Notes under the pieces: generated by a model
Told to the model about the DNA's origin: nothing
Databases searched by the model: none
Seen by the model: the letters and a program-made list of their open reading frames with translations, nothing else
In this document: positions 1-64,000 of the stretch, piece after piece
How positions within the stretch are numbered: position 1 is the stretch's first letter
Layout of the letters: every line of letters starts with the position of its first letter
Made by a program: the position numbers and the translations under genes
Origin: Patescibacteria group bacterium
Lineage (GTDB): Bacteria; Patescibacteriota; Minisyncoccia; UBA6257; JACRHW01
Length of the DNA stretch: 64,000 nucleotides
Assembly: GCA_028865725.1 (NCBI GenBank)
Contig: JAGWJP010000002.1
Location: 168,050-232,049, forward strand
Direction: 5' to 3'

Positions 1-1583
1 GAACGCAACGCCGGACAATCCCACTGACCGGTAATTGATACGCCGAGCAACGCCTCTTCTTCGCAATTCTTCTTCCATTCTGGAGAAAGATAAGGAAAAT
101 TTGTAAGGGAAGCTTGATAGGTCCCTAGAATAGTCGCCACGCGCACCTTATCCATCAACGTATCGACCGTGTCATCGTTACGAGCCACCACTTCGGATAG
201 ATTGCAAAACTCTTTAGATTTCAAAATGATTTCTCCACATGGATTGGTCCCCGATGTTTGCATATCCGGTTCAAATAATTTCCAACGCCGTGTGGGAAAC
301 TGCTCCTTAAGACTTCCGCGATTAAATACTCCGCGCTCCCCTGATCCTGCTTTGGCTAAGTTTACCCACTCATCCAAGAAATGCGCCATAGAAGGCTTTT
401 CGTTGTAAGCGACCGAATTATTCGCCATAGAACGCTCCGGATGATTGAGATAAAACTGACCGTTTTTTGCTTCACGCATTGCAAGATCATCAAGATCGGA
501 CAAAGAAAGCAACGCAGATCTACGCACGCCGCCAGCCACTACCGTATCTCCTATTTTACAAATAATATCGTGAGCATCGATCGTTTTTAGACGTCGCCCC
601 TGGCATTTGAGCATTCGTTCGCGTGCAAAAGTGAGCAAACTCTTGAGAGGCTCGGGGCCAGAAGAACGTCCTCCCATCGTTTTTAGGCGCGCACCGCGCG
701 GGCGCAGTTTTGAATAATCAAACACGACGTCCTTTCCTTCTGCCCATGTTTTTAACCCGTACACCAACGCATCGGCCCATCCTTCACGACTGTCAGGAAT
801 CGCATATTGAATTGCTTTGCCAGAAACCTGCCGCTTGATAATAGGAAGAAGTCCAATCGTCTGTTCCTCTACAGAAAAACCAACTCCTGTCCCGCACATT
901 AAGATATAAACAATTTCTCCAAAATCCTGCCACTCCTTCGGCGCGATAAACGAACAATTGTATGCGGCAACATTGGTCGAACGCGCCGCCTTGCCTGCAA
1001 ATTGGACGAGGCGCATGGAGCCTAATGCTTTCATATTCAACATATACTCACGTATTTCTGCATACTCCGATTCTTTCAGCTTCGCACCGATATGTTCCCG
1101 CATAAAATCAATGTAGCGATCGACAGTCTCTACCCACGTCTCACGACGATTCTCTGCCTCAATCCAGCGCGCATACGTCTGATAAAACACGAATTCGGAG
1201 AGATTATTTCTAAAATATTGTTTACTCTCCTCAACCAATGCTTTCACATGCTCGGGCACTATTTTATTTGCCGCACGCTGTTTTGCCCTACCCTCACGAT
1301 AGAGAATATACTCCTTCGCTGTTTTTGAAAATCCAAGCGCGATCAGTACTTCTTCCACCACATCCTGAATTTCTTCAACCTGAGGTGCATAATCAGCAGA
1401 AAATCTTTTTCCTAAAATCTTCACGACCTCATTCGATACGCGAGGAGGATCTAGGGCGGCATCTCCTTCTCCCACGATAGACATGGCTTTTTTGATCGCA
1501 TTCGTAATACGGGATTGATCCCAAGGCACAAGACGGCCATCACGCTTTTTCACTTCTTTGAACATCGCCTTTTGTTTCGCCAT
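1..1583 (-). CDS. nrdJ: Class II (adenosylcobalamin-dependent) ribonucleotide reductase, N-terminal part; the gene runs past the window start
   Basis: Manual reverse-complement translation gives an uninterrupted frame from the ATG at 1583-1581 to the window edge. It is absent from the ORF track because it has no stop inside the window. N-terminal ATP-cone (VKKRDGRLVPWDQSRITNAIKKA) and the class II active-site motif TNPCGEI are present. Confidence 0.75.
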   Translation of the reverse strand, partial: MAKQKAMFKEVKKRDGRLVPWDQSRITNAIKKAMSIVGEGDAALDPPRVSNEVVKILGKRFSADYAPQVEEIQDVVEEVLIALGFSKTAKEYILYREGRAKQRAANKIVPEHVKALVEESKQYFRNNLSEFVFYQTYARWIEAENRRETWVETVDRYIDFMREHIGAKLKESEYAEIREYMLNMKALGSMRLVQFAGKAARSTNVAAYNCSFIAPKEWQDFGEIVYILMCGTGVGFSVEEQTIGLLPIIKRQVSGKAIQYAIPDSREGWADALVYGLKTWAEGKDVVFDYSKLRPRGARLKTMGGRSSGPEPLKSLLTFARERMLKCQGRRLKTIDAHDIICKIGDTVVAGGVRRSALLSLSDLDDLAMREAKNGQFYLNHPERSMANNSVAYNEKPSMAHFLDEWVNLAKAGSGERGVFNRGSLKEQFPTRRWKLFEPDMQTSGTNPCGEIILKSKEFCNLSEVVARNDDTVDTLMDKVRVATILGTYQASLTNFPYLSPEWKKNCEEEALLGVSITGQWDCPALR

Positions 1584-1793
1584 AGTCGTGTAATGAAGGT
1601 GGTCACAGGGGCAGGAACAATGCGCGCCTGCGGCATCGTACCCACACCATGTCACTCATTAATAGTTTCCTCTCTCTACTATCGCTCAAAACGCATAAGA
1701 AATACTTGTGGATAACTTAAAAATAAAAAACCCGCCTGTATTGCGAGTTCCTGAGGGCATAATTCCCTCTCTTCGTCAAAAAATATGGATCAT

Positions 1794-1823
1794 AAAACAA
1801 AAAACCCGGCACGATATGCCGGG
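1794..1823 (-). terminator. Rho-independent terminator after the membrane-protein gene
   Basis: Hairpin CCCGGCA-cgata-TGCCGGG at 1805-1823, followed on the minus strand by a T-run (plus-strand A-run 1794-1804). Confidence 0.5.
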
Positions 1824-1845
1824 TTGAACAATTCTCTTCTTATTC

Positions 1846-2376
1846 TTATGCTTCTTTCTCGATGCATTTTGCCCACGGCCACGACCAGAATGGGTGAAAA
1901 AAATAATTTAAATTTATGCGTGGCTCTGGTTCCGTACCATAACACATAAGAGCAATAATAAACACAAGAAACAACACCATAAAACCATACAATACCAGCA
2001 CAAACAAAAACAGCCTCGTGATCGTGTCCAAAAGCGATACATCGCGACCATCCCCTAAAAGATCCGCAACGAATATAGATGTTGCATAGTAACCTGCAAA
2101 AACCCAGAGCGCGATCATAGACCACATCGCCATAGAAGGCATTACGGGTTCAATGCAAGAAGAAACGAGATGTGTCAAACCTCGCCACTCCGCGCCCGCG
2201 CACGCCATTACAAGCGAAAGCATTGCATACTTGACCTTCACCCTGTGGCGCGACACGAAGCTCAACCAGTGAATCCAGCGAGGAATCTCGCCTGCGACGA
2301 CAAGCTTCTGATCATGCTCGGGAAGCCGATTCATGCGGACCCTACGATCCATTCCCTCCCATCGAGACGTTTTCAT
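1846..2376 (-). CDS. Hypothetical integral membrane protein
   Basis: 176 aa ORF with several hydrophobic segments; ends just upstream of the terminator; no recognised motif. Confidence 0.4.
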   Translation of the reverse strand: MKTSRWEGMDRRVRMNRLPEHDQKLVVAGEIPRWIHWLSFVSRHRVKVKYAMLSLVMACAGAEWRGLTHLVSSCIEPVMPSMAMWSMIALWVFAGYYATSIFVADLLGDGRDVSLLDTITRLFLFVLVLYGFMVLFLVFIIALMCYGTEPEPRINLNYFFHPFWSWPWAKCIEKEA

Positions 2377-2778
2377 CTTTCTTTTCTCCTTTTCTCGATT
2401 TCCAAAGGACTAAAACCAAAATAGCACAGAAAATGCTATCTTGTCAATAATTCAAAGGGTAAAACGCAAAAATTAAAATGACAATTCAAAGTCCAAACGT
2501 ATTGAAATGAAAAGCACGGTATGCAAAAAATTCACGATTTTGAATGCAAAGCACGAAGAAGGCGAAGCTTAACGATACAAAACGCACCAACATAAATAGA
2601 AAAGCTTCAATCGCGAATAAAACATTCAGATTTGGATGAAGTGCAAAGTTTCAGGAAATAAAACACACCAAAACGAACGAGCTACAAGGCGTGAACGAGA
2701 AACGGAATGAGCTGTATTTGAAATACAGCGAATGAGTATCACAGTTCAGAACGCAGTAACTCGTCGTTTTCGTGCGTT

Positions 2779-4011
2779 TTACCTTCTTTTGCGGAGGAAG
2801 GCCGGTATATCCCAATGATCTACCGCCTCATCCTTAGAAGAATTGTTTGGTTTCCGTGCAAGAGTTGGCCGTACTGGTTCCTCTTTTATTTCAGGTTCTG
2901 GTACATACTCCTCTTCTTGCGCTGTCGTATCCACATCGAGTGCCTCTTCCCTTTCATCCTGATTATCTCGATTGTTCTTGCGCGATGTGGTCGTGTCTCC
3001 TCCGCCCATTTCCCCTTTCTTGTACCCGTCAAACCCAGTTGCAATTACGATCACCTTAACATCGCCCTTCTTCATGCGCTCATCGTGATAGGCTCCAAAA
3101 ATAACACGCGCAGATTGATCAATAGGTTCGGTAATCACCTTCGCAGCCTCGTTCACCTCGGAAAGCTTCAGATCGTCGTTGCCTGCCACGCTAAAAAGTA
3201 CCCCTTTTGCACCGCTCATGGATACTTCAAGCAACGGGGAATTTACCGCCTGCTTTGCCGCAGCAATCGCACGATCTTCGCCCTGCGCGGTACCAATACC
3301 AATAATAGCGGAACCTGCGTTTTGCATGATCGCTTTTACGTCTGCGAAATCTACGTTAATAATACCCGGTAAACTCACCAGTTCTGCAATACCACGTGTC
3401 GCTTGGTGCAACACATCATCAATCGCCTCAAATGCCTTGTTAAGCGGAGTATCTTTGTCGATAATATTAAAAATTCGGTCATTCGGCACGAGAATGAGCG
3501 TATCTACACGCTCCGAAAGCCGGTCTGCGGCCGCTTCTGCAACACGCATTCGCTGGATTCCTTCAAAAAAGAATGGTTTTGTGACCACCGCAATCGTAAG
3601 CGCACCAAGCTCTTGTGCCACTTCTGCCACTACCGGCGCTGCACCAGACCCTGTTCCCCCGCCAAGGCCGGCAGTAATAAACACCATATCCGCACCCTTT
3701 AATGCCTCGTGAAGTTCTTCGCGCGTCTCCTCTGCCGCCTGACGCCCCAATTCCGGGTTCATTCCTGTCCCTAAACCTCGGGTGAGATTTTTTCCGATGT
3801 GAATCTTCTCCTTTGCTTGAGACTGATGGAGGTCTTGAGAATCCGTGTTCACCGCAAGAAAATCAACCCCTTTGATCTGGAGCCTGCTCATGCGCGATAC
3901 GGCATTTCCTCCTCCGCCGCCTACGCCTACTACTTTGATTTTTACAAACGATTGAAATTCTGGTTTTACGTGCGGCATACGATTGACATGCACATATACG
4001 AATTCCGACAC
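2779..4011 (-). CDS. ftsZ: Cell division GTPase FtsZ
   Basis: Tubulin/FtsZ signature GGGTGSGAAPV; N-terminal IKVVGVGGGGGNAV; GTG start as given in the track. Confidence 0.95.
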   Translation of the reverse strand: MSEFVYVHVNRMPHVKPEFQSFVKIKVVGVGGGGGNAVSRMSRLQIKGVDFLAVNTDSQDLHQSQAKEKIHIGKNLTRGLGTGMNPELGRQAAEETREELHEALKGADMVFITAGLGGGTGSGAAPVVAEVAQELGALTIAVVTKPFFFEGIQRMRVAEAAADRLSERVDTLILVPNDRIFNIIDKDTPLNKAFEAIDDVLHQATRGIAELVSLPGIINVDFADVKAIMQNAGSAIIGIGTAQGEDRAIAAAKQAVNSPLLEVSMSGAKGVLFSVAGNDDLKLSEVNEAAKVITEPIDQSARVIFGAYHDERMKKGDVKVIVIATGFDGYKKGEMGGGDTTTSRKNNRDNQDEREEALDVDTTAQEEEYVPEPEIKEEPVRPTLARKPNNSSKDEAVDHWDIPAFLRKRR

Positions 4012-4079
4012 GAATGGTTATGAATACAATTTTTCGTTATTCATGCACGCATATCGTAGGTACCCTCTTCGTATATCTG

Positions 4080-5330
4080 TTAGGGAATAAAAACTTTAAG
4101 TATCTTTTTTATTTTGTTGACAAATCCTTTTTCAGATTCTACTACACTTACCACTTTTTCATCTGCGCCCCAAAAGAAAAGACCGGTTGCCGTAGCAAAT
4201 TCTGGACGGCGCACCATTTCTTCAACAGCCGCATCCTCACATTCCACCTTAAAGGGCTCACCCATTCTTACTACCATTTTTAATTCTGCTTTTACAAGGT
4301 CCGGGAGGATATCCATGCCTGCACCGCCCCCAATGACCACGACACCGCCGGGTAAACGCTTATCCCCCGCCGTTTTAAGCTCTGCTTTAATAAAATCGAA
4401 AATCTCTGAAAGACGAGCGCCGATAATTTCCGCAACAAACCTTTTTGATATCTTCCCTTCGAGGCTCGGATCCACACGGGATAGATCTAGCGACTCTTTG
4501 CGCGACATTTCCTCTGAGTTATTTGCAAACATAAGTTTCACACGTTCTGCAGCCTCCACAGGAATTTTAAGTCCGATTGCAATATCATTAGTAATACGAT
4601 TCGAACCTACGGGGAAAATAGATGCATGTAAAAGCTTCCCCTCTTCAAACACCGCGAGACTGGTTGTGCCTGCACCAATATCAATAACCACCACGCCGAT
4701 CTCGCGTTCATTTTTCGTAACCACTGATCGGCTTGCGGCAAGCGGTACGAACACCATTCCTCCCACGCGAATATTGGGCTCCAAACACTTTGTAATATTT
4801 TTGACCACCGGAGAAAATGTGTCGACTACCAAACTGTCTACCTCAAGACGGATTCCGTTCATGCCGAGCGGATCCTTAATAGCAACCCCGTCCACAAAAT
4901 ACTCCCGTGGAATTACATGAAGGATAGAACGATTCAAAGGCAGATTGATCGCTTGCGAGGCCTGGATTACGCGATCAATATCCTCGTAAGCGATTTCTCC
5001 GTCTGCGCGAGCTACTGCCACTACTCCGCGCGAAGGACGCGCTAAACTTTGGTAGCCTCCCACATTCACATAGGTATCTTTCAGTGCCTCGCGCGCTTCT
5101 GTGTCGAGCTCTGAACAAAATTCCACAACCGCTTTGCGCGCCTCATCCATATCAACGATCATGCCATTGCGCATCCCTTCTGATGGCCTGCTCTTTGCAC
5201 CCATAATATGCACCTTTCCGCGATCCAAATACCCCCATACCGCGCGTATGGTTGATGTACCGATATCGAGCCCCGCAAAACTATTCTTCATTACCCGTAA
5301 ATATAAAAAGAGTGAATTATTTGTTTTCAT
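4080..5330 (-). CDS. ftsA: Cell division protein FtsA (actin-like ATPase)
   Basis: FAGLDIGTSTIRAV phosphate-1 motif; actin/Hsp70-fold ATPase; adjacent to ftsZ; alternative start at about 5291. Confidence 0.9.
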   Translation of the reverse strand: MKTNNSLFLYLRVMKNSFAGLDIGTSTIRAVWGYLDRGKVHIMGAKSRPSEGMRNGMIVDMDEARKAVVEFCSELDTEAREALKDTYVNVGGYQSLARPSRGVVAVARADGEIAYEDIDRVIQASQAINLPLNRSILHVIPREYFVDGVAIKDPLGMNGIRLEVDSLVVDTFSPVVKNITKCLEPNIRVGGMVFVPLAASRSVVTKNEREIGVVVIDIGAGTTSLAVFEEGKLLHASIFPVGSNRITNDIAIGLKIPVEAAERVKLMFANNSEEMSRKESLDLSRVDPSLEGKISKRFVAEIIGARLSEIFDFIKAELKTAGDKRLPGGVVVIGGGAGMDILPDLVKAELKMVVRMGEPFKVECEDAAVEEMVRRPEFATATGLFFWGADEKVVSVVESEKGFVNKIKKILKVFIP

Positions 5331-5445
5331 TCTACTTCAATGTAGGAAAGAAAAACAAGAGCATGCGCATGAGTTTGTTAATCTACTGAGATGTAGAATA
5401 TAAGACGAAAAACAAAAAACGGCACGGAATGTGCCGTCCGACCCA

Positions 5446-5703
5446 TCACAACTTCTGATCCCAGTCTCCTTCGATATCGCGATTCTCAAGCACTGAAGAC
5501 GTTCCGCCCTTTTTTGCGCGTTCAACTCGACGCGGAAAGTCACGCTCAAAGTCTTCACTGGCCTGTTCAAGTGCCTTTTCCTTGAGCTTTTTACGCAACT
5601 CCTCTTCAGTTAAAACCCCTGACTCATACCCATCGACAATAGTATTCCAGATACGAAACCTCATCTCTCCGTCCTTCTGTTGAGCATGAATAACATTTCC
5701 CAT
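5446..5703 (-). CDS. Small hypothetical protein (85 aa)
   Basis: Charged or coiled-coil-like small ORF between ybeY and ftsA; no motif recognised. Confidence 0.35.
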   Translation of the reverse strand: MGNVIHAQQKDGEMRFRIWNTIVDGYESGVLTEEELRKKLKEKALEQASEDFERDFPRRVERAKKGGTSSVLENRDIEGDWDQKL

Positions 5704-5764
5704 ACAACACCTACCCTCTCGGTACCTTTCTCTAGTTCTTTAATAGCACAATACTAAAATAATG

Positions 5765-6205
5765 TCAATTATTTGTGGGGGTCCCTTGTATGTTGATGAG
5801 GATCTCCTTTTCTTTTTTCTCCATGCGGGCGGCGTCGCGATCGTGGATGTGATCGTACCCCAAAAGATGAAGAATACCATGAACCAGAAGCTTTGTCTCC
5901 CACTCGTGGTAGGAGATTTTCATGGCGCGAGCTTCATTCCGTATTTTTGCAGACGCAAGATAAAGTTCTCCGAGATAATGTACCCCTCCTTCCGGATCGA
6001 TAAATCCTTTGGGTTCAGGAAACGAGAGCACATTGGTCACTTTGTCTTTTCCCGCAGTGCCGCGATACAGTGTCCGCATGCGCGCATCGCTTACACAGTA
6101 AATGTCGATGCCCGCGTCAGGGATTTGCAGAATATGAAAAATCCTTCCCACAAGGGTGGCAAGGCGCTTTTCTTGGGTTTTTGACCCTATCACATGAATG
6201 CTCAT
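5765..6205 (-). CDS. ybeY: Endoribonuclease YbeY (rRNA maturation factor)
   Basis: HGILHLLGYDH zinc-binding motif typical of the YbeY/UPF0054 family; about 146 aa. Confidence 0.85.
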   Translation of the reverse strand: MSIHVIGSKTQEKRLATLVGRIFHILQIPDAGIDIYCVSDARMRTLYRGTAGKDKVTNVLSFPEPKGFIDPEGGVHYLGELYLASAKIRNEARAMKISYHEWETKLLVHGILHLLGYDHIHDRDAARMEKKEKEILINIQGTPTNN

Positions 6206-6438
6206 CTCTTCGTCTTCTTTTTTATCAGAAGACCAAGCTTCTTCAAACGCGCAAACTCTTCCTGTTTTCCGGAACGATACAGTGCAGAGCGATGCCGTTT
6301 TTGTTTCGTCACCACGCGATCATGGTATCGCCGTGAGCGTGCCTCAAGCAATACACCGCTTTTTTGCATTGCCTTCCTAAATCGACTTACAAAACTTTCC
6401 ACTGATTCTCCGTTTTTTCGTTTTAATGCGAGTGCCAT
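6202..6438 (-). CDS. rpsU: 30S ribosomal protein S21
   Basis: 78 aa basic protein; KRKNGESVESFVSRFRKAMQKSGVLLEARSRRYH matches the S21 family; 4-nt overlap with the ybeY start. Confidence 0.85.
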   Translation of the reverse strand: MALALKRKNGESVESFVSRFRKAMQKSGVLLEARSRRYHDRVVTKQKRHRSALYRSGKQEEFARLKKLGLLIKKKTKR

Positions 6439-6602
6439 TAATTATGAGATTCTTAACGCTTAGTAATGAGTTCTTAAAACAGGTAAAAAAATTCTTTGCT
6501 TTTCGATGAAATTCCGGGGAATACTCAAGCATCCGACTGAGGAATACTATATTTTGAAGGGGAGCGGAGTTTGACGAAGAAATTCGCTCAAAGCAAAGAG
6601 TG

Positions 6603-7013
6603 TTAAGACATTTTGAGCTTTTTTGCTACATCTGTCAAGTCTTCTTGGGGCGGATGATGCACGACCGATTGAAGCGATCCTCCCCCGTCGCTCACAAAGC
6701 GTGGCATAAGATGCGTGTGCAAGTGTGCAACCTCTTGTCCGCTTGCCCGGCCTTGGTTCATTCCTATTGTCATGCCTTCCGGGCGCAACACCTCTTCTAT
6801 GCGGACGGCCACTTTCTGCACAACGCTGAAATAGGGCGCTAATGTAGCATGGGGCAATTCACGAAGTGTCGCGACATGAAGACGCGGCACGACAAGTGTA
6901 TGACCTATCGTACGCGGATGCACATCAAGAAACGCAAGCGCAGCATCATCTTCAAAAATAATGTGCGCTCGAATGTCATGACAAATGATGCGACAAAACA
7001 AACAATCCGACAT
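6603..7013 (-). CDS. HIT-family (histidine triad) nucleotide hydrolase
   Basis: HLHTHLMPRF histidine-triad motif; 136 aa. Confidence 0.8.
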   Translation of the reverse strand: MSDCLFCRIICHDIRAHIIFEDDAALAFLDVHPRTIGHTLVVPRLHVATLRELPHATLAPYFSVVQKVAVRIEEVLRPEGMTIGMNQGRASGQEVAHLHTHLMPRFVSDGGGSLQSVVHHPPQEDLTDVAKKLKMS

Positions 7014-7062
7014 ATAAGAATCTACAAATAGATTTTCTTTGCATGAGATTCTGAATCCTAGC

Positions 7063-8481
7063 TTATTTTTTTAACCGACGCTTAATCTCGTCAAATATCT
7101 TTGCGAGAGGAATTACCTCTTGCGATCCGGTGTGCATATCACGCAAAATAATCGTTTCATCCAACACCTCGCGTTGCCCTAAAATAAGGACAAACTCTGC
7201 GCCCAGACGGTCCGCGATTTTAAGCTGTGCCTTAATAGAATCACGGCCGAATGATTCTGCGCTTGAGATTTTTTCTTTTCTCAAACCCTCACGAAGCTTC
7301 ATCAACTTCCGTTTTGCGATCACACCAAGTTGCACTAAAAAGACTTTCACAGGCGCCTCACTTCGCTGAGAGGAAGTACTCCCTTCAATACAATCAACCA
7401 CACGATCAACCCCAATCGCACCCCCGAGGCCAGGCGTGTCTTTCCCCCCTAAAAGCTTTACCAAATCGTCATAGCGACCTCCGCCTGCAAGGGCAAGTGG
7501 AGAAATCTCTGTGCCCTTCTTTTCCTCGCTCTCTCCGCTTCCAATCTTCTCTACTTCTTGTGCACTCACTTGTTTTTCAAAAAAAACAGGATTTGAAAAT
7601 ACCTCAAACACGGTACGGGTATAATAATCAAGTCCGCGCACAAGATAAGGAGAGAGGGCGTAGGGGATCTCCATTTCGTCAAGAAATTCCAATACTCCTT
7701 TGAAATGCGTACTGCAGGCAGAACACAAGTTATCGAGCATCGCAGGTGCGCCGCTTCGCAAATCTATACACTCTTTTTCTTTACAATCGAGAAGCCGGAA
7801 TGGGTTTACCTGATAACGATTTTTACAGTCTTTGCATAGCTTGGAAAGCTTATTGCGATAATAATCCTTAAGCTTGTTGCGCCAGACCGTGCGGCAGGAT
7901 TTGTCCCCAATGCTGTTTATCTCGACCACAAGATCCTTCACTTTAAGCTGTTTCAAGATATTGAAAATGACGACAATCACTTCCGCGTCATAAGAAGGAC
8001 TGCTGTCCCCCAACACTTCGAGACCGAATTGCGTAAGCTGGCGCAACCGTCCTCGCTGAGGCGCCTCGTGGCGAAACATAGGGCCCATATAAAATAGCTT
8101 CACCGGCTGGGGAAGATTTTGCATGCCGTGCTCAATATACGCACGCGCCACAGGAGCCGTCCCTTCCGGACGCAACGTCAGTTTTGTTCCTCCCTCTGTC
8201 TTGAACGTATACATCTGCTTTTCAATGATATCGGTTGCCTCGCCCACTGCGCGCAAAAAAAGTTCTGTGTCTTCAAAAATTGGCGTTTCAATGTGTCCAT
8301 ACTGATAATATCTGGCATATTCAAAAGCAATGTCCTTTACCTTTTCACGCAATACTTCATCTTCGGGCAACACATCCTTTACTCCGCGTGCCGTTTTAGG
8401 AATCCATTTTACTTTTTTCACTGCTATCTCTTTTTTAGGTGCAGATTTTGGTTTCAATTTGGTAGTCGTTTTTTTCTTCAT
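7063..8481 (-). CDS. hisS: Histidyl-tRNA synthetase with a Lys-rich N-terminal extension
   Basis: TARGVKDVLPED start region and RPEGTAPVARAY (class II aaRS motif 2 region); C-terminal anticodon-binding domain; an extra lysine-rich segment of about 40 aa at the N-terminus. Confidence 0.9.
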   Translation of the reverse strand: MKKKTTTKLKPKSAPKKEIAVKKVKWIPKTARGVKDVLPEDEVLREKVKDIAFEYARYYQYGHIETPIFEDTELFLRAVGEATDIIEKQMYTFKTEGGTKLTLRPEGTAPVARAYIEHGMQNLPQPVKLFYMGPMFRHEAPQRGRLRQLTQFGLEVLGDSSPSYDAEVIVVIFNILKQLKVKDLVVEINSIGDKSCRTVWRNKLKDYYRNKLSKLCKDCKNRYQVNPFRLLDCKEKECIDLRSGAPAMLDNLCSACSTHFKGVLEFLDEMEIPYALSPYLVRGLDYYTRTVFEVFSNPVFFEKQVSAQEVEKIGSGESEEKKGTEISPLALAGGGRYDDLVKLLGGKDTPGLGGAIGVDRVVDCIEGSTSSQRSEAPVKVFLVQLGVIAKRKLMKLREGLRKEKISSAESFGRDSIKAQLKIADRLGAEFVLILGQREVLDETIILRDMHTGSQEVIPLAKIFDEIKRRLKK

Positions 8482-8523
8482 AGTATGTAACGCGAAAAGC
8501 TACATAAGCCCCGCGCATTCTTA

Positions 8524-9099
8524 TTAATTCGTACGATAATCATTTGCCGCAAACACATGAGCCTCGGGAAGCGGCCAAAGCCGGAAACGAACCAACCCGA
8601 TAATATTGGCGGTAGGAACGGCTCCCCACGACCGAGAATCATAACTAAACTCTCTGTTGTCCCCCATAACAAAATACTGATCACTCTCTAATTTAAGAGT
8701 GAGATCCCCCTCTGTTTGTTCATGGGCAGGAAGATACGGTTCTCCGAGAGTGTGCGCCTTTCCTTGTGTATCAGTAACCGTCACCATGCCATCATGCACT
8801 TGTACGGTTTCTCCGGGAAGCCCGATAATACGTTTAATATAAAAGGTAGTATAATCTTTGGGAAATCGAAATACGATCACTTCACCACGCTCTGGTTTTC
8901 GAAATCGATACGCCAGCTCATCAATAATCAAATAATTTCCGCTCGTGAATGTGGGCTCCATACTCGATCCTTTTACCAAAAACGGCTGAGCAATGAAATA
9001 TCGTACCAAAAACACGGCAAGAAGCGATACCACCAACACTTCTGCAAGTTCTGCTACAAAAAGAAGAATTTGACGCATGATAAAAAAATTAAAATTCAA
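8524..9099 (-). CDS. lepB: Signal peptidase I
   Basis: N-terminal TM segment; GSSMEPTF (catalytic Ser box) and GDNREFSYDSRSWG (box E). Confidence 0.85.
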   Translation of the reverse strand: MNFNFFIMRQILLFVAELAEVLVVSLLAVFLVRYFIAQPFLVKGSSMEPTFTSGNYLIIDELAYRFRKPERGEVIVFRFPKDYTTFYIKRIIGLPGETVQVHDGMVTVTDTQGKAHTLGEPYLPAHEQTEGDLTLKLESDQYFVMGDNREFSYDSRSWGAVPTANIIGLVRFRLWPLPEAHVFAANDYRTN

Positions 9100-9206
9100 A
9101 TCTTAAAATTAAAAAATACGGTTGTGAAAATGGCCTCCCTTTTCACATTTCCCTACTTTTGCCTTTTGATTTTTCCCTTTTGAATTATTCAACAAATGTG
9201 GCATAA

Positions 9207-9833
9207 TTGTACCACATAATTCCCAATATACAAATGGAACCTTTTTTAGTGGTTGGGCTTGGCAATGCGGAAAAACGGTACGAACATACCTACCATAATG
9301 TAGGTTTTCTTGCACTTGATCGCCTTGCAGCACGTTTTTCGCTCGAGCCCACCCCTCTCACCCTCCCTATACGCTGGAGCTTAAAAAAAATAACAGCCAT
9401 CATGTACACACTCACCGATGAATCACGTGGCGCACACTACATGTTTGCGAAACCGCAATGCTATATGAACGAGTCGGGCATCACAGTTGCAGCACTCATG
9501 AGACGATATGCCGATCAATACCATCTGACCTCAAAAGGCCTGTATGTCATTCACGATGATTCTGATATTGCTCTCGGATCCTACAAGCTCAAGTGGGGAG
9601 GAAACTCCGGTGGACACAATGGTATCGAATCCGTCATCCGTTTCCTGGGTACCCAAGAGTTTTGGCATCTCAAAATTGGCATTCGCAATATGATGGACCC
9701 TATACGCGTAAAAGCTGAGAAACTAGTACTGCAACACATCGGTTCTCAAGAACAACACGCCCTCGACACCACTATTTCTGAAGCACTCGATTCCCTCGAA
9801 GAGCAGTGCGGGCTTTCTTCCCGAAAATCTTGA
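9207..9833 (+). CDS. pth: Peptidyl-tRNA hydrolase
   Basis: VVGLGNAEKRYEHTYHNVGF matches the Pth signature (GLGNPG..Y..TRHNVGF); likely start at the internal Met at about 9234. Confidence 0.85.
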   Translation: MYHIIPNIQMEPFLVVGLGNAEKRYEHTYHNVGFLALDRLAARFSLEPTPLTLPIRWSLKKITAIMYTLTDESRGAHYMFAKPQCYMNESGITVAALMRRYADQYHLTSKGLYVIHDDSDIALGSYKLKWGGNSGGHNGIESVIRFLGTQEFWHLKIGIRNMMDPIRVKAEKLVLQHIGSQEQHALDTTISEALDSLEEQCGLSSRKS

Positions 9834-9899
9834 CGAAAAAAGGAAGTATTGCTTAAATAAGTTTAGTCCCTATCTCCTCTCCCGCAAAGGAGCGCAACA

Positions 9900-10607
9900 A
9901 TGCGAAGAGTCATTCTTCTTTGTTTTGCGTGGTATCTCATTGTTGGCGAACAACCCGCATACGCTCAAATATCCACCTGTACTGCAACACAAAAAGCCTA
10001 TCAGTGCACCTATCTCATTGGATCGGGATCAATGACGATAGGAAGTGCGTGGATAGTCGCTACCCCCAAAAAACAGGGTATTGTCGTTCTCACTGCTGCG
10101 CACTGGATCCCCAAGGAAGATCAGAGGGCCACACGCCCTGGCGCATTCTGGATTACCCACCCTGCATGGCCTCAGGGAACACGCGTCCCTTTGACCTTGC
10201 TCGACTATGATATTAGGGCCGACATTGCTCTGCTTATTTCACCACCGCGCTATCATCTTCCCGGCCTCTCTCTCGCAAACACACCGCTATATCATTACGA
10301 TCGCGTCGTCTTCATAAAAAACGGAGCACACATTCCCCCCCACACTCCAACGTTCGTATGGTTTCTCGGAACATCCACCATCCGCATGAGAGATCACAAA
10401 AATACCTACGAGCAGCGAAGAGACATCTTTCTCGCACATCCTGTTCCTTTCTGTTCCGGCGCCCCCATCCTCAATTCTCGCGGCCGCGTAGTCGCAATGA
10501 TGGTTGAACTTGAGTGGATGACTCACAATCATATCGTGACTAATTTTGGACTTGGGGTCACTCTTCGTGCCCTCAAAACATTCCTTTACACACATCGCAT
10601 ACATTAA
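9900..10607 (+). CDS. Secreted trypsin-like (S1 family) serine protease
   Basis: Signal peptide; TAAHWI (His), DIALLI (Asp) and CSGAPIL (Ser) triad-like motifs. Confidence 0.55.
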   Translation: MRRVILLCFAWYLIVGEQPAYAQISTCTATQKAYQCTYLIGSGSMTIGSAWIVATPKKQGIVVLTAAHWIPKEDQRATRPGAFWITHPAWPQGTRVPLTLLDYDIRADIALLISPPRYHLPGLSLANTPLYHYDRVVFIKNGAHIPPHTPTFVWFLGTSTIRMRDHKNTYEQRRDIFLAHPVPFCSGAPILNSRGRVVAMMVELEWMTHNHIVTNFGLGVTLRALKTFLYTHRIH

Positions 10608-10637
10608 TCAACACACTGAGCCTTCGCTCGGTTTTTT

Positions 10638-11114
10638 TTACTGCGTACGCATACAAAGGGCAAATACCGCGATACCAAATGCCACAGATACATTAAGCGA
10701 CTCCTTCTTCCCTCGCATAGGGATTTCGAGCATCATATCTGCGCGCATACGCACACTCTGCGATACGCCGCTCACCTCATTGCCCACAACAAGAGCACAC
10801 GGGCGTTGGGGATCGAGTGGCACATAATCAAACAACGAAATGCTCCTCTTCCCCTGCTCGAGGACGATCACGGAAATACCGTCCTTTTGAAGACGCGCGA
10901 CAAGACGCGCAATATTTGGTACATGCTCCCACGGCACAAACTCCTCTGCACCAAGTGAGACCTTGATAAATCGCGGATCAGGATTTTGAAAGCGATCGAC
11001 AGGAAGCGGTGTGATGCCGCAGCAATAGATTTTTTCTACCCCTGCGGCATCAGCCGTCCGAAAGATCGAACCTACATTATGAATACTGCGAATATTATCG
11101 AGAATAACGATCAT
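10638..11114 (-). CDS. trmL: SpoU-family RNA 2'-O-methyltransferase, TrmL-like
   Basis: 158 aa; MIVILDNIRSIHNVGSIFRTADAAGV SpoU/TrmH fold motifs; size matches TrmL. Confidence 0.65.
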   Translation of the reverse strand: MIVILDNIRSIHNVGSIFRTADAAGVEKIYCCGITPLPVDRFQNPDPRFIKVSLGAEEFVPWEHVPNIARLVARLQKDGISVIVLEQGKRSISLFDYVPLDPQRPCALVVGNEVSGVSQSVRMRADMMLEIPMRGKKESLNVSVAFGIAVFALCMRTQ

Positions 11115-12604
11115 TAAAGTATGAGAGTCGCTTTTTCTTCGTCGGAGAGGGTATAGTAGGGAATAAGCACTTTCTCAAGAATTTCTAGCTTTTCTTCTCG
11201 AGAGAGAAACTGATCAGGGCCCCGACTTGGTTTCCCTGCGCGAAGCCACTTATTATAACTCTCAAAAAATTTAACAAACGGAAGAGAAATGAGCACAATG
11301 TCCGCAACGGGTCTTTTGATAAGTGCACTATATGTTTCGCTGCCCAGTCTCTTGCGCCCCTTATTTGTTCGTCTTTCTTTATGAGAAAGGAACCTACCTG
11401 TTACGAGCGTAAGCTGAACGCCTATTCTTCGTTTTGTTGTTATGTACTCCTCTCGCGGCATGTCATCTCCTTCGATCGCGATGCCTCGTGGTGTGATATT
11501 CACAAGAACGCGAAAATCATACTTCAATTGAGCATCTTCAAAAATATTTGCTCCCTCGAAACGAAAAAGAAGCTGCGGATTGTTATGTTGAATACGAGTC
11601 AAGAAACTTCGCACCATATATTCAGCCAAAAGACCTTCTTTATCTCTTGTCTGCTCTAAACATTCCAAATCTTTAGCTAAAAATTGATAACCCATGGTAA
11701 ACAAATTTAATCGAGAAAACGTAGCGTTAAGCTCTTCATCAAAATTACGCTCAAGCTTGCGCCGTGCTTCGGTAATATCGGAAAGCTTCCGAACCTTCCT
11801 CCACACGCTCCGTGGCACCGAACGGTCTGGCGCATACTGAATACCCCACTCATAGTCGGCAACAATATCACCCCATGCAATAGTATGGCGTCCCGCTTCA
11901 TCCAAGACAAACAATCTATTCGTATTGTCATCATACCGCACAATCTTCCTATCCAACTGTTCATCTGCCGGATAATCTTTATGAGCATCGATATCCTGTA
12001 AACGTGTTTTGAGTTCCTTCTTGATGACTTCACGTTCATGTAATACAAGACTCATGGAGGGCACGGCAGCAGGAGATTTTTTTACATGTTCCATTTGAAC
12101 AGATCCTTCTGATACATGTTTTTTCTGTTGTCTTTTCCTCGCTTTTTTTCGCAATCTTTTTTCATGCCGCGTAAGATCTTCCCGCGACAAACTACTCCTA
12201 TACTCTTCTTCCCATTGCGGACGCAAGATTCTGCGAATTTCGTTCGTCAGACCTGCAAAACGAGTCACGTCTTTCTTTCGTCCTTTATACTCAAAAAGCC
12301 GTTGCCATATCTCACGGGCTTCCGGACCAAGAAGATCCTGATGATCAGCAAACCACTCGATCACAAAACGATAAAAAGGCCTCCTTGGACTTGTTTCAAC
12401 TTTTTTTTCTACTAAATCTTCTTTGGACTTTTCAGCTTCTTCTGCCACGATTTCATCAAATCGATGGCTCAATACCAGCGTGCGCTCAAGCAACTCCTCT
12501 TCGCGATGAAGAATAGGGTCCGTATCGCGCAAAAGCCCGAATTCGCCTTCCTGTGTCTCGGCTTTTTTTGATTGTCCAGTTTTTTCTCTCGGCAATATTT
12601 CCAT
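11114..12604 (-). CDS. Large hypothetical protein (496 aa), translationally coupled to the trmL-like gene
   Basis: Stop overlaps the trmL-like ATG (TAATG arrangement); charged N-terminal half; no recognisable domain. Confidence 0.5.
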   Translation of the reverse strand: MEILPREKTGQSKKAETQEGEFGLLRDTDPILHREEELLERTLVLSHRFDEIVAEEAEKSKEDLVEKKVETSPRRPFYRFVIEWFADHQDLLGPEAREIWQRLFEYKGRKKDVTRFAGLTNEIRRILRPQWEEEYRSSLSREDLTRHEKRLRKKARKRQQKKHVSEGSVQMEHVKKSPAAVPSMSLVLHEREVIKKELKTRLQDIDAHKDYPADEQLDRKIVRYDDNTNRLFVLDEAGRHTIAWGDIVADYEWGIQYAPDRSVPRSVWRKVRKLSDITEARRKLERNFDEELNATFSRLNLFTMGYQFLAKDLECLEQTRDKEGLLAEYMVRSFLTRIQHNNPQLLFRFEGANIFEDAQLKYDFRVLVNITPRGIAIEGDDMPREEYITTKRRIGVQLTLVTGRFLSHKERRTNKGRKRLGSETYSALIKRPVADIVLISLPFVKFFESYNKWLRAGKPSRGPDQFLSREEKLEILEKVLIPYYTLSDEEKATLIL

Positions 12605-12737
12605 ATCCCCATTGTACTTGCTTCATCCAAAAAGAAAAGAAGCTACTGCAATCGCAGTCATACGAGAACACTTGCCTCTGCACAGAACATGGGGTACGCT
12701 CATACGGGCAGTCGAACGATAAAGGAAGTGTCGAAAT

Positions 12738-13220
12738 GGGATTTTGGATCCACTTTTTTATCTTCTTCATCATAAAACTCTACGTGGTTCTCTGGTGTTT
12801 CATCGCGCTCCACGAACTTGGCCATGTCATTGCGGCATGGATGATGGGCCTCACTGTTGATACCCTTATCATAGGACGGGAATAGGTATTACGCTTCATG
12901 CGATTCCCCTCATGCCTATCTCCACCATACGCCTTCGTGCGCTTCCGCTTGATGGATATATGCACCATGAATACACGTCTTCTGCAAAAAAGGGTGCCTT
13001 TGTCGCAGCAGGAGGGATCCTCCTCACTTCCCTTATTACGCTTCTTCTTATCGCGATTCATCCTATCAATTTCGATATCATGTTTTGCGAAAATAGCCTC
13101 CGTGCCTACATGATGTGCGGCATATATCTAGGAATTCCGCTTAGCGTGCTCAATGGAATACCTCATGATGACAACGATGCCACAAAAATAGTTCGATTTC
13201 TAGGAAATTCAAAAATCTAA
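12738..13220 (+). pseudogene. Small M50 (site-2 protease/RseP-like) zinc metalloprotease, apparently frameshifted
   Basis: HELGH(VIAAW) zinc motif in frame 1 (ORF ending 12885), then the RseP-like ...IPL(D)GY... segment continues in another frame (ORF 12912..13220). One apparent +1 frameshift near 12875-12890. Confidence 0.4.
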
Positions 13221-13286
13221 TATCCACGAACATAATTCGTGGAATTTTTTTATATAAAAAAGCGCGACATCTGCCGCGCGTTGTTG

Positions 13287-14075
13287 TTATCTTTGTTTGA
13301 AAAACTCTTGAATTTCGGAGATCGGACGCCATACCACGAAATGCTTAAAATCTTCTTCACAAAGAGGTTTGAGAAGACGAGGTTCATTCTCTTTCCACAC
13401 ATCCCCTATCTCATGGGGTTGAACACGATAAGTAAAAAGATCATAGTGGGCGAGAAGCACGCGATATCCCTGTTTACCCGGACGAGATCTGTCTGTTTGC
13501 TCGTGGTATCCGCATAACGCACAGCTTCGTTCTCCCAAATAAGCATCTCCATGACCGTCTACAAAATAATATTCAAGGCCATATCCCACGATCCACCGAT
13601 GATCACAAATTTCTTGCAACACCTTGATCAAACTCTCCCGCCGGGCAAGCATTTCATTGCGCTGTCGAATCGTAATATCGAGCGACTCACTGTCTTCAGT
13701 AAGCTCCACGATTGTAGCGCGAAATCTCTCTACCTCTTCAGGGAATGGTTCGGACAAAAGCATCTTCCACTTTAGGTCATGGAGTTTTTTTGCACATGCT
13801 TGTAACTTTGGGTCTAGCGCTGCCTCGTCTGCGGTGCGAAGTTCTTTAAGCTTTTCCACCCGCTCCATTTCATAACGACGCTTCTCGCGTAACAGGGTTT
13901 CCGCAGACCTGTTCACTTCTAAAAACTCCTCCCATTCTCCCTCAAATTCAACACGTTCACGACAGCCGCTCTCATCATCCGCACTTCGACTTTCTTTCAT
14001 AATGATTCTTCTCCCTTCCGGCGATTCAGCCTGCTCACGGCAGGAGCAAAACATCGCCTCTTTTTCAAAGAACAC
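13287..14075 (-). CDS. Hypothetical protein, paralog of 14140..14844 (coiled-coil N-term, Cys/His C-term)
   Basis: Shares C-x-HR-x-[IV]-GY...G-DAY-x-G-x-R-x-C-x-x-CG and the C-terminal WRP-x-SE-x-x-EFF motif with its neighbour. Confidence 0.5.
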   Translation of the reverse strand: MFFEKEAMFCSCREQAESPEGRRIIMKESRSADDESGCRERVEFEGEWEEFLEVNRSAETLLREKRRYEMERVEKLKELRTADEAALDPKLQACAKKLHDLKWKMLLSEPFPEEVERFRATIVELTEDSESLDITIRQRNEMLARRESLIKVLQEICDHRWIVGYGLEYYFVDGHGDAYLGERSCALCGYHEQTDRSRPGKQGYRVLLAHYDLFTYRVQPHEIGDVWKENEPRLLKPLCEEDFKHFVVWRPISEIQEFFKQR

Positions 14076-14139
14076 TTATAATTAACCACGTTATAAAAGA
14101 AAAAGCAATACGCCGGAGGATACCAGCGTATAAGAGAAT

Positions 14140-14844
14140 CTACATACCATAGAAATGCAGAGGGCCACGAAAAAACTCCCGGAGTTCGGAAAGAGGACGC
14201 CATATATCAAATTTGGAAAATTCCTTTCGATCCATACCCAAATACAATCGCTCGCACCCCTTATATTCTACAAGAACATCTGTATTTGTTTTGTCTGCAT
14301 ACTGCATATACGAAGGCGCGCTGCTCTGAAAACTAAACAATTGAGAGGGGCTTGCAAGAACCTCATAATAAGGCGTCTGATTTTGATCACGCGTATGCTT
14401 TTCTTTCTCTTCGAGGCCGCACACTACGCATGTGCGATTTCCCGAATATGCGTCATCATAATCCATCTCATGCGATCCACTATATCCAGAATACCCTATG
14501 ACAAGCCGATGAGCACACATTCTCTGCAGATGCGCTTCAAGTTCCCTCCTCTTCGTTGATACTTCTTTCAATGATTTTACCGTTTCGTCCTGAGACTCTT
14601 CCCGACGCCGGAGCGCAAGAATCTCCCCGCGCAGCGTGACAAGTTTAAAAGGAAATTCACGATAAAGGACAAGCATACGCTTTGTCTCATTTGCCTGACG
14701 CACCAATACCTCAATCCGTTCATCAATTTCTTTTTCCTTTGCGTGAAGCACCGACACTTTTCTGTGAATCCCTGGTTTTTGTTTGAGAAGTATTGCTATT
14801 TCCTTAACCAGCCCAGCAAGCATCTCCTTCGCCGTATCGCTCAT
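14140..14844 (-). CDS. Hypothetical protein, paralog of 13287..14075
   Basis: Same conserved Cys/His block (MCAHRLVIGY...DAYSGNRTCVVCG) and C-terminal FDIWRPLSELREFF. Confidence 0.5.
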   Translation of the reverse strand: MSDTAKEMLAGLVKEIAILLKQKPGIHRKVSVLHAKEKEIDERIEVLVRQANETKRMLVLYREFPFKLVTLRGEILALRRREESQDETVKSLKEVSTKRRELEAHLQRMCAHRLVIGYSGYSGSHEMDYDDAYSGNRTCVVCGLEEKEKHTRDQNQTPYYEVLASPSQLFSFQSSAPSYMQYADKTNTDVLVEYKGCERLYLGMDRKEFSKFDIWRPLSELREFFRGPLHFYGM

Positions 14845-14916
14845 AGCATCTCCTTCGCTTATTCAAAGACCCGTGCATACTATATCACTGCTATTTAAAA
14901 ACACAAGATACTTCTA

Positions 14917-16863
14917 TTATTCCGTTGCGCTTTTAGTGTTTTGCGGAAGCGGCGTTGTGCGTGGCGTAAAATCGGTATCGCTATCGGTATCGCTATCGGT
15001 ATCGCAGCTATTTCCTCCATTCTCTGCGTCCCCGACGGCGGCAACGCATGCGCCATCCACCACTGTGTTGCGTTCAAGCGATTGTCCTGCAGTACTTGTG
15101 CTCACTGAGAAGCCGTAGTTCATCTCATCAATTTCCGTACCGCCCGCATCACGCAGGAGAATTTTTTCATTCTCTCCGTTCGGAAGCGACGCGATGCGAT
15201 GAACATCTGCAGCAACATCATTAAAATTTGCGGCATCATAATTATTCAGCCCCACAAGGAAAAATCCATGTGCTGCAATGGCGGTAGTATCCGACGCGCT
15301 ACTGCCAAAACGTGCCAAAAGTTCAGTAGACGTCGCATCGGTCTTTAAAAGATTAAGAGACCAGCTCCCCATGTCCACATCACTCTCTGTGGGATTATAA
15401 AACTCCACAAACTCCTTCCCCGCGTCGCTCCCTACGGCATCAAATGCTATCTCGCTTATCACCACATGATCAGCCGGTATTATCAAGGAAGAGGATGAAG
15501 CACTCTGTTCCTCTGTCGAAGATGCAGCAAAGACCAAATCAGCTCCGGAAGACGTAGAAGAACTCCCACTTACCACGTCGCTTGATGTCGCACTATCAAT
15601 ATCTGGTGTAGAAGATGCGATGGCGTCCGTACTTGTTGCATCGATTGCATCGGTCGAGCTTGCTTCAGAAATCGTCTCGTCGGTTGATGTCGCATCAGCC
15701 TGCCCTGCAATAACTGAATCACTTTGCAGGGTCGAACTCGCCGTCGTATCAATATCAAGAGTAGAAGATGCATCGGCGGTATCATCAGTTGACGAGGCAA
15801 TCACCGCAATCCTCAGTGAGTTTTCCCGAGCCGGCGTCCCCCATACTCCACTCACCGGATCGGCATCATTGGTATACAATGCAAATGTATCATCATCCTT
15901 CAGCTCCATGCTCCCGCGATTCGGATTGCTCGCGATTGAGGGAAAATCCTGCATGGTATCCACCCCATCGACAAGCGTACAAGCCGCATCAAAAAGCTGT
16001 ATCGTCTCCGCACTGTTATTCAATGCTCCGGTATAGATCTTGTCTGCAGGTATGTTCGGTACGCTCATATCATCAGTCCGCTCTAGGAGATAATACCCAT
16101 TGCCAGAAATAGCATCGGCAGCACCGAACACAATCGTAATGTCGGATTTTCCGCCATGCGCAAGAAGTTGCCATCCCGTGAGCGATACGGAAGAAGAGCT
16201 TGTGTTTTTTAACTCTATCCACTCATCTGCAGTGCTCTTCGCCGTACCCATCCATGCAATTTCGTTGATACGAACAGCATGAGACGGTACCGTGGTAGTA
16301 GACGCCGTACAATGCACGATTACATCGTTATGTTGAATAATACCGCCCGCCAATACGTTCGCGGTATTGGAAACATTAGGAAACGACACAATTACGGAAG
16401 GGATCGTGTCTTCATTTTCTGGGGAACTCGAACCAGCACCGATCGCGAGTGCCGCAACAGGAGAGGTGGAAGAAGGAGCGCGAGTAATTGTTTCCTTAAA
16501 TGCGCCTCCCTCATACTCGCTAAATTCAGTGGGATTACTCTCTTCAAATGTAACGACAGCTGGCGCAGTAACGGCAGTCTGTACTTCTGATTTTGCTTCA
16601 GAAGATAGAGGCTCAGTACTAGTAGCACTCTCCCCTTCATTACTTACCACACTCAGTGCGGCGAGATTGTGGGAGGCGACGTGCAAAGAATGTTGAGCTA
16701 AAAAAATAAGCGCCATACATGCGCCAATTCCCAAAATTACAACCCAACTCTTAAATACTACGTTCATAATCACCAAAATAAAAAATGTAACGCGCGAGAT
16801 GAAATGCGCGACGCACAAGCCATGTGCGAAACGAACTGTATATACAATACAGTGAGTGAGCAC
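14917..16863 (-). CDS. Secreted or surface protein with two lamin-tail domains (LTD), S/T-rich linkers and a D-[TS] repeat tail
   Basis: Two LTD signatures: RINEIAWMGT..DEWIELKNTSSSSVSLTGWQL and VISEIAFDAVGSDAGKEFVEFYNPTESDVDMGSWSL. N-terminal hydrophobic anchor (possible start at 16767, MNVVFKSW...); C-terminal DTDSDTDSDTD. Confidence 0.7.
   Translation of the reverse strand: MLTHCIVYTVRFAHGLCVAHFISRVTFFILVIMNVVFKSWVVILGIGACMALIFLAQHSLHVASHNLAALSVVSNEGESATSTEPLSSEAKSEVQTAVTAPAVVTFEESNPTEFSEYEGGAFKETITRAPSSTSPVAALAIGAGSSSPENEDTIPSVIVSFPNVSNTANVLAGGIIQHNDVIVHCTASTTTVPSHAVRINEIAWMGTAKSTADEWIELKNTSSSSVSLTGWQLLAHGGKSDITIVFGAADAISGNGYYLLERTDDMSVPNIPADKIYTGALNNSAETIQLFDAACTLVDGVDTMQDFPSIASNPNRGSMELKDDDTFALYTNDADPVSGVWGTPARENSLRIAVIASSTDDTADASSTLDIDTTASSTLQSDSVIAGQADATSTDETISEASSTDAIDATSTDAIASSTPDIDSATSSDVVSGSSSTSSGADLVFAASSTEEQSASSSSLIIPADHVVISEIAFDAVGSDAGKEFVEFYNPTESDVDMGSWSLNLLKTDATSTELLARFGSSASDTTAIAAHGFFLVGLNNYDAANFNDVAADVHRIASLPNGENEKILLRDAGGTEIDEMNYGFSVSTSTAGQSLERNTVVDGACVAAVGDAENGGNSCDTDSDTDSDTDFTPRTTPLPQNTKSATE
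14975..15010. repeat. 12-nt tandem repeat (GATACCGATAGC-like, 3 copies) encoding the DTDS repeats
   Basis: atcggtatcgct repeated three times, seen directly in the sequence. Confidence 0.5.
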
Positions 16864-17044
16864 ATGCGTGGTGCAACAAAGCAGTTCGCTCGCGCGTTAC
16901 GTTTTTTCAGTTGCTTTTCTCATCACCCTGGGGTCGAAACATCTGGTTCCTCGACCAATACCATCTCCGATACATACCGGAGTATCGCCTACTAGGATTG
17001 TCTTCTTCATAGGATGAATAAGAACAAACGTATTCTAGTTAAAA

Positions 17045-18752
<1,708 letters not shown>

Positions 18753-18917
18753 AAAGACATACGCGGGGCTAACCGCATATGTTTTGTATCACAGGGTGAT
18801 AAGAAAAATAACTGATGAATCATCCTCGCGCCGTTCCTTGCTAAGAACGTGCGAGGTATGCATTTTTCAATGAACTTTCGAGTAAAATAAATAGCCTCTT
18901 TGATGAGGCTATTGATG

Positions 18918-18945
18918 AGTATAGACGATGAATATAATATGTCAA
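18918..18945 (-). promoter_or_regulatory. Candidate sigma70-type promoter for the 16S rRNA gene
   Basis: On the minus strand TTGACA-N16-TATACT, about 160 nt upstream of the mature 16S 5' end. Confidence 0.35.
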
Positions 18946-18993
18946 GAGGCTTGATTTACCACACCATCTGTAGCTGAAGGATGAGACCAGGCA

Positions 18994-19704
18994 TTAATCA
19001 ACCTCATCGCATCGTACCTTCTTTTTGCGCCTCTCGCGAGAACATGAGGGCGTTTCGCAGGGTATGTTTCGACTCACAAGAAAATCAATAAAATTAAAAT
19101 CGGGTGGAACACAACAACGAAGAATCAATGTATCTCCTTCGATAAAATTGCTGGGAAAAAGCGTAGGAACAGGATCGTTGATATACTTACCGAAAAGTGT
19201 CACAAGACCGTCAAAGCTCAGATGCGATACGTGAAGACGATATCCAGAAATGCCCGATGTATGATCATGGACATTTCCATCTCGCATTACGAACAGCTCT
19301 CCTCCTTCAAACTCATGGTACGCATGCAGGCAAGGAAAGAATACATCACCGCTCTTGAACAACAACCGTTCCGCATCCCTGGTGACATCTATTTTAATTT
19401 CCCGGGGAGGAAATCGACACCGTGATATCCACGAGCGCATGAAAAGCGATGGTTCTTGGTACGATTTACCAGACGTGACATCACCAAGGAGATGCACTAT
19501 ACTCACAATTCCGTTTACACAATACAATGCATCTACTGCAATAATTTGATACTCATGAACATAAAACAATAAGAATGTGTTCAATGCAGGAAGCGTCACA
19601 TGCGTGTCAGAAAAATACCCTTTATATCCACGAAATTCCACATCAATTCCATTGCCTCGCACAGTAAATGTATGATCATGCATTCCTCCAAGATATAGTT
19701 CCAT
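18994..19704 (-). CDS. Putative calcineurin-like metallophosphoesterase
   Basis: Motifs resembling the GD / GNHD/E / H boxes (LLGDVTSGKS, GNVHDH, MHDH); the family assignment is tentative. Confidence 0.4.
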   Translation of the reverse strand: MELYLGGMHDHTFTVRGNGIDVEFRGYKGYFSDTHVTLPALNTFLLFYVHEYQIIAVDALYCVNGIVSIVHLLGDVTSGKSYQEPSLFMRSWISRCRFPPREIKIDVTRDAERLLFKSGDVFFPCLHAYHEFEGGELFVMRDGNVHDHTSGISGYRLHVSHLSFDGLVTLFGKYINDPVPTLFPSNFIEGDTLILRCCVPPDFNFIDFLVSRNIPCETPSCSRERRKKKVRCDEVD

Positions 19705-19895
19705 TTTCCGAGTCTCCTTATATCAAGAGAACTGATTTAGTCTTATTCCGCCTACGTCATCCTGTCAACAAATCTTCAACAACAAAAAACGAATATAAAA
19801 AATAGGGGGCTACCAGTGGACTCTCCTTGAAATGTCTGTCGGCACTCTGGTGAGAACATGACGTCGGGATACCCGGAATTAAAACGGGACCACAC

Positions 19896-19937
19896 AAATT
19901 TTTGCAAAAATTTCCTCGGAATACTGACTAGTATTCC
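19896..19937 (-). terminator. Hairpin plus T-run downstream of tRNA-Pro
   Basis: GGAATACT-gact-AGTATTCC hairpin (19918-19937), followed on the minus strand by a TTTTT run. Confidence 0.35.
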
Positions 19938-19959
19938 GGTTAACAACTTTGTCGGGTCG

Positions 19960-20034
19960 CCGGGAGTCGAACCCGGTCCGCACGCACCCGAAGCGTGTAT
20001 ACTACCGCCATACTCCGACCCGACAAAATTGTTA
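19960..20034 (-). tRNA. tRNA-Pro (anticodon CGG), non-canonical spacing
   Basis: T arm CCGGG-TTCGACT-CCCGG; anticodon arm CACGC-TTCGGGT-GCGTG with anticodon CGG and G37. The 5'/3' ends can pair over 9 bp (GTCGGGTCG/CGACCCGAC), leaving 2 extra nt relative to a standard cloverleaf. Confidence 0.6.
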
Positions 20035-20124
20035 ACCCCAAAACGTGTATACCCCGCCCGAACGTACCGTTCGGTACAGGCGGGTACCGGTGTACTATGA
20101 CCCGTGATTCTTTGTTTTTGCAGC

Positions 20125-20907
20125 TTACTCTTTAAATCGCCCTTTATCAAATAAATCTTTCATGGCGTGGCGCAATACAGTTTCTAATTCTTCCTCGCTT
20201 ATCCCTTCTTCTTTAAGAATCCTCCTATATTCAAACTCATCATCATACCGATAATCCAAAAGGGCTCCATACATAAGATTTCTCAACTCATCTTTGTGGA
20301 ATAGTGAAAAAAGATCAATGCGGTATTCATCTCGAAGTCGCTTCATAGCTTTTAGTGCCGAAGCCGAAGCATCACGCTCTAAAAAAGAGAGAGTCTGCAT
20401 AATGGATATCGTACTCTCTCGATTCGCTTCCTTTTTTAAAGAATCTAAAAGCTCGCTAAGTAAAGCGCTGTCTTTTTCTTTCTGAAATGTGTGTCCCGCT
20501 TCGTGAAAGAAGGCAAAAAAATCGTGCGGACTCCGAATATCCCCGATTAATAGAAAGTCTAAAGACCAGGCAACATGCCATGATCCTATATCATCCCGAT
20601 CACGGAAAAGAATTTTTTCATGCTCCGGTTGCTTAAAAAAAGACGGGGTCACGAGACGAAATCCAGGTGCGACAAAATCAGCGAGGTCTTTCTTAAACCC
20701 ATATTGTTCAACTGTAATAATCGCCTCTCCATTTTTTTCCTGGGCATCCAGCACTAATCCACCCGGCAATTCTTCGTGATAATGAAGCGGGATGTTACCT
20801 TTTCTGTATTCCGAACGCGGTGTAAAAATCTTGCGTACCGCATTACGCATTTCTATTTCTTTCGTGGATGCGTGCTTATGAAAATAATCTCTAGCTGCTT
20901 CGTTCAT
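20125..20907 (-). CDS. Hypothetical protein with an HExxH motif (putative zinc metallopeptidase-like)
   Basis: FFHEAGHTF motif; no other family signature recognised. Confidence 0.45.
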   Translation of the reverse strand: MNEAARDYFHKHASTKEIEMRNAVRKIFTPRSEYRKGNIPLHYHEELPGGLVLDAQEKNGEAIITVEQYGFKKDLADFVAPGFRLVTPSFFKQPEHEKILFRDRDDIGSWHVAWSLDFLLIGDIRSPHDFFAFFHEAGHTFQKEKDSALLSELLDSLKKEANRESTISIMQTLSFLERDASASALKAMKRLRDEYRIDLFSLFHKDELRNLMYGALLDYRYDDEFEYRRILKEEGISEEELETVLRHAMKDLFDKGRFKE

Positions 20908-20909
20908 AC

Positions 20910-22433
20910 TTACTTGCTCACAAAATGCTTTTTGAGAAGTTCTTGATCGATACGTTCCTGCGCGTCATGCGCGGTATCGCGTGCCTTGTGGGCACACATC
21001 AGAAGTTCTGCTTCTGGAATACCTGCAAGCTCCCGTGCACGCTTCAAAAGATGTTCTTTAGTATTCAAGGTCGGGTTTTCTAACACATCCTCCAATAAAA
21101 TAGCGAGTAGCGCGCCAATGCGAGGCCCAGGTTGTATCTCAAGCTCGCGCATTATGTCCTCGCCATTCACCTTCAACATTTTTGCGCTTATGGGATCTGA
21201 TTTTACCTTATCCACCATTGCTTTCAGATAACGCAAGCGATACGGCTGCGCCTTCGGAACTCCCGATCCAATCCTATCCGCCTCGCGTAATCGGAAAAGA
21301 TCCTCCACATTCTCAACCCCCACACGCTGCAACAGCCTGCGTACGCCTTTTAGGGTAACAGAGTCCGGATCATATACAAACATATGCTCGCGCACTAACA
21401 ACGCTATCTTTTCTGTGATTTCTTTTGAAAAGTGCAACCGGTCGCCAATCTTCAACACCATACGCTCGCCCACCACTTGATGTCCATAAAACGTACAATT
21501 TTCGCCCTCGCCGTGCTTTGTGTGTGGTTTTCCCACATCGTGAAATAACGCGGAAAGCCTGATGTCGAGTGAAAACTTTTGCTCCACGGCGTATTGAAGC
21601 GAACGGAGATTATGTTCAAATACGGTGTAGATATGATGCTTATTTTGTGAAACACCCACGCCCGCCTGCAACTCAGGGAAGATTCGCAGTAAAAGCCCTG
21701 TGCGCTCCAAAAGCTGCACCCCTTCAGCAGCGTGATCTGTCATAATAAGTTTGAAAAACTCATCGCGAATCCTCTCTTTAGCCACAAAATCGATTCCTCC
21801 CGCCTCTTCTCCAATGGCCGCAAGCGTAGCAGGATCAATCGTAAATCCTAATGTTGCAGCTAAGCGTATAGCACGCAACACACGCAACGCATCCTCGCGA
21901 AATCGATCCGCTGGATTTCCCACCGCACGAATTATCCCATTCCCCAAATCCTCCATTCCCCTAAACGGATCAATGAGTGTATTCGCATCGGCCGCATTCA
22001 TTCGCATAGCGGCACTTATATTTAACGCAATAGCGTTGATGGTAAAATCACGGCGCGCAAGATCCTCTTCGATTGTTTTTGAAAACGTAATCTCGTCCGG
22101 GTGGCGTTTGTCAGTATAGGTACCCTCCTTACGAAATGTGGTCACCTCAACAATAGTAAGACGAGGATCCTCGGAATCTGTCTTGATACCCACGGTACCA
22201 AAATCATTTTCATATACACACTCCGGAAAAAGACTTTGAATCTCCTCCGGCGTTGCATCGGTGGCAAGATCCCAATCATCGGGTTCGCGTCCCAACAGTA
22301 AATCACGTACACATCCGCCTACCAAATATGCAGAAAAACCCGCATGTTCGAGAGTATTCGCAATTGCGGTAATCTCCAGCATCGCGGCAACACGCACGAT
22401 GAGAGTCCTTGTTAATTGAAGCGAGGTTTCCAT
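20910..22433 (-). CDS. cca: CCA-adding tRNA nucleotidyltransferase with HD domain
   Basis: GGCVRDLLLGREPDDWDLAT (nucleotidyltransferase head) and LFHDVGKP (HD domain). Confidence 0.85.
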   Translation of the reverse strand: METSLQLTRTLIVRVAAMLEITAIANTLEHAGFSAYLVGGCVRDLLLGREPDDWDLATDATPEEIQSLFPECVYENDFGTVGIKTDSEDPRLTIVEVTTFRKEGTYTDKRHPDEITFSKTIEEDLARRDFTINAIALNISAAMRMNAADANTLIDPFRGMEDLGNGIIRAVGNPADRFREDALRVLRAIRLAATLGFTIDPATLAAIGEEAGGIDFVAKERIRDEFFKLIMTDHAAEGVQLLERTGLLLRIFPELQAGVGVSQNKHHIYTVFEHNLRSLQYAVEQKFSLDIRLSALFHDVGKPHTKHGEGENCTFYGHQVVGERMVLKIGDRLHFSKEITEKIALLVREHMFVYDPDSVTLKGVRRLLQRVGVENVEDLFRLREADRIGSGVPKAQPYRLRYLKAMVDKVKSDPISAKMLKVNGEDIMRELEIQPGPRIGALLAILLEDVLENPTLNTKEHLLKRARELAGIPEAELLMCAHKARDTAHDAQERIDQELLKKHFVSK

Positions 22434-22535
22434 ATGTAAACGTCATGCATAGTATCGCCTATTCCACAAAAATCATCAACAGAAACGAAGCTCCCCGAAA
22501 GAAACTTTGACACTTAATATATACTATGTTAATAT

Positions 22536-22817
22536 TTGTCCATTCTGCAGCGGAGGTTCATTGCAATGTGTACCTGCGGAAGAAATTGGGTAGACGTGCA
22601 AATGCCAAGTGGAAGAATATATTTTGGGGTACTCAATGCATATACTCAATACAATAGAAAGAAGAATGAATATGAAGTTATTATTCAGCGAGTGGGAGAG
22701 GGGGATACATGCGTTATGAGATCGGATTATGCTTTTAGCGCTCGTGAAATATGTGACCGTATCAATGAGGCTGTCCAATATGATCCTTCCTCAAAGATCC
22801 CCGCTGTCCCTCATTAA
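22536..22817 (+). CDS. Small hypothetical protein (93 aa)
   Basis: Preceded by a GGAGGT Shine-Dalgarno-like motif 8 nt upstream of the ATG; no family recognised. Confidence 0.4.
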   Translation: MSILQRRFIAMCTCGRNWVDVQMPSGRIYFGVLNAYTQYNRKKNEYEVIIQRVGEGDTCVMRSDYAFSAREICDRINEAVQYDPSSKIPAVPH

Positions 22818-23079
22818 TGCTCCTCGAGTCCTTCCTCTTGCAAGCGAACTTCTTACACGTTACACGTACGCGTTACATTTCGGGCACAAATAACCATACC
22901 GCCCCCTTCCGGGTGGTTTTTCTATCGCGAGAAAACCCCTTACTTGAGACCGTGGGAGGTACCATTTCAATTCGATGCCTGTTCCTCACAAATCAGCAGT
23001 TTACCTTGACAAATAACATGAGTGTTTGTTTAAATAGGTTCAGCATATTTCACAATAAAAAAGAAAAGGAGGATTCTTC

Positions 23080-23931
23080 ATGAGACTTCTGAAACAACTT
23101 GATTGGACTAATCTTGTTCTCTGGCCCGTGGTATACTTCACCCTTTTCTTCATCATCGTAGCACTCACCACGAATGCGCCATTCAATGCAAATACCTTCT
23201 TATTTATTGCCCTCGCCGTACTTTTTTATACGAAATGTACCCATGTAATCGTCGACTCAAATGCAAGATTTCGGTCTTACACACTGACGATATGGAGCGG
23301 AGTATTAGTCATACTGGAAGTCTTGAGTGCATTAATTATGCTGTGTGCCGGAGTTTATTGTTCGAATTCTCTATATAGCATCACCCCTTCCAAAGGAGAC
23401 ACGATGCTCTTCGGCTATTTTTTCACTACCGTAGGGATTGCGTGGCTTTATCTCACAATATGTTCATTCACCCTGCGTACACGCTATGTCGTCCCTCCAC
23501 ACACATTGGTAGTACTCGACGGAATGGTCCTCTATCCTGGAATGGAATTCAAAATATTTCCATGGATCAAGTATAATTGGAAAGCGTTTGAAGCAACGAT
23601 TCCTGTTACGGATATAGTGCGCATCGAATGTATGGACGGAACGCAAGAAATCGCGTTCTCCGCAACAGTGAAGATCGACACGGATCTTGCGCAACAACAG
23701 GGCATCGCGAACGTGCCCATCTCCTTTACCAAAAACGTGGAACAAATCGTGCGCGAAGAAATAAAAAGAATCTTTAGGGAAAGAGCTCAATCACAGACAC
23801 TCGGTCACTTCCTTACCGCTCCTTTCGAGGAAGAGAAACGATTTTCCATTGAAAACATTCCCTTCGTATGGAACGGGGAAGGAACATTCATGCTCCCTCG
23901 CTTTCCTATTCCGGTGAAACATCGTGCATGA
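23080..23931 (+). CDS. Hypothetical membrane protein (possible SPFH/band-7-like C-terminal region)
   Basis: AAAGGAGG RBS 8 nt upstream; 4-5 predicted TM helices at the N-terminus; C-terminal region faintly stomatin-like. Confidence 0.5.
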   Translation: MRLLKQLDWTNLVLWPVVYFTLFFIIVALTTNAPFNANTFLFIALAVLFYTKCTHVIVDSNARFRSYTLTIWSGVLVILEVLSALIMLCAGVYCSNSLYSITPSKGDTMLFGYFFTTVGIAWLYLTICSFTLRTRYVVPPHTLVVLDGMVLYPGMEFKIFPWIKYNWKAFEATIPVTDIVRIECMDGTQEIAFSATVKIDTDLAQQQGIANVPISFTKNVEQIVREEIKRIFRERAQSQTLGHFLTAPFEEEKRFSIENIPFVWNGEGTFMLPRFPIPVKHRA

Positions 23932-24082
23932 TCAAAAAGCCCCTTAAAGGGGCGTTTTTATTGCTCGTTTTAAGATTATTAAGTATAATCATGATGTTTT
24001 TGAAACTCATGCTCTCACAGTGAAGTGGCCCCCGCACCAAAGCAAAGCTTGGTACAGGGCAGGTATCACAACCGCTTGTCAT

Positions 24083-24155
24083 GCCCCTGTAGCTTAATGG
24101 ATAAAGTACTGGTCTTCGAAACCAGCCATGGGGGTTCGATTCCCTCCAGGGGCAC
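24083..24155 (+). tRNA. tRNA-Arg (anticodon TCG)
   Basis: Acceptor GCCCCTG/CAGGGGC; anticodon arm CTGGT-CTTCGAA-ACCAG; T loop GGGGG-TTCGATT-CCCTC. Confidence 0.8.
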
Positions 24156-24190
24156 TCACTAACAAGAAAAAGTATTGCATAAGAATATCT

Positions 24191-24655
24191 ATGAACAAAA
24201 GAACTTTTATTATCACCGTCTTTATTCTCATAGCTCTCGTTGCAGGAGGGGCGTATCTCTATCTGCGCCAGGTACAGCAACGCATTGTTCTTGAGATGAA
24301 AACAGCTTCTTCGGAAACTACATTTACCTTGTATCCGGATGGATCTGCGCGCTTCACTGAAAAAGACGGCTCCACAACACAAGAACCGCTCAACTTTAAC
24401 GCGGGAACGTTTACGCGTGACGACATCGACATGGTGCATCGTTCGCTTCTCACCAACAACTTCTCTTCGCTTCACGATGCGCTTCAACAGTCCGAAAGCA
24501 CGAGCGGCGACGCATTATTTACTCTGAGTACGGGGGGGCATACGGTACGCTGCTATAAAACCACCTGCGATCCTGCGTTTCAAAATATTATCGATGCGCT
24601 CGCAGGATTATGGAAAGAGAAGGCACAGCAGGCTACTCCTACTTCGCTTCAATAA
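24191..24655 (+). CDS. Hypothetical N-terminally membrane-anchored protein
   Basis: The track ORF starts inside the tRNA-Arg; the internal Met at 24191 (MNKRTFIITVFILIALVAGG) gives a signal-anchor, which is more plausible. Confidence 0.45.
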   Translation: MNKRTFIITVFILIALVAGGAYLYLRQVQQRIVLEMKTASSETTFTLYPDGSARFTEKDGSTTQEPLNFNAGTFTRDDIDMVHRSLLTNNFSSLHDALQQSESTSGDALFTLSTGGHTVRCYKTTCDPAFQNIIDALAGLWKEKAQQATPTSLQ

Positions 24656-24720
24656 CTCGCCATTCGTACAAGACATTCTTTTGTAACGTAACGTGTGAGC
24701 CTAATGTCTGAATACTACTC

Positions 24721-26850
24721 ATGTCTCTTGATACCCCACTCTCTTCATTTCCTCGCATTGGACCAAAATCAGCGGCTCATCTTAAACGCCTTGGCCTCAC
24801 GACCGCGCGTGATCTTTTGTTTTATTTTCCAACACGCTATGAAGATCTTTCATCGCTTACTGCAATTGGCGCCCTCAGGCCTGGTACGCACGCCGTAATA
24901 CAGGGAACCATTATTCGCGTTTATACGCACCGTTCATTCCGCAAACATATGGCCATTACAGAAATTGTGGTCGAGGATAACACGGGCGCCATAAAAGCCA
25001 TTTGGTTTAATCAACCCTATATCGGCAAGGCTCTCGGCGAAGGCGCGACAGTCAATCTTGCCGGAAAAGTTATCGAAGATGCGCACGGAATCTATCTCAC
25101 GAACCCGCTCTACGAACTCGTCACCTCGCCTCATCAACACACGAGGCATACAGGACGCATTATTCCTATCTACCGCGAAACACGCGGCGTGACTTCCAAG
25201 GCAATCCGTTACTTTCTCACCTCTCTTCTCGAAATCATAAAAGAACTCCCCGAATATCTTCCCGAAGAAGTCTTAACGCGGCGCAATTTCCCCACACTGT
25301 CAAACGCTCTTCAAAATGTGCACTACCCCGAAACATTATCTGCTGCAGAACGTGCGCGTGCGCGCTTTATGTTTGAACATCTCTTTTTGGTTTCGCTGGC
25401 ACGAGAACTGAAGACCAAAAAAGAAGCGCACAAAGGAACTCCTCTTGTTATTCATCTCCCAGAAATCAAGCAATGTATCGATACCCTTCCTTTTGCGCTT
25501 ACGGAAGCGCAAAAGGAAGCTGTATGGATAATTTTGAAGGACATGGCAGAGGAAAAACCTATGCAACGCCTCTTAAATGGGGACGTGGGATCAGGAAAAA
25601 CGGTAGTCGCTGCACTTGCGGCATACAATACTATTCTCAATGCACGACAAGTGGTGGTAATGGCGCCTACTGAAATTCTCGCCCTGCAACATTTTCATAC
25701 ATTTTCAAATCTCTTCCGCAATCTCCCTATCGCGATCGGCATGCTTGCGGGGAAAAATACCTCCTATGCCTTCGAGGGGCTCTCCTCCCCCACAAAAAAG
25801 AAAACGCTTCTCGAAAATATCAAAAACGGCTCCGTGCATATCGTGATCGGCACGCATGCGCTCATTCAAAAAGAAACCTCATTCGCACATCCCGCACTCA
25901 TCGTCATCGACGAACAGCACCGCTTTGGGGTTGCCCAACGCACACACTTGATGGCCGCAGAACACGCCATTCATGGTACAATCCCCCATCTCCTCAGCAT
26001 GACCGCCACGCCTATCCCGCGCACGCTTGCACTCACAATCTTTGGCGACATGGATATCTCCATCCTGAATGAAATGCCAAAAGGAAGAAAAAAAATCATC
26101 ACCTCGGTCATTCCTCCCGAAAAACGTGCCGCCTCTTATGCGTTTATCCGCGAAGAAGTAAAAAAAGGATTTCAAACATTTGTCATCTGTCCGCGCATAG
26201 AGGCCGCTTCTTCAGGAGAAGACAACAACCACAGGCCTCCTACAAAACAAAAAACACTCTGGCTTGAGGTCAAAACAGTAACCGAAGAATATGAAAAACT
26301 ACAGAAGCAAGTGTTCCCCGATCTCCGTGTGGGTATGCTCCATGGCAAAATGAAGCCGGATGAAAAAGAACACATCATGCGCGCATTTGCAAATCAAAAA
26401 CTTGATATTCTCGTATCCACATCGGTCGTCGAAGTAGGCGTTGATATTCCGAACGCGACCGTCATGCTGATCGAAAGCGCGGAGCGATTTGGTCTTGCGC
26501 AACTTCATCAATTCCGCGGCCGCATTGGGAGAAACACGCATCAATCCTACTGCCTTCTCTTTACCACCTCGCTCTCTCAACTCGAAGCACGGCGCCTCAC
26601 CGCACTCACCAAAACCCAAAGCGGTTTTGTGCTTGCGGAAATGGATTTGAAACTGCGCGGTCCTGGCGAGTTTTTGGGCGAGGAGCAAAGCGGATGGTCT
26701 GACATGGTAATGGCGGCATTGCGGAATCCTGCCATGCTCTCCCATGCCGAAGAGGATGCACGGGCGTTTCTCCGCGAACACTCTCTTCGTGAATTTCCTG
26801 ATCTCATCAAGAAACTCGATGAATTCACCGGCACCCTCAATCTTGTGTAA
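24721..26850 (+). CDS. recG: ATP-dependent DNA helicase RecG
   Basis: Wedge/OB N-terminal domain; Walker A GDVGSGKT, DEQHRFGV, and a helicase C-terminal domain. Confidence 0.9.
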   Translation: MSLDTPLSSFPRIGPKSAAHLKRLGLTTARDLLFYFPTRYEDLSSLTAIGALRPGTHAVIQGTIIRVYTHRSFRKHMAITEIVVEDNTGAIKAIWFNQPYIGKALGEGATVNLAGKVIEDAHGIYLTNPLYELVTSPHQHTRHTGRIIPIYRETRGVTSKAIRYFLTSLLEIIKELPEYLPEEVLTRRNFPTLSNALQNVHYPETLSAAERARARFMFEHLFLVSLARELKTKKEAHKGTPLVIHLPEIKQCIDTLPFALTEAQKEAVWIILKDMAEEKPMQRLLNGDVGSGKTVVAALAAYNTILNARQVVVMAPTEILALQHFHTFSNLFRNLPIAIGMLAGKNTSYAFEGLSSPTKKKTLLENIKNGSVHIVIGTHALIQKETSFAHPALIVIDEQHRFGVAQRTHLMAAEHAIHGTIPHLLSMTATPIPRTLALTIFGDMDISILNEMPKGRKKIITSVIPPEKRAASYAFIREEVKKGFQTFVICPRIEAASSGEDNNHRPPTKQKTLWLEVKTVTEEYEKLQKQVFPDLRVGMLHGKMKPDEKEHIMRAFANQKLDILVSTSVVEVGVDIPNATVMLIESAERFGLAQLHQFRGRIGRNTHQSYCLLFTTSLSQLEARRLTALTKTQSGFVLAEMDLKLRGPGEFLGEEQSGWSDMVMAALRNPAMLSHAEEDARAFLREHSLREFPDLIKKLDEFTGTLNLV

Positions 26851-26871
26851 CGGCAATGCAAGCACAACCAA

Positions 26872-26905
26872 AATTAAAAATCGCCTCGTGGGGCGATTTT
26901 GTTTC
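26872..26905. terminator. Bidirectional rho-independent terminator between recG and the convergent secreted-protein gene
   Basis: ATCGCC-tcgtgg-GGCGAT hairpin flanked by an A-run and a T-run. Confidence 0.45.
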
Positions 26906-26915
26906 TCTCGCAAAT

Positions 26916-28100
26916 TTAGAGATTAAGAAACAACGTGGCTACACTGTTTCGGATCTGTTCGTCGATTTTATCCCGCGCACTCCACCCAGATTTCTCGTAG
27001 TACGTATTATAAACACTCTTCACATACGCTTTGTTTTCTACACCCGTCATGAGGACAAAGGCGTATCCGCCGGTATTGTGACAATATACATCCAGAGCAT
27101 AACATGTGCGAGAATACGGTATAATCTCAAATGTTCCTATAGAGACGGTAAACACGCCGCGCTCGTCAAACGTAAAACGGGGGGTGGGCGTCATCGTTCC
27201 CGAGAACACGCGAACCATCGCCTCATTACATTTTTGGTCGAGTTGGCCAGGCGTTACTACACCATTCTGTTTACCGAGCACAAAATCAACGAAAGCCAAC
27301 TTTGTCGTATGATCTTCCTTGTATCTTTTTTCTTGTTCTTTTTTCATCCTATCGAACAAACCTACCGCGCGTAGATCCTCTTCATTAAGAGGAAATCCAC
27401 ACATTTTCGTCCATTCGCCCCTAAAAGAAACGGTGATATTCTGTAAGTCGGGATCCAAATAAAAACATAAGCATCGATCCTGATATTCCAGCTTACCCAT
27501 ATCTTGGGAATCCCACCGAAACATTCGAGCCTTATAGCAGTACGCAAGCGCGTGGAGCATCTCCGCTCTCCATGCGTATACATCCTGCGTCTCGTTCAAT
27601 ACAAAACAGGTACCCTTGTGTTTCGCAGCAAGGGTGTCATTGATGAAGCTCAGCGCATTATGTAAAACATTCACTTCTCTTCTTGCAATTTCAGTACCCC
27701 ATCGCGCCTTTATCGCAATACGCAATGCCGTTGCTTCCATGGAATTAGGATGAAAGACTGTCTTACTCTCGCCCCCGAGAGTAATCGTAGCATACCCTTG
27801 CTGATCCATAACCACACGAATAGGAAGTCCTTTATAGGAAGTCGAAGCGTCTACTGCGTCAAAAAAAGGATTAATAAAATAAAGGAGGGCCTTCCATGAG
27901 ACATGCGGATCGTTCAAAAGATGGACGACCTTCTCCGTCACACGAAATGTAGGATCATTAAATGGAGAATTGTTCATCTGCGCTCCCGCATATCCCGCGG
28001 TCACAAGGAATATGAACGCAAAAAGCATAGAGAAGATTCTTCCCATGCGTTGCATGATATCTTCCTCCCTATTCTCAAAGACCCAATCAGAGTAAAACAA
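26916..28100 (-). CDS. Hypothetical secreted protein (394 aa)
   Basis: Signal peptide (MQRMGRIFSMLFAFIFLVTAGYAGA); no recognised domain. Confidence 0.5.
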   Translation of the reverse strand: MFYSDWVFENREEDIMQRMGRIFSMLFAFIFLVTAGYAGAQMNNSPFNDPTFRVTEKVVHLLNDPHVSWKALLYFINPFFDAVDASTSYKGLPIRVVMDQQGYATITLGGESKTVFHPNSMEATALRIAIKARWGTEIARREVNVLHNALSFINDTLAAKHKGTCFVLNETQDVYAWRAEMLHALAYCYKARMFRWDSQDMGKLEYQDRCLCFYLDPDLQNITVSFRGEWTKMCGFPLNEEDLRAVGLFDRMKKEQEKRYKEDHTTKLAFVDFVLGKQNGVVTPGQLDQKCNEAMVRVFSGTMTPTPRFTFDERGVFTVSIGTFEIIPYSRTCYALDVYCHNTGGYAFVLMTGVENKAYVKSVYNTYYEKSGWSARDKIDEQIRNSVATLFLNL

Positions 28101-28147
28101 ACCGAGCGAGAAAAGTCAACAAAAAGAGAAAGCCCCGCAAAGGGGGC

Positions 28148-28741
28148 TTAGTGTTCTTGTTGGTGCAGCATACTGTCGACGCACTCCTCGTAAGTTTTAA
28201 TTTCGGTACGTAATCCCTCAACTGAGGCAATCAAAGATCCGCCATGGCCTTTCATAAAATGCATAGCCTGCTCCGACACTTCTTGAAATGAAGGATGATC
28301 CTGCAACGCCAGCCAGTACCACACGGGACGCAATGGCAGATTATCGGTGCCACCTAAACGTAGGGTAGCTGATGTTGCCCATCCACTCGCAGGGGTACGG
28401 TTCAAAGAGAATTCGTTGACTACAGCCCCAATGTGAATCTGCATCATGGTGAGATAACGAATGATTTCGTTATACTCGCCCGTGTCATTGAGACGCGTCG
28501 CCTGTGCGATGAGCGGCGGAAGATTTCCCGTATGGCGATTCCAATTAAGGATGAGATTAAAAAAACTTACGAAAGAAGCAACTGGATTATGAGTGGACCG
28601 TTCGCACACGCTTATCATGCTTGCGAGTTCATCGGAAAAACGGACCCAATCGGTCGAAAGGACGATCAAACCCTCCATGAAAGACTTTGAAAATCTATTT
28701 CCGCACCATGCGCGAAGCCATTTTAAAATATGTATCGCCAT
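28148..28741 (-). CDS. Hypothetical protein, paralog of 29213..29785
   Basis: Shares LGGTD-x-LP-x-x-P-x-W-x-WL, HxDP-x-F and QQAM-x-F blocks with the other copy. Confidence 0.5.
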   Translation of the reverse strand: MAIHILKWLRAWCGNRFSKSFMEGLIVLSTDWVRFSDELASMISVCERSTHNPVASFVSFFNLILNWNRHTGNLPPLIAQATRLNDTGEYNEIIRYLTMMQIHIGAVVNEFSLNRTPASGWATSATLRLGGTDNLPLRPVWYWLALQDHPSFQEVSEQAMHFMKGHGGSLIASVEGLRTEIKTYEECVDSMLHQQEH

Positions 28742-28943
28742 TCCATCTTCTCCTTCACGGTTCTGACAAATATAATACTACAAAAATATAATCATGTCAA
28801 TTTTCCCTGGGAGGTGGTGTAAAGAGGCAGTAATAAGGATTTATCCTATCCAATTAAAAAATAACCCTCCACGGGCTTGCGCGCGGGATATTCGCTCTCC
28901 CGAGTCTAATAAAAAAGACCCGAAAAGGGTCTCAGTGTTTTCT

Positions 28944-29216
28944 TCAACTGTACACACGATGATCTGTCTCTTGATACAACGTGCGATTATCAATCTCTAT
29001 AACTGTCGCGCCGAATGCTTCAAAAAACTCTTTTGCAAATTCAAGCTCCTCATGAGAAAGGCCATGAATCCATACGGGAGTCATCCAGTTTCCTGGAAGC
29101 ACGCGATGAGGAAATAAATCCACTCCATGACAGGCAAGAGTCGTTCCTCCCACTTGTACTCCGGGAACTATACGTATGTTTGCCATTCCATCTTCTCCTG
29201 TCTCTTCTTCAGTCAA
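28944..29216 (-). CDS. Small hypothetical protein (90 aa) between the two paralogs
   Basis: 4-nt overlap with the upstream paralog's stop (translational coupling); no motif recognised. Confidence 0.4.
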   Translation of the reverse strand: MTEEETGEDGMANIRIVPGVQVGGTTLACHGVDLFPHRVLPGNWMTPVWIHGLSHEELEFAKEFFEAFGATVIEIDNRTLYQETDHRVYS

Positions 29217-29785
29217 TAATTCCGTTCAAGCTTTTTATTTTTATACGTTTCAATCTCGTGCAAGAGCGCCTGCGCCGCCATGATCATTGGCTCTGCATGA
29301 TCCCTGATAAACTCCATCGCCTGCTGAGACACTACTCGAAACTTTGGGTCTTCATGCTTTTCCAGCCAGAACCATATCGGCTGCATCGGAAGTCCATCAG
29401 TACCGCCCAAATACACCGTACCCCGCGTGATCGCCTCACCTCTTGAGGTACGATTCCAGTTTGATTCACCCATCACGGCCGCAATATGGCGCTGAAGGAT
29501 CTTCAAATTCTTAATAACTTCACTATATCGATCCTCGCCATTCTTGCGGGAAAAACATTCGGTAAGCGTGGCGATGTCCCCTATGTTTTCAGAGAACTCC
29601 TCTACTTCCTTGAAAAATCCAGCAAAGTAATACACTGGATTAGTAGGACAAAATTCGCATAACCTGAGTAAAAAATTCAATCGATGGGAGAGAAGATAAT
29701 ACTCAAAGTATCTCTTACTCAAACTCTCCATCGGTGAAACTAAGCTATCCCCCAAAAACGTCCACGCCCGCTGAAGCAGATTCAT
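29213..29785 (-). CDS. Hypothetical protein, paralog of 28148..28741
   Basis: Conserved blocks shared with 28148..28741 (VYLGGTDGLPMQPIWFWL, QQAMEFIRDH). Confidence 0.5.
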   Translation of the reverse strand: MNLLQRAWTFLGDSLVSPMESLSKRYFEYYLLSHRLNFLLRLCEFCPTNPVYYFAGFFKEVEEFSENIGDIATLTECFSRKNGEDRYSEVIKNLKILQRHIAAVMGESNWNRTSRGEAITRGTVYLGGTDGLPMQPIWFWLEKHEDPKFRVVSQQAMEFIRDHAEPMIMAAQALLHEIETYKNKKLERNY

Positions 29786-29933
29786 TTTTTATTCCTCCTT
29801 TTCATGGTTCTGATGAGTAGTATAATATGGAAATGAAATCATGTCAATATTCGGTGTGACGCGGAGACTGAATCGCACTTTCCCCTTTTTTTCCATTTAA
29901 AATTTGCACACTTGCTCATGCATAGACGCCTCC

Positions 29934-31565
29934 TTACTTCTTCGTTCTTGATTTCGGCGTCACCCAGTAGCCCATATAATGCCCGAGCATCAGGCGCGTC
30001 TGCGCTTCGAGTGCGGGAATGCTCCCAAGCGTCACCGCCGTAAGCGGCGTGATAAACCATTGCAAAAACATCCACACGTACTTGAACTTGCCATAGTTCA
30101 CCGGCTTTGGCGGTAAGAGCCACATGCTCAAGACCGCCGATGTCACAAGCCCGAACATCGCGAGTGTCATAATGTCACGGGTGAGATACGGAAGATTGTA
30201 GGAGAGAAGGGTCACTCGAAAGCTCTTCGGGCCCACAAAGACAGGAAGCCACCCCAGCAAAAACATCATGATGCTATTCGTCGCCCATGACCAAAACCCA
30301 TCGACAAGCTGAAGCGTGTGAAAAAACTTATGTTTCCATGACAATCGCTTATTGCGCACCGCATTAAACACAAAATAAGGAAGATTCTCCACTCCGTACC
30401 CCCAGCGACGCTGCTGTTTATATTGATTCACAATCGTACCCCAGAACTTCGGCGCCACGTTTGCATCCATCGTGACAGGATAGTAGAGCGGGACCACTGT
30501 CCAATCGCCGTTAAAATGCAAGAAGAGCTGATAAAAAATGCGCGAATCCTCTGACACCATGTTCGTCTGCCAGCAACCGATTTCCACGAGCGGCTGAAAT
30601 GCCATCGAGTGTGAAGAAAACGTAATTAAGCGCTCGGGGCGTGCCTGTTGCGTCATCTGCCAAAATGTAGAACCAAAACTCAGAACGCGGGCAAACGCAG
30701 GCGCCTCCCAAATGTTATTCGTAAAAAGCGGGATAGGCTGAAAACTCGAACGAAGCGGCTTCTCCGCCGTAAGATAGTGGTAGGTGAGACAGTGAAAATA
30801 GCCTGGCATCACATGGGTGTCCACATCAAACACCGATACCACAATGCGCTCATAGGGAATGCCGAGGGGATCAATAACCTTGCGCTGCGCTTCACGCGCC
30901 GCCCATGTTTCGTTTGATCCCTTGCCCGGCATCTCTCCTTCGATATCCGCCGGATGATGACTAATGACAAAATGAGAAAACCGCACGCCGTAAGCCTCTT
31001 TGATGCGCTGTCCCACCTCACGCGCCGCCTCTCCTGCACGCTCCTCAAGCCCCAACACAATAATCATCTTCTCTTGCGGATACTTTGTCGCGAGAAGCGC
31101 CTCCATACTTTCTTGTACCACCTCGAACGGCTCGTTATACATGGGAAGGATCACCAAATGCCATATCTCACCCCACCGAGACACAGGAACCTTATACTGC
31201 GAAGGAGAAAGCGCATCCAGTTTCGCGTTCCAATCCGTGTTCATGTGTTCAAATGTCTTCCGGTATCCAACCCGCAAATGCACAGACATGTAAACCGTTT
31301 TCAGAAACCAATACACATCAAAAAAAATAATAAACACGGCGACAAAAAAAGGCACCACAAAACTCAAACCAATGAGCACGATGAGCGTGCTCCAACTCAA
31401 AAGTCCGGGTATTACTTCAAGCGTGCGATACCAAAAACGCTCGGAAGATCCGCGCGGAAGCTCTGATGCCCTCCCGATTTTGAGATAGTTTAACTGTGCC
31501 ATAACAATTGCTCTTGGTTTTACTATACAAAAATTATATCTGCAAGAAAAGAAAAAAGGCATCAT
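29934..31565 (-). CDS. Processive family-2 glycosyltransferase (cellulose/chitin-synthase-like), integral membrane
   Basis: VILPMYNE, DVDT (DxD) and QQRRW (QxxRW) motifs; multiple TM helices N- and C-terminal; probable start at 31502. Confidence 0.7.
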   Translation of the reverse strand: MMPFFFSCRYNFCIVKPRAIVMAQLNYLKIGRASELPRGSSERFWYRTLEVIPGLLSWSTLIVLIGLSFVVPFFVAVFIIFFDVYWFLKTVYMSVHLRVGYRKTFEHMNTDWNAKLDALSPSQYKVPVSRWGEIWHLVILPMYNEPFEVVQESMEALLATKYPQEKMIIVLGLEERAGEAAREVGQRIKEAYGVRFSHFVISHHPADIEGEMPGKGSNETWAAREAQRKVIDPLGIPYERIVVSVFDVDTHVMPGYFHCLTYHYLTAEKPLRSSFQPIPLFTNNIWEAPAFARVLSFGSTFWQMTQQARPERLITFSSHSMAFQPLVEIGCWQTNMVSEDSRIFYQLFLHFNGDWTVVPLYYPVTMDANVAPKFWGTIVNQYKQQRRWGYGVENLPYFVFNAVRNKRLSWKHKFFHTLQLVDGFWSWATNSIMMFLLGWLPVFVGPKSFRVTLLSYNLPYLTRDIMTLAMFGLVTSAVLSMWLLPPKPVNYGKFKYVWMFLQWFITPLTAVTLGSIPALEAQTRLMLGHYMGYWVTPKSRTKK

Positions 31566-31586
31566 GATGCCTTCTTGAAGCGTACA

Positions 31587-32213
31587 CTACCTCCGAAACA
31601 CCTTTTCCTTCACTCCATCAGGAGTAACAAGGTGCACTCGTATCTGCCCGCCTGTAGTAATATTTACTTTTGAAATGGACTGCATAATAGTGTGCATTAG
31701 CGCAATTGCCTCTCCCTCAGTATAGATCTTTCCTGCGTGCATCATTAATGCGACACAGGCCGACTCTGCTCCTATCCCTATTCCTGCATACCTTTCTTTT
31801 GTTCGTGAAAACACAAGATTCTTATCGGAAAACTGATAAAGGAAACATTTGTGATTGCGGGGGTCACATCCCGCAAGAAAAAACTCGATCTCTTTGTGAG
31901 AATGCTTTTTCAAAAATTCGCATACTCGCCTGACCTTTTTCGCAACAGAAAGATTCTTTTCTCGCACCTGCTTCATTTCCTCTTCACAACTCTCTACCAC
32001 TTCAATAAGCAAGGAAAGGTTCCCGGATATACCCAAAACAAGATGGGGATCAAGCATAAATACCTTCCGGTAAGATTCCGTGGTAATTTTATCTCCGGCA
32101 TTGATACGCCCGTCACTCCCCACAATCACTACAGGTACTTCTTTGGTGCCTGTCTGAAGCGTGGCGAGAAACCCTACGATCGCAGTCACTATGCTCATCC
32201 TTTCTTTGTGCAA
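31587..32213 (-). CDS. HslV/proteasome beta-like Ntn-hydrolase
   Basis: (M)TAIVGF...VVIVGSDGR...KVFML...LGISGNLS resembles the HslV N-terminus. An in-frame GTG at 32189 preceded by AAGGA would put Thr directly after the initiator, as in HslV. Confidence 0.6.
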   Translation of the reverse strand: MHKERMSIVTAIVGFLATLQTGTKEVPVVIVGSDGRINAGDKITTESYRKVFMLDPHLVLGISGNLSLLIEVVESCEEEMKQVREKNLSVAKKVRRVCEFLKKHSHKEIEFFLAGCDPRNHKCFLYQFSDKNLVFSRTKERYAGIGIGAESACVALMMHAGKIYTEGEAIALMHTIMQSISKVNITTGGQIRVHLVTPDGVKEKVFRR

Positions 32214-32317
32214 TGAACTAATTTCACCCTACCGCGAACAAAAAAAACGTGCAAATAGCCTTCTACGGGCTTACGCCCGGGTCTAATAAAAAAGAGGGGG
32301 ACTCCCTCTTAAAATAA

Positions 32318-33235
32318 TCAATCCCTTTCTTCCAATTCCAGTGCGTCCTGTTTCTGCGTATCATCTGCCGCGGCTTGTTTTTCCTTTTTCTTTTGCCTTT
32401 TCAATTTTCTTGCCGTCTTTTTTTCTTCTTCTTGCTGGCGCACGATTTCCGCAAGCGTTTCCTTCAACCCCGCGCGCAACATGTGCCATGGCCCATGCGT
32501 GCGGGCCGCAACCTCGGCATAGCGTTTCTCAAGCACCGCGTCGCGATCCAGTTGTACAATCTCAAGATAAATTTCATTTCCATACTTTTTTGCACACGCC
32601 GCGCCAAACCGAAGCATCAATTCAATGCTATTAACACGGGATAACGTGTGAAGATACTCTTCAAAACTCTCAAGCTGTGCACCGATCCACAACGACTCCC
32701 GAGGCGTACTCGCTTTTTCTGTTTTTCTGCTCCGCGATGGCGCCTTTGTTTCGGTGCGCACCAGCGGGCCGCTTATAAATCCGGAGGCGGGAATCGAAAT
32801 ACCAGTATGCGGCACCACCACGACCTCATCAGTAGATGGATCGCCCGTGATACGCACGAATACCATCGCCGCATCAATCTCCGGCCGCTTCGGATCTTTC
32901 AGGTGTGATGCAAGCAAGGATCCAATCTTTTCTCCCACGCCCAACGCATGGACATTTTCATATGATACCTCGAGTGCCTCACCTTTCGCGATCGCTGAAG
33001 CCGCTCTCTGCAGCTCGAACCCATCAGAGCCAAAACTAATCACAAAAATGCGATCCAGCACGCGCTTGATGCGTTGGCGATAATCATCGGAACATGCAAG
33101 CATCAAAATGCTTCCACCAAGATTCAATACTACGGCGGGATAGCTTTCCCGCACATCTCTTGCAGCGCGCCGCCTCTTTGCGTGCACGATATCTGTAAGC
33201 TTACGACACATGGAACGACACCTCCTGAGGCCCAA
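32318..33235 (-). CDS. Proteasome-like subunit lacking N-terminal Thr (alpha-like or inactive beta-like), with a charged C-terminal tail
   Basis: PAVVLNLGGSILMLACSDD and RPEIDAAMVFVRITGDPSTDEVVVV resemble the proteasome core-fold blocks (RP-x-G...G-x-D....DPSG); no Thr1; Lys/Glu-rich tail of about 50 aa; overlaps the upstream beta gene. Confidence 0.45.
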   Translation of the reverse strand: MGLRRCRSMCRKLTDIVHAKRRRAARDVRESYPAVVLNLGGSILMLACSDDYRQRIKRVLDRIFVISFGSDGFELQRAASAIAKGEALEVSYENVHALGVGEKIGSLLASHLKDPKRPEIDAAMVFVRITGDPSTDEVVVVPHTGISIPASGFISGPLVRTETKAPSRSRKTEKASTPRESLWIGAQLESFEEYLHTLSRVNSIELMLRFGAACAKKYGNEIYLEIVQLDRDAVLEKRYAEVAARTHGPWHMLRAGLKETLAEIVRQQEEEKKTARKLKRQKKKEKQAAADDTQKQDALELEERD

Positions 33236-33977
33236 GCGAGCTCATAATATAAGCGTGGCACGTTCCTCCGGATCCGGAATCAAACCGAAATGCCATATGA
33301 AAGAGGCGGGCCAAGCGCTGGTAAAGTTCTTTTAGGGTATAGTCTCTGCCTGCTTCTACCGCAAGAAGAGCTTCGATCGCTGAATAACCGCTTCCGGTAC
33401 CCCCGCAATCCCCCACATCGTGGATGTAGCCTCCTGGATAAAACTCAAAAATACGACACCGGCCCTTGTCTTCGTTGTCCTGTCCCTCATAGCCCGCGAG
33501 AAGAAAGTATATGGGAAGAAAAGGTACCTGTCTCATCATATTTTGAAGCATCGTGACCTTGCCGCGTAGGGAGAGCTTCTGGTCTGGTGTATCCGCCATA
33601 TCATCATAGTGAGCTACACTAAGACTATAGATCTTTCCCATCCGGTCTAGGGCAGATGCGAGACCAGCTCCACCAAGCACAAGGGTGCTATCAATCATAC
33701 GCATTTTTTTCGCTTCTTCCTCAACAATATGATGCCCTGCGGATGTTCTTCCATCAGATGCAATCACGACTGCGGGGAGCGTAATCATTGCGTCTTCCTT
33801 GCCTTCAGGATTGAGTTCCGTTTCCGGGACTTTCAATCCAAAACGCATCGCGATCACCGTCGTTCCTGTGGTAACCTGCCTCTGGTACAGACCATCGCCA
33901 GACGTCCGTGGCATGGCACGCACGGATTCTCCAAGCGCGGTAAGTGCTCGCTCGAAAAGATTTTCGACCAATGACAT
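33201..33977 (-). CDS. Proteasome beta subunit-like Ntn-hydrolase with N-terminal propeptide
   Basis: ...QVTTG|TTVIAMRFG (Gly-Thr processing site), AVVIASDGRTSAG (Asp17 region), EEEAKKMRMI (Lys33 region), GGTGSGYSAIEALLA and SGSGG blocks all align to archaeal/actinobacterial beta subunits. Confidence 0.7.
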   Translation of the reverse strand: MSLVENLFERALTALGESVRAMPRTSGDGLYQRQVTTGTTVIAMRFGLKVPETELNPEGKEDAMITLPAVVIASDGRTSAGHHIVEEEAKKMRMIDSTLVLGGAGLASALDRMGKIYSLSVAHYDDMADTPDQKLSLRGKVTMLQNMMRQVPFLPIYFLLAGYEGQDNEDKGRCRIFEFYPGGYIHDVGDCGGTGSGYSAIEALLAVEAGRDYTLKELYQRLARLFHMAFRFDSGSGGTCHAYIMSSLGPQEVSFHVS

Positions 33978-34087
33978 CGGCTTTTCCCCTTTGTTTTGTT
34001 TTCAAGTTACTTACGCTACCCTACCATAATATTTACAAAAACCGCAAGCGTTTATGCGGTTTTTTGATGCTTTGCTGGGACAAATAA

Positions 34088-34513
34088 TTAAAGACCGAGA
34101 AGAAGTTGATCAAGACTCAAAAATCCCCCTCCCTGCGTAACAAGAACAAGGCACGCGGCAAAAAGCAAGAGATCAAACTCATACCCCCCTATGAATCCAC
34201 TCTTCCGTTTCACGGTAACCATCGCAACCATCATCTCTATTGCAAAAAGCAGCGCAAAAAACTGAGAAAAAAGTCCGAAAAAGAGCGCGCCTCCGCCCAC
34301 CACCTCGAGAAGTGCAATCCCTGTCCCCCACAACCATCCTGGACGAAACCCCATCATCCCGAAATTTTCTTTTGTTTTGTGCAGATCGCTCAATTTGGGG
34401 AGTCCGTGCACCACGAAAATAATGCTGATTACAAGACGCAAAAGCGCGAGTGGGTACATGCGCACTAATCCTGCTATCATGAGATAATTTTTTATAAGTA
34501 GAAGGTTTGTCAT
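34088..34513 (-). CDS. DoxX-family small membrane protein
   Basis: 141 aa, four hydrophobic helices; ...FVVHGLPKL... typical of the DoxX family. Confidence 0.5.
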   Translation of the reverse strand: MTNLLLIKNYLMIAGLVRMYPLALLRLVISIIFVVHGLPKLSDLHKTKENFGMMGFRPGWLWGTGIALLEVVGGGALFFGLFSQFFALLFAIEMMVAMVTVKRKSGFIGGYEFDLLLFAACLVLVTQGGGFLSLDQLLLGL

Positions 34514-34572
34514 AAGTATGCTACAAATAATTATTCTTTAAATTAGCTTATTTCCATTGTGAGTATACCATT

Positions 34573-35271
34573 ATGAAGCCCTCAGCACCAACTCTCGTTT
34601 ACGAAGACGACGACATGCTGATCGTCAATAAACCGTTCGGCCTCCTGATCCATCAATCGCCACATTCCCATGAATCGACACTCGTTGATTGGCTTCTTTC
34701 GATACATCCTTCCATCCGCAGTGTAGGAGAAGATCCGGATCGTCCGGGTATCGTGCACCGCCTTGATCGCGACACAGGCGGTCTTGTAGTAATTGCAAAA
34801 AACCAACACGCATTCGAGTACCTTAAACGCCTCTTTGCCACGCGCCAAATTACCAAACACTATCTTGCCCTCGTTTTCGGCAACATTAAACAAGATTATG
34901 GTAGTATCAATAAACCCATAGGCCTTGCGCGGGGAGTAGCAAAACGCACTACGCACACGCAGAAAAAAACGCGAGAAGCTATTACCGAATACCGCGTACG
35001 CGCACGCTACTCTCACGCGAATATGACGCTTGTAGAACTCTCTCCAAAAACCGGACGCACACACCAGCTCCGTGTGCATATGGCAGCGATAGGCACTCCG
35101 ATTGTAGGCGACAGGCTTTACGGAAGAACGCACGCAATGTTACCTTTTCCGCTCTCACACCAATTCCTCTTTGCTTGCTCGATCGATATTCCAAAAAAAA
35201 ATGGAGAGGTTCTCCACGTTGAAATTCCTCTTCCCAATGAGTTGAAAATGATTCTTGAATCCTTATCCTAA
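34573..35271 (+). CDS. RluA-family pseudouridine synthase
   Basis: Catalytic HRLDRDTGGLVVIAKN motif. Confidence 0.8.
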   Translation: MKPSAPTLVYEDDDMLIVNKPFGLLIHQSPHSHESTLVDWLLSIHPSIRSVGEDPDRPGIVHRLDRDTGGLVVIAKNQHAFEYLKRLFATRQITKHYLALVFGNIKQDYGSINKPIGLARGVAKRTTHTQKKTREAITEYRVRARYSHANMTLVELSPKTGRTHQLRVHMAAIGTPIVGDRLYGRTHAMLPFPLSHQFLFACSIDIPKKNGEVLHVEIPLPNELKMILESLS

Positions 35272-35342
35272 CTAGCCAGGCTTGACTCAAAAAAAACAAC
35301 AGAGTAGCTTGTGAGAGGGGTATAGTTTAGGAGAAGGTAGAC

Positions 35343-35528
35343 ATGTCTTCACGAGCATGGATTTTGCTTTTGCTATGTTTTGCGGTAGTAACGCTTGTAC
35401 TTTATCTGGCTGGCCAAGGTCTTCGGGCCCTTGCAGTAGTAATGGTGCTCCTCACACATGCCTGGATTCTCATTCCTGTACTAGTGCTTGCCTTAGCAAT
35501 AAACGTACTGGTGAGTCTTCGAAGGTAA
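35343..35528 (+). CDS. Small hydrophobic protein (61 aa)
   Basis: Two predicted TM helices; low confidence that it is expressed. Confidence 0.3.
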   Translation: MSSRAWILLLLCFAVVTLVLYLAGQGLRALAVVMVLLTHAWILIPVLVLALAINVLVSLRR

Positions 35529-35594
35529 TAACGCTCTAAAAAGGAATCGAAGAAAAACAAAATCCCCGCTCGATGGGGATTTATTTATTTTATT

Positions 35595-35840
35595 TTATTG
35601 TGCGGTCTGAGACGGCAAGGTGTCTGGTGGAAGAGTAATCACCTCATCTCCACGCTTTAACTGTAAAACATATCCTTCCCTCATTTTTGTCAAGATGAAA
35701 TGGAGAAAATTAATCGCAAGGCAGATAACATACGACTCATCTTTCTTCGCTACCTTCACTAATTCCTTCAATAAATTCGCGACACCACTCGAAAAATTAA
35801 GGACAATTTTTACAAATCCGGAACTAGACTGTTCTGACAT
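35595..35840 (-). CDS. Small hypothetical protein (81 aa)
   Basis: ORF followed by a terminator-like context; no motif. Confidence 0.3.
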   Translation of the reverse strand: MSEQSSSGFVKIVLNFSSGVANLLKELVKVAKKDESYVICLAINFLHFILTKMREGYVLQLKRGDEVITLPPDTLPSQTAQ

Positions 35841-35981
35841 TTGTTTTTCTCCTTAATGGCGACAGGATCTAATGCTTATTTACCCCAAAAAAAAGAAAAG
35901 TGTCAACTCACATAGCCTTGCGAAAAAGCAGAGAATGTTATACAATCTTTGATAAGTCATTTTAGAACGTCCTGATTATAT

Positions 35982-36332
35982 ATGAACAAACTACAACAGT
36001 TTACTGCCGCACAAGTCACGCACACCCTTCCTGATCTTAAGCCGGGCATGCGCGTACGCGTTTCAGAAAAAATTAAGGAAAAAGATAAGGAACGCAAACA
36101 AGCGTTCACGGGAATTATTATCGCGATCAAGCACGGCAAATCCGCGGGTGCCGCATTTACCGTCCGCGCCATAGTGGACGGCGTGGGGGTAGAAAAAGTA
36201 TATCCGTTCAACTGCCCATCTCTCATGGGGGTAGAAATACTCGGCACGTCAGAGGTACGGCGCGCAAAGCTCTACTTCCTCCGCAAGCTTTCGAAAAAGA
36301 AAAGCCGTGAAAAAATCGGTACCACCGCATAA
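35982..36332 (+). CDS. rplS: 50S ribosomal protein L19
   Basis: PGMRVRVSEKIKEKDKERKQAFTGIIIA matches the L19 signature (G-D-x-V-x-V-x-x-K-I-x-E-G-x-K-E-R-x-Q-x-F-x-G). Confidence 0.85.
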   Translation: MNKLQQFTAAQVTHTLPDLKPGMRVRVSEKIKEKDKERKQAFTGIIIAIKHGKSAGAAFTVRAIVDGVGVEKVYPFNCPSLMGVEILGTSEVRRAKLYFLRKLSKKKSREKIGTTA

Positions 36333-36341
36333 AGAAGAGTA

Positions 36342-36373
36342 GAGTAAAAAGTCCCATAAGGGGCTTTTTACTC
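36342..36373 (+). terminator. Rho-independent terminator after rplS
   Basis: GAGTAAAAAGTCCC-ataa-GGGGCTTTTTACTC hairpin with an embedded T-run. Confidence 0.5.
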
Positions 36374-36427
36374 TACGTGTGCTCTTGAAAAAAGAAACGA
36401 TTGACGCTACGATAACAAATATCAAAT

Positions 36428-36514
36428 GCCCAGGTGGTGAAATTGGTATACACGTATCCTTGAGGTGGATATGCCCGTAAGGGTGTGGAGGTTCGAGTCC
36501 TCTCCTGGGCACCA
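36428..36514 (+). tRNA. tRNA-Leu (anticodon GAG), CCA encoded
   Basis: Acceptor GCCCAGG/CCTGGGC; anticodon arm TATCC-TTGAGGT-GGATA; long variable arm; T arm GGAGG-TTCGAGT-CCTCT; ends ACCA. Confidence 0.85.
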
Positions 36515-36664
36515 AGACAAAACTTTTCGCAACAACACCAATTTTTTGTACACCTCATGCAACGCATGGAGGTAGTTTGATGTAGTATATTGGATTTGAA
36601 AAATCAAAAAGACGCTAAAGAATTTGAAAAAACGAGTGAAATCCCCTATGATAAACGCATCATG

Positions 36665-36752
36665 CGCCGCCGTGGTGGAATTGGTAGACACGACAGACTT
36701 AAGATCTGTTGCCCTCCAAGGCGTGTCGGTTCGAGTCCGACCGGCGGTACCA
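36665..36752 (+). tRNA. tRNA-Leu (anticodon TAA), CCA encoded
   Basis: Acceptor GCCGCCG/CGGCGGT; anticodon arm ACAGA-CTTAAGA-TCTGT; long variable arm; T arm GTCGG-TTCGAGT-CCGAC; ends ACCA. Confidence 0.85.
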
Positions 36753-36769
36753 AGTTAAATCTCACTCTT

Positions 36770-37618
36770 ATGGAATTCTTAAGGAGCATTTTTAACGGGC
36801 CGATACAAAAACCAAAAGAACCAACCACGGAAGAAGCAAAAAAGATTGAATCTACTCGAAGAGATTCACCAGAAGAAACAAAAGCTCTTCGTGAAGAAAC
36901 ACAAGCAGAAACGTTATTGCGCTTACGAGATAAAATAAGCCTACGTAAATTTAAAGGAGGTGGTGCAAATGCAACCTTTGCGGTAACGCTCAAAGATGAT
37001 GGCTTAGGAATCTTTAAACCAAAAAGTGGGGAAAACAAAAACCTTCGTGACAACGTACAAGCAGGTACCTACTTCAAACGTGCGCGTGCCGCATATCTTG
37101 TGGATAAGTGTTTGGGATTTGGGATTGTTCCCCCTGTCTCTATTCGAGAAATTGATGGCGAAATTGGTAGTATTCAACAATTCATTGAGAATGCATCGAC
37201 CTATACAGAACTCTCCTTTGCTGATCGCGGTGAACTACGTTCCACGCATTATGATCAACTCATAGCATTGTGGCTTTTTGACATTATTATTTTCAACTCC
37301 GACCGAAGCCCCAGAAACCTCCTCGTTTCGAAAAATGGCATTCATGCGATCGACAATGATTTAAGTTTTGGAAATGATTCCTTACGCCATCAAATCGGAT
37401 ACTATTATAATGCAAAAATTCCATCTCATCTTATTCAAAAATTAGAACGTTTTACTTCTTCTGAAACCCGAAAACAAAGCTTAAGAGCTCTCCTTCTCGA
37501 ACTCCTTCCTGAAAAAGAAGTCAATGCATGTATATCCCGCATTGAACGCGTCGCGCGCCTTGTGCAAGCGGGAACTATTACGAAACAATTGAAAGATATC
37601 TTAACCCAATATGAGTAA
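36770..37618 (+). CDS. Atypical protein-kinase-like (PKL-fold) protein
   Basis: Gly-rich loop GGGANATFAV, GIFKPK (VAIK-like Lys), catalytic-loop-like FNSDRSPRNLLV (D-x4-N as in HRDLKPEN), IDNDLSFG (DFG-like). The track ORF start overlaps tRNA-Leu; the Met at 36770 is the likely start. Confidence 0.5.
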   Translation: MEFLRSIFNGPIQKPKEPTTEEAKKIESTRRDSPEETKALREETQAETLLRLRDKISLRKFKGGGANATFAVTLKDDGLGIFKPKSGENKNLRDNVQAGTYFKRARAAYLVDKCLGFGIVPPVSIREIDGEIGSIQQFIENASTYTELSFADRGELRSTHYDQLIALWLFDIIIFNSDRSPRNLLVSKNGIHAIDNDLSFGNDSLRHQIGYYYNAKIPSHLIQKLERFTSSETRKQSLRALLLELLPEKEVNACISRIERVARLVQAGTITKQLKDILTQYE

Positions 37619-37898
37619 CAAAAACATTATGAAACACGCAACCATCTATAAACTCAAAGACGACGGTACCCAAACAATACTTGCCACGTGCGTGCTAAAA
37701 AATGGTGTCGTTATCTGCACAGGAAACGACATCTTTGTAAAAAACCTCGAAGAAGAGGGTATTCGAGATTACTTGAGTGAAAATTCCAATGCCACACTCT
37801 TTCCAAAAGATGGCGAGCTCTTCATTGAACAACTTCCCAACAATTTTCGCTCTGGCTATCTCATGGCAGAAATAGAAGAGGAGGGAGAAGAAAAATAA
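37611..37898 (+). CDS. Small hypothetical protein (95 aa)
   Basis: Overlaps the upstream gene's stop by 8 nt; acidic C-terminus; no motif. Confidence 0.35.
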   Translation: MSNKNIMKHATIYKLKDDGTQTILATCVLKNGVVICTGNDIFVKNLEEEGIRDYLSENSNATLFPKDGELFIEQLPNNFRSGYLMAEIEEEGEEK

Positions 37899-37908
37899 CT
37901 TAGGATGT

Positions 37909-39270
37909 ATGGCAAAACCTTTCCAGGGCAAATCAATAGCAATCCTTGGCTTTGGGAGAGAAGGAAAAGCGTTATTTCAATATTTAAAAAAAACAGGAAC
38001 TCCCTTTTCCTGTATTACGATCTGCGATCAAAATCCTATCGAGAGCGTACGCTGCGCCACACATACTGGCGCGTCTTACCTTGCAGGACTCGAACAGTTT
38101 GACGTGATATTCAAAAGCCCCGGTATTCCTACTAAACTTCCGGAAATTAAACGTGCGTTGCGCAAAGGAATAACACTTAGCTCACCCACCAATCTCTTTT
38201 TTGATCTTTGTAAGGGTACCATCGTCGGTGTGACCGGTACTAAAGGAAAAGGTACTACCGCCACCATGCTCTGCTCTATTCTTAAGGCCGCCCACAAAAG
38301 AGTGCATCTTGTGGGGAATATGGGAAAACCGGCGCTTTCATGCTTACCCGTCATCAAAAAAGAAGATATCGTGATAATGGAGCTCTCAAGTTTTCAATTA
38401 CAACATCTCCGCATTTCCCCCCATATCGCAATCGTACTTGATATCACCACAGATCATCTCGATCACCATAAAACAGTACGCGAATACCGTCTTGCAAAGT
38501 CACACATCGTCGCACACCAAACCACTCGCGATATTGCGGTGCTTGATGCCCAAAGCCCAGTCGCGCGGACATTCGCCCGGCACACACCGGCACAGATTGT
38601 TTTCTTCGGGAAAGCAAAAACCCGCGGTACTCTCCCCCGAGGAGTATGGATCGATGGCAACGAAATAATCTCTATCACACGAGGACAAAGATCTCCTCTT
38701 CTCGCCACCTCCTCGCTTCGAGTACCGGGGATTCATAACGCACGAAATGCTGCCGCCGCTATTGCCGCTGCGCGTGCGCTCCTCATAAGCCCGTCCGCGA
38801 TACAAAAAGGAATCCAATCCTTTCGCGGTAATGCACACCGCCTTGAGTTTGTGGCAGAAAAAAAGGGGGTCCGTTTTTATAACGACTCTGCGGGCACTAA
38901 CCCCGATGCAACAATCGCAGCCCTTCGCGCATTCCGAGAACCCAAACTATTGATTGTGGGAGGGCGCAACAAAGGATTCTCGTATGACGCGCTCGCAAAA
39001 GAACTCACTGCACAACATATGCGCGGTGTGGTACTTCTTGGAGAAACTGCTCCCCTCCTTTACAACACGATTAAAAAAATAGCGCCGAAGAAGTTTCTCC
39101 CGTGCGTTATTCGCGCTGCCACATTACCCGAAGCAGTGGAAAAAGCATCGGCGCTTTCAGTCCCCGGTGACGTAGTAGTGTACTCCCCTGCCGCAACCAG
39201 CTTTGATATGTTCCACAACTACGAAGAACGGGGCACGATCTTCAAAAACCTCATCCGCATGCTATCATAA
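37909..39270 (+). CDS. murD: UDP-N-acetylmuramoylalanine--D-glutamate ligase
   Basis: N-terminal KSIAILGFGREGKA (MurD Rossmann domain) and Mur ligase P-loop GVTGTKGKGTTATM. Confidence 0.85.
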   Translation: MAKPFQGKSIAILGFGREGKALFQYLKKTGTPFSCITICDQNPIESVRCATHTGASYLAGLEQFDVIFKSPGIPTKLPEIKRALRKGITLSSPTNLFFDLCKGTIVGVTGTKGKGTTATMLCSILKAAHKRVHLVGNMGKPALSCLPVIKKEDIVIMELSSFQLQHLRISPHIAIVLDITTDHLDHHKTVREYRLAKSHIVAHQTTRDIAVLDAQSPVARTFARHTPAQIVFFGKAKTRGTLPRGVWIDGNEIISITRGQRSPLLATSSLRVPGIHNARNAAAAIAAARALLISPSAIQKGIQSFRGNAHRLEFVAEKKGVRFYNDSAGTNPDATIAALRAFREPKLLIVGGRNKGFSYDALAKELTAQHMRGVVLLGETAPLLYNTIKKIAPKKFLPCVIRAATLPEAVEKASALSVPGDVVVYSPAATSFDMFHNYEERGTIFKNLIRMLS

Positions 39271-39307
39271 AAAAACTACGCATTGCGTAGCTTTTTGTTT
39301 GTTGCCC

Positions 39308-39568
39308 TTATCCTTGTGCGCCGATAACATTGCCGCCCTCAATAACAACAGTCATCACTCGACCTAATTCACGATGCTTGATACGCACCAAGATCGTGGT
39401 GTTCTCATCCACAACGTCGGGAATCCCGCTCTCATCCGCGATCACCCATCCGGGATGAACGCGATCCACAATTTTCTGAATCTTTACTGCATTTCCTTGG
39501 GACACAGCGCATGCACCTCCTTTCTGTGCGAATCCTCCCGGTACCTTTGAACGAAGAACAATCAACAA
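39308..39568 (-). CDS. Small hypothetical protein (86 aa)
   Basis: ORF only; no confident family. Confidence 0.3.
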   Translation of the reverse strand: MLIVLRSKVPGGFAQKGGACAVSQGNAVKIQKIVDRVHPGWVIADESGIPDVVDENTTILVRIKHRELGRVMTVVIEGGNVIGAQG

Positions 39569-39673
39569 TGACCCGAGTGTCCTAGTTGGGGGGTGCGGAG
39601 AGGAATTCGGATAGTGTCATGACTTTAGCAACACACACACTTTGTCAAGAAAAAAACCGCCACAAGAGGCGGA

Positions 39674-39913
39674 TTAAGGATGTTTTTTGTGCGATCCATG
39701 ATCGCGACACGCGGAAAGCAATTCAGAAAATGCCTTGGCTTCTCTATCAAATTCCTCTTCAACCGCAGCCTTACACAACGCACAAGACTTGAGATGTGCT
39801 TCATATAACTTGTCTTTCCCCGTTTTCACAAAATGCAGAAATGTGTTGTAGAAATCAGGAGAGCACGGTTTGTGTATAAGCGTGGAAATTAGATTCATCG
39901 ACTTAAGTCTCAT
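39674..39913 (-). CDS. Small Cys-rich protein with an HxxxCxxC (anti-sigma ZAS-like) motif; start uncertain
   Basis: AHLKSCALCKAAVEE fits H-x3-C-x2-C. The track ORF 39674..40057 overlaps the L,D-transpeptidase, so the internal Met at about 39913 is more plausible. Confidence 0.25.
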   Translation of the reverse strand: MRLKSMNLISTLIHKPCSPDFYNTFLHFVKTGKDKLYEAHLKSCALCKAAVEEEFDREAKAFSELLSACRDHGSHKKHP

Positions 39914-40362
39914 CGGATGTGCACCAGCGTACCCACAGGTACACGATAAAACAGCCACTTCGCATCCTGATAGTGCAGGCGTACGCATCCATGAGAAGCA
40001 GGATGATTCGGCACTGACGTGGAAGCATGAATACCATATCCTGCGGGAAGAAACCACAAAGTAAAGGGCATGGGAGTATTACCGTATTTGTAAGATACTG
40101 CGTGACGTTCCTTTGCATAAACCTTGAAGTCACCTTTTGGAGTACGGTGACCCGATTTCCCTGTTGAACAGTGGAATGAGCGCGCAAGATTCTTACTATG
40201 ATACGTTAGCGTCTGTGCGGCAAGATTGATCTCAATCTGTACATCATTCTTCTTTGGAGTGTCAGCAGACGCAAGATTCGTCCCGTATGCCGCGAAAAGA
40301 ATCGCGAGGCACCACAGCATCACTCTGGTTCGCATAAAAAGATCCTCCCTCTTGTTGTTCAA
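39910..40362 (-). CDS. L,D-transpeptidase (YkuD domain), secreted
   Basis: Signal peptide; catalytic SHGCVRL motif. Confidence 0.75.
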   Translation of the reverse strand: MNNKREDLFMRTRVMLWCLAILFAAYGTNLASADTPKKNDVQIEINLAAQTLTYHSKNLARSFHCSTGKSGHRTPKGDFKVYAKERHAVSYKYGNTPMPFTLWFLPAGYGIHASTSVPNHPASHGCVRLHYQDAKWLFYRVPVGTLVHIR

Positions 40363-40462
40363 AGAGCTTTTTTCACTCTACACGAAAAGCGATTCTTTGT
40401 ATAGAGCAACATCTTCGATAATAAAAAACCACCCCGTAAGTCACAGGGTGGTCTTTTGTTGC

Positions 40463-41770
40463 TTACTCAGCGTCTTCATCAGGTACGCCACTCTGGCTTT
40501 CCTGTTCTTCCCTGTCCTTTGATTCTTTGGCCTCTTCTTGTGTATCACCCGCTTCCTCTTTCACTTCTTTTTTGTGTTCTTTCGCCCCTTCCTTTTTCTT
40601 TCCTAGCGACTCAAGCTTCTCGTCGAGATCTTTCAGTGTCAGCATCAAACGCTTGTCCTGAGGATTTACCGACTCGATCACAAATTGATAGGTGGTTTTG
40701 TCTTTGAGAATCTCACGCATCGTCTGGATGTCACCAAACTTCGAAACATGAATAAGTCCATAAATATTTTCATCAACCCGAATAAACGCACCATAAGGAG
40801 TAAATTTGAATACCTCCCCATTAATCGTCGTTCCTGCAGGATACTTCTTTTCGATATTCATCCATGGATCTTCCTGAAGTGCCTTCAAAGAAAGAGACAC
40901 TTTGTTATTCTGAATATCAATAATTTTTGCGTTCACATGATCCCCGGGCTTTAAAAGCTCGTTAGGGTTATCAATCAATCCCCAGCTCAGCTCAGAAATA
41001 TGAATCAGCCCTTCAATATCCGGATTATTCTTAAACTTTACAAATGCGCCAAAATCCACCACTGCGGTTACTGTTCCCTCAATCACATCTCCTACGTTAT
41101 ATTCCGTAAGACGCTCTTTTAATTGCTCTTCGAAAATCTCTTTCTCTGAAACAATCAAACGCTCCTCTTTGGGATTGAGATCGATAATCTTGACTTCCAT
41201 GTCTTGTCCTACAAATTTCTGAAGTTCCTGGAGTATTTTGCCCTTATCGCCGCCATCAACGCGCGGATAGTGTTCCGGAGTAAGACGCGAAACCGGGAGA
41301 AACCCATTCACTCCGTTCACGGATACGAGAAGTCCTCCCTTGTTTGCTGCCATGATCTTCACCAGCACGGTCTCATTCGCATTTTTCCTCTCCTCTAATG
41401 TTTCCCATTCCTTGCGCTGCCCAAGATCTTTCAGTGAAAGCTCCACAAACCCGTCTTCATTCTCAATATCTGCAACTTTTACGGAAACCACATCGCCTGG
41501 ATTCAAATGCTTGATCGCCTCTCTTCCTAAACGATATTCGACACCAAACACAATCCCTGTGCCAAATGCACCGAGATCAATATACAGCGCTCTGTTTTGC
41601 TTGCTCAACACCGTGCCCTCCAACACCTCTCCTTGTTTTGGGGGCGTAGAAACATTCGCCTTCATGGCGCTTCTTAAATCTGACTCCTTTGGTTGAGATA
41701 ATTCTCCTACCATAATGTGTAATACCTGCGCTTGATGCATGAGGTCATGCGTAATAGGCAGTGCATTCAT
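40463..41770 (-). CDS. rpsA: 30S ribosomal protein S1 (four S1 domains) with an acidic C-terminal tail
   Basis: Repeated S1 OB-fold motifs (GEVLEGTV..., GDVVSVKV..., GDVIEGTVTAVVDFGAFV..., GDHVNAKIIDI...). Confidence 0.85.
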   Translation of the reverse strand: MNALPITHDLMHQAQVLHIMVGELSQPKESDLRSAMKANVSTPPKQGEVLEGTVLSKQNRALYIDLGAFGTGIVFGVEYRLGREAIKHLNPGDVVSVKVADIENEDGFVELSLKDLGQRKEWETLEERKNANETVLVKIMAANKGGLLVSVNGVNGFLPVSRLTPEHYPRVDGGDKGKILQELQKFVGQDMEVKIIDLNPKEERLIVSEKEIFEEQLKERLTEYNVGDVIEGTVTAVVDFGAFVKFKNNPDIEGLIHISELSWGLIDNPNELLKPGDHVNAKIIDIQNNKVSLSLKALQEDPWMNIEKKYPAGTTINGEVFKFTPYGAFIRVDENIYGLIHVSKFGDIQTMREILKDKTTYQFVIESVNPQDKRLMLTLKDLDEKLESLGKKKEGAKEHKKEVKEEAGDTQEEAKESKDREEQESQSGVPDEDAE

Positions 41771-41970
41771 TAAAGCAGATCTGCTACAAATGTCAAAAGA
41801 TCTTTCGTAGAGCCGCTTCTGTACACCCCGAGAGACGCGCGACCCGGTATCCCTCGTACCGAAGCGGATCAGGAAATACTCGGAACGTAAGAGCAGGGAA
41901 GTTCAGTTTGTTGCATTTTGTAAAACGCGGTGGGGGTAGTATACTCAGGCTAAGAAAACAAAAATATACT

Positions 41971-42780
41971 ATGCCCGGCACAATAGAAAAACCAAGTGGA
42001 CAAAAACCAAAAGAAAAAACACAAGAATCACGAGCGATGATTTCCATGATTGCCGCATTGCGAGAACCAATGGAAAAACTCCTCGAGCAGCTACGCCCTT
42101 ATCTGGAAAAAGGAGAATATCAGCTTATAGTAGGCGATGATACCTCAGGAAGGATTCCTACCCTTATCTTTCGAAGAGTAATACAAGCTATCTATGAAGA
42201 AAAAGGGTATCCGTCACCGAAAACGATCTTTTTAGTAGGAAGAAGGCCGGCAATAAATTATAAGAAACAAGATATGACAATAGAATATGTAAAACACATC
42301 TTGCCAGAATTAAAGAAATCCCAAAAGTCCACGAATACGCCCCTCAAAGCGCTTATAGTCACCGAAGCGGTTGCTTCCGGAAATTCAGTTGAATTCCTCT
42401 CAGAATTACTCAGGGGGGCAGGAATTATGTCTGACGTAGCTGCGTTAGGAAGGGATGACCCCGCAAGGTCTGTCCAATATTTTGAAAACAAGCTAGGTGG
42501 CGGGAGATTTTTTTACGGAGAAGACGGAACGCCATCTATTTTCCATAAATCATACCTGAGCGGAGTTACTAAAGAGAGCCGGGACCAAATATTTTCAGAT
42601 ACGCTCGAGTCATACGAATATGATCGCGAAGTTTCTCTCACGTTGACTGACCACAGCGAAAGAGAAACCACCGCCCAAGACGCCGTAGGAATGACGCGCG
42701 AGGATATTAAAACACTTGGAAATGAACTCTTTGCACACTACCAAGAAGCACGTGCACAAGAGACGAAAATCACGTCATAG
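41971..42780 (+). CDS. Hypothetical protein with a phosphoribosyltransferase-like (PRTase-type) motif
   Basis: QLIVGDDTSGRIPTL and ALIVTEAVASGNSVEFL resemble PRTase/ComF-type nucleotide-binding loops; the start was moved to the Met at 41971 (divergent from rpsA). Confidence 0.35.
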   Translation: MPGTIEKPSGQKPKEKTQESRAMISMIAALREPMEKLLEQLRPYLEKGEYQLIVGDDTSGRIPTLIFRRVIQAIYEEKGYPSPKTIFLVGRRPAINYKKQDMTIEYVKHILPELKKSQKSTNTPLKALIVTEAVASGNSVEFLSELLRGAGIMSDVAALGRDDPARSVQYFENKLGGGRFFYGEDGTPSIFHKSYLSGVTKESRDQIFSDTLESYEYDREVSLTLTDHSERETTAQDAVGMTREDIKTLGNELFAHYQEARAQETKITS

Positions 42781-42900
42781 CAATAAAACAAGGACCGTGC
42801 GCAAGCTTCTCTTTTAAGGACTTCGAGCCTCTTCATATTCGTCTTGAATATCCGCGTTCGTTTTGCTACGATAGTGTATACATTTTTATATTCTTGAATC

Positions 42901-43542
42901 ATGGTTATTACATGGTATGGAGAGGCGTGCTTCAAAATCCAATCAGGAGACGTCACGCTCAAAACCGATCCCTTTGACAAAGCGTCTGCGGGGCTTACGA
43001 CCCCTTATTTTAATGCGAACGTAACTCTTCTTTCCCACGCCACACTTCCCGATTTCGAAACCTATGATGACGCGGGGCGAAACAATACCTCTCTTATCAG
43101 CTCACCGGGAGAATATGAAATGAAAGGAATGGTGGTGCGCGGGATCCAAATAAATATGGGGGGTGAGGGAATCGATACCGCCTATGTGATATCGTGGGGA
43201 GACTTAAAACTTATCCATCTTGGTTTTCTGAACACCGCAAAAATAAATTCGCGGCTTATGGAAGCGTGCGCAGATGCAGACATTATGTTTGTTCCGATCG
43301 GCAAACCGTATCTCGATGCAGGGGATGCTGCTACTATTGTGAATCAATTAAGCCCAAAAATTGCGATCCCTATGTGCTACGCGGTAAAAGGGTTGTCACG
43401 AAAGGCAGAAGATGCATCTGCATTTTTGAAAGAGCTTTCCGTATCTCCAGAACAACAGGATAAACTCACGATTAAGAAAAAAGATATCACCGAGGAGGAG
43501 CATACAGAAATAATCCTTTTAAATGCTCAGGCAAGCGCGTAA
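42901..43542 (+). CDS. Metallo-beta-lactamase-fold hydrolase (UPF0173/YtkL-like)
   Basis: N-terminal ITWYGEACFKIQSGDVTL, characteristic of the UPF0173 metal-dependent hydrolases. Confidence 0.65.
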   Translation: MVITWYGEACFKIQSGDVTLKTDPFDKASAGLTTPYFNANVTLLSHATLPDFETYDDAGRNNTSLISSPGEYEMKGMVVRGIQINMGGEGIDTAYVISWGDLKLIHLGFLNTAKINSRLMEACADADIMFVPIGKPYLDAGDAATIVNQLSPKIAIPMCYAVKGLSRKAEDASAFLKELSVSPEQQDKLTIKKKDITEEEHTEIILLNAQASA

Positions 43543-43560
43543 CAACGCCCATCACCTGGT

Positions 43561-43878
43561 ATGGATGTAAAAGATCTCCCACTCTCCACACGAAAACGGC
43601 TTTTTGCTCTCATTGTGGGCGTAGCGGGATTCTTTGCTCTCCTGCTTTGGTTTGTCATGTTTGAGTCGCATATCCATGCATTAACTAAAGCCAATATCAT
43701 TGATGAAGTACTCAGCAAACAAGAGAATACAACGACAACGTCGTCAGATACACCTACGCCGCCGCCTTCGCTCGGATCGGTCATATCCTCGCTCGGTGCC
43801 AACATATGGGATATCACGATCTCTATCCCTCAACTATTTCATGCGCACGAAATAGACGTTAACAATACCCTTCACTAA
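43561..43878 (+). CDS. Small membrane protein (105 aa)
   Basis: N-terminal TM helix; T/S/P-rich middle region; no family. Confidence 0.35.
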
Positions 43879-43889
43879 CACGTCTCACT

Positions 43890-46325
43890 ATGGAGGAAAT
43901 CCACAAAGAAGAAAAAATACAAAAGCAGAATATTACTGAAGAACTTGAAACATCGTATATTGACTACGCGATGTCGGTAATCGTCAGTCGCGCGCTTCCT
44001 GATGTGCGTGACGGCTTAAAACCGGTGCATCGGCGCATTCTCTATACGATGTGGGATTCCGGACTCATTCACACGGCAAAATTCAAAAAATGCGCAAATG
44101 TAGTCGGTGAGGTGCTTGGACGCTATCATCCTCACGGCGATTCAGCCGTCTATGACTCGCTCGTTCGTATGGCGCAGGATTTTTCCCTCCGCTATCCCCT
44201 CGTGCTCGGTCAAGGAAACTTCGGTTCTATTGATGGTGACAGTGCGGCAGCCTATCGTTACACTGAGGCAAAACTATCCGCAATTGCTGAAGAAATGCTG
44301 GTGGATCTCGACAAAGAAACTGTTGATATGCACGATAACTATGATGGAAGCCGCAAAGAGCCCGCCGTACTCCCCGCCAAACTGCCCAACCTTCTTTTGA
44401 ATGGCACGAGTGGAATTGCGGTCGGCATGGCGACCAACATCCCTCCTCACAATCTTTCGGAGGTATCAGATGCAATCCTGCATCTTGCGGACAATCCCAA
44501 AGCGACGATAGAAGACCTTATGCAATATATTAAGGGTCCCGATTTCCCGACCGGAGGCATTATTTACGATAAAAAGGCGATCCGAGAAGCCTATGTGACA
44601 GGACGCGGTCCTGTCACTATGCGCGCGCGCGCGGATGTAGAAGAAAAAAAGGGAGGACGCATTGAAATTGTAATTCAGGAAATCCCCTATCAAGTCAACA
44701 AGTCCGACCTCATCGTAAAAATCGCCGAGCTTGTCACCGATAAGCGCATTGAGGGTATCCGCGATTTACGCGACGAATCCGATCGCGAGGGGCTTCGTAT
44801 TGTGATTGAGCTCAAATCTGATGCACAACCGCAAAAGATCTTGAACCAGCTCTACTCGATGACCGATCTTCAAAAGAATTTCCCATTTAACATGGTCGCG
44901 CTTGTCGATGGATTGCAGCCGCAAACCTTTTCTCTCAAAGGACTTCTTGAACACTTTTTGAAACATCGTGAAATCGTCGTACGCCGCCGTGCGCAGTATG
45001 AATTGCGAAAAGCAGAAGAGCGGGCCCATATCCTCGAAGGACTAAGCAAAGCGCTCGATCACATCGATGAAGTGATTGCCATCATAAAAAAATCAGAAAG
45101 CAAAGAAGACGCAAAAGAGCATCTGATGAAAAAATTTGGGCTCACAACCATTCAGACGGACGCCATTTTGGAAATGAAACTTCAGACGCTTGCAGGACTT
45201 GAACGCAAAAAAATACATGATGAGCTCAAAGAAAAACGAGATCTTATCGCTGAATTAAAGGCCTTGCTCGCCGATCCTAAAAAAGTGCTGGGTGTTGTAA
45301 AAAAAGAAGTACAAGAAATAAAAGAAAAGTTTGGCGATGAACGTCGTACAAAAGTCGTTGCATCCCCTATTGGCGAATTCCACGAGGAAGATCTCATTCC
45401 TGAAGAGGAGGTTGTCATCACCATGTCTTCTGACGGGTATATCAAACGTCTTCCCTCCGCAACTTTCAAAGTGCAAAAGCGCGGGGGTAAAGGAGTCATC
45501 GGATTTGAAACGAAAGAAGACTTTGTGACCCACCTCTTTCACGCGCACTCTCACGATAATATCCTGTTCTTCACAAGCAGCGGGCGCGTATTTCAAACCA
45601 AAGTATACGAAATACCGGCCGCCACCCGCACCAGCCGTGGGCGCTCTGTCTTCAACTTTCTCGATATTCCCCACGACGAACGGGTGACTGCCATGTTAAA
45701 TTATGGCGGTGGTGGAGAAGAGGGGCCGAAATATCTTGTGATGGTCACCAAAAAAGGCGTGATCAAAAAAACGGACATTGCCGAGTTTGCTCAAGTACGA
45801 CGTTCTGGCATTATCGCGATCAAACTTGATAAGAACGACGAGCTTCATTGGACATCATTCTCCTCTGGGACAAATGAAATCATTATTGTCACGAAATCAG
45901 GCCAAGCGCTGCGCTTTCCTGAAAAAGATGTACGCGCAATGGGACGCGCCGCACAAGGTGTCCGCGCTATTCGCCTGAAAGGCGCTGATGAGGTAAGTGA
46001 TATGTCCGTCGTCGGCGATCCGAAGTCGCAAATTCTTGTGATCACAGAACATGGCTACGGAAAACGCACTCCGCTCAAAGAATATCGAAAGCAAAAACGC
46101 GGGGGCAGCGGTATTAAAACAGCAAACGTCACCAAGAAAACAGGATTCGTCATTGCTGCGCGCGCACTCGTGACTACAGAAGTAGAACTTATTGCGATCA
46201 CTGAGAAAGGACAGACGCTGCGCACCGGAGTGGACTCCATTCGCGAGCTTGGGCGCGCCACACAAGGCGTCCGCATCATGAATGTAGACTCAGAAGACGC
46301 CATCGCAGGAATCACGATTGTCTGA
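43890..46325 (+). CDS. gyrA: DNA gyrase subunit A
   Basis: [26 protein letters not shown] (active-site Tyr region), QRD-region equivalent and C-terminal beta-pinwheel repeats. Confidence 0.95.
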
Positions 46326-46569
46326 CGTACCACTCGCCACTAGGGTTTAGGGTTTCGGATCTTGGAATGAGAGAATCTAGAAAATAGAAAATAGTATTCA
46401 AGCGCAGTCGAGAACCTTCCTTTTCATATCTTATATGCTTGTTTAATGACGTAATCTTTTATGCTGGATACAAGATACGAGATGCGATATAATAAAAACA
46501 TACTATTTACTACGTCATAAGAAGCAGTATCCGCTGCAGAGCACGCACTGCTGTTTCTCTCACCGTTCT

Positions 46570-47913
46570 ATGCAAACTGCATCGCTTACACAACAGCAAA
46601 AAGCAATCCTCGGGATCGGAGGTGTTCTCATTCTCATTCTTGTATTGGGGTTCACAGGGATTATTCCTGGACTGAGAAAAAAACCCAGCGCGACCCGACA
46701 GATTTCTTCTCTTACGGTATGGGGGGTAGGAGATGATAAATCAGTATTTGATTCAATCTTCCCCGGATTCGGAGTCTCTATCACCTACGTCAAAAAGGAT
46801 TACGCGACCTACGAACAAGATCTCATTACCGCACTTGCGGCAGGAGAAGGACCCGACGTATTTATGATTCACGATGCATGGCTCCCTAAATACCAAAACC
46901 TGGTTACGCCCGCGCCCGCAGATCTCATTACTCCGCTCACGGTACAAAAACAATTTCCCGACGTAGTCTCGCAAGATTTTATACGCAATGGGAATATTTA
47001 TGCGCTTCCATTGTCGATCGACACGCTCGCCCTTTTTTATGACAAGGATATCTTTAACGGCTCGTTTGTGAGCGCTCCTCCCCGCACATGGGGACAGCTT
47101 GAGACGCTTGCAACCCGTCTTACGAAGCGCGACGCGACGGGTGCCATTACCCAGTCAGGCATTGCCCTGGGAGGATCTGCAACCAACGTCGATAAAGCCG
47201 CGGATATTTTGAGTATGTTGATGATCCAGAACGGATCAAAAATGAGCGATGGGGCAAGCTACACCTCGGCACTCGATACGCCACTTACAATAGGAGGAGG
47301 ACAGCCTGGCGTTGACGCATTAAAATTCTATCTCCAGTTCGCAGACCCTCACTCTTCGTTCTTTACGTGGGACACCTCGCAGCACTATTCGATTGATGCC
47401 TTCTCCTATAATCCTTCGGTGAATAACAAGGTGGCAATGATGATCAACTACCATTATCAAATTCCTACGCTTCTTGCCAAAAATCCCAACCTAAACTTTG
47501 GTGTTGCCACGCTCCCCCAGCAAGATTCAGCGACAGAAGCTCAATACGCCACCTATCCCGATTATTGGGGCTATGCGGTTTCAAAAGCAAGTAAAGACCC
47601 CGCGCTTGCGTGGAAATTTGTACTCTACCTTACGGCATACAATCAGGCGAAAACATATTTACAAAACACACACAACCCCCCCGCATTGCGTGCGTTGATT
47701 CAAAATGATCAAAACGATCCTATTCTCTCTGTGTTTGCCAACCAAATCTTGATTGCAAAATCATGGGTGCGCCCGGGACATGAGACGACAAATTCCGTGC
47801 TCTCAAATGCCATAAGCAGTGTGCAACAAGGCCTCCTGTCCCCCGACGAAGCGATTTCCGCCGCAAACCAACAGCTCAATGCCCTTTTTAACGCCATCCC
47901 TAACAAACAATAA
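46570..47913 (+). CDS. ABC transporter solute-binding protein (family 1, sugar-type), apparently orphan
   Basis: N-terminal TM/signal anchor; typical SBP_bac_1 architecture (about 420 aa periplasmic domain). No permease or ATPase genes adjacent. Confidence 0.65.
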   Translation: MQTASLTQQQKAILGIGGVLILILVLGFTGIIPGLRKKPSATRQISSLTVWGVGDDKSVFDSIFPGFGVSITYVKKDYATYEQDLITALAAGEGPDVFMIHDAWLPKYQNLVTPAPADLITPLTVQKQFPDVVSQDFIRNGNIYALPLSIDTLALFYDKDIFNGSFVSAPPRTWGQLETLATRLTKRDATGAITQSGIALGGSATNVDKAADILSMLMIQNGSKMSDGASYTSALDTPLTIGGGQPGVDALKFYLQFADPHSSFFTWDTSQHYSIDAFSYNPSVNNKVAMMINYHYQIPTLLAKNPNLNFGVATLPQQDSATEAQYATYPDYWGYAVSKASKDPALAWKFVLYLTAYNQAKTYLQNTHNPPALRALIQNDQNDPILSVFANQILIAKSWVRPGHETTNSVLSNAISSVQQGLLSPDEAISAANQQLNALFNAIPNKQ

Positions 47914-47920
47914 TACCCCC

Positions 47921-48247
47921 ATGAAACACACTGTGCGTATTGTAGGCCTCTCATCCTTCTTGCTCCTCTTCCCGCTGCTTGCATTAGCCGATCAGTTTAC
48001 AGGATTTCAAAATCCGCTTTCCTCAAATAGCGTCTTTGATATCATTAACAATGTCACCGCCTTCTTGCAGCCCTTCGCTGCTGCGGTCGTCGTGATTATG
48101 ATTTTAGTCGGCGCATTCCAGATTCTCACCGGAAACCCTTCTCAAATAACCACAGGGAGAAAAACAATTCTGTGGGCCGTGATCGGATTTGCTATCATTT
48201 TCCTGACACCGATTATTATCGGAGCCATCCAGGAATTTTTTAAGTAG
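47921..48247 (+). CDS. TrbC/VirB2-like small secreted two-TM protein, copy 1
   Basis: Signal peptide + hydrophobic helix + short polar loop (TGNPSQITTGRK) + second hydrophobic helix (ILWAVIGFAIIFL); paralogous to the next three ORFs. Confidence 0.5.
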   Translation: MKHTVRIVGLSSFLLLFPLLALADQFTGFQNPLSSNSVFDIINNVTAFLQPFAAAVVVIMILVGAFQILTGNPSQITTGRKTILWAVIGFAIIFLTPIIIGAIQEFFK

Positions 48248-48330
48248 CGTTTTGTTCTGTTTGAGACCGCGCCGCCTCTGCTATCCCCTTGTACCGAAAA
48301 TCAAAACCGTTATAATAAAAGTGAACACGT

Positions 48331-48666
48331 ATGAAGACACCACGCGCACGAACACTTACCTTCTGGTTTACGCTCGCCTCGTTTTTCGGAGCCCTTCCTG
48401 CGTTTGCTGACTTGGGTCCGAATCAACAAAAGATTATTGATCTCGTCTACTCGGTCGCGGATTTCATGGGCGGGCTTTTTCTTGCCGTGTCCGTGTGCAT
48501 GTTTCTCTATACAGGGTATCTCTATTTTACCGCGCAGGGAGACCCCGGAAAGATCACCAAGGTCAATCAGGCCCTCCTCTGGGCTGTAGTAGGCACTGGA
48601 ATAGGGCTTCTCGCGTTTGTGATGCCGCAAGTTATCAATACATTTTTAAGCAACGCGACTCAATAA
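48331..48666 (+). CDS. TrbC/VirB2-like small secreted two-TM protein, copy 2
   Basis: Signal peptide; Y-x-TA-x-GDP-x-K-I...ALLWAVVGTGIGLLAFVMPQVI-x-x-FL conserved with copies 3 and 4. Confidence 0.5.
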   Translation: MKTPRARTLTFWFTLASFFGALPAFADLGPNQQKIIDLVYSVADFMGGLFLAVSVCMFLYTGYLYFTAQGDPGKITKVNQALLWAVVGTGIGLLAFVMPQVINTFLSNATQ

Positions 48667-48735
48667 ACTTAGCATTTCGATAGAATGGTAACGAAAAGGT
48701 CGATGATTATCTATATTTAACTTCACTCAATCACA

Positions 48736-49095
48736 ATGAAAAAAACAATTATAAGCCTTGCTGCACTAACCCTCGGATCACTCCCCATGCTCGCAGCCGC
48801 GCAAGCACAAGGTCCAAGCGCGGGCGGTGGAAACTATGTAACACAAATTGGTAGCCCAAGAACAGTTCTTCAAAATGTTACCAATACCATTGCCTCTCTT
48901 TTCCTCTTTGCTTCCGTTATCTATCTTGTGCTTGCCGGATTTCAATACCTTACCGCAGGAGGAGATAGTGAAAAGATGGGCAAAGCAAAAACAAACTTTA
49001 CCTATTCCATTATTGGTATTGCCATAGGTCTTCTTGCTTATGCGCTTCCGGGTCTTATCAGCAGCTTTCTTCAAGGTAGTGGAACACTCCAATAA
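48736..49095 (+). CDS. TrbC/VirB2-like small secreted two-TM protein, copy 3
   Basis: Signal peptide (cleavage after AAAQAQG); same conserved block (YLTAGGDSEKMGKAKTNFTYSIIGIAIGLLAYALPGLI). Confidence 0.5.
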   Translation: MKKTIISLAALTLGSLPMLAAAQAQGPSAGGGNYVTQIGSPRTVLQNVTNTIASLFLFASVIYLVLAGFQYLTAGGDSEKMGKAKTNFTYSIIGIAIGLLAYALPGLISSFLQGSGTLQ

Positions 49096-49190
49096 TACAA
49101 AAGAACTGCCTCAGACTTACACAAACCCCTCAATCAGGGGTTTGTTGGTTTTTTGTATTCTTCTCTGGTATACTTAAGGAAAATCCTATC

Positions 49191-49532
49191 ATGAAATACG
49201 TCAAAACATTTTTGTGCTATGCATTCTACGCAGCCCCGTTATTTGCAAACGCTGCCTCTATCCCTACTCAATTTGTCCAAACAGCTCCCATCCCCATCCT
49301 ATTTGTCCAATCCATTCTCGATTTTATTGCCTCCTTGTTCCTGTTTGGATCAGTAATTTATCTGCTTTATGCAGGATATCTCTTTTTTATTGCAGAAGGA
49401 GATCCCAAAAAAATAGACACCGCAAAAAACAATCTGAGGTGGAGCATCATAGGAATCGGCGTCGGCCTTCTTGCGTATGTATTGCCTCAGGTAATCAAAA
49501 CATTTCTCGATTCTTCCGGATTAGTACGGTAA
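49191..49532 (+). CDS. TrbC/VirB2-like small secreted two-TM protein, copy 4
   Basis: Signal peptide; FIAEGDPKKIDTAKNNLRWSIIGIGVGLLAYVLPQVIKTFL conserved block. Confidence 0.5.
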   Translation: MKYVKTFLCYAFYAAPLFANAASIPTQFVQTAPIPILFVQSILDFIASLFLFGSVIYLLYAGYLFFIAEGDPKKIDTAKNNLRWSIIGIGVGLLAYVLPQVIKTFLDSSGLVR

Positions 49533-49542
49533 CCATGAGAAG

Positions 49543-50109
49543 CTAGGAAAAGAGAGCCTGATGAGGCTCGCCTTTTTTATAGATAAAAAGTTTTTCAAAT
49601 CGTTCTTCAGCAGGATACGTTACTATCGTTTCAATCGGTTCCCAGTATGGAAAAAAACTAGTGTTAGTAATTATAACTGCCCCGGCTTTTAGCTCTTCAC
49701 GTAATTTTTTTTCAAGTTCAGGCATAAGTTCCTTCAAAAGATATGCGTACACCACATCCGCCTCAGAAAGATTGATAGCGAAAAAATCCCCACGCATAAA
49801 CACTGTGGGCGATTGATGTACCCACCCTCTTATTTTTGCAAGAATGATCCTTATTCTATGATTATCAATTCCATATACTCTAAGATGCGGGATCCTTTTC
49901 TGAAGACTCATAGCAAAAAACCCACGTGCGCAACCTAAATCATAACATATGGCCCCAAAAGGGGCGTGTGCCTGAATAATGTCAAAAATCTTCTCGCACG
50001 CACGAGTACTCGTCGCAAGATCATTGCTTCCTAGTATTGTATCCGTAAGAAACAAAAAATAGCCCACCAATACACCCACAAGAATGATAAGCATTAAAAG
50101 TTCAAGCAT
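49543..50109 (-). CDS. Class I SAM-dependent methyltransferase with N-terminal TM anchor
   Basis: Motif I ICYDLGCARGFFAMSL (DxGxGxG-like); overlaps the upstream ATP-grasp gene by 8 nt. Confidence 0.6.
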   Translation of the reverse strand: MLELLMLIILVGVLVGYFLFLTDTILGSNDLATSTRACEKIFDIIQAHAPFGAICYDLGCARGFFAMSLQKRIPHLRVYGIDNHRIRIILAKIRGWVHQSPTVFMRGDFFAINLSEADVVYAYLLKELMPELEKKLREELKAGAVIITNTSFFPYWEPIETIVTYPAEERFEKLFIYKKGEPHQALFS

Positions 50110-51292
50110 AATATTTAAGTGCCATTTTTAAAATTGCGCCTGCAATATTTTGAGGTTGTCCGCGATAAGGGTAATGATGCATATCAATATAGGGAAGGCT
50201 GTTCAACTCAATAATAGCGCATACCTGATCTTTCCAAGAACGTGCTACCGATTCTCCTATGAAATCAATTCCCACAATAGTCATACCAAAAAGATTTGCT
50301 ACATTTTTAAACAACTCTATATTGTCCGGATGTAACGAGTGGGTTAATTCAATGATGTCCGCCCCAAGATCTAATATTACCTTTTTTTGAAGCACTACTA
50401 TTTCTCCCGCACTCGGAACCGATGAATACCTCATTCCTTGTTCCTTAAGAAGCTCATCGCTCGTGGCATCTAATATAATATGGTAATGAGTTGTATTTTT
50501 GTGTGGGGATTTTTTTCTTCGCGAATCGGCGTTTTTTATTGCCACAAGTTCCTGAACAGTATTGATGCCATCCCCCACCACATGTGCAGGTATACGTTCG
50601 ACACATGCAACAAAATCTCCATCTATTACTGTCGCACGAAACACATGCATATTGGGTAAGTATTGCTCCACAATTACACAGGGCTCATAACGCAATGCGC
50701 GTTCAATTCCATCTTCCAATTGTTGTTCAGAAGTAATATGAGTAGTAATGTGATGACTAATCGATCCACTGCGAGGTTTCACCATAAGAGGAAACCCTAA
50801 AGAAAGGCCATAGCGAAACGCTTGTTTCTTCTGAAAAAACCAAAAATTCTTTCCCTCGGGAGTAATGATGTTCTGTTGGGCAAGAATCTTTTTAACTGCA
50901 GCCTTATCATCAACAAGAGAACTATATTTTGAACTCGATAGTTCTGTGCATGGCAATCCCTCAAACCATACTGACCTCTTACCTATTCGCATAACAAATT
51001 CATTTGTGTATCCAAACGGAGTACGTGTCGCAGCACACGTGATCCCTTGTTTTCTTGCCTCATCAATAAACACAGTGGTGCGCAATGATATATCGTCATA
51101 AGAAAAATCATTCTCAAGACGCAAAATTCCTACCATTTTGAATAGCACCCGTATCGGAGCAAAAAACGTATATACGAATTTATTTCTCAGTTTTGGCAGA
51201 CAATATTCAATGAAACTATCGATATACTTTTCATAATGATTCACAGGAAGAGGACCGCAATCCTTACAATATTTCGACTTTAGGCGTATCAT
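50102..51292 (-). CDS. ATP-grasp superfamily ligase (RimK / cyanophycin-synthetase-like)
   Basis: FPLMVKPRSGSISHHIT (ATP-grasp central domain) and C-terminal IIELNSLP (Mg/ATP-binding E-x-N). The track ORF extends to 51418 over a tRNA fragment; the Met at 51292 is more plausible. Confidence 0.55.
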   Translation of the reverse strand: MIRLKSKYCKDCGPLPVNHYEKYIDSFIEYCLPKLRNKFVYTFFAPIRVLFKMVGILRLENDFSYDDISLRTTVFIDEARKQGITCAATRTPFGYTNEFVMRIGKRSVWFEGLPCTELSSSKYSSLVDDKAAVKKILAQQNIITPEGKNFWFFQKKQAFRYGLSLGFPLMVKPRSGSISHHITTHITSEQQLEDGIERALRYEPCVIVEQYLPNMHVFRATVIDGDFVACVERIPAHVVGDGINTVQELVAIKNADSRRKKSPHKNTTHYHIILDATSDELLKEQGMRYSSVPSAGEIVVLQKKVILDLGADIIELTHSLHPDNIELFKNVANLFGMTIVGIDFIGESVARSWKDQVCAIIELNSLPYIDMHHYPYRGQPQNIAGAILKMALKYYA

Positions 51293-51348
51293 AACTTGAT
51301 TTATTGGGTCAAACTTGTTTATTATTGTAATACATCTCGGGCGACTAG

Positions 51349-51420
51349 TGACAGGGGCAGAAGGCTGTCCTGATAAGATACGCGAGGGTGCCAGTCGGCA
51401 CGCATGCGCGAAAGTCACAT
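51349..51420 (+). repeat. tRNA-Ile 5' half fragment fused to a GC-rich palindromic element
   Basis: GGGCGACTAGT...GCTGTCCTGATAAGA (acceptor 5' arm and anticodon arm of tRNA-Ile) followed by TACGCGAGGGTGCCAGTCGGCACGCATGCGCG; no 3' half. Confidence 0.45.
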
Positions 51421-51426
51421 AAAAAG

Positions 51427-51499
51427 AGGGCGACTAGTTCAGTGGTAGAACGCTGTCCTGATAAGACAGAGGTCGGAGGTTCGATCCCTCCGTCGCCCA
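51427..51499 (+). tRNA. tRNA-Ile (anticodon GAT)
   Basis: Acceptor GGGCGAC/GTCGCCC; anticodon arm CTGTC-CTGATAA-GACAG; T arm GGAGG-TTCGATC-CCTCC. Confidence 0.85.
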
Positions 51500-51523
51500 C
51501 CGCTTATTCCTGGAATTCAAGGG

Positions 51524-51599
51524 CTCCTGATAAGACACGCGTGGGTGCCAGTCGGCACGCATGCGCGGAGGTTCAATCCCTCCGTCGCCCACCGCTTAT
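51524..51599 (+). repeat. tRNA-Ile anticodon-loop and 3' half fragment carrying the same GC-rich element
   Basis: CTCCTGATAAGAC + ACGCGTGGGTGCCAGTCGGCACGCATGCGCG + GAGGTTCAATCCCTCCGTCGCCCACCGCTTAT (3' T arm and acceptor of tRNA-Ile, 1 mismatch); no 5' half. Confidence 0.45.
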
Positions 51600-51666
51600 C
51601 ATCTTGAAGGATACCTGCACTCACGGTACACTGAAACCACTGTACTTGTTTTTATTGTAGCATCCT

Positions 51667-52770
51667 ATGCCAGAAGAGGAGAAGCAATTGTTTAATGCGC
51701 TTGCCATTGCGACCGACAATGATTATTTTTTAATGCGCGCGCTCCATATGCGTTATGGCACCTATACGCAGGCATATCAATCTCTCATTACAAAAACAAT
51801 CGATCAGACTGATCTTGATGAAAAAACAAATGCCAAACTACACGAGACTGAAAAAGCTCTCCGCACACTTAATCCAGGCAAAGAATATGCGACTCTTATC
51901 AACCATAATATTACATTGCTCTTGCGAGAAGAAAGCGATCTCTACCCCCCACACCTTACCACACTCCCCCAACCTCCTCTTGGACTCTATCTTCAGGGCG
52001 ATATCACAGCATTCACGCGCAATACTGCTACACTCGGAATCGTAGGAACACGCACGCACTCCTCCTACGGCAAAGTGGCATGTGAACGAATCGTTCCGAC
52101 CCTCGCACGCTATCCCATCACCATCATAAGCGGTCTTGCGCTCGGTATCGATACGCTCGCACACGCCCTCACCCTCGCACACGGCGGCACTACCATCGCA
52201 GTCATAGGAAATGGATTCTCCTCATGGTATCCACATCAAAATAAGGAACTTGCGCATACTATTATAAAAAAGGGAGGCGCGGTTATCTCGGAATATCACT
52301 TTGCTACCCCTCCTCACAAATTCAATTTTCCACGAAGAAATAGAATCGTCGCAGGTCTTACTCAAGCAATATTAGTCATCGAAGCTCCTGAAAAAAGCGG
52401 ATCGCTCATTACCGCGCGGTATGCTCTTGAACTCAATAAAGATGTCCTCGCGATCCCAGGCGCAATCAATAGCCGCAATGCACAAGGCACAAATGCGCTT
52501 ATCAAAGACGGGGCGCTTGTCATCACATCACCCGAAGATATTCTCCAGTATTTTAATCTTACCGCCCTGCACGACCTACACGCTTACGAACTCACTCATC
52601 AAGAGGAAGAAATCCTTGCATTGCTTGACAAAAACAATGGAACCATGCAAACTGACTCCTTGTTGGCACAATGTGCACCGGAAGAGGCAGCCCAGACGAC
52701 TGCTCTTCTTACTGAAATGGAACTTAAAGACTATATCGAAATCTGGGGTACCCATATTATTAAAAAATAG
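51667..52770 (+). CDS. dprA: DNA processing protein A (DprA/Smf)
   Basis: GIVGTRTHSSYG...ISGLALGIDTLAHALTLAHGGTTIAVIGNGFSSWYP Rossmann-like DprA core. Confidence 0.85.
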   Translation: MPEEEKQLFNALAIATDNDYFLMRALHMRYGTYTQAYQSLITKTIDQTDLDEKTNAKLHETEKALRTLNPGKEYATLINHNITLLLREESDLYPPHLTTLPQPPLGLYLQGDITAFTRNTATLGIVGTRTHSSYGKVACERIVPTLARYPITIISGLALGIDTLAHALTLAHGGTTIAVIGNGFSSWYPHQNKELAHTIIKKGGAVISEYHFATPPHKFNFPRRNRIVAGLTQAILVIEAPEKSGSLITARYALELNKDVLAIPGAINSRNAQGTNALIKDGALVITSPEDILQYFNLTALHDLHAYELTHQEEEILALLDKNNGTMQTDSLLAQCAPEEAAQTTALLTEMELKDYIEIWGTHIIKK

Positions 52771-52788
52771 AAACCACGTATCGCATCT

Positions 52789-54858
52789 ATGAAATTAGTT
52801 ATTGTAGAGTCTCCTACGAAAGCAAAAACCATTACTGGTTTTTTAGGCAAGGACTACGATATCGAATCGTCTTATGGTCATGTACGCGACCTTCCCAAAA
52901 GCGCGATCGGTATTGATATAGAACATAATTTCGAACCGAAGTATGTCATTCCGAGGAAGGCTGCTCCTCAAGTAAAAAAACTAAGAGCACTCGCAAAAAA
53001 AGCAGATGAAATCATTCTTGCCACTGATGAAGATCGAGAGGGAGAAGCTATTGCGTGGCATCTTTCAAAAGCGCTCGGCCTCGAGGGAGAGAGCCCCAAT
53101 GCATCAAAAAAAGTAGAGCGTATCGTATTTCATGAAATTACCAAAACCGCAATTAACGAGGCGCTGACCCATCCGCGCTCCGTCAATCTTGATGTGGTAA
53201 ACGCACAACAGGCGCGAAGAATCCTTGATCGTTTGGTAGGATACAAACTCTCGCCTTTTTTATGGAAAAAAATAAGCAAGGGGCTCTCCGCAGGACGCGT
53301 ACAGTCTGTCGCATTAAAACTAGTGGTAGACCGCGAAAAAGAAATAGAAGCATTTACGGCTGAAGAATATTGGACAATAAGCGCACTTCTCAAAAAAGGA
53401 TCGGACGAATTTTCAGCGGAACTTTCTAAAAAAGACGGGATGGTACTCGACAAACGAGCGATCCCTACAAAAAAAGAGGCACAAGAAATAGAGAGCGATC
53501 TACAACACGCCTCCTATACCGTCTCGGATGCACTCCATAAAGAGACATTCCGCCAACCCCCTGTCCCGTTTATTACCAGCACACTTCAACAGGAATCTTC
53601 AAAAAAACTACACCTGTCTGCTAAACAAACCATGATGCTTGCCCAGCAACTCTATGAAGGCGTTGACTTGGGCGGCGGACAAGTGGGCCTTATCACGTAC
53701 ATGCGTACCGACTCCACGAACATCGCTGAAGAGGCGCTCCACGCAACGAAACAATTTATTCACACCACGTACGGTGCCGAGTATGCTCTCGAAGCCCCAC
53801 GACGCTTTAAAAGCAAATCAAAACTTGCCCAAGAAGCCCATGAAGCAATCCGGCCTACCGATGTCACACGCACTCCAGAACTTGTAGCAAATTACCTCAC
53901 GCCTCAGCAACGCAAACTCTACCACCTTATCTGGGCACGTTTCGTGGCATCACAAATGCCACGTGCAAAATTTAGCCTCACTTCCATACAAATCACCGCG
54001 CAAAATTCTCATGACTATACGTTCAAAACAAACGGAAGCTCAATGCTCTTCGATGGCTTTTTAAAAGCGTGGCCTATCAAATATGAAGAGCGTCTCCTTC
54101 CCTCTCTTCTCGAACAAGACTCTCTTTCACTTATTAAAATCGATTCTTCACAACACTTCACTGAACCCCCCCCACGCTTTAACGAAGCAAGCCTTATCAA
54201 AATCCTCGAGGAAAATGGTGTAGGGCGCCCCGCAACCTACGCATCTACCCTCTCTGTTCTTGAGGAACGCAACTATGTGGACAAGAACGAAGATAGGCGA
54301 TTCCGTCCTACTGAGATAGGAAGAATGGTAAGTGATCTTTTAAGCGAGCACTTCCCGGAAATTGTAGATATTGGGTTTACTGCAAAAATGGAGGATGACT
54401 TGGATGGTGTTGCAGAAGGCAATACAAAGTGGGTGGAACTTCTCCGAGAATTTTACACGCCGTTTTCTGCTCATTTGGAACAAAAATACACGGAAGTAAA
54501 AAGTCAAAAAGTAGTTGAGGAAACAGACGAGATCTGCGATAAGTGCGGCAAAAAGATGTGGATCCGTCGAAGTCGATTTGGGAGATTTCTTGGTTGCTCT
54601 GGTTTTCCGGAATGTAAAAACACTCGTCCCTTGCCTGCTTCGTTAAGCACGACCGAAGAAAAAGGTGATCTTCCTGAATTGCCCTGTCCCACGTGTCACG
54701 AAGGAAAGATCGTGATGCGAAGAACAAAAAAACGAAGAATCTTCTACGGATGCTCACGCTATCCTGATTGTAATTACGCGACATGGACGAGACCGACTAC
54801 GCCAGCAGAGAATACGCCGGAAACCGTAAAAGAAGAGCAACGCGGAGAAGAGAAATAA
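52789..54858 (+). CDS. topA: DNA topoisomerase I with C-terminal zinc-ribbon repeats
   Basis: N-terminal TOPRIM LVIVESPTKAKTI; catalytic Tyr region; two C4 zinc ribbons (CDKCGKK...C, CPTCHEG...C). Confidence 0.9.
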   Translation: MKLVIVESPTKAKTITGFLGKDYDIESSYGHVRDLPKSAIGIDIEHNFEPKYVIPRKAAPQVKKLRALAKKADEIILATDEDREGEAIAWHLSKALGLEGESPNASKKVERIVFHEITKTAINEALTHPRSVNLDVVNAQQARRILDRLVGYKLSPFLWKKISKGLSAGRVQSVALKLVVDREKEIEAFTAEEYWTISALLKKGSDEFSAELSKKDGMVLDKRAIPTKKEAQEIESDLQHASYTVSDALHKETFRQPPVPFITSTLQQESSKKLHLSAKQTMMLAQQLYEGVDLGGGQVGLITYMRTDSTNIAEEALHATKQFIHTTYGAEYALEAPRRFKSKSKLAQEAHEAIRPTDVTRTPELVANYLTPQQRKLYHLIWARFVASQMPRAKFSLTSIQITAQNSHDYTFKTNGSSMLFDGFLKAWPIKYEERLLPSLLEQDSLSLIKIDSSQHFTEPPPRFNEASLIKILEENGVGRPATYASTLSVLEERNYVDKNEDRRFRPTEIGRMVSDLLSEHFPEIVDIGFTAKMEDDLDGVAEGNTKWVELLREFYTPFSAHLEQKYTEVKSQKVVEETDEICDKCGKKMWIRRSRFGRFLGCSGFPECKNTRPLPASLSTTEEKGDLPELPCPTCHEGKIVMRRTKKRRIFYGCSRYPDCNYATWTRPTTPAENTPETVKEEQRGEEK

Positions 54859-54916
54859 CTTGATGTATTTCTTAATATTTGCTTTCAACAATATTGAAAG
54901 CGAGGATGTGAATACA

Positions 54917-55036
54917 TGAAATACAAATTCATCGGAATTGGTATGATGTGGATTGGCTACGGAATCGCTCTGGTAGGCGTCGTCGGTGCAATGATTGTCG
55001 GGTTTGCCTCCGAAGAAGTAGCAAAAGCTAAGTAAA
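54917..55036 (+). CDS. Small hydrophobic peptide (39 aa), unlisted in the ORF track
   Basis: GAGGAT RBS 8 nt upstream of the ATG; MKYKFIGIGMMWIGYGIALVGVVGAMIVGFASEEVAKAK is a single TM helix; flanked by hairpins. Confidence 0.25.
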
Positions 55037-55040
55037 ATAC

Positions 55041-55075
55041 AAAAAATACCGTCCAAGCTTGGGCGGTTTGTTATT
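55041..55075. terminator. Bidirectional terminator (hairpin with AAGCTT at the centre, flanked by A- and T-runs)
   Basis: CCGTCCAAG/CTTGGGCGG stem with a T-rich tract downstream on both strands. Confidence 0.4.
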
Positions 55076-55388
55076 AATGCGACTGATTAAGAGCGAGATG
55101 AAGCTGGTGTTCTCTACGACACGCGCGCACTGACTCTACCGTGTAATTCATGCGATATTCCGCGTTCATGCGTGCGGCAAAGAGCAATAAATCGTCATCG
55201 CTGGCAAATGCCCAAGTATGACACAAGGTGTTTCTAATCCGCACAAGAAACGGATCCGAATCGTCGATATAACACATGCTCAACGCAGCTCTTTGGAGCA
55301 TAAGGTCAAGAATTTTCTTAAAAAAATCATCTGAGTCGACAGGCTGCATTTCCCCGGTTCCCCCTTGTCTAAATGCTAATAACTTCAT
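55074..55388 (-). CDS. Hypothetical protein (104 aa)
   Basis: ORF only; no motif. Confidence 0.4.
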   Translation of the reverse strand: MKLLAFRQGGTGEMQPVDSDDFFKKILDLMLQRAALSMCYIDDSDPFLVRIRNTLCHTWAFASDDDLLLFAARMNAEYRMNYTVESVRACRREHQLHLALNQSH

Positions 55389-57094
55389 ATCTTAAGAATA
55401 ACCCTATGTCAACATTAATGGAAAAATTAAATACAAGCCCGCTTGTAAAGCACGCCTACGATTTTGCGGAACATGCGCACAAAGGGCAGCTACGCAAAAG
55501 TGGAGATCCCTATTTTACTCATTGCGTCGGCGTCGCGGAATCGGTGTTAAAATGGAACCTCGACGATCAAAGCATCGCCGCAGCGCTTTTGCATGATGTA
55601 GTAGAAGACACATCCTACACACGGGAAGATATCGCCTCTCAATTTGGAAAAGAGGTTGCATTTCTCGTAGAGGGGCTGACAAAACTCGAAGAGGCCGAGT
55701 CGCGAGGATCCCACAGCGAAGCTGAAAGTCTACGAAAAATGCTGCTCGCCATGGTGGAAGATCCGCGTGTAATTATTATTAAACTCGCGGATCGTTATCA
55801 TAATCTCCGCACACTTCAACACCTTTCGCCAGAACGGCAAAAAACATTTGCAAAAGAATCCATCGATATCTTTGCCCCTATTGCCTATCGTCTTGGCATG
55901 AATGAGTTAAAAGGAGAAATTGAGGATATAAGTTTCCCTTATGCATTTCCGGAAGAATACGCATGGGTAATGAACACATTCAAAGGACTGTATGCGGAAC
56001 GCGCCAACTACCTGCGTCGGGTCACTATTCATCTTTCTCAAGAGTTTTCGCGTTATCATATCCCCATCACAGAAATACAGACACGCGCTAAACATCACTA
56101 CAGCCTTTATAAAAAACTCCTCAAGTATAATATGAATCAGGATAAGATTTATGATCTTGTTGCCGTCCGCATCATCGTTCCCTCGGTAGGAGACTGTTAT
56201 GCCGTGCTCGGCATGCTTCACAAGCTTTGGAAACCACTTCCGGGACGTATTAAAGATTACATCGCGATGAAAAAACCGAACGGATACCAAAGTTTGCATA
56301 CCACGGTATTTTGTCTCGATAACCGGATTACCGAATTTCAGATCCGAACCCAAGATATGCACGCTCTCGCAGAAAATGGCGTTGCCGCACACTGGCTTTA
56401 TAAAGAACAAACGCGCGGATCCGATGCGGTGTCTGCCGCAAAAGCGCGGCTAGGTGAAACAGAGCGCCAATGGATAGAACGCCTTCGTAATTGGCAAAAC
56501 GATTTTACATCTTCAGAAGAATTCGTGGATTCTCTGAAACACGATGTTTTATCCGATCAAATTTATGTGTTCACGCCTCAAGGTGATATTGTAGAACTTC
56601 CCGATGGATCGAGCCCGTTGGATTTTGCCTATAAAATACATACGGAGATCGGCAACACGTATGCGGGCGCGAAGGCGGATGGCCACATTGTCTCGCTTAC
56701 CTATCGCCTCCAAAACGGTCAAATTGTTGAAGTAATGACACAAAAAAATAAAAAACCTGCGCGTGATTGGATAAAAACCGCGCATACAAGCCTTGCACGC
56801 AAAAAAATTAAACATGAACTCAATGTTCTTGAACAAAAAACACGTCCCACAACTACACGTCTTGAGTTAAAATTAACGGTAGAAAATAGAGTAGGAATGC
56901 TACGTGATGCGACAGAACTTCTAAGTGCACATCACTGCAATATCGAAAAAGTAACCTCTGGGGCCACACTCGATAAATTTACCACCCTTTCGTTTTTGTG
57001 CACCTTCAAAGAAAAAAGTGTTCCCTCTGCGCTTGTGGTCAAACTAAAAAAGATACGCGGAATCAAGGAAGTGGAATACAAGGTGAAAAACTAG
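55373..57094 (+). CDS. rel: Bifunctional (p)ppGpp synthetase/hydrolase Rel/SpoT (short form: HD, synthetase, TGS, ACT)
   Basis: HD domain HDVVEDT; RelA/SpoT synthetase block (DLVAVRIIV..., YQSLHTTV); TGS and a C-terminal ACT-like region; likely start at 55406. Confidence 0.9.
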   Translation: MLITSYLKNNPMSTLMEKLNTSPLVKHAYDFAEHAHKGQLRKSGDPYFTHCVGVAESVLKWNLDDQSIAAALLHDVVEDTSYTREDIASQFGKEVAFLVEGLTKLEEAESRGSHSEAESLRKMLLAMVEDPRVIIIKLADRYHNLRTLQHLSPERQKTFAKESIDIFAPIAYRLGMNELKGEIEDISFPYAFPEEYAWVMNTFKGLYAERANYLRRVTIHLSQEFSRYHIPITEIQTRAKHHYSLYKKLLKYNMNQDKIYDLVAVRIIVPSVGDCYAVLGMLHKLWKPLPGRIKDYIAMKKPNGYQSLHTTVFCLDNRITEFQIRTQDMHALAENGVAAHWLYKEQTRGSDAVSAAKARLGETERQWIERLRNWQNDFTSSEEFVDSLKHDVLSDQIYVFTPQGDIVELPDGSSPLDFAYKIHTEIGNTYAGAKADGHIVSLTYRLQNGQIVEVMTQKNKKPARDWIKTAHTSLARKKIKHELNVLEQKTRPTTTRLELKLTVENRVGMLRDATELLSAHHCNIEKVTSGATLDKFTTLSFLCTFKEKSVPSALVVKLKKIRGIKEVEYKVKN

Positions 57095-57214
57095 GCTTTA
57101 GCCACCAGGATTTCGAATAGAGAACAAAAGTAATTAGTGTTTAGGGCGGGTACGCTGCAGGAGGTCTTGAGGAGCGTCCTGAGTTTTTTCTATTCTACAC
57201 CTTTTACCATGTAA

Positions 57215-57252
57215 ATTATCCTCTATCTGACGATCGTCAGATAGAGGATAAT
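57215..57252. repeat. 38-bp perfect palindrome
   Basis: ATTATCCTCTATCTGACGA|TCGTCAGATAGAGGATAAT, exact dyad symmetry, between convergent rel and parB. Confidence 0.6.
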
Positions 57253-57318
57253 AACCAACAATTTAAAATAGAAAAAGAAGTCTTCTCTCCTAACCTTAGC
57301 GTCCTAAACCCTAACGCA

Positions 57319-58506
57319 CTAGCTTTGGTGAAACTCGGATTGCAACTCTGATTCAGTAAACTCTGGCTCCCCTTCTTGCGGCATCTCTCCATGGATGGGT
57401 ACACGCACTTCATCTCCCGTCAGAAGCGTCTGCCCCACAAGACGTTCAATAAGCTCCTTTAATTCATCATCGGAGTAAAATGAAATACTAATTTTTCCTT
57501 TATTACCCGTGCGCTCAACTGACACAGGTTTTCCAAACACAGTTTCTAACGAACGCTCAAGTTGGCTCACAGCAGGATCAATGTCTACCACCCGCTGCCG
57601 ATGCGTCAATGAAGAATTTACAATATTTTGTACACGATTCACCATAGCTTCCGTTTCGCGTACAGAAAGGTTTCTTGAAAGAATCTCCGTGAGTACTGCG
57701 CGCTGTTTTTCGGGATTTACGACACGTAGCATAAGCCGTGCATGAGAATCGGTGATTTTGTGTTCTTCCAAGGCTTTTTGTGCTTCGTAGGGAAGCTGCA
57801 AAAGACGAATGGTATTTGATACCGCCTCCCTACTCTTTCCCATACGATGACTAATCTCGCGTTGAGAAAGCCCAAACTCATCGGAGAGACGCGCAAACGC
57901 ACGCGCCATTTCGATAGAGTTTAATTCGGAACGCTGAAGATTTTCAATAATAGCCATTTCAAGTTTTTCCCTGTCCTCTCTGTTTTCTTTAATAATTGCG
58001 GGAATGTGCTCAAGGCCAATCTGTCGCGAAGCAAGAAGGCGGCGCTCGCCTGCAATAAGTTGGTATTCAGCCTCCTCCCCTTCATGTTCGATTTTTGAAA
58101 CGACGATAGGCTGCAAAATCCCATATTCACGAATAGAGGCCGCAAGTTCTTCAAGCGCCACAGGATCAAAATGCTTTCGCGGCTGAAAGGGATTTGATTT
58201 TACTTTTGCGGTTTCTACCCAAAACACAGGTTCCTTGATAGGTTCCTCGTAACGCTGGGGATCGAGCACATAGCTTACTTTATCAAGATGAATTTCAGGA
58301 TCAGCAAAGACGGGCACCGCAGAAACAGGCTCTCCACCCCACGCCTCCTCCGCAAGTGACGGCGGATTCTGAAATTCAGAAAAAGAATACTCTTGAGGAT
58401 TATACACCGCTTCGTGATATTCATACCGCCCTGCAGTAGAATCGGCAGAGGCATCATAATACCCGCTAAACTCATTGTAATTCAATTGTGGATCGTGTGG
58501 CTCCAT
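57319..58506 (-). CDS. parB: ParB/Spo0J-like partition protein with a roughly 115 aa N-terminal extension
   Basis: LQPIVVSKIEHEGEEAEYQLIAGERRLLASRQ (ParB box GERRxRA) and the HTH ELNSIEMARAFARLSDEFGLSQREISHRMG. Confidence 0.85.
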   Translation of the reverse strand: MEPHDPQLNYNEFSGYYDASADSTAGRYEYHEAVYNPQEYSFSEFQNPPSLAEEAWGGEPVSAVPVFADPEIHLDKVSYVLDPQRYEEPIKEPVFWVETAKVKSNPFQPRKHFDPVALEELAASIREYGILQPIVVSKIEHEGEEAEYQLIAGERRLLASRQIGLEHIPAIIKENREDREKLEMAIIENLQRSELNSIEMARAFARLSDEFGLSQREISHRMGKSREAVSNTIRLLQLPYEAQKALEEHKITDSHARLMLRVVNPEKQRAVLTEILSRNLSVRETEAMVNRVQNIVNSSLTHRQRVVDIDPAVSQLERSLETVFGKPVSVERTGNKGKISISFYSDDELKELIERLVGQTLLTGDEVRVPIHGEMPQEGEPEFTESELQSEFHQS

Positions 58507-58520
58507 ACCTCATAATCACA

Positions 58521-59192
58521 TTATTTCTCCTTTCTTTCAATAAGCCCTTGGGCGATAAGTGAAGAAAGCGCCTTCGATAGTATCCCCTCCCGCACAAGAG
58601 TCCATGGCGTGGTCGTTCCATCAAGAATAGTCGAAGGGATTCCTCCAAGCTTTGTTTCGACGCCTACCACCAGATCAGGAGAAGCTGTACCGTATTGAAA
58701 ATAATCCACCACCTCCTCTCCCGTCGTCGCAGTAGGTTGCGAAGCAGGATTTGCGCTCGTTTGGGCAAGAGGGGCGGGGTATGCCGCAAGCAGCGACAAA
58801 AGAAATGGATAGGCAGGAATGCGAAGCGCGAGCGTGCGTGTATCTCCCCGCGCCGCGGTCACACGCGAATCGAGAGGCACTGCATCGCGTAGCAACTGAA
58901 TAACAGTAGTAGCGCCAGGCCACACGCGAGACAGAATATGCCGATCCGACGTACGGAGGAATACAAGATCTTCCGCCCGAGCGAGGCTGCTCACAAAGAT
59001 CGCAGTGGGCTTCTTAGAGTCGCGGATTTTAATAGAAAATAATCGATCAAGCGCCCGTGTTTGTGTCGCATCGGCCACAAGCCCATAGACCGTATCGGTG
59101 GGAAGCGCAATAACGCCCCCACCCCGCAACACCTCAATACATTCATCACGTAATATGCGCTGATGTTCTGGTTTTATTATAACATATTTCAT
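58521..59192 (-). CDS. tsaC: L-threonylcarbamoyladenylate synthase (YrdC/Sua5 domain)
   Basis: GGVIALPTDTVYGLVADA YrdC signature. Confidence 0.8.
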   Translation of the reverse strand: MKYVIIKPEHQRILRDECIEVLRGGGVIALPTDTVYGLVADATQTRALDRLFSIKIRDSKKPTAIFVSSLARAEDLVFLRTSDRHILSRVWPGATTVIQLLRDAVPLDSRVTAARGDTRTLALRIPAYPFLLSLLAAYPAPLAQTSANPASQPTATTGEEVVDYFQYGTASPDLVVGVETKLGGIPSTILDGTTTPWTLVREGILSKALSSLIAQGLIERKEK

Positions 59193-59253
59193 GTAAACGT
59201 GGAATGGCGATACGTTTAAGTTACGTCATATTGTGACGCAAAGGTACTACCCT

Positions 59254-59280
59254 TGTCAAAACACGCTATTCCCATATACA
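59254..59280 (+). promoter_or_regulatory. Candidate promoter for tRNA-Leu(CAA)
   Basis: TTGTCA-N15-TATACA about 25 nt upstream of the tRNA 5' end. Confidence 0.3.
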
Positions 59281-59305
59281 ATAATACATACAATCCACAT
59301 TCTAG

Positions 59306-59392
59306 GCCGAGGTGGCGGAACTGGCAGACGCACAGGACTCAAAATCCTGCGATCGCAAGGTCATGAGGGTTCGATTCCCTCCCTCGGCACCA
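59306..59392 (+). tRNA. tRNA-Leu (anticodon CAA), CCA encoded
   Basis: Acceptor GCCGAGG/CCTCGGC; anticodon arm CAGGA-CTCAAAA-TCCTG; long variable arm; T arm GAGGG-TTCGATT-CCCTC; ends ACCA. Confidence 0.85.
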
Positions 59393-59536
59393 TGAGCGCA
59401 TGCGAATGGGGACGAGGAGCACGCAAATGTCTTGCGTGCGTGAGGAATCGAAAGCCGGACTGAGCGCACATGCGAAGGAGGCGGGGTCGCGAGTCGCCGA
59501 AGGCGAACTTGTGACCGATTCCCTCCCTCGGCACCA
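59393..59536 (+). repeat. GC-rich structured segment ending in a 21-nt duplicate of the tRNA-Leu 3' end
   Basis: CGATTCCCTCCCTCGGCACCA at 59516-59536 repeats the tRNA 3' end exactly. The intervening 120 nt contain GCACGCAA-atgtc-TTGCGTGC and TCGCC-gaag-GCGA hairpins and two GAGCGCA(CA)TGCGAA motifs. Confidence 0.45.
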
Positions 59537-59582
59537 CGTTCGACCTTTTACAAATTATTTTTCACAACGAGGAAGAAGAATA

Positions 59583-59774
59583 ATGACAGAAGAAGCGAAA
59601 TGCGCACAAGCTCTGATGATCATCATTGAAAGGACGATAGACACGTATCAAGGTGAGCACCCTGGTGATGTAAAGGAAGAGATTTTTATCCTTTTCGAGA
59701 ACGCAACACAAGTCCATTACACGAAAACCCATGATAAGCCCCGAGAAGCCATCAATGATATTTCTTCACATTAA
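59583..59774 (+). CDS. Small hypothetical protein (63 aa)
   Basis: GAGGAAG about 10 nt upstream of the ATG; followed by a strong terminator. Confidence 0.35.
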   Translation: MTEEAKCAQALMIIIERTIDTYQGEHPGDVKEEIFILFENATQVHYTKTHDKPREAINDISSH

Positions 59775-59870
59775 AAGAGTTCTCCCTACTCTAAATGGCG
59801 GGGCTTTTGTCTGATAAAGTAAATCCATACGGACCTCCGTCCGCAGATTTTTCTGGGTAATAAACAAAAT

Positions 59871-59910
59871 CCGCTCCGATAGCCATCGGAGCGGTGTTTT
59901 TTTATTTTTG
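59871..59910. terminator. Rho-independent terminator (shared with the convergent amidase gene)
   Basis: CCGCTCCGAT-agcc-ATCGGAGCGG hairpin followed by TTTTTTTATTTTT. Confidence 0.5.
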
Positions 59911-60834
59911 TGTTTTACAATATCTAATGAACCCTTCGGAGATAATCTCCGCAACGCGCTCTCTGCCCTGTGCGGTAGACAAAAAATGCAAATCAATATT
60001 ATTTCGCATATTACCGGTCTCAACTAAGACACAATCCTCTGCTCGGTTAAATCGCGGATCAATCACCATGTATCCTCGTTTCATGCTGGAATGAAAGATA
60101 ATCTCCTCGTACCCACGGCGCTTTACGCGTGCCATCTTATTCTGTTTTGCCACATAAGCAATTGATGTACTTAAATACGAGTGGGTACCATAAAATGAAT
60201 ATACGCGTATCCCGCGCGTAAGTGGCGCCGTGGAATCTACATGGACAGACACAAACAAAACATGCCGCCTCCCAAAACGGCGTACTTTCTGGTTTACTAC
60301 CTCGGTACGGCAGCTTAAAATCCGTTCAAGATCAGTACGTGCATAGGGGGAAGAAGGAAGCAATACCTTAAGATCCATCATGTGAGGGGGTGGTGCACAA
60401 GGATGCCAAAATGCATAACTATCATTACGCGTTGAATAAGGCGGATCCTCCAAGGTCTTATACACACCTGAAGCACCATGCCGAGCGAGATTCCACACTA
60501 AACGCCGTGCAAGATCAAACGTAATGGCACTCTCCGCAATAGAAATCTTTTTATTGCCCTCGAGAACGAGAGTGCGTATTGCTCCCGGATCATTATCTCC
60601 GTGCCCAGGATCTACGACGATATAAAAACCGCGGAGCGTCGAATCTTTGGGAATCGCGGTACGCATAGATGCAACCTCATGTTTTTGGGCGAAAATTTCC
60701 TGTTGAATTTCAAGCGCAGAGGGTGCGCGCGGCACACGCGCCATCACGATTGCACTCACCCCAATAAGAAACAGCGCGCACAACACTCCTATGCGCTTCA
60801 TGTTCCTCATCCTTTCCTTACATAGTAATGGCAA
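59902..60834 (-). CDS. N-acetylmuramoyl-L-alanine amidase (Amidase_3 family), secreted
   Basis: Signal peptide; IVVDPGHGDNDPGA, LFVSVHVDS and VLVETGNMRNNID zinc-ligand motifs of the AmiC/CwlD family. Confidence 0.75.
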   Translation of the reverse strand: MPLLCKERMRNMKRIGVLCALFLIGVSAIVMARVPRAPSALEIQQEIFAQKHEVASMRTAIPKDSTLRGFYIVVDPGHGDNDPGAIRTLVLEGNKKISIAESAITFDLARRLVWNLARHGASGVYKTLEDPPYSTRNDSYAFWHPCAPPPHMMDLKVLLPSSPYARTDLERILSCRTEVVNQKVRRFGRRHVLFVSVHVDSTAPLTRGIRVYSFYGTHSYLSTSIAYVAKQNKMARVKRRGYEEIIFHSSMKRGYMVIDPRFNRAEDCVLVETGNMRNNIDLHFLSTAQGRERVAEIISEGFIRYCKTQK

Positions 60835-60906
60835 TGAACTATCCCTATCCTCCCCTATTTATTATTGTAAAGTCAAGGATGCTGCAAGGGCGGCTCACAC
60901 ATGAAT

Positions 60907-61371
60907 CTAAAGATGCATATCCACCCTCTCACCTTCTGTGATACCATGGTGCTCTGAAAACCCTCCGTTTACCTCAAGCACATACTGTGCGGGGTGCGCA
61001 GGACTATATGTTTTTGGAGGTGCTCCCTCTATCAGGGGCGGCACGCGATGAGCAATAGTGATAATGGTGCCTTGTCCATCGATCCATATGATATCGAGAG
61101 GGAAGTTCATGTGGGGCATCCAAAATTGGTAGTATTCAGGATGAGAAAACACAAAAAGCATACCCGATGACGATGCCAATGCGGTACGGTACGAAAGTCC
61201 GCGTTCCTGCTCCTCCGGCGTATCTGCGCGTTCAACGGAAATAGTAGTGCTTCCTATAGTGACAAAAGGGCCTTGAATATGCCGAAGCGGCCTCAAATAA
61301 AAACCGGATAATAGAAAAAATGCGCTTATGAAAAGCGCCGCAACTCCTCCTATCCACACATACGTCTTCAT
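60907..61371 (-). CDS. DUF192 (COG1430) family protein with N-terminal membrane anchor
   Basis: ...MLFVFSHPEYYQFWMPHMNFPLDIIWIDGQGTI... matches the DUF192 conserved core. Confidence 0.6.
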   Translation of the reverse strand: MKTYVWIGGVAALFISAFFLLSGFYLRPLRHIQGPFVTIGSTTISVERADTPEEQERGLSYRTALASSSGMLFVFSHPEYYQFWMPHMNFPLDIIWIDGQGTIITIAHRVPPLIEGAPPKTYSPAHPAQYVLEVNGGFSEHHGITEGERVDMHL

Positions 61372-61422
61372 ATCTCATATCTTAACGAAGAATAAAAATC
61401 ACGGCAATGCCGTGACAAGTTG

Positions 61423-61932
61423 TTATATTCTCTGAAAGGTAACAAATGAATAGGGGTACGGATTTTTTCCATCTGGCAAGTACGACTCGCGCAGAACCTC
61501 TTTCCATTGGCCTGAACCTTCAAACATAGGAAAAAAGGCATCGCCCTCAAACTCAGCATCAATACAGGTAAGGTGCAAGCGCCGTGCGGGCCACTCCCCT
61601 TCCAACGCAAGGAATTGTTCATAGAGTGAAGCGCCGCCGATAACCATAAGTTCTTTTACATTCTCGGCATATCCATGAAGGATCGCACCATCAATGGAAT
61701 GCGTCACGACACACGATGGAATCTCAATATCCTGATGCGTCACAATGACATTTTTTCGATTGGGAAGCGGCTTGCCGATCGAATCAAAGGTCTTCTTCCC
61801 CATCACCACCATCTTCCCTGCCGTAAGCGCACGAAAATGCTGCATGTCCGCCGGAAGCCTTCCCCACGGCAGGGCATTCTTATTGCCAATCACCCGATTT
61901 CTTCCCATTGCTGCAATCAGAGAAATGAACAT
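61423..61932 (-). CDS. folA: Dihydrofolate reductase
   Basis: MFISLIAAMGRNRVIGNKNALPWGRLPADMQHFRALTAGKMVVMGKKTFDSIG DHFR signature. Confidence 0.85.
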   Translation of the reverse strand: MFISLIAAMGRNRVIGNKNALPWGRLPADMQHFRALTAGKMVVMGKKTFDSIGKPLPNRKNVIVTHQDIEIPSCVVTHSIDGAILHGYAENVKELMVIGGASLYEQFLALEGEWPARRLHLTCIDAEFEGDAFFPMFEGSGQWKEVLRESYLPDGKNPYPYSFVTFQRI

Positions 61933-61946
61933 ATGACAGATACCTC

Positions 61947-62861
61947 CTATACCGCCATGGGAGCCGAAATCGCTCTATAGCTTTGATAATCTTCTAATTT
62001 AATATCATCCATAGTGAAAGAGTCAATATCATGCACATCAGGATTGAGCCAAAGTGTAGGAAGGGGGAGAGGTTCTCTCGTCAGTTGTTCGCGCACTTGA
62101 TCAAAATGATTGTGATAAATGTGGGCATCGCCTAGCGTATGAATAAATTCTCCTGCTTCAAGTCCTGTCACTTGCGCCACCATATGTAAGAGAAGAGCGT
62201 AGGAAGCAATATTAAACGGGACACCAAGAAACATATCACAACTGCGCTGATACATTTGGAGCGAGAGTTTCTTATCTGCATAAAAAAATTGAAACAGCAC
62301 ATGACACGGCGGAAGCGCCATCTCTTCCAGTTCAGCAGGATTCCATGCACTTACAATAAGACGACGATCATAAGGATTATGCTTGATGCCATCAATAACT
62401 CGGGCAATTTGATCGACGTTTGAACCATCAACGCCACGCCACGTTCTCCATTGTACGCCATACACACGCCCCATATCACCGTCAAAATGTGCTTTCGATT
62501 TCCAGTATTCTGCTTCCCTATTTTCAGTCCAGATCGTCCTTTTCGATTCATCCCGCGTACCATGAAGAATCTCCGCAAGTCTCCGTTCATCACCAGACCC
62601 TTCGAGAAACCAAAGCATTTCACTTACCACCGATTTCCATGCAAGCTTTTTCGTAGTCACCGCAGGAAATCCATCCCTCATATCATAACGCATCTGCATA
62701 CCAAACACGCCTCGCGTATCAATACCCGTCCTATTAGGACGATCGAGACCGTTGTCAAGAATATGTTGCAATACGCGAAGATATTGTTTCATAGATTTTT
62801 GTTCCTCCTTCTTATTATATTGGAAACGAGCTGTGTTTAGAATATCACGGGCAAATCCCAA
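61947..62861 (-). CDS. thyA: Thymidylate synthase
   Basis: MKQYLRVLQHILDNG...RTGIDTRGVFGMQMRYDM..., active-site region ...PPCH..FQFY...; likely start at the Met at 62789. Confidence 0.9.
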   Translation of the reverse strand: MGFARDILNTARFQYNKKEEQKSMKQYLRVLQHILDNGLDRPNRTGIDTRGVFGMQMRYDMRDGFPAVTTKKLAWKSVVSEMLWFLEGSGDERRLAEILHGTRDESKRTIWTENREAEYWKSKAHFDGDMGRVYGVQWRTWRGVDGSNVDQIARVIDGIKHNPYDRRLIVSAWNPAELEEMALPPCHVLFQFFYADKKLSLQMYQRSCDMFLGVPFNIASYALLLHMVAQVTGLEAGEFIHTLGDAHIYHNHFDQVREQLTREPLPLPTLWLNPDVHDIDSFTMDDIKLEDYQSYRAISAPMAV

Positions 62862-62955
62862 ATGCTATCTTTTTTTCTTTTTTCAAAAAGCAACATAAGT
62901 AAAAAAACGGGTCAATTCTTTCTCAAAACAAAAAAAACGTGTAGGCTAAAGGAAA

Positions 62956-63645
62956 TTGATTTCATTTATCTATTTCACCATGACACTTGGCGATGCGGCA
63001 ATTACGGAAGCAATGAAAAAAGGGAACATCATAATTCATCCCTTCAAAGCGGAAAACTTAAAAACATCAAGCTACGATGTCTCACTGGGATCATATTATT
63101 TTCGCGAACAACGTCCGGATAATTATGTGCATCTCTATAACATCTACAACAAAGAACACGTTGATCGGGTATGGGGCACGCAATATTACACGGCAGAAAA
63201 GGCATCAAAGGTGCTCAAGCATTTTGATTTCAAAGGCATCACGCCCGCTGATAAGGTAATTCTTCTCGAACCCGGCGAAACGATTCTCGCCCATACCAAC
63301 GAATTTATCGGTGGACGTGGTACTATTACCACCATGATGAAAGCGCGTTCATCTTTGGGTAGAAATTTCATCGAAGTGTGCAAGTGCGCTGGCTGGGGCG
63401 ATGTCGGATATGTGAATCGCTGGACAATGGAAATCACCAACAATTCGCGCCATTACACCATTCCCCTCGTCGTGGGGCGCCGCGTTGCACAAATTATCTT
63501 TTTTGACGTACAAAAGATATCGGCACACGATTACGCATCCGATGGAAAATACCAGAGCATCACGGATATAAAAAAGTTAAAAACAAGCTGGAATCCGCAC
63601 ATGATGCTTCCTCGCCTCTATCTTGATAGAGAAGTGGCGTTATAA
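62956..63645 (+). CDS. dcd: dCTP deaminase (dUTPase superfamily)
   Basis: MTLGDAAITEAMKKGNIIIHPFKAENLKTSSYDVSLGSYYF matches the Dcd N-terminus; likely start at 62980. Confidence 0.8.
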   Translation: MISFIYFTMTLGDAAITEAMKKGNIIIHPFKAENLKTSSYDVSLGSYYFREQRPDNYVHLYNIYNKEHVDRVWGTQYYTAEKASKVLKHFDFKGITPADKVILLEPGETILAHTNEFIGGRGTITTMMKARSSLGRNFIEVCKCAGWGDVGYVNRWTMEITNNSRHYTIPLVVGRRVAQIIFFDVQKISAHDYASDGKYQSITDIKKLKTSWNPHMMLPRLYLDREVAL

Positions 63646-63666
63646 TCCATCTCCATTTTCATTATT

Positions 63667-63831
63667 ATGCACCATGATATACCGCACGCAAAAGAGCTAA
63701 AAAAGTTACTTGACATTGTTCTTGGCGCATATCAGGACGAGAGTGATACTATACTTCATGAAATCGATACTCTACTCACGACCTATGAAGCACAACAAAA
63801 TGACAATAATAGCTCTCCCTCACTATGACTG
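63667..63831 (+). CDS. Small hypothetical ORF (54 aa)
   Basis: ATGA overlap with the following ORF; no motif. Confidence 0.25.
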
Positions 63832-64000
63832 AACGTTTCCCTTCTTTCTCGTCGCACACATTACCAGAACCTCTCTCACTCCGCGAGAAAGAGTATGTGA
63901 GCAAACTTATTACAGAGGAAATAGCACGTGTCGCCGATGCAACCTCAGAGCTTATGGCGCTGCAACAACAACGTTTAGAGGCACTCATAAAAAAAGACAC
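63826..64000 (+). CDS. Hypothetical protein, N-terminal fragment (continues beyond the window)
   Basis: Open frame MTERFPSFSSHTLPEPLSLREKEYVSKLITEEIARVADATSELMALQQQRLEALIKKD to the window end. Confidence 0.3.

Follow-up and report, generated by a model that had tools for sequence, protein, structure and literature searches.

Three proteasome-fold genes on one strand

The minus strand of the window, by which we mean the whole 64 kb stretch of DNA that was analysed, carries three consecutive ORFs, p1, p2 and p3, at 33977..31587. An ORF check of the window and the gene calls of NCBI and Logan agree on three adjacent genes, as had been claimed in an earlier, sequence-only reading of this DNA, and the annotated lengths are 258, 297 and 200/203 aa, respectively. 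All three products have the proteasome fold, p1 and p3 by Pfam and p2 by a profile of its family and a predicted structure. The DNA across the p1-p3 region is 100% identical in three independent Logan assemblies, two of which cover the three genes whole and one of which ends within p2, indicating that the cluster is no assembly artefact. The host, which had been taken for a CPR-type bacterium, is indeed labelled Patescibacteria group bacterium at NCBI, with a 16S gene of 1712 nt. GC content is 0.51 in p1 and p2, 0.446 in p3 and 0.44-0.50 in window genes, values that show no clear signal of a foreign origin.

A PrcB-type beta and a PrcA-type alpha subunit

The first gene, p1 (33201..33977, minus strand), encodes a PrcB-type 20S beta subunit of 258 aa, as identified by PF00227, NCBIfam, PDB and orthologue alignments. 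Its ATG is preceded by the SD sequence AAAGGGGA, and a GGTAGGGT motif, possibly a -10-like promoter element, lies 40 nt 5' of the start (34018..34025, minus strand). The protein scores 43.8 bits against Pfam PF00227 (E=3e-11; gathering cutoff 22.4) and matches the NCBIfam models TIGR03634 (E=8.6e-12) and TIGR03690 (E=1.6e-9). Family-specific NCBIfam scores are all far under the curated equivalog cutoffs: for TIGR03690, where the cutoff is 191.9, p1 reaches 37.9 bits and p3 21.9 bits. Since both exceed the PF00227 cutoff but stay below that of TIGR03690, p1 and p3 count as family members, not as recognised equivalogs. The best PDB matches of p1 are the PrcB proteins of M. tuberculosis and Rhodococcus; these matches are weak (~30 bits), and D75 and K91 align in them with Asp17 and Lys33.

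The catalytic set of p1 is complete (Thr1, Asp17, Lys33, Ser129, Asp166 and Ser169). Thr1 is found at G38|T39-T40, Asp17 is D75, Lys33 is K91, Ser129 lies in G-S196-G, and D233, S236 and G237 of the C-terminal block correspond to Asp166, Ser169 and Gly170. In orthologue alignments T39, K91, G-S-G, D233 and S236 are invariant, and the motif positions overall are invariant or nearly so. The motifs noticed earlier (Thr1, an Asp17-like and a Lys33-like residue, GSG..SGG) are each present and aligned to catalytic positions. With six residues kept and PF00227 passed, p1 is predicted to be what it had been called, a catalytically competent beta subunit with a propeptide. The propeptide comprises residues 1-38 (33864-33977, minus strand), with T39 as Thr1. 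This 38-aa leader is Gly-terminated and is followed by Thr-Thr, a sequence that fits autocatalytic propeptide removal; autoprocessing at Gly38|Thr39 would remove the 38 residues and free the Thr1 nucleophile. Actinobacterial PrcB, too, has all the catalytic residues and a propeptide that is cut off ahead of Thr-Thr-Ile/Val. Unlike it, p1 carries a 20-aa extension in the S1-S2 hairpin.

The second gene, p2 (32318..33211, minus strand; 297 aa), encodes a PrcA-type 20S alpha subunit by family profile, AF2 model and Foldseek. The overlap with p1 and the K/E-rich tail seen in the sequence-only reading stand, but its start at TTG 33235 does not: ATG 33211 is likelier, with AGGAGG 9 nt upstream, and leaves an 11-nt overlap. 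Relatives have this same overlap. The p2 sequence by itself has no match in Pfam, NCBIfam or PDB, BLASTP against p1 and p3 returned nothing, and single-sequence word-index searches with p2 and with p1 found self-matches only. An exhaustive HMMER search recovered six p2 homologues, and the profile of this family (A1) matched exclusively bacterial proteasome alpha chains in PDB (1q5q_A, 1e-6; Mtb PrcA, 4e-6). In Foldseek the AF2 model of p2 (pLDDT 91.3, pTM 0.83) gave top matches that are all alpha chains, the best being Mtb PrcA (TM 0.77-0.79). The core fold claimed for p2 is thus recovered with the profile of homologues and the model, but not from the p2 sequence alone. Profile and model together give a proteasome fold that has an H0 helix at its N-terminus (residues 3-21 in the AF2 model) and no Thr1 nucleophile. 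The description of p2 as Thr-less and alpha-like proved correct, the profile matching PrcA alone and the model being closest to Mtb PrcA. An inactive beta subunit, the other option entertained for p2, is ruled out by the same family-profile and fold evidence, in which only alpha chains appear. On these grounds p2 is assigned as a bacterial-type alpha subunit.

Two further segments of the p2 model stand out: a disordered charged insert (residues 153-171, about 32678-32764, minus strand; pLDDT <50) and a long K/E-rich C-terminal helix of 55 aa (residues 242-296, about 32321-32488, minus strand). Actinobacterial PrcA proteins are the sole PDB matches of the p2 family profile, and Mtb PrcA gives the best superposition of the model. 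However, p2 is only 9-15% identical to them in Foldseek structural alignments, and it differs in having a polybasic N-terminus, the charged disordered insert and the 55-aa C-terminal helix. The prcB-prcA order and the overlap of the genes are shared with M. tuberculosis and Rhodococcus erythropolis. Taken together, alignments and model identify p1 and p2 as prcB and prcA, a pair of bacterial (PrcA/PrcB) type. The two genes would be translationally coupled, and an alpha7-beta7-beta7-alpha7 barrel is expected by homology.

A second, propeptide-less beta subunit

The third gene, p3 (31587..32189, minus strand; 200 aa from a GTG), encodes a second beta-type subunit by PF00227, BLAST and an NJ tree. 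The internal GTG proposed earlier, which places Thr right after the initiator, is the start annotated by NCBI, and GAAAGGA precedes it with an 8-nt spacer. The N-terminus reads Met-Thr-Ala-Ile-Val-Gly-Phe, Thr following the initiator directly because there is no propeptide. Autoprocessing would not be needed, since removal of Met would expose Thr1. Against PF00227 p3 scores 48.2 bits (E=1.3e-12; gathering cutoff 22.4), and its best PDB sequence match is 6z46 chain H (E=8e-5). Its closest BLAST sequence is the L014 beta of another Patescibacteria genome (34% identity, 111 bits); p1 is at 24% identity and 58 bits. In the NJ tree the betas of Patescibacteria form one clade (bootstrap 99.5%), which lies among conventional Pup-proteasome betas; p3 falls within the orphan clade, whose loci are described below, and pairs there with the L014 beta (bootstrap 94.5%). 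By tree and BLAST, p3 comes from the Patescibacteria beta clade itself, either as a paralogue or as a xenologue. A metagenome scan using p3 found zero relatives; all other copies are 100% identical DNA, and p3 is known from one strain-level population. Among the loci compared it is seen in this lineage only.

In alignment A3, p3 keeps Thr1, Asp17 (D26) and Lys33 (K42), and its glycine-rich loops are retained. Unlike actinobacterial PrcB, it lacks a propeptide and has the substitutions Ser129 to Ile, Asp166 to Asn and Ser169 to Thr, so the Ser129/Asp166 pair that assists Thr1 is lost.

The label given to p3 in the sequence-only reading, HslV-like, did not survive comparison. The HslV models TIGR03692 and NF003964 match p3 at E values of 1e-3 to 3e-3 in short partial matches, against 2e-10 for an archaeal beta model, and betas of its own clade are nearest. 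The AF2 model of p3 is weak (pLDDT 68, two-sequence alignment); a fold search with this low-confidence model gave only 20S subunits among its top 50 matches, and no HslV. The likeness to HslV (ClpQ) concerns p3 only, and consists in the absence of a propeptide and the exposure of Thr1 that Met removal would bring. In contrast to HslV, p3 is longer (200 aa), is nested among 20S betas and scores marginally with HslV models, and no hslU lies next to it in the 64 kb window. The only Anbu trace for p3 in PDB was a single designed Anbu chain (E=0.56).

Is p3 nevertheless an independent, HslV/BPH-like homo-oligomeric protease outside the 20S particle? Its HslV-like start and its own signals speak for such autonomy. 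A terminator-like hairpin with a T-run stands directly 3' of the p2 stop codon (32292..32310, minus strand; 7 pairs, then TTTTATT, by consensus scan), and another between p3 and the gene for a GT-like membrane protein (31553..31576, minus strand; 10 pairs, by consensus scan). Thus p3 has terminator-like hairpins on both flanks, as well as its own SD and a promoter-like motif, a second GGTAGGGT copy found by motif scan 36 nt 5' of the GTG (32226..32233, minus strand). Only two exact copies of GGTAGGGT occur in the 64 kb window, each 5' of a beta gene, but at least two copies arose in 16 of 100 shuffles, which makes the count alone weak, merely a hint. The second copy suggests from sequence that p3 is transcribed separately, under control similar to that of p1. 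The nesting of p3 in the PrcB-type beta clade, the HslV scores (E ~1e-3 versus 2e-10 for the 20S beta), the fold matches free of HslV, the replacement of Ser129, Asp166 and Ser169 and the absence of HslU from the window all argue against a separate protease, which we regard as quite unlikely.

The same replacement of three active-site-supporting residues, together with the restriction of p3 to one lineage and a divergence of p1 and p2 about twice that of flanking genes, could instead mark p3 as a duplicate in decay and without function, and the whole orphaned core might be heading to loss as well. However, the p3 frame of 200 codons is intact despite just 24-34% identity to any relative, and an unconstrained ORF of that age would carry stop codons. 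It also retains a well-spaced SD, Thr1, Asp17 and Lys33 and the glycine-rich loops, and in p1 orthologues every catalytic residue is invariant clade-wide. Decay is accordingly given a low probability. We favour instead co-assembly, in which p3 would join the beta rings as a second kind of beta, either structural or of weak activity.

The Rhodococcus proteasome has two beta types. The arrangement of p1 and p3 would, by analogy, resemble it and many archaeal proteasomes. Two-beta archaeal particles (Sulfolobus acidocaldarius, PDB 6z46) similarly combine one alpha with two beta paralogues; they differ in being of the archaeal type and PAN/Cdc48-partnered, whereas p3 is phylogenetically a bacterial-type beta.

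An apparently orphaned locus and its relatives

The reported lack of an ATPase, Pup or ligase partner in the window is confirmed by Pfam hits and tblastn. AAA+, Pup ligase and HslU are absent from the precomputed Pfam hits (window positions ~1100-64000), and tblastn across the whole 64 kb found none of them. For Pup, no window ORF ends in [GD]G[QE], and tblastn of the window with the Pup-like ORFs of relatives L005 and L007 was blank. For PafA/Dop, PF03136 is missing from the precomputed hits of window genes and tblastn of the window was again blank. For Mpa/ARC, the window is without an AAA-domain gene, its sole Walker-A ORF being RecG. Partners typical of an Anbu operon (ATP-grasp, alpha-E, transglutaminase) are also missing among the window genes. 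Outside these 64 kb, the genome could hold genes for an Mpa/Cpa-type ATPase, a Bpa-like activator or Pup/PafA.

Relatives of the locus are of two kinds. Full Pup-proteasome loci occur in more distant Paceibacterota (L005-L008, from GCA_035620375.1 and JGI 3300040746), where the order is a Pup-like ORF of 52-55 aa, Dop/PafA | beta, alpha, Mpa, GT and, further on, RecG. Profile matches in these loci are 2e-76 for the Dop/PafA family, 1.5e-16 for 20S_bact_beta, 4e-7 for 20S_bact_alpha and 1e-86 for pup_AAA. They belong to the same phylum-level group as the window and share with it the beta-alpha pair and, further downstream, the GT-like membrane protein gene and RecG; unlike the window, they have the Dop/PafA homologue, the Pup-like ORF and the Mpa-type ATPase. 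The second kind comprises about ten orphan-type loci of closer relatives, in which beta-alpha is followed directly by GT; within up to 10 kb, contigs permitting, they hold no third gene, AAA or ligase. DoxX/RluA/L19 lie upstream where the full loci have the ligase. DoxX/RluA flank the window locus on one side, and p3 occupies the mpa slot of the full loci. Identity to relatives is 57-75% for neighbour genes versus 32-41% for p1 and p2. The sequence-only reading also raised the possibility that an actinobacterial prcAB had been inserted recently; genes this divergent, in synteny conserved across the clade, do not fit it.

These comparisons bear on whether the system is an ordinary Pup-proteasome whose pup, dop/pafA and mpa, missing at this locus and in the window relative to the actinobacterial system, lie elsewhere in the genome, with Mpa unfolding pupylated substrates into the 20S particle as in Mycobacterium. 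The syntenic locus of more distant Paceibacterota holds every component, and the source is a MAG of which the search covered 64 kb. Moreover, Arg47 is nearly invariant across the p2 alpha family and aligns with Lys52 of Mtb PrcA, which we take to bind activator C-termini. A conserved basic residue at this activator-pocket position hints from the alignment that the particle may have kept a docking partner. On the other side stand the ten or so related loci with alpha followed by the GT-like gene and with DoxX/RluA/L19 upstream instead of a ligase, and the lack of any Mpa, PafA or Pup similarity in the window. The orphan-clade alphas also have remodelled termini, and both subunits are fast-evolving, which fits a change of partners. 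Their N-termini are K/R-rich, versus PSVDLxYF in full-locus relatives, a motif that presumably resembles the gate segment of Mtb PrcA. We therefore hold an ordinary Pup-proteasome to be rather unlikely.

The locus probably encodes a highly diverged bacterial-type 20S core, orphaned from a Pup-proteasome locus, plus a second, propeptide-less beta. The p1-p2 pair would descend from the complete locus still kept by more distant Paceibacterota, with Pup, ligase and ATPase gone from the locus in the clade of the window. Next, the alpha would have acquired its polybasic N-terminus, charged disordered insert and C-terminal extension, and the beta its longer S1-S2 hairpin, and the two genes now diverge at roughly double the rate of the genes around them. 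In this lineage alone a further beta akin to that of another member of the clade, p3, would have come to occupy the mpa slot, transcribed separately. Such a particle may dispense with Pup: it would act on unfolded or disordered proteins and peptides independently of ATP, or else rely on a partner whose gene lies beyond the window. A more far-reaching proposal, which we advance tentatively and think possible but not probable, is that this Patescibacteria subclade has a stand-alone 20S core without Pup or a dedicated AAA+ unfoldase. In it the remodelled alpha (polybasic N-terminus, charged insert and long C-terminal helix) would replace regulated gating, and the beta ring would here be heteromeric, made of an active, autoprocessed beta and a propeptide-less, catalytically attenuated one.

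Published accounts (PMC5666114; PMC7947786) place bacterial 20S proteasomes and pupylation essentially in Actinobacteria and Nitrospirae, apart from sporadic transfers, and name Armatimonadetes, Verrucomicrobia, NC10, Nitrospinae and a few others. These accounts do not mention the CPR/Patescibacteria, and full-text searches brought up none of proteasomes in this group. The window and its relatives point to a divergent Pup-proteasome system in Paceibacterota and an apparently orphaned, derived core in a sister group, so that the range of the Pup-proteasome reaches some of the smallest bacterial genomes. The mixed beta/alpha/HslV assembly of an undescribed kind suggested earlier is not upheld, p1-p2 being a predicted prcB-prcA pair and p3 a member of the same beta clade; the locus looks like a stripped-down descendant of a known system, not a new class of machine. 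The clade offers a natural experiment on what becomes of a core particle whose locus has lost the partners for tagging and unfolding: it evolves fast, the ends of the alpha are remodelled and, in this genome, a second beta has been added. Because the alpha is annotated as hypothetical and missed by Pfam and NCBIfam, genome surveys will undercount such systems. As a separate observation, relative L020 encodes a 665-aa AAA protein, without counterpart in the window, 8 kb from its beta-alpha pair.

The beta-alpha pair

The three consecutive minus-strand ORFs claimed from the sequence alone are present in the ORF listing (33201-33977, 32318-33235, and 31587-32213). The window is part of a Patescibacteria MAG (GCA_028868355.1, contig JAGWUQ010000003.1), in which the NCBI calls for p1, p2, and p3 (beta, alpha, and second beta genes) are 258, 297, and 200 aa long. 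Their DNA is 100% identical in three independent Logan assemblies, two covering all three genes and the third ending inside p2, and the cluster is therefore no assembly artefact. The likely start of p2 is ATG 33211, with AGGAGG 9 nt before it and an 11-nt overlap with the p1 stop. For p3, the sequence-only reading had proposed a GTG start giving Met-Thr-Ala-Ile-Val-Gly-Phe, and GTG 32189 indeed lies 8 nt after GAAAGGA.

The p1 protein scores above the Pfam Proteasome gathering threshold (E=3e-11), and the top NCBIfam models of both p1 and p3 are 20S beta families, every score being far under the curated equivalog cutoffs. The best PDB matches of p1 are PrcB of M. tuberculosis (Mtb) and Rhodococcus, which align D75 with Asp17 and K91 with Lys33. 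The same pairwise alignment put strand S1 at residues 63-68, casting doubt on T39 as Thr1. In related loci, all orthologues have a junction of x and Thr-Thr-Ile/Val, then a hairpin, and then an invariant P-A-V-[VI]-I-A-S-D-G-R block, the hairpin varying by 0 to ~25 extra residues. This pattern identifies T39 as Thr1 and shows the S1-S2 hairpin of p1 to be extended by 20 residues. G-S196-G (Ser129) and D233-x-x-S236-G (Asp166/Ser169) are invariant among close orthologues. The motifs originally read in p1 are all present, and p1 has the full catalytic set of a 20S beta subunit: Thr1, Asp17, Lys33, Ser129, Asp166, and Ser169.

As a single sequence, p2 has no match in Pfam, NCBIfam, or PDB, and none by BLASTP against p1 and p3. 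An exhaustive HMMER search of 1.84 billion representatives gave six homologues and one spurious repeat protein. The profile from this family (A1) finds only bacterial proteasome alpha subunits in PDB (Rhodococcus 1q5q_A, 1e-6; Mtb PrcA, ~4e-6), the following matches having E above 0.6. The AlphaFold2 model from a 10-sequence alignment (pLDDT 91.3, pTM 0.83) predicts an N-terminal helix (3-21), an alpha/beta sandwich, a disordered stretch (153-171), and a 55-residue C-terminal helix. Its top Foldseek matches are all proteasome alpha chains, the best TM-scores (0.77-0.79) being to Mtb PrcA. Profile, model, and fold matches together identify p2 as a PrcA-type alpha subunit. It had been called alpha-like or an inactive beta; the first term holds, and the second is ruled out by the A1 profile and the alpha-only Foldseek matches. 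In the best-supported reading, p1 and p2 would form a bacterial-type alpha7-beta7-beta7-alpha7 core, with p1 autoprocessing between Gly38 and Thr39.

Complete and orphan-type loci

A full Pup-proteasome complement, though a very divergent one, surrounds two more remote p2 relatives in Paceibacterota (L005-L008; GCA_035620375.1 contig DASPGX010000019.1; JGI 3300040746 Ga0439221_105164; ~7350-12650). These loci have a divergently transcribed Dop/PafA-family gene (TIGR03688, 2e-76), the only one of its family in L005-L008, with the Dop score slightly higher. Beside it is an acidic 52-55-aa ORF, one ending DGQ and the other ERE, which appears Pup-like by eye only and has no model match. Next come beta (20S_bact_beta, 1.5e-16), alpha (20S_bact_alpha, 4e-7), and an Mpa-type ATPase (pup_AAA, up to 1e-86), and past Mpa a GT-like membrane protein and, further on, RecG in convergent orientation.

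Gene order in the window follows this frame, beta-alpha-[p3]-GT-like ... RecG, with L19/RluA/DoxX upstream at the ligase position of the complete loci. Some ten loci of closer relatives, found in MAGs and metagenomes, read L19-RluA-DoxX / beta-alpha / GT ... RecG, the GT-like gene directly following the alpha gene, and they show no third proteasome gene, AAA, or ligase within up to 10 kb, where contigs reach. That the 64 kb hold no unfoldase, Pup, PafA, or Anbu partners, as noted from the sequence, is borne out: precomputed Pfam annotation of ~1100-64000 contains no AAA+, Pup_ligase, HslU, or Anbu-partner domain, tblastn of the whole window with Paceibacterota Mpa, Dop/PafA, and Pup-like proteins gives no match, and no ORF in the window ends in [GD]G[QE]. 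RecG is its sole Walker-A ORF. An ordinary Pup-proteasome system with partners encoded elsewhere in the genome is unlikely, with 64 kb of that genome covered: the complete loci of more distant Paceibacterota speak for it, the partner-free neighborhoods of the closer loci against it. The core would rather come from a Pup-proteasome locus whose tagging and unfolding genes were lost at the locus, and the particle may act ATP-independently on unfolded or disordered substrates, or with a further partner.

The alpha subunits of orphan-type loci (beta-alpha only) differ from those of full loci. Their N-terminus is K/R-rich, whereas full-locus alphas have PSVDLxYF, which resembles the gate-forming N-terminus of Mtb PrcA. 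Their charged insert is longer, and unlike full-locus alphas they have a conserved C-terminal extension with a Pro-Trp motif, which in p2 runs on into the long K/E helix. In both types, position 47 is almost always Arg, aligned with Mtb PrcA Lys52, the activator-pocket lysine. Between window and relatives, identity is 68-74% for L19, 64-65% for RluA, 57-60% for DoxX, 69-75% for the GT-like protein, and 66-67% for RecG, and only 32-41% for p1 and 33-39% for p2. This puts the pace of evolution of the pair at about double that of its neighbors. In spite of this divergence, the p1 catalytic residues are all fixed.

The GT-like gene of the window (29934-31502, minus strand) encodes a multi-pass GT2-like membrane protein with counterparts in L005, L007, L009, L014, L019, L021, and L022 (516-527 aa; 587 aa by our own ORF call in L021; PF13632 in L005). 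It always follows the proteasome genes, in complete and orphan loci alike, and its identity is 73-75% with closer relatives and 50-55% with complete-locus Paceibacterota, far above that of proteasome subunits. In L020 (GCA_016211955.1, contig JACRHX010000001.1), a gene at 229-2226 (minus strand), ~8 kb from the orphan beta-alpha pair, encodes a 665-aa protein whose only AAA domain is C-terminal; nothing in the window corresponds to it.

The second beta subunit

p3 scores above the Pfam Proteasome gathering threshold (E=1.3e-12). Its identity to p1 is 24% (E=8e-15), and it is closer to the beta of L014 (Patescibacteria, GCA_016217555.1; 34% identity, 111 bits). In a neighbor-joining tree (200 bootstraps), all betas from Patescibacteria group together (99.5%), surrounded by those of conventional Pup-proteasomes. 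Within this group p3 belongs to the orphan-type subclade (99.5%) and is sister to the L014 beta (94.5%), with which it has a short hairpin length in common. p3 is probably an old paralogue or xenologue rather than a recent p1 copy; a metagenome scan found no relatives.

The label HslV-like, given to p3 from the sequence, did not survive. HslV models reach E ~1e-3 at best on p1 and p3, over short stretches, the tree nests p3 inside PrcB-type betas of Patescibacteria, and the best 50 fold matches of its weak model (pLDDT 68) are all 20S subunits, with HslV absent. Thr1, Asp17, and Lys33 are kept, with Ile at 129, Asn at 166, and Thr at 169. p3 is a PrcB-type beta without propeptide, partly degenerate.

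Downstream of p2 and of p3 lie terminator-like hairpins. The 64-kb window contains just two copies of the octamer GGTAGGGT (34018-34025 and 32226-32233, both minus strand), 40 nt upstream of the p1 start and 36 nt upstream of the p3 start, each just past a T-rich stretch; as 16% of shuffles reach two copies, their number is not by itself significant. The two beta genes may have a -10-like or regulatory element in common here, and hairpins and octamer copies suggest that p3 is its own transcription unit. An autonomous HslV/BPH-like ring, with which separate transcription would agree and the 20S-only fold matches would not, is improbable. A decaying copy, to which the three substitutions might point and the retained Thr1, Asp17, and Lys33 would not, seems just as doubtful. 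p3, located at the exact site of mpa in complete loci, would instead serve as a second beta type in the beta rings, either attenuated or structural.

Relation to known systems and other window features

Among known systems, the actinobacterial PrcBA core is the nearest, and the window genes share its testable features. Within the window there is no complete Pup-proteasome system, and the window genes match neither HslVU nor Anbu. The distinct, undescribed assembly once proposed is not categorically new. What is new is an undescribed, very divergent PrcBA lineage in CPR, orphaned at the locus level, with a remodelled alpha and a lineage-specific second beta. Bacterial proteasomes are described from Actinobacteria, Nitrospirae, Armatimonadetes, and Verrucomicrobia (PMC5666114), and Dop/PafA additionally from NC10, Nitrospinae, Firmicutes, Proteobacteria, and Planctomycetes (PMC7947786); CPR is mentioned in neither paper. 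A full-text literature search on proteasome or pupylation in CPR found nothing relevant.

The 16S rRNA gene (17041-18752, minus strand) is 1712 nt long against a 1533-position model, which indicates an insertion of ~180 nt; such insertions are common in CPR. Just past a solute-binding protein gene, four tandem small genes (~47921-49532, plus strand; 108-119 aa) have a T4SS_pilin domain. Two tRNA-Leu genes (36428-36752, plus strand; GAG and TAA anticodons), 150 nt apart, are overlapped by a mechanical 342-aa ORF (36590-37618); the called gene is shorter (282 aa), with a weak PI3_PI4_kinase match.

Follow-up and report, generated by a model that had tools for sequence, protein, structure and literature searches.

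Results

Genes and features of the locus

A gene for a solute-binding protein (SBP) with a predicted membrane anchor and, directly behind it, four consecutive plus-strand ORFs of 108-119 aa make up the locus described here (Table 1). They lie in a 64,000-nucleotide stretch of DNA (the window) whose source is a Patescibacteria MAG, as the CPR origin proposed in a preliminary description of the sequence had anticipated, and the ORFs are exactly where that description had placed them. The window is core chromosome, carrying FtsZ, GyrA, TopA and 16S rRNA genes with no phage or toxin context; a Peptidase_S26 gene is also found in it (8524-9099). The closest solved structures to the SBP are sugar-binding SBPs (4r9f, 4e-25; MalE-like), and its N-terminal TM anchor is plain, with no conserved class III motif. 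Pilin copy 1 starts 7 nt past the SBP stop codon. The promoter-like site upstream of the SBP gene is the best consensus match of the region (10 of 12 positions) but no more than such a match, and shuffled sequences contain at least as many sites of this kind overall. Rfam gave no RNA element inside the array, and a cow-rumen-3 match at 49549-49680 was sub-threshold.

Table 1. Coordinates of the SBP gene, the four pilin genes and nearby regulatory-like elements in the window
Feature	Coordinates	Strand	Remarks
Promoter-like site TGGATA-17-TATAAT, candidate module promoter	46465..46493	+	about 75 nt 5' of SBP start; consensus match
Solute-binding protein	46570..47913	+	447 aa; N-terminal TM helix; SBP_bac_1 6.7e-24, SBP_bac_8 6.9e-21
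Pilin paralogue 1	47921..48247	+	108 aa; PF18895 45.6 bits; ATG within longer GTG ORF
Pilin paralogue 2	48331..48666	+	111 aa; PF18895 30.4 bits; AFA|D site and hairpin
Pilin paralogue 3	48736..49095	+	119 aa; PF18895 41.4 bits
Terminator-like hairpin, 10-bp stem and T-run	49121..49155	+	between paralogues 3 and 4; consensus match only
Pilin paralogue 4	49191..49532	+	113 aa; PF18895 35.1 bits; AAGGA Shine-Dalgarno-like motif 5' of gene
Bidirectional terminator-like hairpin	49554..49579	both	between array and convergent methyltransferase-like gene

Family and architecture of the four small proteins

All four copies score above the PF18895 (T4SS_pilin) gathering score of 26.6 bits, with E-values of 7e-12, 4e-7, 1.5e-10 and 1.4e-8 for copies 1-4. 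Membership of PF04956 (TrbC/VirB2), the family suggested in the preliminary description, held only as a weaker likeness: copy 1 alone gave a match (24.6 bits, E = 2.9e-5), and none of the four reached the gathering score of 27.9 bits. The best NCBIfam match of every copy was NF045849, the Mbov_0395 pilin-like conjugal transfer protein (E 1e-8 to 5e-5), at 23-35 bits (34.6 for copy 4) against a cut-off of 40. Among relatives, PF18895 matches all 70 homologues that we collected, and PF04956 matches 15 of the 70 at E <= 0.01 (best E = 3.2e-7). A profile derived from these four proteins matched 49,485 cluster representatives, and among window ORFs of at least 40 aa it detected no further member (next best E = 1).

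Each protein has the small size, N-terminal signal peptide and two-helix hydrophobic hairpin of the PF18895 architecture. By hydropathy and the -3,-1 rule, the N-terminus of all four is positively charged and leads into a hydrophobic h-region and then an AxA-type site, cleavage being predicted at ALA|D, AFA|D, AQA|Q and ANA|A in copies 1-4. Between the two hydrophobic stretches lies a charged loop (GNPSQITT, GDPGKITK, GDSEKMGK and GDPKKIDT, respectively), and the C-termini share the pattern P-x-x-I-x-x-F(L/F). In AF2 models of copy 3, residues 2-22 form a signal helix and residues 23-40 a disordered linker, and two further helices, at 41-73 and 78-114, make up the hairpin; pLDDT is 71.6 over the whole protein and 80.7 when only the mature protein is counted. 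In some members of the family, from related loci and from the representative library, 2-8 hairpins are joined covalently into concatemers that lack internal signal peptides. An hhalign comparison of the pilin profile with one A. tumefaciens VirB2 sequence (confirmed at 99.2% identity to annotated plasmids) was not significant (E = 0.24), the 70-member profile gave only chance matches to all PDB chains (E >= 0.1), and fold searches were non-discriminating, with ATP synthase subunit c as the top match (E = 0.46). The class III signal of type IV prepilins (G|F/M-T-L-x-E) is absent from the four leaders, all of which are class I with an AxA site. Sequence evidence thus supports the view that the four proteins are T4SS-type pilins of the VirB2/TrbC kind and not type IV prepilins, and both the architecture and the class that had been proposed for them on first reading are borne out in all four copies.

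Divergence of the paralogues

Copies 2-4 are 23-31% identical to copy 1. Because identity this low saturates synonymous sites, positional orthology was used in place of dN/dS. In another species (L004), positional orthologues of copies 1-4 were found at 46%, 50%, 51% and 47% identity, that is, 46-51% for same-position pairs versus 25-43% off the diagonal. Judged by these identities, the paralogues are not a product of recent diversification: they are old, and each has kept its position. The earlier proposal that the genes encode diversified pilus subunits used in interacting with a host agrees with suggestions in the literature (PMC12102498, PMC12857230), but the divergence itself appears old.

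Conservation of the SBP-pilin gene pair

A search for SBP orthologues returned 585 relatives, the best match in the species-representative collection being 60% identical, and the best 80 species among them were surveyed for neighbouring genes. In 79 of the 80, pilin-domain ORFs lie directly 3' of the SBP orthologue on the same strand. Nearly all pilin matches at these loci (320 of 323) fall within 6.5 kb downstream of the SBP orthologue, with none in 573 kb of upstream sequence and none on the opposite strand. The gap between SBP and pilin genes has a median of 7 nt and is 50 nt or less in 64 of 79 cases, and overlaps of 4 nt are frequent; the SBP and the pilins are probably co-transcribed. 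The species concerned are Paceibacteria, Andersenbacteria and Doudnabacteria-labelled genomes, at SBP identities of only 33-60%. When loci were instead looked up from the pilins (n = 9), the SBP was present in seven and absent in two.

Genes around the pair behave differently. Upstream, gyrA is kept in 64 of 80 loci, and the SBP-pilin pair is present without it in eight; genes 3' of the module are not conserved across loci. In some loci a methyltransferase gene or a long pilin-domain gene has been inserted around the pair, which stays unbroken. The ATP-grasp, methyltransferase, DprA and TopA genes were ruled out as module parts, being conserved in the closest relatives only. No BPD_transp_1 or ABC_tran gene occurs in the window, which lacks the canonical ABC-importer operon, and no ABC permease or ATPase gene lies within 10 kb in seven Pfam-annotated module loci. 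The preliminary description had treated the SBP as an orphan upstream of the array: its adjacency and the lack of a permease nearby stand, but it is no unrelated neighbour. The SBP gene heads the module as a conserved component and is not incidental.

T4SS genes in the window and elsewhere

As had been noted from the ORF translations, the window lacks the VirB4, VirB6 and VirD4 families: Pfam scans of the 47 main ORFs with 150 aa or more (these include every ORF of at least 400 aa, the remaining ORFs overlapping longer ones) matched none of them, and neither a large ATPase with a Walker-A motif nor a polytopic protein resembling VirB6 is encoded among the unannotated ORFs. The 8 kb to the left of the window, which brings the genome covered to 72 kb in all, also carries no T4SS genes. 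At the 80 module loci, jackhmmer searches, which have limited sensitivity, detected no homologues of the VirB4-like, TraC-like or PrgI proteins of L014 within 10 kb. In none of these three settings do T4SS genes of the VirB3/VirB4/VirB6 type accompany the pilins. Relatives from the same family do occur beside such genes in other places. Six genes of the PF18895 family in L014 form an array that adjoins VirB4-like (P-loop_TraG/AAA_10), TraC-like and PrgI genes, and in L098 a VirD4-like gene is found 8 kb from a pilin array.

Discussion

Tandem VirB2-like genes in Patescibacteria have been described before. The catalogue of Quinonero-Coronel et al. 2025 (PMC12102498) gives 441 arrays of 2-11 genes, with a mean within-array identity of 25% and a maximum of 54%, often far from virB4; by the same account, no more than 1135 of 1948 assemblies have pilins in the vicinity of virB4. 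The four consecutive genes studied here conform to the published definition (at least two PF04956/PF18895 genes, in tandem or one gene apart, in Patescibacteria), and their identities to copy 1 fall within the published divergence. The locus is a further array of an already published type and is therefore new only as another member; the novelty first attached to it was overestimated, arrays distant from virB4 having already been catalogued. What appears to be new beyond the catalogue is that pilin arrays have the SBP gene as a conserved partner, in 79 of the 80 species surveyed, and we found no description of this linkage in a literature search.

The locus shares with other Patescibacterial arrays (PMC12102498; those of S. 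epibionticum; the TM7x "Sec secreted array") the tandem arrangement of small PF18895/PF04956 genes encoding a Sec signal and a hairpin, the chromosomal location often not beside virB4, and a within-array identity of about 25% (here 23-31%). For one Saccharibacterium such an array has been shown to be essential (Wang et al. 2023, PMC10633639). In Saccharibacteria the array sits within the T4SS cluster, that cluster being essential in Southlakia epibionticum ML1 (PMC10633639, PMC12857230), whereas the present array, like those of at least 79 other species, comes after a conserved sugar-type SBP gene and is distant from T4SS genes of any kind. In Paceibacteria parasites, T4SS pilins are among the top-expressed genes with signal peptides (PMC10936435). 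The TrbC/VirB2/TraA pilins of diderms resemble the window pilins in their long Sec signal, two hydrophobic helices, short charged loop and roughly 70-90 mature residues, and in a weak but repeated profile similarity (24.6 bits for copy 1; 15 of 70 homologues). They differ in that the present host is a monoderm with no VirB3-B11 alongside and several old paralogues instead of one major pilin; no sign of cyclisation, acetylation or a lipid-bound filament is seen for the window pilins. The Mbov_0395/ICE_MMCAP2_0565 proteins of Mycoplasma ICEs are the best NCBIfam match and likewise belong to monoderm, wall-less or reduced hosts with an MPF-FATA-type T4SS, but the window copies stay below the cut-off of 40 and no ICE context is seen in the window.

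Two further systems are instructive with respect to the SBP. In the Bas bindosome of Sulfolobus, sugar-binding proteins are assembled at the surface with the small pilin-like BasABC proteins; class III (type IV pilin) signals are found on both partners, which depend on a T4P-type ATPase. The likeness, sugar-type binding proteins tied to several small pilin-like membrane proteins, is one of analogy only, as the window pilins are of T4SS type and have class I signals, and the TM anchor of the SBP is plain. PrgZ/TraC of enterococcal conjugative plasmids are orphan binding proteins, PrgZ being an OppA-type peptide binder (SBP_bac_5) involved in pheromone sensing. Here too a permease-less SBP is encoded with a monoderm T4SS-related system, although the window SBP is of the SBP_bac_1, sugar type.

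The explanation that we slightly favour is that the locus is a conserved Patescibacterial module in which the gene for a membrane-anchored sugar-type SBP precedes old, divergent pilins of the VirB2/TrbC superfamily, working as follows. Each pilin, from its sequence, has a Sec signal peptide, an AxA site and a two-helix hydrophobic hairpin. It would be inserted by Sec/YidC and cleaved by signal peptidase I (compare the Peptidase_S26 gene), and the processed pilins would form a membrane pool with the charged loop in the cytoplasm. By homology and by comparison with other lineages, a T4SS of the VirB4/VirB3(PrgI)/TrsD/VirB6 type encoded elsewhere may then extract and polymerise the pilins into a pilus or conduit at the point of host-cell contact. 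Since each paralogue retains its own positional orthologue across species, the paralogues are likely to have non-redundant roles, for example as major and minor subunits or for alternative host surfaces. Finally, the conserved gene order suggests that the SBP may cooperate with the surface structure, either by binding glycans, as an adhesin or receptor, or by capturing solutes, outside any local ABC importer.

An alternative is that the hairpin proteins assemble independently of a T4SS, forming with the SBP a membrane oligomer (a ring or channel) for non-canonical solute uptake or anchoring, with no extruded pilus. The module is always apart from T4SS genes in the lineages examined, and the SBP is never accompanied by a local ABC permease in the seven annotated loci. 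The concatemers without internal signal peptides also fit a ring, although they are compatible with filaments. Hairpin proteins that assemble into rings, V-ATPase c subunits among them, are known to occur as covalent concatemers, and the top fold match was ATP synthase subunit c, though not significantly. Table S1 of PMC12102498 lists one module-bearing draft genome, L020 (GW2011_GWB1_42_6), without VirB4, but VirB4 is listed there for five of the six genomes that carry the SBP-pilin module. The PF18895 family and the sub-threshold TrbC similarity speak against this alternative, as do relatives within T4SS clusters elsewhere (L014; PMC10633639) and the cleavable signal peptide on every short copy, which is typical of pilins. 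We regard such an assembly as unlikely.

We assign a similarly low probability to inherited synteny without functional coupling, where the SBP would serve a distant ABC importer and the pilins act separately with a T4SS. The retention of gyrA upstream in 64 of 80 loci means that this chromosomal neighbourhood is generally stable. The pair nevertheless survives in the eight loci without gyrA and beside unrelated downstream genes, and insertions of the methyltransferase or long pilin-domain gene leave it together. Operon-like spacing, with its short median gap and many 4-nt overlaps, and the spread across three groups at low SBP identity likewise argue for coupling. It is highly improbable that the four copies belong to the holins or bacteriocins, a possibility raised at the outset, or to the immunity proteins or any other generic class of small membrane protein: their small size, two TM helices and weak sub-threshold matches to CbtA, DUF456 and PHROGs families of unknown function (E >= 0.005) are outweighed by PF18895 matches that are specific and above cut-off and by the housekeeping context free of phage or toxin genes, and holin or bacteriocin identity was ruled out, no such family being matched in PHROGs or Pfam.

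What purpose the T4SS and its pilin arrays serve in Patescibacteria is recognised to be an open question. T4SS pilin arrays are essential for epibiotic growth in the single species tested, while the transported cargo is unknown (PMC11665869, PMC12857230). Taken alone, the locus is one more array, and the comparative result is the more useful one. It is conceivable, although we consider it doubtful, that the SBP-pilin module represents a distinct phylum-wide surface apparatus, perhaps VirB4-independent, in which a membrane-anchored sugar-binding protein is functionally coupled to a heteromeric T4SS-type pilin assembly that is pilus-displayed or pilus-fed, or bindosome- or channel-like. If this were true, the essential Patescibacterial "T4SS pilus" would be tied to host-glycan recognition or nutrient capture, and not to DNA or effector export. 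A carbohydrate-type SBP as the near-invariant first gene in at least 79 species may thus provide a testable handle on adhesion or nutrient capture versus export in these bacteria.

Results

The four plus-strand ORFs that the preliminary description had reported (copies 1-4) were all recovered, with the lengths and positions it had assigned to them. Every copy opens with a basic n-region and a hydrophobic h-region that lead to a signal-peptidase-I site of the AxA type, followed by two strongly hydrophobic stretches around a short charged loop and a common C-terminal P-x-x-I-x-x-F(L/F), so that the Sec-type signal and two-helix architecture described earlier is present throughout. No copy carries a class III prepilin motif, in agreement with the earlier view that these are not type IV prepilins. 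Identity to copy 1 is only 23-31% for the other copies. All four exceed the gathering cut-off of the T4SS_pilin family PF18895 (26.6 bits), whereas copy 1 reaches 24.6 bits against TrbC/VirB2 (PF04956), under the 27.9-bit cut-off; on these scores the copies are members of the former family and not of TrbC/VirB2 proper. The best NCBIfam match of all four, also sub-cut-off, is the Mycoplasma-ICE "Mbov_0395 pilin-like conjugal transfer protein". Among 70 collected homologues, PF18895 matched every one and TrbC also matched 15 (best E 3.2e-7). Since all four pass the PF18895 cut-off, the four-copy profile matched no other ORF in the window, and each copy has a positional orthologue of its own in another species, the copies are genuine genes rather than chance ORFs. 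The four-copy profile, searched at E <= 1e-3, found 49,485 cluster representatives out of 1.84 billion, which makes this a very large family.

In AF2 models of copy 3 the signal forms a helix, which a disordered linker connects to a hairpin of two helices; pLDDT is 71.6 over the whole protein and 80.7 over its mature portion. The hairpin expected from the preliminary description was thus modelled, but the fold comparison was uninformative: Foldseek placed ATP synthase subunit c on top (E = 0.46), with no pilin in the top 50, and the fold is too simple for this search, or a sequence search against solved structures, to discriminate. Profile comparison with one single VirB2 sequence was not significant. 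Kinship to VirB2 consists of remote similarity together with genomic evidence, namely family members near T4SS genes, and we hold the family identity of the pilins with high confidence.

Features of the window and of related loci
Feature	Position	Strand	Details
Peptidase_S26 gene	8524-9099		
Family-less protein	11114-12604	-	496 aa; acidic; no TM segment or P-loop
Lamin-tail protein	14917-16863	-	648 aa; Ser/Thr/Asp-rich; N-terminal TM segment; two lamin-tail domains (PF00932, 7e-27)
16S rRNA	17041-18752	-	complete; 1,712 nt vs 1,533-position model, ~180 nt extra
Family-less protein	29934-31565	-	543 aa; two TM regions; faint glycosyltransferase-2-like matches to CelA/PgaC
Proteasome-subunit-like pair around third gene	31587-32213; 32318-33235; 33201-33977	-	PF00227, 1e-12 and 3e-11; third protein 305 aa, no family match
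PI3/PI4-kinase-like ORF	36590-37618	+	TTG start; weak catalytic-domain match, 4e-7, 30.6 bits
tRNA-Leu(taa)	36666-36752		
Promoter-like site (best)	46465-46493		~75 nt before SBP; consensus match only
SBP gene	46570-47913	+	SBP_bac_1/SBP_bac_8
Copy 1	47921-48247	+	108 aa; ALA|D; PF18895 45.6 bits
Copy 2	48331-48666	+	111 aa; AFA|D; PF18895 30.4 bits
Copy 3	48736-49095	+	119 aa; AQA|Q; PF18895 41.4 bits
Terminator-like hairpin	49121-49145		after copy 3; consensus match only
Copy 4	49191-49532	+	113 aa; ANA|A; PF18895 35.1 bits
Terminator-like hairpin	49554-49569		after copy 4; bidirectional; consensus match only
Convergent gene pair	49543-50109; 50102-51292	-	8-nt mutual overlap
DprA and topoisomerase I	51667-54858	+	
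Hairpin concatemers in relatives	L074 11609-12760; L035 12154-13260; L092 12663-13493		single ORFs
Long post-SBP genes in relatives	L008 8590-9489; L012 8467-9438; L093 9196-12828; L053 11292-14069; L033 11233-13062		

The solute-binding protein (SBP) gene that ends 7 nt before copy 1 had been regarded as an orphan neighbour. This did not hold. Look-ups anchored on the pilins gave the order SBP then pilins in six related loci (L004, L008, L012, L096, L097 and L011, a complete Kaiserbacteria genome). Six aligned orthologues, 27-57% identical to the window SBP and all with an N-terminal TM anchor, then served as the query for a scan of one genome per species. The scan yielded 585 relatives, of which the best 80 loci were kept, and a pilin HMM was run on all six-frame ORFs of these (labelled Yanofsky-, Wolfe-, Portnoy-, Lipton-, Harrison-, Andersen- and Doudnabacteria, Paceibacterota and others). 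In 79 of these 80 loci the SBP is followed directly by pilin-domain ORFs on its own strand; the exception is a 3.6-kb contig. Nearly all HMM hits (320/323) fall within 6.5 kb downstream, with none in 573 kb upstream and none on the opposite strand. The first pilin ORF starts a median of 7 nt after the SBP stop, as it does in the window; the gap is at most 50 nt in 64/79 loci, and 4-nt overlaps are frequent. Where no contig end cuts the array, it comprises 3-8 pilin-domain ORFs (median 5). The SBP therefore belongs to the pilin module. Its nearest solved relatives are sugar/oligosaccharide binders (4r9f MBP1, 4e-25; MalE-type), and the seven Pfam-annotated module loci are free of ABC permease and ATPase genes within 10 kb.

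Compared with L004, the window shows 84% identity in GyrA, 57% in the SBP and 46-51% between pilins at the same position (25-43% between other positions); the pilins evolve faster than their housekeeping neighbour. Each pilin is closest to its same-position counterpart, which places the four paralogues before the window/L004 split and implies that they were individually retained. As judged from these alignments, such retention favours distinct roles and speaks against a recent amplification as well as against cassette-type antigenic variation. The positions of promoter-like and terminator-like sites weakly suggest that the SBP shares one transcript with pilins 1-3, pilin 4 being partly separate.

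The window array has short pilins only. In relatives, single ORFs (L074, L035, L092 and proteins P0076-P0080) carry 3-4 tandem hairpins with a repeated SAGDE-x-RA-x-x-AKK loop and no internal signal peptides, and are covalent pilin concatemers; the representative library also holds 500-820 aa proteins with 6-8 hairpin stretches. Many species have, as the gene next to the SBP, one for a long protein (about 280-1200 aa) with an N-terminal pilin module, a Gly-rich linker and a large C-terminal extension; further members of such arrays have the pilin module at the C-terminus, behind an N-terminal extension. The extensions may represent adhesin or enzyme domains anchored by the pilin module.

The window is core chromosome, with genes for FtsZ/FtsA, HisRS, signal peptidase I, RecG, CCA-adding enzyme, proteasome-like subunits, MurD-like, S1, GyrA, DprA, TopA, RelA/SpoT, ParB, ThyA and DHFR, six tRNAs and one 16S rRNA gene. 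No 23S rRNA gene was detected in it, and the rRNA genes appear unlinked. As the earlier description had it, there is no adjacent secretion machinery: Pfam scans of the 47 main ORFs (>= 150 aa, every ORF >= 400 aa included, the remainder overlapping longer ORFs) found no VirB4, VirD4 or VirB6 family, the 8 kb to the left of the window contain none, and the unannotated window ORFs include no large Walker-A ATPase or VirB6-like polytopic protein. One gene convergent with the array is TM-anchored and protein-lysine-methyltransferase-like; the other encodes a 396-aa ATP-grasp protein whose match to cyanophycin synthetase (6e-62, well under the family cut-off) is confined to the ATP-grasp half. These two, DprA (DNA-processing protein A, competence-related) and TopA lie downstream of the array, and their conservation there is limited to the nearest relatives; L005/L006, the closest of these, are the only ones with the ATP-grasp gene, whereas the methyltransferase-like gene recurs near the array in a few more loci. 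DprA/TopA adjacency is likewise confined to L005/L006 and thus probably reflects no functional linkage. Elsewhere, the PI3/PI4-kinase-like ORF overlaps a tRNA, which puts its true start further downstream, the lamin-tail protein is probably a surface protein, and the two family-less proteins in the table are the largest ones in the window that match no family.

Discussion

The observations of the preliminary description are confirmed and its interpretation is supported. T4SS-pilin arrays of Patescibacteria have already been reported, and the window array therefore adds one more case to a known type. Using PF04956 and PF18895 on 3,035 Patescibacteria genomes, Quinonero-Coronel et al. (2025) found VirB2-like pilins in 1,948 assemblies that contain VirB4; in only 1,135 of these are the pilins close to virB4. 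The same study reports 441 arrays, with 2-11 genes each, in which identity within an array averages 25% (PMC12102498). In S. epibionticum an essential pilin series lies within the T4SS cluster (PMC10633639; PMC12857230), and in Paceibacteria parasitising methanogens T4SS pilins are within the top five expressed signal-peptide genes of unknown function (PMC10936435). In L014, a distant family member, a six-gene array adjoins a VirB4-like ATPase (P-loop_TraG/AAA_10), a TraC-like protein and PrgI (VirB3-like); in L098 the distance between a VirD4-like gene and a five-gene array is 8 kb. VirB4 is present in five of the six module-bearing genomes found in the published Table S1.

We lean slightly towards a composite mechanism. 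The pilins would be inserted by Sec and cleaved by signal peptidase I (a Peptidase_S26 gene is in the window), and the hairpins held as a membrane pool, from which a distant T4SS of the VirB4/PrgI/TrsD/VirB6 type would extract and polymerise them. The SBP may act together with the surface structure so formed, serving as adhesin, receptor or solute-capture element. A VirB4-dependent pilus is somewhat favoured in itself, and a functional SBP-pilin link is fairly likely. A T4SS-independent membrane oligomer working with the SBP is unlikely, even though the module is constantly apart from T4SS genes and relatives encode covalent concatemers of 2-8 hairpins. Equally doubtful is that the SBP adjacency is mere inherited synteny: gyrA lies upstream of the SBP in 64/80 loci, and the pair is kept without gyrA in 8 loci having enough upstream sequence. 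That the small proteins are holins or bacteriocins, identities that the preliminary description had set against its own reading, is highly improbable; the copies matched no holin family.

We found no description of the SBP-pilin linkage in the literature searched, which included the text and part of the supplements of PMC12102498. The interest thus lies in the conserved binding-protein partner and not in the array itself, and this partner offers a testable handle on the role of T4SS pilins in Patescibacteria.

Follow-up and report, generated by a model that had tools for sequence, protein, structure and literature searches.

The locus lies in a metagenome-assembled genome of Patescibacteria, upstream of dprA-topA, within a 64-kb stretch of DNA that was analyzed as a whole (hereafter the window). 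Its neighbors encode an ATP-grasp protein, a methyltransferase, DprA, TopA, and RelA/SpoT. At its center is an intact tRNA-Ile(GAU) gene (M), presumably functional, which has no encoded CCA, is followed by the trailer CCGCTTAT (51500–51507), and has the same sequence as the inner tRNA of a related locus described below (L007). A relic 5′ part of tRNA-Ile (U) lies upstream and a relic 3′ part (D) downstream, both in the orientation of the gene, and each is joined to a copy of a GC-rich hairpin (E) (Table 1). A preliminary description of this DNA had reported an intact tRNA-Ile flanked by 5′ and 3′ fragments, each joined to one shared GC-rich element, and the sequence is as described. The layout given there holds, although the gene starts at 51428 rather than 51427, the upstream fragment at 51339 rather than 51349, and the element measures 31 nt.

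Table 1 Features of the tRNA-Ile locus, with positions counted from the first nucleotide of the window
Feature	Position	Strand	Remarks
Promoter-like site (TTGATT, 18 nt, TATTAT)	51296–51325	+	consensus match only; ends 14 nt upstream of U
U, relic 5′ part of tRNA-Ile	51339–51379	+	same place as the outer 5′ halves of L003, L007, L008, L027, and L063
E copy 1, 31-nt GC-rich hairpin ACGCGAGGGTGCCAGTCGGCACGCATGCGCG	51380–51410	+	−16.8 kcal/mol, z −2.9
Leader/spacer AAAGTCACATAAAAAGA, from E copy 1 to the gene	51411–51427	+	weak pairing with trailer
M, intact tRNA-Ile(GAU)	51428–51499	+	71.3 bits against Rfam tRNA
Trailer and spacer CCGCTTATTCCTGGAATTCAAGGGC	51500–51524	+	first 8 nt found again after the downstream relic (repeat D2)
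D part 1, copy of anticodon-loop nucleotides 30–41, TCCTGATAAGAC	51525–51536	+	
E copy 2, ACGCGTGGGTGCCAGTCGGCACGCATGCGCG	51537–51567	+	−21.5 kcal/mol, z −3.9
D part 2, relic T arm, 3′ acceptor strand, discriminator, and CCGCTTAT trailer	51566–51599	+	

The upstream relic begins with GGGCGACTAGT (51339–51349), which corresponds to tRNA positions 1–11 (acceptor 5′ strand) and is identical to the gene, and extends through the anticodon arm to ...CTGATAAGAT (51379). Its D arm has decayed, with 3 substitutions and a 1-nt insertion, its anticodon arm is perfect, and the segment spanning the decayed D arm and the anticodon arm (51352–51378) is 89% identical to the gene. On the downstream side, E copy 2 stands in for tRNA nucleotides ~42–47, and D part 2 is 33/34 identical to the end of the gene, including the same trailer, which bears out the earlier report of a 3′ fragment carrying the T arm, the acceptor, and the gene’s trailer with a single mismatch. 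The 5′ relic reaches approximately position 41 and the 3′ relic restarts at approximately position 47, with an insert of 114 nt that contains no ORF. Leader and trailer form an inverted repeat (I1) that is 75% complementary with the acceptor stem included, and the entire D fragment folds as acceptor-like, E, and T-arm helices (z −4.3). Neither U nor D was called as a tRNA by ARAGORN or Infernal (E ≤ 10), and both are too decayed to function. A permuted tRNA, one of the arrangements suggested earlier, does not match the actual order of 5′ half, gene, and 3′ half.

Element E is an imperfect palindrome, GC-rich within AT-rich DNA, and, in line with the hairpin proposed earlier, folds into a stem of ~12 bp. 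Together with the anticodon-loop piece it makes up a direct repeat of 43–48 nt, whose copies start 157 nt apart, are 92% identical in a 48-nt register, and show 2 mismatches across 43 nt before diverging; a 34-nt repeat of the tRNA 3′ end is also present. The 24-nt E core has exactly two occurrences across the window, compared to 0.00 expected from 100 shuffles, and no copies beyond these two local ones were detected in the 64 kb when 3 mismatches were allowed. An exact 22-mer of E had no match in 185,579 GTDB species genomes and a single, chance match in JGI metagenomes, on an unrelated GC-rich contig without tRNA (the source genome is included in neither collection). Both E copies come from one local duplication. 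Since E is found only at this locus and the fragments are not called as tRNA, the idea that E is mobile fails; the tRNA-derived miniature repeat suggested earlier is not supported, nor is a dispersed element within the 64 kb and the collections searched. An IS200/IS605-type or REP/RAYT hairpin element finds no support in the DNA searched either: E is present as two local copies, and a Y1 transposase was found near the locus in one of the sampled genomes (L006), with no tblastn homolog in the window or in other sampled loci. The proposed link to tRNA-Leu(CAA) through CGCATGCG was not upheld, as this 8-mer occurs 6 times in the window compared to 1.35 expected, with 3 of the 6 occurrences at unrelated places. 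The tRNA-Leu(CAA) itself carries a real but different feature, namely a T-loop-type duplication with an insert. A hairpin comparable to E, TCCGCCCGG..CCGTTCGGACGG, recurs within relic tRNA pieces of two other genomes.

Considered in isolation, the flanking repeat of 43 nt could equally well have arisen through an ordinary tandem duplication and then a 65-nt deletion. A duplicated unit of U, spacer, and M with such a deletion can give the observed layout, the difference between the spacings of 157 and 92 corresponds exactly to the spacer together with tRNA positions 1–46, a CG microhomology is found at the junction, the relic 3′ end retains the gene’s own 8-nt trailer, and E is restricted to this locus. 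Extended to the locus as a whole, this explanation would have a tRNA gene undergo local duplication, deletion, and random decay, with E arising or landing in one copy before the duplication, and would attribute any likeness to loci elsewhere to coincidence born of tRNA-gene instability.

Next, we compared the locus with those of relatives. At the orthologous position upstream of dprA-topA, tRNA-Ile halves were also present in L003, L007, and L008: L003/L004 (L003 being from assembly GCA_023245015.1), whose DprA is 57% identical, carry a 5′ half, shell, tRNA-Ile, shell, and 3′ half, L007 a decayed nest, and L008 a 5′ half alone, and no nest was found there in L006, L010, or L134. A GTDB scan revealed at least 25 further species genomes with this nest layout, in which, as in the window, an intact tRNA-Ile(GAU) lies between same-orientation 5′ and 3′ tRNA-Ile pieces. 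Among the matches listed, 25 were tRNA-linked, all from Patescibacteria except one recorded as “uncultured bacterium” (L109), and none of the 94 other matches listed involves tRNA. Most of them begin with a 5′ half that stops at A37; a leader strand, the intact tRNA-Ile, and a trailer strand complementary to the leader come next, and a 3′ half starting at A38 closes the unit. The break is exact: across 16 aligned relatives, and in ~20 species, 5′ halves end in ...CCTGATA (A37) and 3′ halves begin with AGACAG (A38). Inserts in these relatives are 150–180 nt long, including the 73-nt tRNA, with 3–7 nt of the anticodon loop present at both junctions, and near-complete loop copies (CTGATCA and GTGATAA) at both junctions of L017 and L060. 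A second class of nests has its break in the D loop of the outer gene, and the same kind of nest was found for tRNA-Asp, tRNA-Lys, and tRNA-Val. A full-text literature search found no description of nested or interrupted tRNA genes in Patescibacteria/CPR. Judging from these sequences, the locus in the window appears to be a worn example of a recurrent tRNA-in-tRNA layout.

In the relatives, the leader pairs with the trailer around the inner tRNA to form a shell composed of helix P1, a conserved internal loop (UUCGYUC/UCRCUG), and helix P2. P1 has 8–9 of 9 positions paired in 16/16 loci and compensatory changes in 7/7 alifold pairs, and the distal duplex is stronger than in shuffled sequences in 14/16 loci (z −3 to −9.7). 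At the 5′ junction, U36 and A37 are paired within a small hairpin (hp1), and complete units have a predicted fold in which one tRNA lies within another. Shell helices include 38 G·U pairs on the sense strand compared to 17 on the antisense strand, and together these patterns suggest that the structure is selected on the sense strand, i.e., in the transcript. When loci were searched with a motif-plus-helix scan (rather than a covariance model), the shell motif was confined to tRNA-Ile nests (18 full and 1 empty) but for one stray match elsewhere in L027, with no match in ~100 control loci or in the window. Searches for known RNA families (Rfam, at gathering thresholds and at E ≤ 10) returned only tRNA. 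This conserved leader–trailer shell represents a candidate new structured RNA family. The window does not carry the standard shell: P1/P2 with the internal loop are absent, and its spacers pair weakly. Homology between E and the shell of L003 was considered and rejected on account of an unconvincing alignment.

The outer halves are preserved to very different degrees. They are perfect in seven loci, divergent but complementary in three (L003, L036, and L027, where ~14 compensated pairs keep the acceptor and T stems complementary), and decayed, truncated, or split by GC hairpins in ~14. Since these halves are often decayed while the shell duplex persists (as in L059, L089, L112, and L093), they are likely dispensable. 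Seven species have outer halves that match the inner gene at 100% identity, down to species-specific T-arm changes, and spacers that have diverged; this combination requires gene conversion that still operates, a very recent origin, or selection acting on the halves, and the last of these, if it is the cause, would favor a function for them. Some loci are layered: L092 includes an orphan third 3′ half, L118 and L003 include empty shells, the leader and trailer of L093 are duplicated outside the outer halves, and outer layers display acceptor types (GGGTGTG, GCGTGCG, and GAGCGTG) that belong to the functional inner gene elsewhere. Nests within nests therefore occur, and point to serial nesting events. 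Promoter-like sites (consensus matches, extended TG) are located just upstream of the outer 5′ half, matching at 10/12 positions in L082 and L100 and at 9/12 in L059, better than the site in the window, and a predicted terminator and a promoter-like site flank the outer gene.

For the tandem duplication outlined above, the duplicated leader and trailer of L093 are as expected. However, it leaves unexplained the exact 37/38 breaks in ~20 species, the covarying flanks, conserved loop motif, and sense-strand G·U bias, as well as the outer layers that often bear the acceptor stem of another lineage. We thus regard it as a quite unlikely account of the locus, which, by comparison with these relatives, appears to be more than a one-off local accident.

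The reading we favor, and to which we would give about an even chance, is that of a nested tRNA gene, in which a replacement tRNA-Ile flanked by hairpins entered a resident gene by insertion, or arose within it by duplication, and the old halves of that gene remain as co-transcribed relics, with a degraded variant in the window. A resident tRNA-Ile(GAU) would have been interrupted by, or duplicated around, a short segment with a complete tRNA-Ile, in well-preserved relatives exactly between outer A37 and A38, and the functional gene (51428–51499) would thereby have ended up with the front part of an older copy before it and the back part after it. The promoter of the old gene would transcribe the entire unit, from which the inner tRNA alone would be released by RNase P and 3′-end processing, leaving the outer pieces as by-products free to decay. 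The leader–trailer helix would be maintained through selection on the transcript, most likely as a processing and insulating stem that guards against mispairing between the inner tRNA and the outer halves identical to it. The window copy would be a later variant in which the outer halves share the inner gene’s acceptor stem, the 3′ relic has lost nucleotides 5–29 and 42–47, and E, the kind of GC-rich hairpin that litters relic tRNA pieces in the phylum, may have been copied together with 12 nt of the anticodon loop to both sides of the gene. In this scheme we infer the insertion at the DNA level, the identity of the processing enzymes, and the lack of function of the outer halves; candidates for the nest-making agent are recombination through homology arms provided by the invariant tRNA interior, or a hairpin-specific recombinase or transposase. 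Several observations count against it: neighbors in the sampled loci are housekeeping genes with no nest-making enzyme among them, the outer halves of seven species fully match the inner gene, the 37/38 break coincides with the canonical site of spliced introns, and the window copy is without the standard shell, its 43-nt repeat fitting a tandem duplication equally well.

In an alternative, the outer halves make up an interrupted tRNA that is functional. Everything from A37 to A38, the inner tRNA with it, would then be a bacterial intron, or the halves would form a two-piece split tRNA held by the leader–trailer helices after RNase P and RNase Z excise the inner tRNA, so that one transcript would give two tRNA-Ile molecules or a tRNA-like RNA. 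Position 37/38 is the canonical site of spliced tRNA introns, and the nests are broken exactly there in ~20 species, with a covarying P1 that brings both junctions together, hp1 pairing U36 and A37, apparent sense-strand selection of the structure, and a predicted tRNA-within-tRNA fold of complete units. The perfect halves of seven nests, the complementary acceptor and T stems kept in outer halves that differ from the inner gene (L003, L036, and L027), and the promoter-like site and terminator flanking the outer gene point in the same direction. Yet the bulge-helix-bulge motif of such introns is not formed, with the central helix 4/4 paired in 1/16 loci and the second (adjoining) helix in 0/16, and Rfam covariance models (E ≤ 10) applied to the window locus and L048 gave only tRNA, with no group I core or other ribozyme. 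Moreover, no bacterial enzyme known to us cuts at such tRNA-half junctions, over half of the loci, that of the window included, have outer halves that have decayed or been truncated or interrupted, with the shell helix kept, and for the D-loop type of nest, removal of the insert would not leave a canonical D loop. Taken together, this makes a functional interrupted or split tRNA unlikely. The preliminary description had raised a split tRNA for the locus; a split or intron-containing tRNA fits the outer-gene geometry of relatives and their 37/38 break, but not the window itself, where the halves are too decayed to function and no bulge-helix-bulge is found at the break.

An anticodon loop flanked by a 5-bp stem is the classical integrase core at tRNA att sites, and the fragments could accordingly be attL/attR scars of a tyrosine-integrase element that used the tRNA-Ile anticodon stem-loop and was later deleted to a stub. 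A direct repeat of part of the tRNA is indeed found at both ends of the insert (43 nt and 34 nt in the window, 3–7 nt in relatives, with the near-complete loop copies of L017 and L060), and the tRNA-Leu(CAA) in the same window provides another, T-loop-type duplication. A precedent comes from archaea, where a mobile element left a 5′ piece of a tRNA behind, the tRNA-Thr fragment adjoining a recombinase element in Caldiarchaeum subterraneum (PMC3293823). However, no integrase or recombinase was found between or near the repeats, whether among the window genes checked or among the ORF families common to the 8-kb loci: an all-vs-all clustering of ORFs from 30 loci, followed by Pfam annotation, returned only housekeeping families as recurrent neighbors. 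No phage or plasmid source was found, and no IMG/VR contig includes the 5′ part of this tRNA. The insert is only 114–180 nt long, takes the same compact form in many species, and holds a whole tRNA rather than a 3′ part, and helices selected at the RNA level are not expected of att arms. We therefore give an att scar very little credence. The insertion scar at tRNA-Ile proposed earlier nonetheless comes nearest to the comparative picture, except that no integrase is present, the “element” is ~114–180 nt with a complete tRNA-Ile, and the flanks are RNA-level helices conserved across the phylum.

Beyond the favored nested-gene reading, it is possible, if doubtful, that nests represent a new kind of bacterial genetic element, of which the locus in the window would be a burnt-out copy. 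In one form, they would be 37/38 tRNA introns or split tRNAs resolved by end processing of the embedded tRNA and a further joining step, using neither a ribozyme nor a bulge-helix-bulge. In the other, they would be self-propagating tRNA replacement cassettes, in which a hairpin-enclosed tRNA inserts into a resident copy of the same tRNA and becomes indispensable, spreading without an enzyme gene of its own, e.g., through transformation, where the invariant interior of the tRNA would provide the homology arms.

Split tRNA genes and tRNA introns spliced by proteins are viewed as features of archaea and eukaryotes, and the bacterial tRNA introns known to us splice themselves as ribozymes. A bacterial tRNA gene that recurs in a form broken exactly at 37/38, with halves joined by complementary sequences, bears on the long-running debate over the origin of tRNA introns and split tRNAs. 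Nests also offer a natural system displaying gene disruption, replacement, and decay at many stages, and these loci can mislead both tRNA annotation and integration-site prediction in Patescibacteria. Taken by itself, the window is of modest consequence: it holds relic fragments without function on either side of a normal tRNA-Ile gene.

Several known systems resemble parts of this arrangement. Like REP/MITE-like palindromic insertions, E is a GC-rich imperfect palindrome (31 nt) in AT-rich DNA, but it has neither a dispersed family nor a GTAG-type motif, and no RAYT is encoded in the window. As in the disruption of tRNA genes by mobile elements (C. subterraneum, PMC3293823), nests combine partial tRNA copies flanking inserted DNA with an anticodon-loop target, keep an intact gene beside a displaced fragment, and appear as recurrent, lineage-specific events. 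Unlike these elements, they include no recombinase gene, carry a full tRNA within an insert of ~114–180 nt, displace both 5′ and 3′ fragments, and are flanked by an RNA helix that covaries across the phylum. Archaeal intron-containing and split tRNAs (e.g., those of Nanoarchaeum equitans, with complementary leader and trailer) are likewise broken between 37 and 38, and in nests too the sequence after the 5′ half complements the one before the 3′ half and can thus bring the halves together; the D-loop-broken class, for its part, resembles non-canonical archaeal introns. In contrast to the archaeal systems, nests have bacterial hosts, no bulge-helix-bulge, adjacent and co-oriented rather than dispersed halves, and an insert holding the same tRNA in complete and working form, and because their outer halves are often decayed, these do not seem to be required. 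Finally, the leader–trailer stems of bacterial rRNA precursors, which are RNase III substrates, similarly form a long helix enclosing a stable RNA, with conserved internal loops and more G·U pairs on the transcribed than on the antisense strand, whereas the nest helix encloses a single tRNA and is itself embedded in another copy of the tRNA, at the anticodon loop.

The tRNA-Ile locus of the window has the topology that we call a nest, i.e., an intact (inner) tRNA-Ile gene between the 5′ and 3′ halves of another (outer) copy, all on one strand and with a promoter-like site 5′ of the 5′ relic. The preliminary description had reported an intact tRNA-Ile with two fragments and a common GC-rich hairpin (hereafter E), and the sequence is as described. 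The tRNA-finder and Infernal-type check that it proposed, here ARAGORN and Rfam over 51250–51700, called a single tRNA-Ile(GAU) and nothing else, leaving both fragments uncalled. The upstream fragment is likewise present, but starts at 51339 rather than at 51349; its D-arm region carries three substitutions and one inserted base, while its anticodon arm is perfect and ends in CTGATAAGAT at 51379. Together, 12 nt of anticodon loop and E form a 43-nt direct repeat flanking a 114-nt segment that holds the gene, and the whole cluster lies within a 375-nt gap with a minus-strand ATP-grasp gene on one side and dprA–topA on the other. By its DprA protein, the window was assigned to contig JAGWUQ010000003.1 of a Patescibacteria MAG (GCA_028868355.1). 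In the 5′ relic the D arm is destroyed, and in the 3′ relic both the variable loop and the 3′ strand of the anticodon stem are missing; neither relic can form part of a tRNA. As for the suggested split or permuted tRNA, the 5′ relic comes first, then the gene, then the 3′ relic, so that nothing is permuted, and in this window the arrangement is not functional.

Features of the tRNA-Ile and tRNA-Leu loci in the window
Feature	Position	Description
Promoter-like site	51296–51325	weaker; consensus match only
Upstream fragment, acceptor part	51339–51349	GGGCGACTAGT, repeat of tRNA positions 1–11
E, copy 1	51380–51410	31-nt GC-rich hairpin, directly after the upstream fragment
tRNA-Ile(GAU)	51428–51499	intact gene
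Downstream fragment, first piece	51525–51536	TCCTGATAAGAC, followed by E copy 2
E, copy 2	51537–51567	within the downstream fragment
Downstream fragment, 3′ part	51566–51599	T arm, 3′ acceptor strand and CCGCTTAT trailer; 33/34 identical to the gene's own end
DprA-coding gene	51667–52770	
tRNA-Leu(CAA)	59306–59392	followed by a 123-nt GC-rich insert (59393–59515)
Copy of tRNA-Leu(CAA) end	59516–59536	exact 21-nt copy from the T loop onward, CGATTCCCTCCCTCGGCACCA

E is predicted to fold into a stable hairpin, and its core occurs exactly twice in the window against zero expected. Further copies, which might have marked a dispersed element, did not turn up: a 22-mer of E had no match in one genome per GTDB species and a single chance match, on an unrelated GC-rich contig, in JGI metagenomes, the source genome lying outside both collections. 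As far as the 64-kb window, the GTDB species genomes, and the JGI metagenomes tell, E would therefore be no dispersed repeat. It resembles GC-rich hairpins found within relic tRNA pieces elsewhere, one family of which, TCCGCCCGG(A/C)TGAA(C/G)CCGTTCGGACGG, is common to two comparison loci from other genomes, L093 (617–643, in the T arm of the outer 3′ half) and L109 (3′ of tRNA-Ile, in the D region of a tRNA-Ala-like sequence), and looks like a mobile mini-hairpin of tRNA genes. The proposed link of CGCATGCG to tRNA-Leu(CAA) is weak, with six occurrences in the window versus 1.35 expected and three of the six at unrelated sites. An insert related to that following tRNA-Leu(CAA), sharing AGGAATCGAAAGCC, lies after the tRNA-Ile nest of L015 (about 440–598), where it terminates in ..TGAC, right next to another orphan 3′ end of a tRNA; the two inserts suggest a family of small T-loop-targeting insertions. 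Elsewhere in the window, the bacterial 16S rRNA gene (17041–18752, minus strand) measures 1712 nt versus a 1533-position model, which indicates about 180 nt of inserted sequence, and it has no 23S gene next to it; both are typical of Patescibacteria.

Nests recur well beyond this genome. Scanning GTDB species genomes for two GCTGTCCTGAT copies 58–88 nt apart recovered at least 119 loci, and at least 25 of these combine an intact tRNA-Ile(GAU) containing one copy with a fragment containing the other; no tRNA is involved in the other 94 among the matches listed. All 25 listed tRNA-linked loci are from Patescibacteria (among the matches listed, Nomura-, Jorgensen-, Lipton-, Paceibacterota, and “Saccharibacteria”), except L109, recorded only as “uncultured bacterium”. 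In 21 of these 25, what carries the additional copy is a 5′ half located before the gene, and most of the 21 have a 3′ half downstream as well. In the common layout, outer positions 1–37 are followed by a small hairpin (hp1) that pairs U36 and A37, helix strand P1, a UUCGYUC internal loop, P2, the intact tRNA-Ile, P2′, a UCRCUG internal loop, P1′, and outer positions 38–73. In a second class (L062, L092, and L109), the split lies in the D loop and a covarying helix of 13 bp is present, and similar nests exist for tRNA-Asp, tRNA-Lys, and tRNA-Val. In L092, a decayed 5′ tRNA-Val piece with a GC-rich D-loop insert precedes an intact tRNA-Val(GAC) (2075–2149, minus strand), so relic halves are not confined to tRNA-Ile. 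The “Saccharibacteria” contig L115 carries several disrupted or nested tRNAs (1600–2440 and 3880–4330): its tRNA-Asp and tRNA-Lys each follow a 5′ relic of their own and are flanked by a CCCCG.. arm, a matching ..CGGGG arm lies downstream of tRNA-Asp, the hairpin CAAAAAGCAAATGTCTTTGCTTTTGGC plus GGGCGATTACAT occurs three times, and a tRNA at about 1975–2345 is interrupted after its anticodon by about 290 nt that may be a group I intron.

The leader–trailer helices and internal loop around the inner tRNA (the shell) appear to be under selection as RNA. RNAalifold recovered the outer anticodon stem, hp1, and P1, with compensatory changes in 7/7 P1 pairs, as well as a two-pair mini-helix inside the conserved loop. 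In anchored windows, 8–9 of the 9 P1 positions are paired in all 16 aligned loci, through at least six different sequences, and in 14 of 16 the stability of the distal leader–trailer duplex greatly exceeds that of shuffled controls (z −3 to −9.7; mean sequence identity 56%). For entire units, the predicted fold is one tRNA inside another. G·U pairs number 38 on the tRNA-sense strand versus 17 on the antisense strand (p about 0.005), suggesting that selection acts on the transcript and not on inverted repeats as double-stranded DNA. A detector combining the loop motifs and P1 retrieved 18 tRNA-Ile nests, one “empty” shell, and one stray match elsewhere in L027, with no match in roughly 100 unrelated loci; it found none in the window either, whose copy lacks the standard shell. 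The duplex is kept even where the halves have decayed (L059, L089, L112, and L093), so it is the inner tRNA, and not the outer one, that the shell serves. Extended −10 matches are among the promoter-like sites found 10–20 nt before the outer 5′ half of L082, L100, and L059, and L059 also has a predicted terminator hairpin past its outer 3′ half; these consensus matches would fit one transcription unit spanning the whole nest.

The outer halves are not consistently conserved among the listed nests. They are perfect in seven loci, divergent yet fully foldable in three (L003, L036, and L027, with about 14 compensated pair differences from the inner gene altogether), and decayed, truncated, or interrupted by GC-rich hairpins in about 14 (e.g., L008, L015, L022, L047, L059, L069, L081, L083, L089, L093, L112, and the window). 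In seven species among the matches listed, both halves are 100% identical to the inner gene, even though the acceptor and T stems vary from one species to the next. T-arm and variable-loop changes peculiar to a species are common to both copies (e.g., in L082), while the spacers have drifted apart. Such identity requires gene conversion, a nest that formed very recently, or selection acting on the halves. L003 favours gene conversion, its inner T arm agreeing with its own outer copy and not with its relatives. In the well-preserved species, a functional outer tRNA is conceivable, if unlikely. The acceptor type of an outer layer often belongs to the functional gene of another lineage: GGGTGTG, inner in L063, is outer or orphan in L027, L092, and L115; GCGTGCG, inner in L022, is outer in L003 and L007; and GAGCGTG forms outer layers in L036 and L089. 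Layers can also be stacked, with an additional orphan 3′ half in L092, an empty shell beside a tRNA-bearing one in L118 and L003, and leader and trailer repeated outside the outer halves in L093.

At the orthologous locus, contigs encoding DprA homologues keep the order pilin, methyltransferase, ATP-grasp, dprA, topA, and relics occur at 4 of 7 dprA-adjacent tRNA-Ile loci. In L003/L004, two independent assemblies, a tRNA-Ile on the opposite strand relative to dprA lies between halves broken after ...CCTGATA and before AGACAG, with an outer acceptor stem that differs yet is self-complementary (GCGTGCG/CGCACAC). L007 has an inner tRNA identical to that of the window in a decayed nest of the same outer type, L008 has a 5′ half alone, split by GC-rich hairpins, and L006, L010, and L134 have plain genes. 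The GGGCGAC-type relics of the window must stem from an event distinct from, and later than, that behind the GCGTGCG-type relics in L003 and L007. The tRNA-Ile is on the minus strand in L003, L006, L007, and L008 and on the plus strand in L010, L134, and the window, and has therefore been inverted or re-inserted repeatedly at this conserved site. L006, without tRNA halves, carries an IS200-like Y1 (HUH) transposase ORF between tRNA-Ile and dprA (2420–2995), flanked on both sides by hairpin CAACTATGGTAG..CTACCATAGTTG and without relatives in the other sampled DNA.

Taken together, the young and old copies, their nesting, and replacement by other lineages' variants argue for recurrent DNA-level insertion or duplication into a resident tRNA-Ile gene, whose function the inner gene would then take over. 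The window copy can be read as an insertion with target duplication, or equally as a tandem duplication of the unit made up of 5′ relic, E, spacer, and gene, after which the 65 nt between the end of E and tRNA position 47 were deleted at a CG microhomology, a course that the spacings of 157 and 92 nt fit. The proposed scar of an integrative element is right in part, as the footprint of an event targeting tRNA-Ile; E gave no sign of mobility in the sequences covered. Among the window genes checked and the shared neighbours of 30 loci, no integrase or transposase is linked to the nests (neighbours are prfA, L31, L25, and ATP synthase genes, or dprA–topA), and no IMG/VR contig carries this tRNA as a phage or plasmid source would. 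A bulge-helix-bulge intron was rejected, as the motif cannot form at the junctions, as was a ribozyme or other Rfam family, with no match beyond tRNA in the window locus or in L048.

The window feature is a relic of modest importance. The nest family is conserved, structured, apparently undescribed, and worth dedicated study. Full-text literature searches yielded no account of tRNA genes that are nested, split, or interrupted in Patescibacteria/CPR; rRNA introns are known in CPR (PMC10714607). Nearest among the precedents comes an archaeal case, the tRNA-Thr locus of Caldiarchaeum, in which a 5′ tRNA fragment was left behind by a mobile element (PMC3293823).
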